Shown here: piece by piece, positions 1 to 20,000 of the stretch
How positions within the stretch are numbered: the stretch's first letter is position 1
Layout: each line of letters starts with the position of its first letter
Source: an uncultured virus (IMG/VR IMGVR_UViG_3300032038_000054)
Taxonomy: Duplodnaviria > Heunggongvirae > Uroviricota > Caudoviricetes
IMG/VR virus record: IMGVR_UViG_3300032038_000054
DNA: 20,000 bases
Direction: 5' to 3' (one strand)
Notes under the pieces: generated by a model
What the model saw: the letters and a program-made list of their open reading frames with translations, nothing else
What the model was told of the DNA's origin: nothing
The model's database searches: none
Made by a program: the position numbers and the translations under genes

Positions 1-1301
1 TTTATTTGCGTTCCTAAAATAGTAAGCACATTGTTTTTCTCGTCAAAGTCTGTGTATTTAAGAGCATTAAGAATAGAAGCGACAGGCTGTGCAAGCGCTC
101 CGATTTTTTCAAATTTCTGTAATGCACTCTCGATTGAACTATCGCTAGAAAGAGCCTTTAAATAATCAAGTAATTGAGTAAGACCTTTTGTCTGCAAGTC
201 TCTTCCATTAAGCATATCTAAGGCACTTATTAAAGAGCCAAGACCTTGACCTAATCCTCCAACATTCTTGTAGGAATCATTCAAGTGCTTAAATTTTTCA
301 AGCGTTTCAAAAAGATTACTATTCTTTATAGGTTTTAAAGAATCGTCTAAATCCGTTGTTATAGCTTCTATAGATTCACGAACATTATAGAACCCTCTAT
401 CTGCTTCTTGGAAACCACTAACAAGCTTATCCATTGTGTCTTGCACAGTAGATGAGGTTGAGCCGAGCGTCTGAAATGTTTTTGTGAGAATTTGAAGCGT
501 AGCGACTGTTCTTTCAGAACTGCCCGCAATATCCTTATCTCCAAACTTTTTCAGTTCGTTTGCTATTGCGCCAATAGCCCCTACATCAACGTTTTTAGTG
601 TCTTTCAAGGCATCTGTGAGATTTGCAATGCCTTGTGTGGCTTGTCCTACAAATCCCCACTTGCGTCCATTCATTGTGTCTGTAAACGCATTTAGAGCCT
701 GTCCAAGGCCTTTGATGTAAGAGAAATCTTTAACATCATTCTTCTTGAAAGACTCTGTTGCCTTGCTTAAATTAAGCAAGCCTAGTGCTACATCGTTTAT
801 ACTTTTTACATTGTCATCAAGTCCGTTAAATGTATGAAGTGCTTCGCCAAGCTTTTTAATGTTTCTTATGCCAGTAGTAGCATCTTTTTCTACCTTAGAA
901 AGCTTCTCAAGCACATCAACCATTTTGCTGATTCCGCCTATTACGTCATTTATACCCTTAAGGTTTACACCTACATTGGTAAAAGATTGCAAGGCTTTAC
1001 CAAGCGAATCAAGCTGTTTGATGGTTTTATTTGCGTCTTTCGTAAACTCTGCAAGACCGCCTAACGCACCCTTAAGCTTTTCAATATCCTTGACGGTTTT
1101 ATCAGCGTTCGACTTGCCTTTTCCATAATTATTGAGCTGAGCAAGCGCTGATGACATTTTGTCTAAAGAAACTGCGCCTTTTGATGCATTTGCTGAAAAC
1201 TGCGAGAGTTTGCTTAGCGCACTTATGGCACTGTCAATACCATTTAGGTCGCCACATTCGGAGTCTACTTTAATGAGTAAATCTTCTAATTCTTGCGCCA
1301 T
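1..1301 (-). CDS. Tape measure protein, N-terminal part (runs off the window edge)
   Basis: Not in the ORF track. ATG at 1301 follows AAGGAGAA. The frame reads MAQELEDLLIKVDSECGDLNGIDSAISALSKL... and stays open to position 1. It is Ala/Leu/Lys/Ser/Gly-rich and helical-looking, and lies directly after the tail chaperones. Confidence 0.85.
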   Translation of the reverse strand, partial: MAQELEDLLIKVDSECGDLNGIDSAISALSKLSQFSANASKGAVSLDKMSSALAQLNNYGKGKSNADKTVKDIEKLKGALGGLAEFTKDANKTIKQLDSLGKALQSFTNVGVNLKGINDVIGGISKMVDVLEKLSKVEKDATTGIRNIKKLGEALHTFNGLDDNVKSINDVALGLLNLSKATESFKKNDVKDFSYIKGLGQALNAFTDTMNGRKWGFVGQATQGIANLTDALKDTKNVDVGAIGAIANELKKFGDKDIAGSSERTVATLQILTKTFQTLGSTSSTVQDTMDKLVSGFQEADRGFYNVRESIEAITTDLDDSLKPIKNSNLFETLEKFKHLNDSYKNVGGLGQGLGSLISALDMLNGRDLQTKGLTQLLDYLKALSSDSSIESALQKFEKIGALAQPVASILNALKYTDFDEKNNVLTILGTQI

Positions 1302-1324
1302 ACCATTCTCCTTTATAACAAATT

Positions 1325-1371
1325 AAGGGATAGTGCTATAAGCACTATTTACTTATAGTCCACTATCCCTT
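1325..1371 (-). terminator. Long hairpin between the tail chaperone and tape measure genes (terminator/attenuator or mRNA stability element)
   Basis: AAGGGATAGTG (1325-1335) pairs with CACTATCCCTT (1361-1371), and CTATAAG pairs with CTTATAG inside. Only a weak U-rich tail follows on the minus strand. Confidence 0.5.
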
Positions 1372-1375
1372 GTTA

Positions 1376-1681
1376 TCAATGTGTTATGGGTTTATTTTTT
1401 CTCATAGCATTAAACTGTTGTACGTATTTCTCGAAATCTCTGCCTTCTTCAACCGCAGTTTTCTTTTGTTTGCCGCCAAATAGTTCAAACGGCTTTTGAG
1501 GGTATTTAGTGTTCTTTGCTAATACCGAAGCGATGGCATGTTGATTATAAAGACCATACAACCAAGCTTCAAGATTAGTTGCGTTTTGTCTCGAATCCAT
1601 ATCCATTTCATACGCTTTTTCAAAAGGTTTTAACTTGCGAGGATTCAAATGCCAGAAAACATCGTAAGGAACGTGCATCAA
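1376..1681 (-). CDS. Tail assembly chaperone C-terminal (gpT-like) segment, probably made as a frameshift fusion
   Basis: Lies between chaperone G and the tape measure and has no clear RBS. The frame is open upstream to 1804 (WESSDSSRPQEASDKEDHNKEVKKYSSFTEAVNEGWLPSALLMHVPYDVFW...). Confidence 0.75.
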   Translation of the reverse strand: MMHVPYDVFWHLNPRKLKPFEKAYEMDMDSRQNATNLEAWLYGLYNQHAIASVLAKNTKYPQKPFELFGGKQKKTAVEEGRDFEKYVQQFNAMRKNKPITH

Positions 1682-1737
1682 TAATGCCGATGGAAGCCAA
1701 CCCTCATTTACTGCCTCAGTAAAACTACTATACTTTT

Positions 1738-2103
1738 TTACTTCTTTGTTGTGGTCTTCCTTGTCTGAGGCTTCTTGTGGTCTTGAGGAGTCGGACGATT
1801 CCCAAAACCCGCATCAGCCATAGCCTCTGTGAATACACCAAAGATATCCTCAAGTGAGCCACCATTGCCAAGATGCTGTGTAAGAAGTCTACCTGCCTCT
1901 CTAACAGGAATACCTGTCATTACAGCAAGAATACCTCTTGTCATAGTCATAAGCTTTGAACGGTCAAGACCTCCATCCATCATAGCCATTACATCAATTC
2001 CCTGTCCTTCAAGGTCACAAACAAGGTTTGTGAAATCAAGCTCTGCTACAGGAAGAAGCTGTGCGCCTTCTGCCGTCTGAATTGTAATTGTTCTTGTAAT
2101 CAT
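1738..2103 (-). CDS. Tail assembly chaperone (gpG-like)
   Basis: 121 aa with RBS AAAGGAGAA. Directly downstream of the major tail gene and contains a slippery heptamer. Confidence 0.8.
   Translation of the reverse strand: MITRTITIQTAEGAQLLPVAELDFTNLVCDLEGQGIDVMAMMDGGLDRSKLMTMTRGILAVMTGIPVREAGRLLTQHLGNGGSLEDIFGVFTEAMADAGFGNRPTPQDHKKPQTRKTTTKK
1804..1810 (-). promoter_or_regulatory. -1 programmed ribosomal frameshift site G GGT TTT
   Basis: In-frame X XXY YYZ heptamer at codons 98-100 of the chaperone. The -1 frame has a TGA two codons upstream and is open from the site to the stop at 1376. Confidence 0.8.
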
Positions 2104-2161
2104 AATTCTTTTTCTCCTTTTGTTCGCCTATAAACAAAATCGCCTAGTTTCTAATACATAG

Positions 2162-2190
2162 AAGGGGCAAGGCGTTAATCCTCGCCCCTT
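2162..2190 (-). terminator. Hairpin after the major tail protein gene
   Basis: Minus-strand stem AAGGGGCGAGG / CCTTGCCCCTT with a 7-nt loop. The U-tail is weak. Confidence 0.5.
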
Positions 2191-2241
2191 TCGTTTTTAG
2201 TATACCATATTAGATATCAATGTTAAAGGTTTACCTTTTTA

Positions 2242-2688
2242 TCAGCCACTAACTGACTCAACCTTCTTGATAGCCTGCTCACCCTCATCAGAGATAGTGA
2301 TTGTCATAGGAATTGCCGCATTTGACTCGTAGCCTCCAACGTAAACTGAAAGCTTACCCTGCCACTCGAACTTTCCGCCTACACCATCATCTCCAATCCA
2401 AACTTGGTATGTGTCAAGCTCCGATGCAGAAGTCTTGTCATAGTCAGCTTCCATGATAGACTGCAAGGTATCATAAATCTCTGAATCGTACCATGCACTG
2501 AACTCGTGAGAAGAAACTGTCTGAATACCATTCATGTTCTTCTGTTTTCTATCAGAAAGCGTTGTAATATCTATCTGCTCAGGCGCTCCACCTAAGTCGG
2601 GTACAGATGTAATATCACAAAGTTTTGAAAATGTTGCTGTTCCATTAGGTTTTCTGTAAAGATATGAAACATTAGATAATACTGCCAT
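2242..2688 (-). CDS. Major tail (tube) protein
   Basis: 148 aa with the PDLGGAPEQIDITTLSD motif typical of siphovirus tail tube proteins. Strong GGAGG RBS and expected synteny. Confidence 0.85.
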   Translation of the reverse strand: MAVLSNVSYLYRKPNGTATFSKLCDITSVPDLGGAPEQIDITTLSDRKQKNMNGIQTVSSHEFSAWYDSEIYDTLQSIMEADYDKTSASELDTYQVWIGDDGVGGKFEWQGKLSVYVGGYESNAAIPMTITISDEGEQAIKKVESVSG

Positions 2689-2797
2689 CTTTTTTCCTCC
2701 ATAAATTCCCTAGCCATAAGGGAGAATTGCCTATGTTAAAGGTTGGAAACCGCTAGGCAACGGCTTGTCGGATGCGCTTTCCTATCCAACCAATGTT

Positions 2798-3160
2798 CTA
2801 TACATCAAGCCTCTCGTATCTTGCCACGAAACGCTTTACGTTAGTAGGTGTCTCTATTGGTCTAAAGGTTCTACACCTAAATCCCAATGTTCTCATAAAG
2901 CTTCTAATTTCAGAAGCCATATTTCTTGCTTGATTCATGTTTCCATCCGTGTATGTTTCTATCTGAAATGCCAGTTTAACTCCTACTTCATTGTTAGAAA
3001 GGTCATCCAATGCAGTAGGTGCATCAAGCAAATAAAAGTACATATACGGAATTTTTACATCATTTTCATTGTAATTTTGACCTGTCTTAAGGTTTGGGTA
3101 CAGGCTTTTCATATATATACTTAAATCGTTATATATCTTATTTGTCTTATCTTCTACCAT
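2798..3160 (-). CDS. Tail terminator / tail completion protein
   Basis: 120 aa with a P-Y...FQIETY...MRTLGF pattern. Immediately upstream of the major tail gene. Confidence 0.7.
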   Translation of the reverse strand: MVEDKTNKIYNDLSIYMKSLYPNLKTGQNYNENDVKIPYMYFYLLDAPTALDDLSNNEVGVKLAFQIETYTDGNMNQARNMASEIRSFMRTLGFRCRTFRPIETPTNVKRFVARYERLDV

Positions 3161-3684
3161 TTAAGAACCTCATTCCTAATCTTTCTATGTTCTCCAATCA
3201 ATCTTTCAACCGCTCGATACATAAAAGGATTTGCGGGTATTCCGTTTGTTATATGCCATTTTCCATCTTCGCCTTTATACTTCCAGTAATCAAGACCTTC
3301 TTGATTATGTACAATATACGAACCAGTGTTCCAATAAATATTATAAGGCGGAGGTAAGGCATTTAACCATTCGTCATTTATTCCTTCATGGAGATTAAGA
3401 CCGATAATACCTGTTCCGAACTCTATAAACTGCACATGACCGTCAAAAACAACAACTCCTTCTGCACGTTCGCCATAATCATTGATATATACACTTTTCA
3501 TTAATCCTAGCGCACTACTCGGAGCTTCTTCTAACAAGAGTTCTTTGAAAGTTTCCATCATAGCTTCTGTATACTTCATAGGAAACTCTTTTAAAATCTT
3601 TTTATAAGTCTCGAGTTTCTTTATTGCTTCTTGTATACTAGATACTCTTAATGGATTAACTTTGATTACCTTGTCCATAACCAT
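3154..3684 (-). CDS. HK97 gp10-like neck/tail completion protein
   Basis: Contains the FIEFGTG and GIPANPFMYRA motifs, plus expected synteny. The start may be 3684 or 3678. Confidence 0.75.
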   Translation of the reverse strand: MVMDKVIKVNPLRVSSIQEAIKKLETYKKILKEFPMKYTEAMMETFKELLLEEAPSSALGLMKSVYINDYGERAEGVVVFDGHVQFIEFGTGIIGLNLHEGINDEWLNALPPPYNIYWNTGSYIVHNQEGLDYWKYKGEDGKWHITNGIPANPFMYRAVERLIGEHRKIRNEVLKW

Positions 3685-4051
3685 CTATCCTTTGGATAGC
3701 CCATACTCTTTGATATAAGCCTTTTGCAACTTTCTTGACTATATAATCTGGTTTTGTATCTGTCGAACCATCCTCTTTAAAGTCAGGCGCTACATCTATA
3801 AAAAGCTTTGAATACTCATTAATCGGCAAATCCTGCACTGTTGAAATCATCTTGTCATATACAAGGTCTCTTCCAAAAGGCGTGTCGTATATTTCTGAGG
3901 TATTCGCGCTTATCATCGCTTTTGCCTTGATAGGATTTGAATAGCTAGGTACAGTATCTCCCGTCAAATACCCGTCATCATCGACTTCCTCTACTTCACC
4001 GATATATGTTTGATAATAAAATTCTCTTTGATTACCGCTATAGTCAAACAT
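3656..4051 (-). CDS. Head closure (stopper) protein
   Basis: 131 aa, beta-rich, with an EVDDDGYLTG N-terminal pattern. Synteny after the connector gene. Confidence 0.65.
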   Translation of the reverse strand: MFDYSGNQREFYYQTYIGEVEEVDDDGYLTGDTVPSYSNPIKAKAMISANTSEIYDTPFGRDLVYDKMISTVQDLPINEYSKLFIDVAPDFKEDGSTDTKPDYIVKKVAKGLYQRVWAIQRIDGYGQGNQS

Positions 4052-4063
4052 TTAACCACCTTC

Positions 4064-4393
4064 TTACCAAACATAAGTTTTTACTGGTATCTGACTTAAA
4101 CTGCTACCTATGCTTTCATCGCCACCAGACTGCCAAACTCTCCTAACGCCAAGCTCTGAAAATTCTTTCAAGCCATCGCGTTTAGCTACGTCTAAAGTTG
4201 TTTTAGCAAGGTCATAAATTTCATACTCATATCTGTTTATGAAATTCTCACGTTCCTCTGCGGTAGGTATATCACCCTCACCCCAAAAGTAATGATTTAA
4301 TGCCATGCTTGTTGCTCTATCAAGTAGCACTTCAAGCTGTGCGTCCGTAAAAGAAGTTTCTCCGATTATAGCTTTAAAAGTTTCTATACTCAT
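4064..4393 (-). CDS. Head-tail connector (adaptor) protein
   Basis: 109 aa, helical, with an SPP1 gp15-like pattern (DGLKEFSELGVRRVW). Follows the capsid gene. Confidence 0.7.
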   Translation of the reverse strand: MSIETFKAIIGETSFTDAQLEVLLDRATSMALNHYFWGEGDIPTAEERENFINRYEYEIYDLAKTTLDVAKRDGLKEFSELGVRRVWQSGGDESIGSSLSQIPVKTYVW

Positions 4394-4408
4394 ATCAACC
4401 TCTTTTTA

Positions 4409-4435
4409 TCGGCTAGGACGTTTCATCCTAGCCGA
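4409..4435. terminator. Perfect 10-bp hairpin downstream of the capsid gene
   Basis: TCGGCTAGGA / TCCTAGCCGA with a 7-nt loop. No U-tract on the minus (sense) strand, so it may be a stability element or a terminator of antisense transcription. Confidence 0.45.
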
Positions 4436-4448
4436 CTTATTTTTAATA

Positions 4449-5414
4449 TCAGCCCGATACTACTGAATCCTCGGGGAAGTCCTCAGAAAGACCAGTAATC
4501 TTAGCTGAGAGCCATTCTGCACCGTGGTCGAGACCAATCATACCGTAAATCTGATAGTTGTCACCTGCACCAGTCTTTGCAAGAGGCTCAAGGAAGAAGT
4601 TACCCTTGTTAGGAGTAATCTGCTCCATAGGACGCATGATTGAAGGATTAAACACAAGTGCTGTTCCTACAGGGATTGTAGGCATAAGCTGTACTGCTAC
4701 TGCTCCGAAAGGTGTAAGCACTGTCTGAATCTGCAAACCATTGATGTTACGCTCTCTAGGAACTGCTGACATGCCGTTCTTATTAGCGTCATAATCAAGC
4801 TGTGCAAGGTGTACTGCTGACATACCAACAACGATATTAGAAATATCGCCACCTGCATTAGCGATTGCCATAAGTGCCTTTGAGATAAGATTACGTGTGA
4901 GATAATCACCACCTGCGTTAATCTCGTTGGTAGTAATTGCTGTAAGAATACCTCTTGACTTGTTTACCTCGTTGTCAGTTGTAGCCTTATTGAATACACC
5001 GTTGATAAATGTATACTCAATATCCTGTGCAATCTTAGCCATTGCTCTCTCAATCTGGAATGTAAGTTCACTCTGAGGGTTAGGCTGTTGTCCTGCAACG
5101 TTAACGCCGCTCATTGTTCCCATGTTAGCCTCTTTTGCGTAAGATACGCTTACAGACTCTTGGAAAATCTGAGTAACGTTTGTCAACTGGCTTCTTGTTG
5201 AAACAAGAGCTTCGGGCGCTGTAAGTGAAGCGCTCTCTGAGATATTAGGCTGTGAACCCTGTACCGCATTGTAATACTGTCCTGTTACAAATTCCACATG
5301 ATTAGTAGTTCCTCTATTAGCTCCGATAATTGTTGAAAAAGGAGTTGTCTCAACGCCCTTTCTGAACAACATTCCGCTAAAATTGGGAGTACCAAAACTC
5401 ATAGCTGTTGCCAT
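4449..5414 (-). CDS. Major capsid protein (HK97 fold, DUF5309/SU10-like)
   Basis: 321 aa. Motifs TPFSTIIG, NVTQIFQESVSVS, QDIEYTFING and LAKTGA. Strong AAGGAGG RBS, and it follows the scaffold gene. Confidence 0.88.
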   Translation of the reverse strand: MATAMSFGTPNFSGMLFRKGVETTPFSTIIGANRGTTNHVEFVTGQYYNAVQGSQPNISESASLTAPEALVSTRSQLTNVTQIFQESVSVSYAKEANMGTMSGVNVAGQQPNPQSELTFQIERAMAKIAQDIEYTFINGVFNKATTDNEVNKSRGILTAITTNEINAGGDYLTRNLISKALMAIANAGGDISNIVVGMSAVHLAQLDYDANKNGMSAVPRERNINGLQIQTVLTPFGAVAVQLMPTIPVGTALVFNPSIMRPMEQITPNKGNFFLEPLAKTGAGDNYQIYGMIGLDHGAEWLSAKITGLSEDFPEDSVVSG

Positions 5415-5433
5415 TTCTTTTCCTCCTTAATGG

Positions 5434-6069
5434 TTATTGTGCGTTCTGTTGCGCCCCCATAAGCTGAGCTGTAATAGCTCCTTGAAGGTCGCCAGACGCA
5501 AGCTTTTCTTGATAAATTTTGTTATAATCAATCTGCCCGTTACCATTTCCAGAAGCGGGTTCTGGCATGTGTGCGTACAACTCTGCTGTAGTCTCTTCCT
5601 TGACTCTCTTTCTTTCGGATTCCAAAAATCCCTTGAGAAGAGTATTTACAGCCTCCTCTTCGCCTTCCATCTTCATCTGTGCAACTTTTGTTGCATAGTC
5701 TTTATCCATTCCAAGCGCAAGGTAGCTGTCAACAGAATCCCTAAAAGCATTTTTCTTTTTCTCTTTTTCAAGCTCATCTCTCATAAGAGCAATCTCTTCG
5801 GTTTGCTGTGTTGTTAGCGAACTCTCAGATGCAATCTTTTCGCTTAGTTGTTTCTTTAAGCTACTAATCTGGCTTGAATAGTCGTCTATTATCTTCTTTT
5901 GCTTGCGAAGTTCAATCTGCATAGAAGCATTTGCCTTCAAAAGCTCAGAATCTTTAGGTTGTTCTACGTTCTGCCCTTCTTGTGTAGCAGTTGAATTAAC
6001 ATCCTGCTGTTCAAGGTTCTGCTCGTTCTGGTTAACAGTAGCGTTCTGATTGTTATTACTAAGTTCCAT
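5434..6069 (-). CDS. Capsid scaffolding protein
   Basis: 211 aa, Q/E/K-rich coiled-coil with a low-complexity N-terminus. Directly upstream of the capsid gene. Confidence 0.8.
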   Translation of the reverse strand: MELSNNNQNATVNQNEQNLEQQDVNSTATQEGQNVEQPKDSELLKANASMQIELRKQKKIIDDYSSQISSLKKQLSEKIASESSLTTQQTEEIALMRDELEKEKKKNAFRDSVDSYLALGMDKDYATKVAQMKMEGEEEAVNTLLKGFLESERKRVKEETTAELYAHMPEPASGNGNGQIDYNKIYQEKLASGDLQGAITAQLMGAQQNAQ

Positions 6070-6176
6070 GTTTAATTCTCCTTTGCGTTTAAATTTATTA
6101 CACGCTTTTCTCTAAGCGAGTGCGTTTACAGTTCTCTCTGATTTATTTATATGTAAAAGGCTTATAGCCTCGAACA

Positions 6177-6869
6177 TCATTTATATTCTGTAGAACATCT
6201 ACAGTTGTCAAGCTCACTTTCACTTGCTCCGAGTGAATCATCTCCCGCAAACATCATTTGAGAAGTACCAACATTAAAAGGTTCATCTATATCTACCGTA
6301 ACGCCTTCCATAATTTCATGGGTAGGTCTTACTCTTTCATCTAATGATGTATGCCATATCTTTTTCTTGTTTTTCGCTTTTGCCTCGAAATATTCTTCAT
6401 TGTTATATTTCCAATTGGCTTCATTTAATGCGATTAAATTTGCTCTCGATTGACCGAGCCATGTTTCTATTTTGTCTGAGTTTGCGATTATAGCACTTAC
6501 CGCAACTCCTTTTATTACTGAATCTACAAAATCATCAGCATCATTACGTTTGTTTTTAGCAGGAATAGCTGTTATATTGTTCCAAGTTACTTCTTGTATC
6601 TTTGAAGCTTTTCTAAAAGCCCTGTCTATAACCACCTTTGAATATGCGTCATTGGCGGTTATAGACGTTTTTGTTATCTCAAGATACTTGTCAACCATTT
6701 TATCTATATAAGCCTCTTGATTACTCTTAAAACTGCCATTTAAGATATCTGCAAATTCCTCGTCAAACAAGTCCATAAACCAGTTTTCAAGTTCTTCCGC
6801 AAGAAGTATTCTTTTTGCTTTTTGAGGCTCTGTTATTAACATTGATGCATAAAACAGTTCTGGCTTCAT
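6177..6869 (-). CDS. Minor head / head morphogenesis protein (Mu gpF / SPP1 gp7-like)
   Basis: C-terminal KKKIWHTSLDERVRPTH...PFNVG...NCRC motif. Follows the portal gene. Confidence 0.85.
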   Translation of the reverse strand: MKPELFYASMLITEPQKAKRILLAEELENWFMDLFDEEFADILNGSFKSNQEAYIDKMVDKYLEITKTSITANDAYSKVVIDRAFRKASKIQEVTWNNITAIPAKNKRNDADDFVDSVIKGVAVSAIIANSDKIETWLGQSRANLIALNEANWKYNNEEYFEAKAKNKKKIWHTSLDERVRPTHEIMEGVTVDIDEPFNVGTSQMMFAGDDSLGASESELDNCRCSTEYK

Positions 6870-8416
6870 TCGTTTTCTACCTGTGCTACAGATGAAGGCT
6901 GAATCGACTCAGCGACTTGTGATTTCTTTTCGTTATTTTCTCCACCCGCGCCATCTTCGCTCTTACTTGTAGCGTCAACACCTTCGTTTGCAATCTTTTT
7001 CTGAGATTGTTCTATCACTTCTCTTGAATCGAGCCATGCCTGTTCTGAATCTGAGAACAAACCTACTGTCTGGAATGCCCAAAGACCATCTACTCCCGAA
7101 TTGAGAAGCGTTGCCAGTGCGTTTGCCTTTGATATAAGGTCATAGTTCTTATTTCTTGGCATTGATATTTCTATATCAGATACATCTATTTTTGAGATGT
7201 TGTTGAAATGTCTCTTATCAAGTTCGATGCTTTTAGCAACAAGTCTCAAGATTTCATTCTCTGGCTCTGTGAAATTCTGCTCCACTGCCTTTGCTGAAAG
7301 CTCTAGGCTCTGCCATCCATTTGAAAGTTGCATTGCCCCTGTGGTAGAACCACCGCTTGCTTCTTGCCAAGAAGGTGTTGCAGTTATTTCTTCAACTTGT
7401 CTGCTTAAGAAATCTGCGAACGATTGAATCTGTCCTTGGTCTAATACTTGAGAAAGATATGCTATTTTAGCTTCTTTTCCATCACCATTCGACTTTGTGA
7501 CAATCACTCCGTCTCCATCAATCAGCTTTTTCTTTTTTTCTTCATCAATCATGCAGTTGTGAAGCCAAAGCAATGACTGAACATGTTGTGCAACATCGTT
7601 TATTCTATCTGAATTAAGAGTATTTATTCCATCAAGAATAGGTATTGCTTTTTCAAAAACACCCATTCTATCAGTGTTTTCAAACTCTACGATAGGAATT
7701 ATGCCGTACACATTAACTGTTTCATCAACAATCGTGTTTGCATTGCCTACCACATAGTTCTTTATTGTAAAGCACTTATTAGGAGTGTATAACGTTGCAG
7801 TCATACTTCCATCTGCGTGTGTATTATAAGTTCCTCTTAATAGAGTTTCTCTAAACGCATCGTTTCTTACTACACTAAATGTCGTGAGAGGGTTAAGTGT
7901 GGTGATTTTAAATGGAGAATATTGATAGGATTTATCGTTTCTCCAAACCATTTGATAACCAACACCGCATGTCATAAAATCTCTTGCAAGTTGCAGGTCT
8001 TTTTTTGCCTTACTCTGCTCAGCCATCATTTTATTTATCATGGCTATGTTATCACTATCCTCATTATATGAGGTCTGAGGTTTTCTCGAATCATCCTCGA
8101 CTTTTCCTCTTTGAGCATAAGTAATAGGATTTCCAAAACAGTAACCTACATGAGTGTCAACAATCCTTGATGCTATATTAATTACCAACTTTTCATTTAT
8201 ATCTGGACGAATATCTTTTTTTCTTTCTATAATAGGCTGTTTACCTCTTGTATAGCTAAAAAGAAATTCCTCTCGCATAGCATTTTTTTGATGTTCTGAA
8301 TAGGCAGTTTCAAAGATTTCTAGTACATTATCTTTGGTAACTTCTTCAACATCTGTATATATAATTATTCTTCCATACGTGGAATCAGCGTTTACAATAA
8401 CAGGCGTTGGATTCAT
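6866..8416 (-). CDS. Portal protein (SPP1 gp6-like)
   Basis: 516 aa. Motifs NEKLVINIASRIVDTHVGYCFGNPITY and YGIIPIVEFEN, with an acidic tail. Downstream of the terminase. Confidence 0.9.
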   Translation of the reverse strand: MNPTPVIVNADSTYGRIIIYTDVEEVTKDNVLEIFETAYSEHQKNAMREEFLFSYTRGKQPIIERKKDIRPDINEKLVINIASRIVDTHVGYCFGNPITYAQRGKVEDDSRKPQTSYNEDSDNIAMINKMMAEQSKAKKDLQLARDFMTCGVGYQMVWRNDKSYQYSPFKITTLNPLTTFSVVRNDAFRETLLRGTYNTHADGSMTATLYTPNKCFTIKNYVVGNANTIVDETVNVYGIIPIVEFENTDRMGVFEKAIPILDGINTLNSDRINDVAQHVQSLLWLHNCMIDEEKKKKLIDGDGVIVTKSNGDGKEAKIAYLSQVLDQGQIQSFADFLSRQVEEITATPSWQEASGGSTTGAMQLSNGWQSLELSAKAVEQNFTEPENEILRLVAKSIELDKRHFNNISKIDVSDIEISMPRNKNYDLISKANALATLLNSGVDGLWAFQTVGLFSDSEQAWLDSREVIEQSQKKIANEGVDATSKSEDGAGGENNEKKSQVAESIQPSSVAQVENE

Positions 8417-8428
8417 GCCTATCCTCCT

Positions 8429-8468
8429 AAAAAAAATAGAACCGAATTGGTTTCAATTCGGCTCTATT
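8429..8468 (-). terminator. Intrinsic terminator-like hairpin directly before the portal RBS
   Basis: Minus strand AATAGAGCCGAATTG-AAAC-CAATTCGGTTCTATT followed by a T-run and then AGGAGG. Confidence 0.65.
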
Positions 8469-8484
8469 GGCTCTCACTATAGTG

Positions 8485-8513
8485 ATTATAGCAAGGTTTA
8501 CCAATCTCTACAA
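8485..8513 (-). promoter_or_regulatory. Putative sigma-A-type promoter for the head/tail genes
   Basis: TTGTAG (8513-8508), a 17-nt spacer ending in TGC (extended -10 TG), then TATAAT (8490-8485). Confidence 0.55.
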
Positions 8514-8549
8514 TACCTTTGTTTATTTTATGTAGCTTTTTTAATATGT

Positions 8550-9041
8550 TTACTTCTCTTGGTCTGCGTTTTGTACTGCTTCTAACGCTAAATCTTTCCT
8601 GTTTTTATATTGTTTACGTTTTCTTTTTGCTCTTTTTACGATGTATCGCTTGCCCTCCTTCTGTCCAAAAGGAGTCCTTGCGCCATAATATTGCTTATAC
8701 TCTGGATAGAGCGGAAGTACCTTTGCTATGGTTAAATCCTCAAGAGGTCTCCTTCCACATATGATTTCTCTAAGCATTTTAGCGCATTTAAACTGTAAAA
8801 CCCATCGGTAAACATGGTCTGCACCATTAGGGTTGATTTCGTTTTTAGGTATCTTAAAAAGCCTTCTATGTAGATAAAAACGCCCGATTCCTTTAATATC
8901 AAGGTCTGCTTCCGCAGGATTAGACATTAACTCTTCAACACCAACCCTAAGTGCCGTCAGTAACACTTCCTTTACCAAAGCACGAGGTATATTACTTTTT
9001 GTTTCCCTCGTTGTCTGGTCGCACCATTCTCCAAAAGTCAT
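8550..9041 (-). CDS. HU/IHF-like DNA-binding protein with a basic C-terminal tail
   Basis: The pattern LVKEVL...IKGIGRF...NP...LQFKCAKMLREII matches the HU/IHF fold. The C-terminus is K/R-rich. Confidence 0.55.
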   Translation of the reverse strand: MTFGEWCDQTTRETKSNIPRALVKEVLLTALRVGVEELMSNPAEADLDIKGIGRFYLHRRLFKIPKNEINPNGADHVYRWVLQFKCAKMLREIICGRRPLEDLTIAKVLPLYPEYKQYYGARTPFGQKEGKRYIVKRAKRKRKQYKNRKDLALEAVQNADQEK

Positions 9042-9050
9042 ATAATCACC

Positions 9051-10715
9051 TCAGAATCCTAAACTAGCTCTGCTAATTATCTCTACTTGAGAACTCTCAA
9101 AAGAATTTATATAAAGAGCTAACATAGCAAGAGCATCAACACCATCATCATGTTTATTCTTTCCCATTTGCACATAAGAAAGAACACCTTGCATGAATTT
9201 CTTGTACATATCCGTCCATTCGGAGGGGTCTTTAAATACTACATGCTTCTTTACCCAGTCCGAATTAACAATAATCTTTGTCTCTTTGTTTGTCGTGGTA
9301 TACTTCTTTGTTATAGAGCATCTTCCGCCTTTTTCGTTTACCAGACGTTGAACCTCGTTTCCTGTCCTAGAACCCTCTTTATTCGATTCAAACTGGCACA
9401 TCTGAACCTTATTCCTAACCAGACAGTTCGCATTTAGTTCATCTAACGTATATGGAGAGCCATTATCATACACAACATCTTCAAGATAGAACTTCTTTCC
9501 GTAGCCATAAACAACTAACAAACAGTTAAAGTCAGTTCCTACGTCCTTTGTATCACATACGCCTAATATAGAGTCGGCTTCTTTTGTCTTGCCTTCATCG
9601 TCACAAGGAAGCCCGCCAAGATAGAACTGTAATTCCTCTTTCTTATAAAGTAATCCTTCTCTTTCAATCGGGTCTGACATATATAAGCACTTAAAGGTGA
9701 TTTCATCCATGACATTTTCCATTTCTTTGAAATAGAAAGTATCAAACCCCTTATCGTATTTATAATCAAACTGACTTTCCCCGTTTTCATCATAGCAACC
9801 ATAAGCCAAGAATCGCGCTCTGTCATTACCTTCATTTTCCCTTATAAAGTGACCTATGGGGTCATGCACAGACCATCTGGTAGCTATTGATATTTCCTTA
9901 CACCCTTTTATTCGTCTTGATTTTGCATCGTTCACGTATTTCTGATAAAGGTTTTCAAGTCTTTGTACGTTCATAGCTTCTTCTGTTCCCGAAACCAAGT
10001 CATCACTCAAGATAATGCCACTTGCTCTCGTTACACCCGTCATTGAAGCATCAATTGAACGACACGTAAGAGATTTAAAGGGCTTATAGCTATTAAGGTT
10101 TATATATTTTTCTTTATCAGACCTTGATTCAAGTTTTACATTGGGGAATATCTCTTCCCATGCATATTCTCCGCTAAACATTATGTCACACATCGAACGA
10201 TGAAACATATCTGCGATTGTTCCTGTATAGGAAACATAAAGATTGAAACTATCTGGGAACAAGCCCATATAGAAAGATAAAAAGAACTCGGCAAGAGTTG
10301 TTTTGCCTGCCCCCGGAACTACTGAAACCGTTAATATATCGAGCTTATCGTCTAATATGTCTTGAAAACCTTGTACAATACCCAGTTTATTCTTTAATAT
10401 TTCTCTTCTAGGCAAATAAAATTGAGCATCTGGTTCTCTTTTATGTTCAAGAAATATCATGTAAGAGTCAAAATCCTTAAAATACCTTGCAAGATATTTC
10501 AAGGATAGAAGGTATACTTCATAAAAGGCGGGGTTCTTTACGGTCTGAACCAGTGCAATATTCCTGCCTTTTTCGCATACCCTACGTCCTTCTTCTTCAT
10601 CATTATCTGCAAGGTAGATATTTTGCCCCATTTCTATAAAATCTTTTAGACGCTTCGGATTCGTCTTTAAATCTGGGGATAATTCTAATCGTTTGATAAT
10701 CGTTTTATTATTCAT
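9051..10715 (-). CDS. terL: Terminase large subunit
   Basis: Walker A PGAGKT, Walker B-like ILSDD, ATRW coupling motif, and C-terminal nuclease motif HDDGVDAL. Confidence 0.92.
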   Translation of the reverse strand: MNNKTIIKRLELSPDLKTNPKRLKDFIEMGQNIYLADNDEEEGRRVCEKGRNIALVQTVKNPAFYEVYLLSLKYLARYFKDFDSYMIFLEHKREPDAQFYLPRREILKNKLGIVQGFQDILDDKLDILTVSVVPGAGKTTLAEFFLSFYMGLFPDSFNLYVSYTGTIADMFHRSMCDIMFSGEYAWEEIFPNVKLESRSDKEKYINLNSYKPFKSLTCRSIDASMTGVTRASGIILSDDLVSGTEEAMNVQRLENLYQKYVNDAKSRRIKGCKEISIATRWSVHDPIGHFIRENEGNDRARFLAYGCYDENGESQFDYKYDKGFDTFYFKEMENVMDEITFKCLYMSDPIEREGLLYKKEELQFYLGGLPCDDEGKTKEADSILGVCDTKDVGTDFNCLLVVYGYGKKFYLEDVVYDNGSPYTLDELNANCLVRNKVQMCQFESNKEGSRTGNEVQRLVNEKGGRCSITKKYTTTNKETKIIVNSDWVKKHVVFKDPSEWTDMYKKFMQGVLSYVQMGKNKHDDGVDALAMLALYINSFESSQVEIISRASLGF

Positions 10716-10957
10716 ATTATTGGCATATCGTATTTTGCTTCGGAATCCATGGAATCATGCAATTCTGAAAGAATTTCTGTAGCTCTCGATTCTCTTTTGT
10801 ATTGTCCTAGCAGATACGCAACCTCCCCGCCTAAATTTAGCAAGAAAAGTCCATAGGCGCTATTATCAACGTCTACCAACTTGCTCTCTTGAATATATAC
10901 ACCTAAAAATTTACTTGTATCGTAAATCGCTTTTCCATCTTGCGTCTTTATAAACAT
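10712..10957 (-). CDS. Hypothetical protein
   Basis: 81 aa with an ATGA overlap onto terL. Composition is typical of small phage proteins. Confidence 0.7.
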   Translation of the reverse strand: MFIKTQDGKAIYDTSKFLGVYIQESKLVDVDNSAYGLFLLNLGGEVAYLLGQYKRESRATEILSELHDSMDSEAKYDMPII

Positions 10958-11013
10958 TAAATCAACAGCAAAGCGCCACCCGCTTTTACACGAATGGCGC
11001 TTCGGCTCTCCTT

Positions 11014-11337
11014 TTATTTTATTTCAACGGGCAAATCTGCTAGCTTATACTGCTTCCATTCGCCACCAAAATAAATACTTGCATCTTCTCCATTGATAAG
11101 ACCTTTATATGGTCTGCCCTTCCAGAAATAAGCAAAATCTTCTAAAAATACAAAAGTTACCTGTTTTAAGTCCGAAGGTATCTCGTAGCTTGTCTGAGTT
11201 TCGCCGCTAATACCTTGCATGACTAAATCATGGAACAGAGCGCTCCTAGTGGTATTATTTCGCTTAACGTACCAATCAATCTTATCAATCTCGTCCTCTG
11301 TGAATTTACTTGCTACTGTTATAGACTTACCCATCAT
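11014..11337 (-). CDS. Ribbon-helix-helix (CopG-like) domain protein
   Basis: N-terminal TVASKFTEDEIDKIDWYVKRNNTTRSALFHDLV has a beta-alpha-alpha pattern. RBS AAGGAGG. Confidence 0.6.
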   Translation of the reverse strand: MMGKSITVASKFTEDEIDKIDWYVKRNNTTRSALFHDLVMQGISGETQTSYEIPSDLKQVTFVFLEDFAYFWKGRPYKGLINGEDASIYFGGEWKQYKLADLPVEIK

Positions 11338-11345
11338 ACTCCTCC

Positions 11346-11948
11346 TTAATCAACGTCAATGATATCGCCCTCTATCAAGGGTATATCATCCATAGGTATT
11401 CTGTTTGCAATATCTGCAATGTTTGTCTCGACTTGCTGTAATGAAATGTTTGAATTGATAGTTGTTTCTGTTCTTGCTTGAACGTAGTCATGGTTATTAT
11501 TCATATCCTGCATGAACGCCAATGAATTAATAAGCCCCGCGTAAGCATTTTGCTTTTTACATCCTGCAATCGCTGTAGCGATATTATTAGCAACTTCTGC
11601 AAGTTCTACATCCTCAGACCTTCTATACTTCAAAAAAACAGGTCTTGAGATTTTTGCGAACGTACAGAAGTCCTCTATATCTGGAATTATAGTAACTTCA
11701 TTTTCATTCGCTTCTACAATATTTTCAAAGTATTCTCTGGCTTTTTCATAGAGAGTCTCTGCATTATATGTGACTCTTTTTCGCTTGTTCTGTATGGTAA
11801 TCTCTTCACCAGTTTCAATCACTCCGAACATGTTCTCAAGCTGTCTTTTTGCAAGGTCTACATTCCATTGTCTACGTTTTTCGTCCTTATTAAGCGCTTT
11901 GCCTCTATTGTAGTCTACGCCTCGCTTTTTACTGTAATTAGCCATCAT
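11346..11948 (-). CDS. Terminase small subunit (putative)
   Basis: YNAETLYEKAREYF...PDIEDFCTFAKISR HTH resembles P22 gp3-type small terminases. Located upstream of terL. Confidence 0.65.
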   Translation of the reverse strand: MMANYSKKRGVDYNRGKALNKDEKRRQWNVDLAKRQLENMFGVIETGEEITIQNKRKRVTYNAETLYEKAREYFENIVEANENEVTIIPDIEDFCTFAKISRPVFLKYRRSEDVELAEVANNIATAIAGCKKQNAYAGLINSLAFMQDMNNNHDYVQARTETTINSNISLQQVETNIADIANRIPMDDIPLIEGDIIDVD

Positions 11949-11954
11949 AGCCTC

Positions 11955-12119
11955 CTACACGTTTACTAAAAATACTTTTTTGCAATTACTTCCCTTACAT
12001 TTAACAGGAAGGTTTTTTATTTTTGTGTCATCTCGCAGTAAAAGTGTTTTCTTACCGCAATATGGGCAACACACCCACTCTTGTCCGTTGTTATCTTCTC
12101 TAATAGTACCCTCTTTCAT
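11955..12119 (-). CDS. Cysteine-rich KTR-like zinc-ribbon protein (54 aa)
   Basis: Not in the ORF track. MKEGTIREDNNGQEWVCCPYCGKKTLLLRDDTKIKNLPVKCKGSNCKKVFLVNV, with an ATGA overlap on the upstream gene. Confidence 0.75.
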   Translation of the reverse strand: MKEGTIREDNNGQEWVCCPYCGKKTLLLRDDTKIKNLPVKCKGSNCKKVFLVNV

Positions 12120-12337
12120 CTGTTAATCCTCTTCATGGCATCGTTAAGCTGTTTACATTCTACTACAAGTTCCTCTTCGGTCTCAAATAAATCGCTTTCC
12201 TTGAAATATTCATTGCCATACTTCGTATGAACATAATATAATTTAGAGCTATCGGGCATTATTATTTCTTTCATCGTCACAAATCTTACTATCTCTGCGT
12301 TGTAGTCCTTTACTACTATTACATACCCTTCCCTCAT
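12116..12337 (-). CDS. Hypothetical protein
   Basis: 73 aa with RBS AAGGGG, in operon order. Confidence 0.7.
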   Translation of the reverse strand: MREGYVIVVKDYNAEIVRFVTMKEIIMPDSSKLYYVHTKYGNEYFKESDLFETEEELVVECKQLNDAMKRINR

Positions 12338-12349
12338 AATTAATCCCCT

Positions 12350-12778
12350 TTATTTCGTTCCAGTAGAACCTATGCCGCCCCTATCTGAGTTTCCGAGCGT
12401 TTCAACCTCTTCAAATTCTATTGTAGGCTGATGCTCAAAAATCCTAAACTGACAGATTCGGGTGTTTTTCTCTATGAATGTGTCTTCTGTTGCGTATGCG
12501 GGAAAACACCACTGGTCGTTATCACCGCAATAAGATTCATCAATGATACCTACGCTGTTTGAAAGAAGAATCTTATGCTTTTTGTAAGTAGAACTACGAG
12601 GATATACATGAGCTTCATAGCCTTTAGGTAGCTCCATTGCGATTCCAAGAGGAATCAGCTTAAGCTCTCCCTTCTTAATCACGGTATCTTCAGCACACCT
12701 CAAATCAATAAGGTCTCCTACTGAAATCTTCTCAATCTTATCAATGTCTTTGCTTAAATACTTAATCCTTATCTTCAT
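12350..12778 (-). CDS. dut: Trimeric dUTPase
   Basis: Motifs PRSS, GIIDESY, RICQ and C-terminal RGGIGSTG. Confidence 0.95.
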
Positions 12779-13118
12779 TCTCTAACTCCTGTTCACTAAG
12801 TTTTATTCGCACATCTTCGTAAGATGCAACTATTTTAGGTATCAGCCATGCAATCCACTCTACAAGGTTCTCGTCATCATCATAATGAGTGCCTGTTTCT
12901 CGGCTGTAAGCATGAACTAATTCGTGCAACAGAACTTCCTTCACCGCTACAAGGCGTTCCTCGTCTGTTACGTCTCCTTCAAGAATAATCTCTGGTTTTC
13001 TAACAATGATTTCGTGCAGATAGCACTTACATAACCCCGCTTTATCCAACAACAGCGGATTACGTAAGTCGTCTAATTTGACTTGGTACTCCGTACCTAA
13101 GATGTTTGTAGATACCAT
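12762..13118 (-). CDS. HEXXH zinc metallopeptidase-like protein (118 aa)
   Basis: Contains LLHELVHAY...ENLVE. The start was moved to the ATG at 13118 (MVSTNILG), which follows a purine-rich RBS. Confidence 0.7.
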
Positions 13119-13313
13119 ATGCCCCCTTTCCCTCCTTATAGGAGGTGACGCGCATAGCCCCTTACAATAAGTTACCATGCGCGTCCATACATACAACGTT
13201 ATAAACAAAAGACCACTGATAGTGGCGAATTAGTTACTAGGCTTTGACACCTAGTAACCGTCACGAAAGGAAAGACAATCACGCCGCATCAGTTTCCCCA
13301 AACCTTACGGCGA

Positions 13314-13357
13314 AGATGCGGGTAGGAATCGAACCTACCTTAAGACCAAGCGCATCT
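13314..13357 (-). ncRNA. tRNA-like minihelix 1 (acceptor stem + T-arm only)
   Basis: AGATGCG-CTTGGTCTTAA-GGTAGG-TTCGATT-CCTACC-CGCATCT. Confidence 0.65.
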
Positions 13358-13415
13358 GCCTCAACAGAAAGGATAAAAAATATGAAAAAACCCACACCCA
13401 TCCAAAAGACAGGAA

Positions 13416-13455
13416 GCCGTAGGCGAGAGTTGAACTCGCATAACCCATCTACAGC
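13416..13455 (-). ncRNA. tRNA-like minihelix 2 (acceptor stem + T-arm only)
   Basis: GCTGTAG-ATGGGTTAT-GCGAG-TTCAACT-CTCGC-CTACGGC, a canonical 7+5 bp stack. Confidence 0.7.
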
Positions 13456-13480
13456 ATCACATTTCAATAAACCTTTACTG

Positions 13481-13590
13481 CGCCAGACTTGCAGTGTTTT
13501 AAACTTATCAATGTGTCGTATAAAGTATGCGCCGTCGAAAAATCTTGATTGCTAGATTTTAAGTATACTTTACACATAAGTTTTTTGGCG
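13481..13590 (-). ncRNA. Long bulged hairpin RNA of unknown type
   Basis: Nested inverted repeats: CGCCA/TGGCG, AAACTTAT/ATAAGTTT, ATGTGT/ACACAT, TAAAGTAT/ATACTTTA and AAAATCT/AGATTTT. Confidence 0.5.
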
Positions 13591-13622
13591 TTGATGCAAT
13601 CATTTAATGCTACCAAGGTATA

Positions 13623-13681
13623 ATGCGACGGTAGGAGTCGAACCTACGTCATGTTTCGTTCTGCCGTTGAACTACGTCGCA
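13623..13681 (-). ncRNA. tRNA-like RNA lacking the anticodon arm
   Basis: TGCGACG-TA-GTTC-AACGGCA-GAAC-GAAACATGAC-GTAGG-TTCGACT-CCTAC-CGTCGCA. Acceptor, D and T arms are perfect, and a 10-nt linker replaces the anticodon arm and variable loop. Confidence 0.75.
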
Positions 13682-13753
13682 CCTAATGCTCAGATATTTT
13701 GAGGGGGAATATCTGAAAAGGTAGAACCAAATGGCAAACTGGTTTCCCAGTGA

Positions 13754-13824
13754 CGGCGCTGATAGGAGTTGAACCTACGTCTAGGCAGTCAAAGTGCCAT
13801 GCACTACCGTTGTGCTACAGCGCT
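13754..13824 (-). tRNA. tRNA-Gln(TTG)
   Basis: AGCGCTG-TA-GCAC-AACGGTA-GTGC-A-TGGCA-CTTTGAC-TGCCT-AGAC-GTAGG-TTCAACT-CCTAT-CAGCGCC-G. It has a 1:72 mismatch, a G discriminator and no encoded CCA. Confidence 0.88.
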
Positions 13825-13827
13825 ATC

Positions 13828-13998
13828 TCATCTATTAGTAGTATACCTCATATTTGATGATAAGTAAACCTTTTCTTTTAATTTTTCTTCCCAATGTTTA
13901 CAAGACATTTTATCATCAGTAAGATTATATCGCTCATCGCTATTCCTACAACAACAAACGCCGCACGTATGCCATCTACAAGTATTACATTCTTTCAT
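13828..13998 (-). CDS. Small Cys-rich protein (56 aa)
   Basis: Not in the ORF track. MKECNTCRWHTCGVCCCRNSDERYNLTDDKMSCKHWEEK..., with RBS GAGGTG. Confidence 0.6.
   Translation of the reverse strand: MKECNTCRWHTCGVCCCRNSDERYNLTDDKMSCKHWEEKLKEKVYLSSNMRYTTNR
13840..13868 (-). promoter_or_regulatory. Putative promoter of the tRNA/sRNA cluster
   Basis: TTTACT, a 17-nt spacer, then TATACT ending 15 nt upstream of the tRNA-Gln 5' end. Confidence 0.5.
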
Positions 13999-14164
13999 TT
14001 ACACACCTCGTCTTTTTCTGTCTAAACTGCTTAAACCAATTACAGATGCCGTCGCTTTCTACTTCGTCATTTTTCAACTTACAAAAATAATACGGGCGTT
14101 CTTCTTCGCCATCCCACTCATAATTAAAGTCACAATAAGAGCAATCACTGCATTGCAGACGCAT
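13985..14164 (-). CDS. Small Cys-rich protein
   Basis: CSDCSYC...C...C pattern. ATG at 14164 follows GAGAGG. Confidence 0.65.
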   Translation of the reverse strand: MRLQCSDCSYCDFNYEWDGEEERPYYFCKLKNDEVESDGICNWFKQFRQKKTRCVNERM

Positions 14165-14318
14165 CTTCAATCAACCTCTCTACATCACTATACTTTGCGG
14201 CATATACGTCCAGTTTACTGCCCGCATTGACAGTTAAAAGCACTTCGTCATTCCCATTGGGCGTTATCCTTACAATATACCTCTCGTTTACCCATCCACC
14301 GTTTAATATCTTAATCAT
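14145..14318 (-). CDS. Hypothetical protein (57 aa)
   Basis: Not in the ORF track. MIKILNGGWVNERYIVRITPNGNDEVLLTV..., with RBS AAGGAGG. It fills the gap in the operon. Confidence 0.7.
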   Translation of the reverse strand: MIKILNGGWVNERYIVRITPNGNDEVLLTVNAGSKLDVYAAKYSDVERLIEDASAMQ

Positions 14319-14541
14319 AATACCTCCTTATCTCGTTAGCGACATAATCCTGCACCCATTCCCTTGTCGCTAAATCGCCTATATCTGTCGTTGAGCGATG
14401 CTTTAATGAGTTTATCAAGTCTTCACCCAAGCTATCAAGAAGAGTAAACCAATATCCATCCTCATGCCCGTCTCTCCTAGCAAGCCTCTTTTTATCCGCA
14501 ATCCTTTTTCTAATATCCTCTTTCTTAATCGAAGTAAACAT
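14311..14541 (-). CDS. Hypothetical protein
   Basis: 76 aa with RBS AAGGGGG. Overlaps both neighbours. Confidence 0.7.
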   Translation of the reverse strand: MFTSIKKEDIRKRIADKKRLARRDGHEDGYWFTLLDSLGEDLINSLKHRSTTDIGDLATREWVQDYVANEIRRYYD

Positions 14542-14743
14542 ACTTTACCCCCTTCACTCTATATCTTGACCTACCCTTAAGCTCTATATCGCCTCTTTTT
14601 ACCAGATTAGAGAAGTGTCTATGCACGGATGCTATACTAGACAATCCTATACCCTCGCCTATGTCTCTCATGGTAGGTGTAACGCCCTCTCTTATCATAT
14701 AGGCTTTAATAAACTCTAAGACTTCATCTCGCTTCACGCCCAA
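14525..14743 (-). CDS. LexA-type winged-helix DNA-binding protein (no peptidase domain)
   Basis: EVLEFIKAYMIREGVTPTMRDIGEGIGLSSIASVHRHFSNLVKRGDI matches the LexA N-terminal domain. The protein is only 72 aa. Confidence 0.8.
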   Translation of the reverse strand: MGVKRDEVLEFIKAYMIREGVTPTMRDIGEGIGLSSIASVHRHFSNLVKRGDIELKGRSRYRVKGVKYVYFD

Positions 14744-15144
14744 TCCTCCGTTCCTTTATCCATATCATACAGGCTCTCAATCACTCTTCGCTTCATCTCG
14801 TCCTTCTTCTTATCCGTGACCTCTAAGGCATCAATCACTTCATCAACCGATATATAGTCCTCTTCGATGACCTTATTCTGATATCTGAACTTACCTTCCT
14901 CATCACGATAGATTAACTCTTTATCAAGCAGAAATCTGAATATCTTGGCTAAATGCCCTACATCAGTGCCTATCTCTTCCGCTATCTCGTCAAATAGCCC
15001 GACATTCCATCCCATTAGTTTACCTCTTATTACCTCAGATAAGCTCAGACCAGTCATACTCGCTTCATCCCGTAGCATCTTCATCTGTTCACTGTTTACT
15101 CTCACTCTAAGAGTCTCACACAAATCTTCTGTTGGTCTGCTCAT
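14734..15144 (-). CDS. RHH-domain DNA-binding protein
   Basis: N-terminal TLRVRVNSEQMKMLRDEASMTGLSLSEVIRGKL (CopG/MobC-like), with a possible wHTH in the middle. Confidence 0.6.
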   Translation of the reverse strand: MSRPTEDLCETLRVRVNSEQMKMLRDEASMTGLSLSEVIRGKLMGWNVGLFDEIAEEIGTDVGHLAKIFRFLLDKELIYRDEEGKFRYQNKVIEEDYISVDEVIDALEVTDKKKDEMKRRVIESLYDMDKGTEDWA

Positions 15145-15331
15145 TTCTTATCTCCCTTAATGCTCTATAAATCTCTTTTTCATCACACCCACCTTGCTCT
15201 GCCCTGTCAATGGTCTCTACAAGGTATTTTAAGGCATCTATGCTCTTTATCGCCATATTTATAGCCCATTCTTTCTCCGCGGGTGATACTGGCTCTCCAT
15301 TTAGTATCTCTTTAGCCCTCTTTGTCCACAT
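15116..15331 (-). CDS. Hypothetical protein
   Basis: 71 aa with RBS AAGGAGG. Confidence 0.7.
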   Translation of the reverse strand: MWTKRAKEILNGEPVSPAEKEWAINMAIKSIDALKYLVETIDRAEQGGCDEKEIYRALREIRNEQTNRRFV

Positions 15332-15340
15332 AAGTCCTCC

Positions 15341-15472
15341 TTATATTTCATAAAAATTGCATGTTTTTTTCATGTTTATTTCATAAGAACTTCTGCTTTA
15401 TTTCCTAAAAATTTCATGTTTATTGCATGGTTTTTTCATGTTTTTCTCATGGTTATTGCATCAATTTTGCAC
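15341..15472. repeat. Degenerate 11-bp tandem repeat, about 12 units (consensus about GTTTWTTKCAT)
   Basis: CAT starts at 15349, 15360, 15371, 15382, 15415, 15426, 15437, 15448 and 15459, an exact 11-bp register. Degenerate units fill 15393, 15404 and 15470. Confidence 0.8.
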
Positions 15473-15717
15473 TCTAGCAATGCTTCCAGTACATCGTCTG
15501 CATCATCTACCAATATCCCGCCTACTGGATTAAACCATGGTGTCTTCCTAAACTCCATAAGCGTTACTGGTGTCGGTATGTCTACGTCTTCTGCCATACG
15601 TATCACGTTCTTTTTCCTTTCCTCGTTGACAACCAAGATTCTCTTTCCTGTCTCGTGGCTCATCGCGATGAGTGCTTTCGTCTTTCCAAGTCCTTTTCCT
15701 CTTATTATCTTTCTCAT
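15436..15717 (-). CDS. Minimal P-loop NTPase-like protein (93 aa)
   Basis: True start is MRKIIRGKGLGKT, after AGAAAGGAG. Walker A-like GKGLGKT and Walker B-like ILVDD. Confidence 0.7.
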   Translation of the reverse strand: MRKIIRGKGLGKTKALIAMSHETGKRILVVNEERKKNVIRMAEDVDIPTPVTLMEFRKTPWFNPVGGILVDDADDVLEALLECKIDAITMRKT

Positions 15718-15744
15718 AACTCTCCTTTCTATTTGCAAAATGAG

Positions 15745-16163
15745 TTTTGTGGTACAAAACGTTACCCTAAAAAGTTTTGTGGTACAAAACATTACCCTAA
15801 TTGAGTTTTGTGGTACAAAACCCTTACCTTAAAAAGTTTTGTGGTACAAAATGCAGAGTTTTGTGGTACAAAACTATTTATTTTGTGGTACAAAACTCGA
15901 AACCCGCTCTGGTACTGAGTTATTTTGTGGTACAAAACTATTTCGAGGGGTTTTGTGGTACAAAATTCTAGGGTTTTGGGGTACAAAACTATTACCTTAT
16001 CTGGGTTTTGTGGTACAAAACTCTCTCTTTTCTCTATTTTTAGTATCGGCATATATAGCAAAATGACACTTTTTTAGAGTGTTTTGTGGTACAAAACTCA
16101 GAAAGCCCATAACCACGCGGTTTTATTTTGTGGTACAAAACTATCGGGTTTTGTGGTACAAAA
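15745..16163. repeat. Array of 13 quasi-palindromic 15-mers TTTTGT-GGT-ACAAAA
   Basis: Copies start at 15745, 15775, 15806, 15837, 15859, 15881, 15923, 15951, 15974 (one-base variant), 16006, 16082, 16126 and 16149. All have the same orientation. Confidence 0.95.
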
Positions 16164-16165
16164 CT

Positions 16166-16195
16166 ATTTTATAACCGAATAGGGTATGGTGTCAA
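16166..16195 (-). promoter_or_regulatory. Leftward sigma-A-type promoter
   Basis: TTGACA (16195-16190) with either TATAAA (16-nt spacer) or TAAAAT (18-nt spacer). It fires across the 15-mer array toward the gene starting at 15717. Confidence 0.65.
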
Positions 16196-16356
16196 GTCTT
16201 TTTGGTTTTGAGGGTGGAGAGAGGGGTTATTAGGCACGGAAGAGAGTTCAAAATAAACCCCCATACCACGGGTACTAGCTGTTCTTAATAAAAGTTAACA
16301 AGAAAATCGTTCGTAATCAACAACCCCTACACTCCGCATAAATAGGCGGTTCTCAG

Positions 16357-16388
16357 CACCTTCGTTTAATGGTAATTATACGAAAGTG
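16357..16388. other. loxP/dif-like tyrosine-recombinase target site (putative)
   Basis: CACCTTCGTTTA-ATGGTAAT-TATACGAAAGTG. The arms are 10/12 inverted, and the inner arms match loxP TTCGTATA/TATACGAA at 15/16 positions. Confidence 0.5.
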
Positions 16389-16500
16389 TCTATATTTAAC
16401 ACGAGCGAATATGCGGATTATTCAGTGTTTATGCGGGTTTGCGCGATTTCTTTTTTAGTGTCTCCGCGATTTGTTTTAATTTGCCACCCCACCAATAATT

Positions 16501-16656
16501 TATAAGTCAGTCTTATATTCCAAATAAAATATATAAGTAAATCTTATATTTAAACCTTATATCATATAAGTAAAACTTATACTATTGCATATAATCAGAC
16601 ATATAATCTGTAAAGACATTATTACATAACAGCTATGAATATAATAAAAACTTATA
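16501..16656. repeat. TATAAG-N5-CTTATA palindromes in an AT-rich tract
   Basis: Copies at 16501, 16532 and 16565, a variant (TATAAT-N5-CTTATA) at 16640, and a half site at about 16556. Confidence 0.75.
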
Positions 16657-16714
16657 CTAAGAAACAGCATAAAGAATGATAAGACTGTATATTTATATTG
16701 AGGTATATATAGTA

Positions 16715-17490
16715 ATGGAGATGTGCAACAGAGGGTGGCTCGGACACTTCGTTGTCCGATGCCTTCTCGCCTGCGGCGATTTCAGGGGAGTATCCGAGGG
16801 TCATTGTGTCTCATCTTGAATAGAGCAGAGGAATAGCAAGAAGTGTAAACAGAGAAATAATCAAGTACCCAAACCCACAGGGCTTTATCTTGTGTGAGCG
16901 TCACGACTCGTCTCACGACTCGCTGTTTATAGTACGCAATGCACACATCCGTGTGTGCAAAGCTCAGTAGGCACACCAAGTTCCGACTAAGTGGCTAAGA
17001 TTGTCTGTTACTTCGTGTAACAGCCAATTTTACCCACTAAGTCTCCACATTATAGTATGGGAAAGTTCTAAGGGTCTAAATAACAGCCCCTAAGAACTTT
17101 CGGCAGAACCCGTCAAGGGTGTGGGTTTGAGGTAAACACATTGCTATCGTGCGCCACTACACATCACCGCGCCACGAACCACGTTAAATCCGCACGTTCC
17201 TACGAAACCGAGCCTTTTAAAAGCAAAAAATACTTGTAGGCTCGTTTTCTGACAACGACTCAAACCCCATAAAGTTTTAATAATATTTTTATACAATCTG
17301 TCAATAACAGCTATATCAAAACTAAAGACTGTGCTGACAGATTATACAAAAATATTCCTAAAACTTTACAAGCCCTTGTCTGAACCTGCCAATTCACTAA
17401 CCTTTGCTAAAGCAAAGCTAAGTGAATCCATACACAGCAGAAGGTGTAATTATTGTCAGCTAAATAGCTAAAATCGAAAGGAGATTACAC
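16715..17490 (+). ncRNA. Candidate large structured RNA or long structured leader
   Basis: No credible ORF. More than 10 helices, including long-range nested pairs, and UUCG/UCCG-containing loops on the plus strand. Confidence 0.55.
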
Positions 17491-17491
17491 T

Positions 17492-18403
17492 ATGAAAAAC
17501 TTTAAGGAAATGATTTCAGAAATCACAGCAAACGCAATGGCAGAGATTGAGGTAAACGAAACAATCAATCTTGTAAACGAGGAGCAGAACACTCTTGAGA
17601 AAGCACTTGCACGTCTTGAATCAATGGACACAGACGTTCTTGCAAGAGCTAAAGAAGATGCAAACGCCGTTGACGGTCACACACGCTACTACGATGTAAT
17701 GAGTGGTTATGATTCAAAGTACATGAATCGCAATGATTGGAGAGTTGCAAGAAAGATACGCAACAATTCAGCTTACAACATTCGTAAAGAGAACTACGAA
17801 GCAGAGCAGAAAGCTAAGTTTGAATATGATTTGGTTCAAGCAGGAGTTAAGAAAGCTACAATAGCAAAGATAAAGAAACATAAGAGTTTGCCTAATGCAA
17901 CATATGTAAAGATTGACAAAAAGGTTTACACTAAAGATTATAAGCCTAGCAACAGCTCATTTGAAACAGTAAGAGTTGTTGACTACAAGATATATCACAA
18001 AGCAATCGTTCTTGAGGTTGCATCGGCAGACGCAGAGCGAATCACAGGTTACTTCGACGATATGATTAACGAGTACAATGCAAAGCGTGATGTTTACTTC
18101 GATGTAGATACACGTAACGAATCAACTTATCATGTCGTATTCAGATATGAGCCTTTCGATAGATTCGGTAAGCCGAACAAATACGACGGAATCATGCAGT
18201 TACGTAACTTCTTAAATCAGCAGAAGTTCATAACACAGCAAAAGCCAGTTCGAGTTGGTGAGTATCTCGAAATCCTCAAAGGCAACAAGGTAAACCTTCC
18301 GCTTTCGATGGTTTACAACTACACAGAGAAATCCGATAAACTCACTGTTTATAAGGTTTACGGCAACTTTGAAGAGTTCGACAAGGAGCTTCGCGCTGAA
18401 TAG
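17492..18403 (+). CDS. Hypothetical protein (first early-type gene, 303 aa)
   Basis: RBS GAAAGGAG and its own terminator. No family recognised. Confidence 0.85.
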   Translation: MKNFKEMISEITANAMAEIEVNETINLVNEEQNTLEKALARLESMDTDVLARAKEDANAVDGHTRYYDVMSGYDSKYMNRNDWRVARKIRNNSAYNIRKENYEAEQKAKFEYDLVQAGVKKATIAKIKKHKSLPNATYVKIDKKVYTKDYKPSNSSFETVRVVDYKIYHKAIVLEVASADAERITGYFDDMINEYNAKRDVYFDVDTRNESTYHVVFRYEPFDRFGKPNKYDGIMQLRNFLNQQKFITQQKPVRVGEYLEILKGNKVNLPLSMVYNYTEKSDKLTVYKVYGNFEEFDKELRAE

Positions 18404-18411
18404 TATAAATC

Positions 18412-18442
18412 GCCTAGAGGTTAACAGCCTCTAGGCTTTTTT
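18412..18442 (+). terminator. Rho-independent terminator
   Basis: GCCTAGAGG-TTAACAG-CCTCTAGGC followed by a T-run. Confidence 0.9.
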
Positions 18443-18594
18443 TATGCCAGTTTACCTAGTGTATCGAAAATTAATAATGCTCTTGTGCCACTCCACTCCA
18501 TTTCAGTCAAGAGACGCTTCGCTTCTGCTCTTGACTTCCATTCCGCTACATGGCGAGTAAATGTTGTACTTAATAAAACGAAAGGAGCAAACAA

Positions 18595-18777
18595 ATGGCA
18601 CAAATCGAAATTATATATAACGAAGAAAAGAATACATACAATCTCATAAAAGACGGTGAATGGTACGCCGAGGGAGATTATGAATACATAGAAAAGATGG
18701 TTGAAAATATACGCAAATGCGAAATAGAGGAAGAGGAAGAATGGCATTTTGCAGAGGAGGAAGCATGGGATGAATAA
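18595..18777 (+). CDS. Small highly acidic protein
   Basis: 60 aa with 21 D/E versus 5 K/R. RBS GAAAGGAG. Confidence 0.8.
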   Translation: MAQIEIIYNEEKNTYNLIKDGEWYAEGDYEYIEKMVENIRKCEIEEEEEWHFAEEEAWDE

Positions 18778-18967
18778 GAAAAGAAAACCAGTAAGAATAG
18801 GAATCTTAAGAACAGATGATTTCATAGTAATCAGAATCACAATGTTCAATAAGAGCAAATGGACATGGATAAGGCGTGATGCGATGGAATGCGCTATGTT
18901 CTGCGTGGCAATAACGCTAATAACAATTTTCTTGCTGAAATGTTTATTATTAATAAATCAATGGTAG
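18770..18967 (+). CDS. Small putative membrane protein
   Basis: ATG at 18770 follows GAGGAGG and overlaps the upstream stop. Basic N-terminus and hydrophobic C-terminal stretch. Confidence 0.5.
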   Translation: MNKKRKPVRIGILRTDDFIVIRITMFNKSKWTWIRRDAMECAMFCVAITLITIFLLKCLLLINQW

Positions 18968-18986
18968 AAAGATAGAAAGGAGAGCC

Positions 18987-19166
18987 ATGGCAACTATATA
19001 CACACGTTCAATCAATGGAGTGAAAATCCGCTTCGGAAAGTATTCAGACAATGATTATGTAATCTATGTCGGAAACAGGTTATATGCAGAGATTGACAAC
19101 TTGGCAGACGCAAACAGGGAATATAACAATGTGGATGAACGAGTTGTCAAATATCTGGGTATGTAA
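18987..19166 (+). CDS. Hypothetical protein (59 aa)
   Basis: Not in the ORF track. MATIYTRSINGVKIRFGKYSDNDYVIYVGNRLYAEIDNLADANREYNNVDERVVKYLGM, with RBS AGAAAGGAG. Confidence 0.8.
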   Translation: MATIYTRSINGVKIRFGKYSDNDYVIYVGNRLYAEIDNLADANREYNNVDERVVKYLGM

Positions 19167-19256
19167 CAGCTTCGCTGTGTTAAGGCATACAGGAAGAATA
19201 GTGTCTACGACGCAAAATCGAAAAATAAAAATTCAAAAAAGTGAAGGAGGTAAAAA

Positions 19257-19445
19257 GTGAACATAGTTAACATTCTAAACTTGTATAAGAGATTCTACAA
19301 GGAAACAGAAGTCAAGGTTGAGAATCATAACATGCGGATTATCGACGAAAAGACAGGCTTAAACTACATAGTAGATAAGGAAAGCGATATTCCAAAGATA
19401 TTCTCGACAATAGGCAGGATGAGGACGGATTTAATGATGACATAG
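19257..19445 (+). CDS. Hypothetical protein
   Basis: GTG start after AAGGAGG. Confidence 0.75.
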   Translation: MNIVNILNLYKRFYKETEVKVENHNMRIIDEKTGLNYIVDKESDIPKIFSTIGRMRTDLMMT

Positions 19446-19457
19446 AAAGAAGGTAAT

Positions 19458-19712
19458 ATGGAGGAATTATTCACAACAAAAGGAAAAGATGAAGAATTAA
19501 AAGCAATTTACCAAGACAATAAATTTAAAGTTGTGTTTGTATACCCAGACGGCTCAAGATATGAAGCAGATGAAACAAATGATGTTTCATCTCTGGTTGA
19601 ATCATACAACTTTTGGGGATTGCTTACAGGCTTATTTAACACTCCAATCGAAAGTAGTCAAGTTGAAAAGCACTTGACAACTTCCTCATTACGTGTTGAT
19701 GAGAAGATGTAA
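19458..19712 (+). CDS. Hypothetical protein
   Basis: 84 aa with RBS AAGAAGG. Confidence 0.7.
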   Translation: MEELFTTKGKDEELKAIYQDNKFKVVFVYPDGSRYEADETNDVSSLVESYNFWGLLTGLFNTPIESSQVEKHLTTSSLRVDEKM

Positions 19713-19746
19713 TTTAAAAAAAGAATCAAAAAAGGAGAATAAAAAA

Positions 19747-20000
19747 ATGAAAAACGAAGAAGCAATTATGCAGATGAGAGTAAACCTTATGAGAAATAGA
19801 CAGATTGGAACAACAGGAAGAAAAATGATGTGGCATGATGTGGATGGAAACGAGATTGAGATTGATGAACCCGCTGAAATCCATACATATGCAGGATGGA
19901 AGAAGCTCGGATATCAAGTACCAACAGGAACAAGAGCAAGAATCTTTATTCCTATCTGGAACTCAATTACACTTGGAGACGGTTCAACATCAATGATGCA
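19747..20000 (+). CDS. ArdC-N-like (ssDNA-binding/antirestriction) domain protein, partial
   Basis: Not in the ORF track. MKNEEAIMQMRVNL...HTYAGWKKLGYQVPTGTRARIFIPIW resembles the TY..W..LG.QV.KG.KA motif. RBS AAAGGAG. Runs off the window. Confidence 0.6.
   Translation, partial: MKNEEAIMQMRVNLMRNRQIGTTGRKMMWHDVDGNEIEIDEPAEIHTYAGWKKLGYQVPTGTRARIFIPIWNSITLGDGSTSMM

Follow-up and report, generated by a model that had tools for sequence, protein, structure and literature searches.

The tRNA gene array and its genomic setting

The window analysed here is a single stretch of 20,000 nucleotides from an uncultured virus of the Caudoviricetes. The virus is a gut phage, and region 13200-13825 makes up the tail end of one of its tRNA gene arrays, in which, read along the minus strand, tRNA-Gln(UUG) is followed by spacer S1, unit A, spacer S2, unit B, spacer S3, unit C and spacer S4. 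The genes adjoining the array are all on the minus strand, and the array sits inside this same-strand gene block. The features are as follows, with the basis of each call in brackets.

12350-12778, minus strand: dUTPase, next after the SprT-like gene (Pfam E 3.6e-16)
12762-13121, minus strand: SprT-like metallopeptidase, first gene 3' of the array (Pfam E 1.3e-4, weak, under the curated cut-off)
13200-13313, minus strand: spacer S4 (sequence, terminator scan and fold)
13314-13356, minus strand: unit C, acceptor/T-arm minihelix (structural scan; weak Rfam tRNA-Sec match, 21.1 bits)
13382-13558, plus strand: 58-codon open frame behind AGAAAGGA...ATG, judged no gene (no Pfam family; overlaps unit B antisense)
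13385-13413, minus strand: terminator-like hairpin and U-run inside S3 (consensus scan)
13415-13455, minus strand: unit B, acceptor/T-arm minihelix (7/7 acceptor pairs, one of them G-U, and 5/5 T-stem pairs; Rfam tRNA 16.1 bits, E 4.1)
13456-13622, minus strand: spacer S2, 167 nt, AT-rich (alignments with relatives)
13623-13681, minus strand: unit A, tRNA-like RNA gene (Rfam tRNA 45.2 bits, E 4e-08; 7/7 acceptor and 5/5 T-stem pairs)
13682-13753, minus strand: spacer S1, 72 nt (sequence and fold)
13752-13825, minus strand: tRNA-Gln(UUG), sole canonical tRNA in the window (ARAGORN; Rfam tRNA 61.6 bits at 13754-13824)

A blastn comparison of 13000-14000 with known phage records gave no match, and the nearest record, G001, spans only positions 1-8662 of the window and hence does not include the array region. 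The Rfam search of 12900-14100 returned tRNA-type matches only, with snoRNA and ToxT matches far under their cut-offs. The tRNA-Gln(UUG) has the same sequence in two relatives (L002 and L005) and is found at the corresponding position in three more distant ones (L008, L009 and L086).

Anatomy of the units

Unit A consists of a 7-bp acceptor stem, a D arm (GUUC-AACGGCA-GAAC) and a T arm (GUAGG-UUCGACU-CCUAC), with the anticodon arm replaced by a 10-nt linker; its Rfam alignment places 5 nt at the anticodon arm, against 17 in the model. In unit B both the D arm and the anticodon arm are absent, and the RNA reads GCUGUAG, a 9-nt linker, GCGAG-UUCAACU-CUCGC, CUACGGC and a discriminator U. Unit C, likewise devoid of D and anticodon arms, reads GAUGCG(C), a 12-nt linker, GUAGG-UUCGAUU-CCUAC, CCGCAUC and a discriminator U; in the window its acceptor stem has 6/7 pairs and its T stem 5/5, and an alternative 5' strand, GGUGUGG at 13398-13392, would restore 7/7 acceptor pairs, two of them G-U. 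All three units keep the 12-bp stack of acceptor and T arm and the consensus T loop. The T-arm motif GGTTCGAYTCC occurs in units A and C, with GAGTTCAACTC in its place in unit B, and CCA is not encoded in unit A or in any other unit of the window. Measured against a canonical tRNA, the acceptor and T arms are present (6/7 acceptor pairs in unit C) and an anticodon arm with a 7-nt loop is absent from A, B and C, which are incapable of decoding; ARAGORN, run on the window, called none of them.

The placement of the units is not random. A structural scanner that demands a 5-bp T stem, the T-loop consensus and a 7/7 acceptor stem finds exactly three matches in the 20 kb of the window, each of them on the minus strand and inside 13314-13681. 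Applied to 1,825,126 bases of terminase-anchored loci, it finds 218 distinct units in the orientation of the terminase gene against a single match on the opposite strand, and, given one wrong-strand match in 1.8 Mb, three matches within 370 nt cannot be put down to chance.

Two other identities were considered and rejected. A tmRNA is not found by ARAGORN, unit B has a U3:G70 pair, and the Rfam tmRNA match covers 18 T-arm positions only. An attP core would keep the 3' part of a tRNA only, and was dropped because both acceptor strands are present in the units.

Retention in related phages

In the closest relative compared (L005, 97% identical overall), units A and B show no stem changes and unit B a single change in the linker. 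Unit C has 7/7 acceptor pairs in its short form there, extendable to 9; the window allele is 2 nt shorter, and of the two alleles the RNA library X2 contains the same one and X1 the longer. Since the stems of units B and C carry no substitutions between the window and L005, these two units offer no covariation evidence of their own.

Units of this general kind are also retained at larger distances. In L086, L008 and L009 (79-81% terminase identity) aberrant tRNA-like units lie downstream of tRNA-Gln(UUG), and in L010 (66%) one aberrant unit lies 1.9 kb downstream of the sole Rfam tRNA match. The best-matched unit of each lineage has 7/7 acceptor and 5/5 T-stem pairs in 5/5 lineages, with stem sequences that are almost wholly different. 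The anticodon region of that unit is absent in the window, L086 and L010, degenerate with an 8-nt loop in L008, and expanded in L009; the design of unit A thus recurs in L086 (3827-3886) and L010 (1999-2059). Units B and C are known from this lineage only. A culturable relative, from the group of Clostridium phage Maintenon, stands at 40% terminase identity. The unit B T arm forms a minihelix in no other of 75 IMG/VR loci that carry it, 47 of which show an acceptor pairing of single-tRNA size and 27 no 7/7 pairing, several of the latter resembling tmRNA ends.

A wider family of armless units

Two narrow patterns, each a D arm followed by a T arm after 8-18 nt, retrieved 82 loci from IMG/VR (72 + 10), and these reveal a wide family of unit-A-like elements, some with compensatory stem changes. 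In 53 of the 82 armless units both stems are fully paired (7/7 acceptor, 5/5 T stem); a further 16 lack one acceptor pair (6/7) and have the T stem complete (5/5). The 97% pairing obtained in an alignment used for pair counts (56 of 66 distinct units kept) is partly circular, because that alignment was pre-filtered for paired stems. Between L216 and L220, whose flanks show 0 and 2 differences in 40 positions, the unit itself has changed only by a compensatory pair in the T stem. The units of L221 and L086 have linker, D arm and T loop in common, and differ by seven compensatory pairs without a break. The family also keeps the letters of the tRNA tertiary core, namely U8, A14, the D-loop GG and C48, along with the T-loop consensus. 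CCA is encoded directly 3' of the discriminator in about 8 of 66 distinct units, and at least 119 normal tRNAs share the D arm of the armless units.

As for the setting of these units, a same-strand open frame of at least 60 codons ends 6-12 nt before the unit at 15 of the 82 loci, and some units are followed on the 3' side by a ribosome-binding site (RBS) and an ATG; processing marks between cistrons would look like this. No tRNA lies within 400 nt of 59 of the 82 units, so that a role in maturing adjacent tRNAs cannot explain their upkeep in general. A literature search, thin on subscription journals, returned no description of tRNA-like phage genes that lack the anticodon arm.

Spacers and RNA library contigs

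Spacer S1 contains a perfect 9-bp hairpin (13690-13698 with 13708-13716) with the minus-strand loop CCCCCUCAA. S4 also folds into a 9-bp hairpin (13233-13241 with 13250-13258), next to a terminator-like hairpin (13226-13212) that runs into a U-rich stretch. Within the first ~45 nt of S2 a hairpin, UUGG...CCAA, is followed by an A-run and CUU, and this start motif recurs directly 3' of the corresponding unit in L010, L086, L008 and L009, with two covarying pairs in the hairpin. Pairwise BLAST for the S2 motif in the relatives matched tRNA-Gln only. An S2 profile that included the window matched only its own source lineages, so that its E-values are circular; with one lineage left out, the profile gave one weak match (E 0.018, 8.4 bits), at the syntenic place in L005, and none in the window itself or in L010. 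By these alignments, conservation of S2 is suggestive only.

Among the Logan contigs of RNA libraries, those with the phage being from sheep and bovine gut, the array region is present in X1 and X2. The sole contig of the size-fractionated library X9 on this region covers 13444-13608, over S2, and the contigs of X1 break off at 13391, where they carry adapter sequence, inside the terminator-like hairpin of S3. The contig ends at 13608 and 13444 (X9) and 13391 (X1) lie off the predicted RNase P and RNase Z sites; contigs show neither true ends nor strand nor RNA levels, and the parts left uncovered in X2, X3 and X9 carry no information. One X2 contig skips 13903-14023 and has 19 other letters instead, which looks like a strain difference.

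Proposed explanations: processing modules, decay or mimicry

The best explanation that we infer, to which as a whole we give a probability of roughly 0.45, is that the array is co-transcribed on the minus strand with the surrounding genes and that the units are non-decoding tRNA remnants kept as processing modules for RNase P and RNase Z. The units would have begun as vestigial tRNAs, unit A by loss of the anticodon arm and units B and C by loss of the D and anticodon arms, and the remaining 'top half' would be kept by selection because it is still a substrate of the host RNase P and of RNase Z. In tRNA maturation of the Bacillus type, precursors without an encoded CCA are substrates of RNase Z, and the units are predicted to be such substrates because they do not encode it. 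In this way the units would cut a read-through transcript into pieces, so that the mRNA of the small genes upstream is parted from that of SprT, dUTPase and terminase, and the spacers would be by-products or ordinary structured leader and terminator elements. Cleavage by the two enzymes, and any effect on the fate of the mRNA, is what we infer. Some observations speak against this explanation: the loss of one acceptor pair from unit C in the window allele looks like relaxed constraint, intact stems might reflect recent deletions or replacement by recombination, no RNA contig ends at a unit border, and units B and C are known only from this lineage.

Plain decay is a possible, though less probable, account of the same array. 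The units would then be functionless pseudogenes, left by internal deletions in a larger tRNA array, whose stems are intact through recency or recombination. In line with this, hairpin deletions are polymorphic in related arrays: L030, L039 and L045 carry a tRNA-like gene with a truncated anticodon loop (ARAGORN 'gc') where other genomes have tRNA-Arg(ACG). The unit of L008 resembles a Phe(GAA) tRNA whose anticodon stem is degenerating, and the short acceptor stem of unit C in the window fits as well. Decay is, however, hard to square with 12/12 stem pairs in the units of five lineages despite the nearly complete divergence of their stem sequences, with the compensatory changes between the near-identical loci L216 and L220 and the linker- and loop-sharing L221 and L086, or with the tertiary-core letters and T-loop consensus retained by the armless family; nor would random loss predict three consecutive truncated units with intact top halves.

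It is unlikely, but worth weighing, that the units are tRNA mimics, stable small RNAs that gain CCA and act via acceptor end and elbow; they might serve as decoys or sponges for host enzymes or defence toxins whose contact with tRNA is away from the anticodon, or be charged for a use outside translation. The elbow of D and T loops and the core are kept beyond what a bare cleavage signal needs, and both the encoded CCA of a minority and the isolation of most of the 82 units from tRNA genes would suit such a role. RNAC and RNAD of phage T4 have tRNA-like ends. They are two non-tRNA small RNAs that likewise come from a phage tRNA region, and no role is known for them (PMC3014915). Units B and C, by contrast, are without an elbow, and no conserved identity element is seen.

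Processing and mimicry are brought together in a broader proposition, which we consider doubtful, that phages maintain a widespread class of anticodon-arm-less tRNA mimics of 58-64 nt, built from acceptor stem, D arm, an 8-14-nt linker and T arm and extending in this lineage to bare minihelices of acceptor and T arm, and that these are working RNAs, not genes in decay, used as punctuation or as decoys. As punctuation, they would enlist the host RNase P and RNase Z to shape polycistronic transcripts and to free small RNAs next to the units, S2 for example; as decoys, stable mimics would engage host tRNA-binding enzymes or defence toxins through acceptor end and elbow.

The proposed spacer small RNAs and the plus-strand signals

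The preliminary description of this region had read it as a processed array, from which tRNA-processing enzymes free the spacers as trans-acting small RNAs that pair with the Shine-Dalgarno (SD) or start regions of phage or host mRNAs. The strings that it quoted from the sequence are all present: four initiation-like strings on the plus strand (13715-13739, 13701-13707, 13366-13390 and 13263-13276), of which GAGGGGG at 13701-13707 lies in the loop of the perfect 9-bp stem, the recurrences of CAAATGGCA at 18592 and ACGAAAGGA at 18578, and AAAGGA at 17477 and 19731 with ATGAAAAA at 17492 and 19747. The minus strand does have tRNA-like units bounding the spacers, and their 7-bp acceptor stacked on a 5-bp T arm, together with the lack of an encoded CCA, is what RNase P and RNase Z require. 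The tRNA-like scaffold stands, in relatives too; the anti-RBS and anti-start function is not supported, for the following reasons.

The matches to start regions equal those of dinucleotide shuffles. When the plus strand of 13200-13753 was compared with 31 start regions of the window (500 dinucleotide shuffles), 17 8-mers were shared against 13.7 +/- 5.0 expected (141/500 shuffles reach 17), 5 9-mers against 3.7 +/- 2.4 (161/500 reach 5), and no 10-mers against 1.0. The plus strand has a mild excess of SD-like pentamers (6 against 2.2 +/- 1.7; 19/500 shuffles), mostly because of one G-run. Pairing was assessed with RNAduplex for the four minus-strand spacers against the same 31 start regions, with 200 shuffles each: S2, S3 and S4 gave z from -0.3 to +1.4 on all three measures, and their pairing with start regions did not surpass that with controls from inside coding sequence. 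The best target of S1 is not significant (44/200 shuffles); its mean energy over all targets is lower than in 198 of 200 shuffles (z -2.6, 2/200), which is not significant either because 12 tests were made. The C-rich loop of the S1 hairpin, nine nucleotides that show CCCCCUC, gives a weak, generic anti-Shine-Dalgarno signal. Target pairing is therefore at background for S2-S4 and only generically anti-SD for S1, an outcome that the preliminary description had itself named as speaking against its proposal. Relatives keep such tRNA-like scaffolds. For S1 and the quoted seeds, the 97% relative alone has the identical sequence, and the candidate seeds are not kept in relatives with 63-81% terminase identity, where S1 cannot be aligned, as in L008 and L009.

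The plus-strand RBS-like strings are what pyrimidine-rich tracts read as on the complementary strand, and their frequency is that of chance. RBS look-alikes antisense to a pyrimidine-rich spacer are to be expected by chance, and are no evidence of an anti-RBS RNA. Although the scaffold, the loop and mean energy of S1, the sole X9 contig over S2 (strand and ends not readable) and the S2 opening motif common to four related phages would all be compatible with trans-acting spacer RNAs, the chance-level k-mers, the pairing of S2, S3 and S4, the absence of S1 and the seeds beyond the closest relative and the contig ends off the unit borders make them improbable.

That the initiation look-alikes head real small genes, at ATG 13382 and ATG 13731, can practically be dismissed: the 58-codon frame, which follows AGAAAGGA-N8-ATG and is open in L005 also, has no Pfam family match, differs from its L005 counterpart by 4 amino-acid replacements and 0 silent changes and crosses unit B antisense, ATG 13731 opens a 13-codon frame only, and the neighbouring genes are all on the opposite strand. 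Family search and the L005 comparison thus agree with the preliminary description that these ATGs head no gene.

Relation to known systems and significance

Phage tRNA genes are mostly viewed as decoders that serve codon usage and escape from anticodon nucleases. Truncated tRNA genes and pseudogenes in phage arrays arise by internal deletion, lie within the cluster and are missed by gene finders. What distinguishes the present case is that the top half is intact in three consecutive units and in the corresponding units of four lineages, and that 82 other viral loci show the unit A design, with compensatory changes.

The tRNA-like domain of tmRNA and the tRNA-like module of YrlA, a bacterial Y RNA, likewise join an acceptor and a T arm to D-loop elements and have no anticodon; tmRNA has a G3:U70 pair and an mRNA-like part, both of which units A, B and C lack, and YrlA has its free ends on the other side of the module. 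Synthetic minihelices of acceptor and T arm are substrates of RNase P, RNase Z and the CCA-adding enzyme, and units B and C share their architecture (7 + 5 stacked bp and a T loop) as natural, genome-encoded candidates. In murine gammaherpesvirus 68, processing enzymes free small RNAs adjacent to a viral tRNA-like handle from tRNA-miRNA transcripts; this eukaryotic system relies on polymerase III, tRNase Z and Dicer, and the released RNAs have shown targets. The likeness, drawn in the preliminary description, lies in the tRNA-like handle beside a small RNA, which in the phage would be a spacer.

A precedent for the processing explanation is offered by the t-elements of plant mitochondria, described as non-canonical tRNA-like structures in long transcripts that act as cis-signals for RNase P and RNase Z and create mRNA ends (Forner et al. 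2007, PMC1920247). Their T arm has the motif GGTTCRANYCC and is joined to a stem resembling an acceptor, and the term also takes in simple stem-loops of acceptor type. Units A and C match this combination of T-arm motif and acceptor-like stem, within a block of same-strand genes, with GAGTTCAACTC in unit B. The t-elements differ in belonging to an organelle and in having ends mapped experimentally, while the phage units, which lie beside a working tRNA, are known here from sequence.

If selection does maintain the top half of a tRNA that has no anticodon, phage tRNA genes would gain a second, structural use, as processing marks or mimics comparable to t-elements, and many 'pseudo-tRNAs' dropped by annotation would be explained. 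It would also provide a rule by which the ends of transcripts could be predicted in uncultured phages, and natural, compact RNase P/Z handles for the construction of multi-RNA transcripts.

The tRNA-Gln gene and three tRNA-like units

All genes of the window between 1 and 15331 are carried by the minus strand, and plus-strand genes, in which as in the others strong Shine-Dalgarno (SD) sequences mark the start regions, begin near 17490. The tRNA array and its spacers lie within a non-coding stretch (13120-13830), in the following setting.

Features of the array and its neighbourhood
9051-10715, minus strand: terminase large subunit
11346-11948, minus strand: gp3-type packaging protein
12350-12778, minus strand: dUTPase
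12762-13121, minus strand: SprT-like (weak match)
13356-13314, minus strand: unit C (the scanner picks a 53-nt form starting at 13398)
13455-13415, minus strand: unit B (9 nt from acceptor 5' strand to T stem in the scanner)
13681-13623, minus strand: unit A (Rfam tRNA model, 45.2 bits; cut-off 29 bits)
13825-13752, minus strand: tRNA-Gln(UUG), the sole ARAGORN gene
14525-14743, minus strand: 72-aa protein with a LexA-type DNA-binding domain (E 9.6e-12), among small genes upstream of the array

In its alignment to the Rfam tRNA model, unit A matches the acceptor, D-arm and T-arm parts; the anticodon arm is passed over, 5 nt standing for 17 model positions. A purpose-written scanner was run on both strands of the whole window. 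It requires the T-loop consensus on a 5-bp T stem that is immediately followed by a fully paired 7-bp acceptor stem, and gave three matches, all on the minus strand and corresponding to units A, B and C. Over 1.83 Mb of loci chosen by their related terminase genes, it found 218 distinct units on the terminase strand versus a single match on the opposite strand. The acceptor 5' strand is 27 nt from the T stem in unit A. Unit C of the near-identical relative L005 occurs also in a 13-nt form whose stem is perfect; in this form the window allele is two bases shorter and retains 6 of the 7 pairs. Given these scanner forms, including the short form of unit C, units B and C are acceptor/T-arm minihelices. 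CCA is encoded by none of the four (tRNA-Gln and units A, B and C).

By terminase, uncultured gut phages (46%) are the closest public relatives, with Clostridium phage Maintenon at 40%; the window sequence is present in runs listed as metagenomes of sheep and bovine gut. Several close terminase homologues of about 900 aa (P0008, P0032, P0040, P0048 and others) carry a LAGLIDADG insert (PF14528), presumably an intein, which is missing from the window terminase (554 aa). A related gut phage (L003, MT835477) has a RAGATH-18 RNA (5940-6012, 72.7 bits) some 3 kb upstream of its terminase gene. Between the leftward and rightward gene blocks of the window, TTTTGTGGTACAAAAC occurs in at least 11 copies at 15731-16166, spaced by 22-92 nt, with a second set of ATTTCAT-type repeats at 15345-15461; together they resemble an iteron or operator field, possibly the origin.

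Arrays of related phages

The near-identical relative (L002/L005, a 91-kb IMG/VR contig) is 97% identical over the region, with differences confined to linkers and spacers save for the 2-base indel in unit C. In three relatives with terminases 79-81% identical (L086, L008, L009), the tRNA-like genes behind tRNA-Gln(UUG) are either missed by gene finders or given odd calls, and in L010 (terminase 66%) a comparable unit lies 1.9 kb downstream of the sole Rfam tRNA match. Past tRNA-Gln, the DNA of the relatives can hardly be aligned with the window; in the units of the five lineages the acceptor and T stems are paired at 60 of 60 pairs, with almost wholly different stem sequences. The units of the window, L086 and L010 have no anticodon region; that of L008 has a degenerate one, with an 8-nt loop, and in L009 it is enlarged to about 45 nt. 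After one unit in each of the five lineages there is a short common motif (a hairpin UUGG...CCAA or ACAG...CUGU, an A-run and CUU), which may hint weakly at conservation: a profile made without the window's lineage had a single match, at the syntenic spot of L005 (E 0.018).

Aberrant genes occur in other forms too. L008 has one with an 8-nt UUUGAAAA loop (4620-4696; ARAGORN 'tgaa'), and L009 has three bodies of 92-105 nt (3760-3851, 4534-4638, 4675-4777; Rfam tRNA 37-40 bits). In L030 (12044-12112), L039 (11832-11899) and L045 (11873-11943) a tRNA-like gene has a truncated anticodon loop (ARAGORN anticodon 'gc'), at a position that tRNA-Arg(ACG) occupies in sister genomes; the non-decoding and the decoding allele form a polymorphism at population level.

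In phages with terminases 50-63% identical, a family of tRNA-like genes of about 118-132 nt stands in tandem after ordinary tRNA arrays (L012 13646-14318; L090 889-1138; L116 4842-5630; L019 12996-13438; L050 9815-10236; others). Acceptor, D and T arms are normal, and an extra insert of 45-70 nt forms a covarying hairpin (..CA-UGUUWG-UG..) followed by ACAGCAA. Covariation is found in 17 of the 22 predicted pairs of a 22-sequence alignment, and the units match Rfam only as tRNA (41-47 bits). Of 62 distinct members, 18 have a normal-looking anticodon arm (GGU, GGA, GAU, GUU, GAA, UUU) after the insert, versus 0-5 at control offsets. We know of no described family like it.

Armless units in IMG/VR

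Two narrow patterns, either of two common D-arm sequences followed after 8-18 nt by GTTCRANTC (the gap is about 27 nt in a normal tRNA), fitted 72 and 10 IMG/VR loci, with 66 distinct sequences. These 82 units lack the anticodon arm (armless). Acceptor and T stem are fully paired (7/7 and 5/5) in 53 of them; a further 16 reach 6/7 and 5/5, and the remaining 13 pair less well. Their linkers, mostly of 8-10 nt, end in GUC in the manner of a variable loop, and the tRNA core and elbow letters are retained. When the window unit was aligned with the 56 of 66 distinct units passing at least 6/7 and 5/5 pairs, 97.3% of cells paired and both sides changed in 12 of 16 pairs, figures that are partly circular because of the pairing filter and tRNA ancestry. 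Two locus pairs are more telling: L216 and L220, with 0 and 2 differences in 40 in their flanks, differ within the unit solely by one compensatory T-stem pair, and in L221 and L086, where D arm, linker and T loop are the same, seven pairs differ by compensatory changes and none is broken.

A normal tRNA lies within 400 nt at 23 of the 82 loci, on the same strand in every case; at 15 of the 82, which make up about 10 distinct contexts, the unit is preceded at 6-12 nt by the end of an open frame of at least 60 codons on the same strand, and several units are followed downstream by a ribosome-binding site (RBS) and ATG. One armless cluster (L205, L207, L197; acceptor GCGCCAU, CCA encoded) is flanked by an intrinsic-terminator-like hairpin on one side and the RBS of the following gene on the other, which places it in a 5' leader, not in a tRNA array. 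The form of unit B is confined to this lineage among the 75 loci with its T arm. No description of phage tRNA-like genes without an anticodon arm was found in the literature searched.

Spacers and start regions

The preliminary description had proposed that the spacers are small RNAs directed against RBSs and start codons. The plus-strand strings that it quoted all lie where it placed them, as do the repeats at 18592, 18578, 17477-17499 and 19731-19754; the sharing of k-mers with start regions is at chance level. Against 500 dinucleotide shuffles, 13200-13753 has 17 8-mers (shuffles 13.7 +/- 5.0), 5 9-mers (3.7 +/- 2.4) and 0 10-mers (1.0) in common with 31 start regions. The plus strand has a mild excess of SD-like pentamers (6 versus 2.2 +/- 1.7; 19/500 shuffles reach 6), mostly owing to one run, GAGGGGG.

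Each minus-strand spacer was also paired by RNAduplex with these 31 regions, taken from -25 to +15, and 200 dinucleotide shuffles per spacer served as control. Spacers 2, 3 and 4 paired as their shuffles did, and with start regions no better than with internal coding controls. Spacer 1 displays CCCCCUCAA in its hairpin loop; its best target is unremarkable (44/200 shuffles), and its mean over all targets is low (2/200), as expected of a generic anti-SD loop; over twelve tests this low mean is not significant. Spacers outdo coding minus-strand segments in pairing to start regions, a composition effect since those segments are purine-rich mRNA. Spacer 1 and the antisense seeds are not retained outside the 97% relative. 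The plus-strand ATG at 13382 indeed heads no convincing gene: its frame, antisense through unit B, gave no family and shows 4 replacements and 0 silent changes against L005.

RNA libraries

Nine runs recorded as RNA contain part of the stretch, and four were examined, all as assembled contigs, which do not reveal strand, true ends or levels. Three contigs of library X1 span the whole stretch, two of them abutting at 13391, where one carries adapter letters; the size-fractionated library X9 has one contig on it (13444-13608, essentially spacer 2), with adapter letters after 13608. The ends at 13391 and 13608, which may not be true ends, are off the predicted processing sites and unit borders. 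Position 13391 is the foot of a terminator-like hairpin (13385-13413) and 13608 lies in the loop of the spacer-2 hairpin. Since contigs of both libraries lie on the stretch, the region is probably transcribed.

Discussion

Tentatively, with a probability of roughly 0.45, units A-C may be tRNA top halves preserved for processing by RNase P and RNase Z; we infer this, like every function considered here for the units, from sequence. A precedent is offered by the t-elements of plant mitochondria, tRNA-like units that serve as RNase P/Z signals (PMC1920247). Plain decay of tRNA genes is a rather unlikely account, supported by the loop deletions polymorphic in related arrays and by the damaged unit C allele. 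It is less probable still that the units are tRNA mimics or decoys with an independent role, a reading consistent with the conserved elbow, the occasionally encoded CCA and the many solitary units. An anti-RBS array is very improbable: its tRNA-like scaffold stands and is retained, but its key claim, start-site pairing, is not supported, spacers 2, 3 and 4 behaving as shuffles. In T4, RNAC and RNAD, from the tRNA region, have no known role (PMC3014915).

If the units are kept as processing signals, a phage tRNA superfluous for decoding could freely lose its anticodon arm, while RNase P and RNase Z would go on recognising the acceptor/T-arm half. Mutations in that half would therefore let the transcript keep a misfolded segment that escapes cutting, and selection for clean processing would retain just the parts that are seen preserved.

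Follow-up and report, generated by a model that had tools for sequence, protein, structure and literature searches.

The non-coding stretch at positions 16715-17491 of a 20,000-nucleotide DNA from an uncultured tailed phage (hereafter the window) is probably a new large structured RNA or a replication-origin element, and is best explained as a member of a small, previously undescribed family of non-coding elements of 0.8-1.0 kb. It is part of a 2.1-kb origin-like hub, marked by iterons, an AT-rich zone and a minimum of the GC skew, which the preliminary description of this DNA had missed. Bacteria and phages have few large structured non-coding elements, and even for the best-known of them, GOLLD and ROOL, a function has yet to be found. 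The present element differs from these in being tied to one protein gene, in holding a constant position within an origin-like hub and in carrying simple repeated motifs. As an RNA it would found a new class whose part in phage replication or early control can be tested; as a DNA fold it would be an unusually elaborate single-strand origin structure for a large tailed phage. In both cases it points to the probable centre of replication and control in a group of uncultured rumen phages. The reading we prefer, with a probability of roughly 40%, is that of a transcribed structured control or origin RNA whose action would be in cis and which may offer the downstream protein a platform.

The tailed phage to which the window belongs has been recorded only in metagenomes of rumen and gut, and the genome that hosts the element is that of a rumen siphophage of roughly 91 kb. 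Terminase, portal, capsid and tail genes, two tRNA genes and small regulators occupy the - strand up to position 15331, and the first + strand gene of the window begins at 17492. Three lineages only were compared: A, comprising the window, L001/L014 (= G003) and L015; B, represented by L018; and C, represented by L029 (G002). The complete relative G003 (91,323 bp, sharing ~94% identity with the window and having a terminal repeat of 127 bp at the contig ends) carries its genes on the - strand from 0.6 to 52.9 kb, on the + strand from 55.0 to 76.4 kb and again on the - strand from there to the end, with one divergent switch (53-55 kb) and one convergent switch (~76.4 kb). From this gene strand order it follows that the hub is the sole divergent switch of the genome. 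The earlier placement of the element before the first early gene is plausible. The cumulative GC-skew minimum of G003 lies at 54,001-55,000, inside the hub; gene-strand bias adds to GC skew, and the minimum is therefore supportive rather than proof. A frame for a DnaB-type helicase of 696 aa is present at 21.1 kb in G003, and no family-A polymerase was found in that genome.

Between the two gene blocks, the hub opens on its left side with seven repeats spaced at 11 bp (15345-15461); next come about 13 iterons (15741-16165), then a sequence-conserved block (16170-16500), an AT-rich zone (16497-16714, with 19.5% GC at 16500-16699) and finally the candidate element itself. The iteron is the near-palindromic 16-nt TTTTGTGGTACAAAAC, whose ~13 copies (11 + 2) are irregularly spaced at 22-92 nt and sit upstream of the small gene 15436-15720; G003 has 11 copies, every one of them at the hub. 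Lineage C has the same hub layout, with another iteron array, built on GTTAC, at the equivalent place. Judged by its sequence, the hub appears to have the arrangement of an iteron-type origin, a direct-repeat array beside an AT-rich zone of putative unwinding. The small - strand gene at 15436-15720 encodes a 94-aa protein (PHROG 1828) with a glycine- and lysine-rich N-terminal motif, which may bind the iterons because its start abuts them. The repeats at 15345-15461 are seven copies of the ATTTCAT / ATTGCAT type just upstream of the first leftward gene, and a contig of the RNA run X1 ends at 15374, within this array.

Four operator-like palindromes lie at 16497-16660 in the AT-rich zone, and a fifth at 15330-15348 overlaps the start of the gene 15116-15331. 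This zone is the most variable part of the region in close relatives (identity 0.57-0.81 versus 0.90-0.99 in the element), and in L001 it is swapped for an unrelated AT-rich sequence with its own repeated word, a replacement that resembles an immunity-type swap. A 72-aa protein encoded on the - strand at 14525-14743 contains nothing beyond a LexA-type DNA-binding domain (Pfam E 9.7e-12) and is a candidate repressor of the operator-like palindromes; lineage C has a homologue at the edge of its hub (L029 1747-1971). The block at 16170-16500 is kept in sequence in lineage C, with a 19-nt identical core at ~16253-16271 and a small hairpin at ~16348-16380, and contains a terminator-like site (16272-16260) and a strong promoter-like site (16195-16166, 11/12), both on the - strand. 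We rejected this block as a part of the fold, as its consensus with lineage C has an unfavourable covariation term (+0.61) and many broken pairs.

The stretch 16715-17491 is non-coding. The longest open reading frame in 16078-17491 has 65 aa (code 11), and no frame across the element is open under code 4 or with TAG read as Q. A 47-aa frame at 16676-16819, which covers the 5' hairpin and the 16-mer described below and is also open in lineage C, was rejected: lineage B has no start codon there, the shared blocks are nucleotide-identical with no synonymous change, and the hairpin of B would give an unrelated peptide. Folded as RNA, the + strand of the element reaches -244 kcal/mol versus -181 +/- 5.5 for shuffled sequences (z -11.45, with none of 20 shuffles as good) and the - strand reaches -277.8 kcal/mol (z -8.34), while folding with DNA parameters gives z values of -8.74 (+) and -12.42 (-). 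An equal-length piece of the adjacent coding gene, used as a control, has an RNA z of -2.94. The preliminary description had named helices with neither covariation nor stability above that of shuffled controls as grounds for abandoning a structured element; on both strands the element is stable beyond chance.

The seven local stems and the 100-nt rod that had been listed from the sequence are all present where they had been placed, and all belong to the minimum-free-energy fold; they include the stems at 16740-16759, 17005-17023 and 17209-17244. With coordinates on the + strand, the predicted fold begins with a 5' hairpin of 15 pairs (16731-16768), and the 16-mer GGGGAGTATCCGAGGG at 16785-16800 is the sole long block identical across the three lineages. 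The 5' domain (16842-17054) holds the hairpins 16940-16959 and 16990-17038 (20 pairs) and smaller ones. The 3' domain (17055-17433) is closed by a helix of 17055-17060 with 17428-17433 and contains a hairpin at 17061-17101 with 17-nt arms that are 88% complementary, a helix of 17121-17131 with 17259-17268 that encloses the hairpins 17147-17177 and 17204-17249, the rod at 17270-17368 (34-nt arms, 88% complementary, with 31 nt between them) and a terminal hairpin at 17392-17427. A last hairpin of nine pairs at 17443-17491 (17443-17451 with 17483-17491) presents the ribosome-binding site in its loop, and its 3' arm stops just short of the start codon; lineages B and C have another small hairpin just before the ribosome-binding site. 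Many helices of the element consist of 17-34 near-perfect pairs, which is unusual among known large structured RNAs. Both arms of the rod have a TTGACA-like hexamer, and promoters within the rod were considered and dropped, since no acceptable second hexamer follows and the feature is not kept in B or C.

The preliminary description had also proposed two long-range nested pairings, 16833 with 17141 and 16870 with 17121, as the closure of a multibranch domain. The complementarity is there, but the ensemble prefers another arrangement: enforcing both pairings costs only 2.3 kcal/mol (-245.4 versus -247.7), and 17121-17131 pairs instead with 17259-17268 at a probability of 0.97, versus 0.001 for the earlier pairing. 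The arm sequences of the preferred helix are the same as those of a covarying helix in the relatives. One substitution in L015 breaks the 16870/17121 helix, and one substitution in L001 and L015 lengthens the 16833/17141 helix.

The close relatives L001/L014 and L015 are 90-99% identical to the window over the element, which is not above the identity of the flanking genes, and they consequently say little on structural selection. The informative comparisons are with lineages B and C, in which the corresponding stretches lie directly upstream of homologues of the 303-aa protein encoded at 17492-18403 (positions 200-1027 of the metagenome contig L018, 33% protein identity; positions 2894-3886 of L029, the complete 108-kb virus G002, 31% identity). 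These stretches of 0.8-1.0 kb have no open reading frames and are as over-folded as that of the window, with z values of -9.2 to -13.8 (15 shuffles each). An over-folded non-coding stretch thus stands directly upstream of the gene family in all three lineages with enough upstream DNA, and the gene co-occurrence that the preliminary description had suggested as a check indicates that the element and the 303-aa gene are evolutionarily coupled. A fourth locus, L016, extends only 203 nt upstream of the gene and has one short motif in common with B.

Near the 5' end the 16-mer is exact in A, B and C; in the complete genome G003 it occurs once, with no occurrence at up to two mismatches on the other strand. 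The 5' hairpin has a 31-nt core that is letter-identical in A and C, and lineage B has a different hairpin of equal shape at the equal place. Lineage A aligns with B and C only in this 5' module and in one helix, and shares with them a layout of closing helix, hairpins, AT-rich rod, terminal hairpin and hairpin at the ribosome-binding site. The order of elements in the 3' domain of A resembles the one that covariation supports in B and C without being identical to it, in that the rod of A lies outside the GTTTGAG/CTCAAAC helix. Motif scans returned chance matches besides the known relatives (real matches: 1 of 11, 2 of 63, 0 of 20 genome loci and 1 of 3 loci, the 20 genome loci having been checked by blastn). 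Scans guided by the protein had led to the distant copies in L018 and G002; they gave no other locus in IMG/VR, nor any in species genomes, and INPHARED phage records gave no DNA or protein match, with nothing found by blastn of 16000-17600 against 50,697 records. The record with the most words in common with the window (G001) lacks this region.

Compensatory changes between B and C back the fold, in line with the homologue and covariation check proposed in the preliminary description. In the RNAalifold consensus of the aligned 3' domains, 11 of the 110 predicted pairs are changed on both sides and none is broken, while sliding the partners by 1-3 columns leaves 0-3 such changes and only one of 500 shuffles reaches 11. 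The consensus structure was derived from the same two sequences, which inflates the percentage paired and leaves the double changes unaffected. In three hairpins that MAFFT had misaligned, 11 of the 15 pairs examined are compensatory, for a total of 22 compensatory changes, and independent folds of B and C lead to the same helix series. The covarying helices include nested long-range ones with arms 170 to 400 nt apart, and therefore speak for a long folded single strand rather than for binding sites in duplex DNA. Within lineage A, one of 15 changed pairs is compensated, the indel zone 16893-16917 being excluded: the A-T pair 16943/16956 of the hairpin 16940-16959 is G-C in L015. The consensus fold of four sequences gave no compensatory pairs in the 5' module, because MAFFT does not align its two hairpin types.

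The nature of the folded strand is less clearly marked than the fold. The consensus energies of B and C are nearly equal on the two strands (-95.45 and -95.0), folds restricted to Watson-Crick pairs are as exceptional as those that allow G.U, and G.U makes up 4-9% of pairs on either strand. Single mismatches inside the helices of A, B and C (n = 21) comprise two G.T, four A.C and 15 others, which is the ratio expected by chance. Given the equal energies, the strength of the Watson-Crick-only folds and the lack of wobble enrichment, the helices do not look RNA-specific. One-sided changes within lineage A give three wobbles valid on the + strand, six valid on the - strand (four of them in the rod) and five plain mismatches. 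The earlier proposal of a new large non-coding RNA accordingly stands as far as a large, multi-domain, folded non-coding element is concerned, whereas RNA and the + strand go beyond what strand-symmetric Watson-Crick helices establish; a structured single-stranded DNA signal, offered as its alternative, fits these helices about as well as RNA does.

Short motifs are distributed unevenly between the strands. AGGGT is the most over-represented of the 1024 5-mers in A, B and C together (15 versus 2.1 expected, split 4, 7 and 4), and its reverse complement occurs once in the same set; five of the copies read TAGGGTAAA and stand at the 5' edge of large hairpin loops. This asymmetry shows that one strand matters, without telling which. 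Hairpin loops based on CTTCG are likewise enriched (7 versus 1.6 expected), and C-GAA-G, which is CTTCG read on the - strand, is an unusually stable DNA mini-hairpin.

Sequencing runs provide contigs, which give neither strand nor ends of transcripts. In X3, an RNA library by its record, contigs cover 16241-16548 and 16834-17084, and of the 30 bins that make up the 20-kb window the remaining 28 are empty; the probable DNA run X2 covers the window evenly. The first of the X3 pieces lies upstream of the AT-rich zone and is consequently not explained by a leader starting at ~16700. X1, and X11 from the same sample, have contigs on the genes of both sides, with one ending at the position in the repeat array given above and the next starting at 17395. 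The depth of X1 is 0-0.82 in the bins of 16009-17342, and this absent cover was not counted against transcription. The sequence immediately before the element shows no consensus sigma-70 promoter, and promoter-like sites are not enriched (11 versus 8.9 +/- 2.9).

Several known systems offer points of comparison. ColE1-type primer and antisense RNAs, and the single-strand origins and single-stranded-DNA promoters of plasmids and filamentous phages, are all folded single strands next to an origin; they measure 100-550 nt and belong to small replicons. Rfam yields no family match for the element in A, B or C, in agreement with the earlier reluctance to assign the region to ROOL or GOLLD: these two give no match in the window at the gathering score, none at E up to 10 in 15900-17700 and none at E up to 1 in L018 and L029. 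MicroRNA-like Rfam matches on the rod (E 0.1-2, far below gathering scores) were set aside as reflecting a generic long hairpin. ROOL RNAs are described in the cited passages as averaging 581 nt, with a complex structure of multistem junctions, and both ROOL and GOLLD as found in rumen samples, in phages or prophages and often near tRNAs (PMC5737381). The element is similarly large, has several predicted multistem junctions and belongs to a rumen phage with two tRNA genes 2.9 kb away, yet it differs in its long near-perfect helices with almost no G.U pairs, and in its constant position, which is before a single protein gene and within an origin-like hub. The tRNA genes are on the - strand to the left of the element, at 13623-13681 and 13754-13824 (Rfam scores of 45.2 and 61.6 bits).

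The nearest described parallel in arrangement is the origin of the lactococcal Ceduovirus phages (c2 type), which the cited passages describe as non-coding, placed between divergent early and late blocks and flanked by the early promoters PE1 and PE2, with a non-coding PE1 transcript (PE1-T) for which both length and structure are considered necessary in replication (PMC7150918). Like the c2 origin, the element is non-coding and lies, before what is plausibly the first early gene, between divergent gene blocks, which in the window are on the - strand to 15331 (plus 15436-15720) and on the + strand from 17492. It has no sequence similarity to Ceduovirus origins (blastn, 50,697 phage records), is larger and adjoins an iteron array, and its own flanking promoters and transcript are putative. 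The untranslated repeat region 3 of T5-like phages, the injection-stop region, is marked by ordered DnaA boxes in a long terminal repeat; the hub has no DnaA boxes and lies far from the terminal repeat of 127 bp in G003, and the nested long-range helices of the element covary, as in a folded single strand and not in duplex sites.

Four points of the preferred reading are inferred: the folded strand would be RNA, it would be the + strand, it would serve replication or early control, and the 303-aa protein would bind it. The element would fold as a single strand into two multi-hairpin domains, and the rightward early promoter or promoters of the hub would transcribe it as a long structured non-coding leader. 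By analogy with PE1-T of c2, such a leader may act in cis at the hub, where it could initiate or license replication, control the early operon, or both. Its repeated AGGGU-type motifs and conserved 16-mer might be presented as sites to be bound, and the co-inherited 303-aa protein is a possible partner.

An origin that works at the level of DNA is the main rival explanation of the same region, possible though rather unlikely. Unwinding of the AT-rich zone or strand displacement would here release single-stranded DNA whose hairpins serve as priming, primosome-assembly or protein landing sites, comparable with the single-strand origins of rolling-circle plasmids and the complementary-strand origins of filamentous phages; another likeness would be a repeat region that acts in cis, as the injection-stop region of T5 does. 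Strand-symmetric, almost purely Watson-Crick helices with no wobble enrichment, long near-perfect inverted repeats of 17-34 bp and the DNA-parameter z values given above are consistent with such an origin, but compensated helices with arms 170-400 nt apart need a lasting single strand, which is easier for a transcript to provide. The element adjoins the iterons and the zone of 19.5% GC, and it lies at the sole divergent switch and near the minimum of the GC skew, as expected of an origin; on the other side, there are no DnaA boxes in 15331-17491 (none of the seven one-mismatch matches of the whole window, a number at chance level, falls there) and the region lies outside the terminal repeat. 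The enrichment of CTTCG loops also agrees with a DNA fold, while the RNA library X3 has pieces of this region and nothing else of the window.

That a functional RNA is instead read from the - strand, or that the two strands form a sense/antisense control pair, seems to us quite improbable. Reading leftward, such a transcript would run through the element and then the AT-rich zone, with the conserved terminator-like hairpin at ~16250-16272 as its end point. The left end of an X3 contig, at 16241, lies just past the - strand terminator-like site and its T-run, the 19-nt core of that site is identical in A and C, and the contig continues into the AT-rich zone (47-nt loose end); however, the terminator-like stem has only five pairs, and the contigs carry no strand information. 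The rod mismatches that are A.C on the + strand become G.U on the - strand, and all four arm changes of L015 are wobble-compatible only on the - strand, but the rods of B and C have no wobble-type mismatches, and G.U pairs in these two lineages are more numerous on the + strand (22 versus 16 and 22 versus 12). The - strand has the lower fold energy of the two, and in antisense-controlled replicons both strands must fold, for which Watson-Crick-only stems are expected; a good - strand promoter right of the rod is missing, the best site (9/12) being one that would start a transcript inside the rod.

Two further readings assign the element to a new class of RNA. A free, trans-acting, large ornate RNA, similar in kind to GOLLD and ROOL, would be freed from the transcript made early and have its site of action outside the hub; it might form a particle together with the 303-aa protein. 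We regard this as very improbable: a size of 0.8-1.0 kb, multi-junction domains, a phage setting in rumen samples and repeated loop motifs are what such an RNA would lead one to expect, whereas Rfam contains no matching family and long perfect helices with few G.U pairs are untypical. In lineage A a terminator-like hairpin at 17204-17249, followed by a T-run, lies before the rod, but B and C have no terminator between the fold and the ribosome-binding site; strict coupling to one protein family agrees with a particle, and the great rarity of that family, with 24 protein clusters found in 1.84 billion representatives, counts against this reading. The other, a distinctly unlikely proposal, is a ribonucleoprotein of a new RNA class of 0.8-1.0 kb, in which the 303-aa protein would read ~4-7 AGGGU-type motifs per copy together with the 16-mer; the particle would, at the very start of infection, either prime replication at the adjacent origin or disarm a host function.

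The gene at 17492-18403 (+ strand) always follows the element, and its 303-aa product belongs to a family without a known domain. One search returned homologues in five clusters, and the 24 clusters mentioned above were counted at 50% identity. Comparison of the protein with PHROGs, Pfam, a PDB sequence profile and the ESM Atlas gave nothing significant, and a wide VIA search gave only coiled-coil matches with Z at most 6.9. In an AF2 model built with 24 sequences, the N-terminal part (1-116) is predicted as long helices, from which a disordered linker leads to a compact domain at the C terminus (157-303) with a pLDDT of ~90. Foldseek with this model found no significant match in the PDB (best E 0.19-0.29); its weak rows, with probabilities of 0.4-0.5, include a plasmid single-strand-binding-like protein and telomere OB folds and serve as leads only. 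Directly after the gene, a perfect 11-bp hairpin with T-runs on both strands (18412-18436) looks like a two-way terminator, so that the gene may be its own transcription unit. Elsewhere in the window, the RNA runs X1 and X11 contain a very deep short contig (depth 430 and 205, versus 20 for genes) that joins ~2106-2123 to 5748-5768 with six other letters between, both places being near gene starts.
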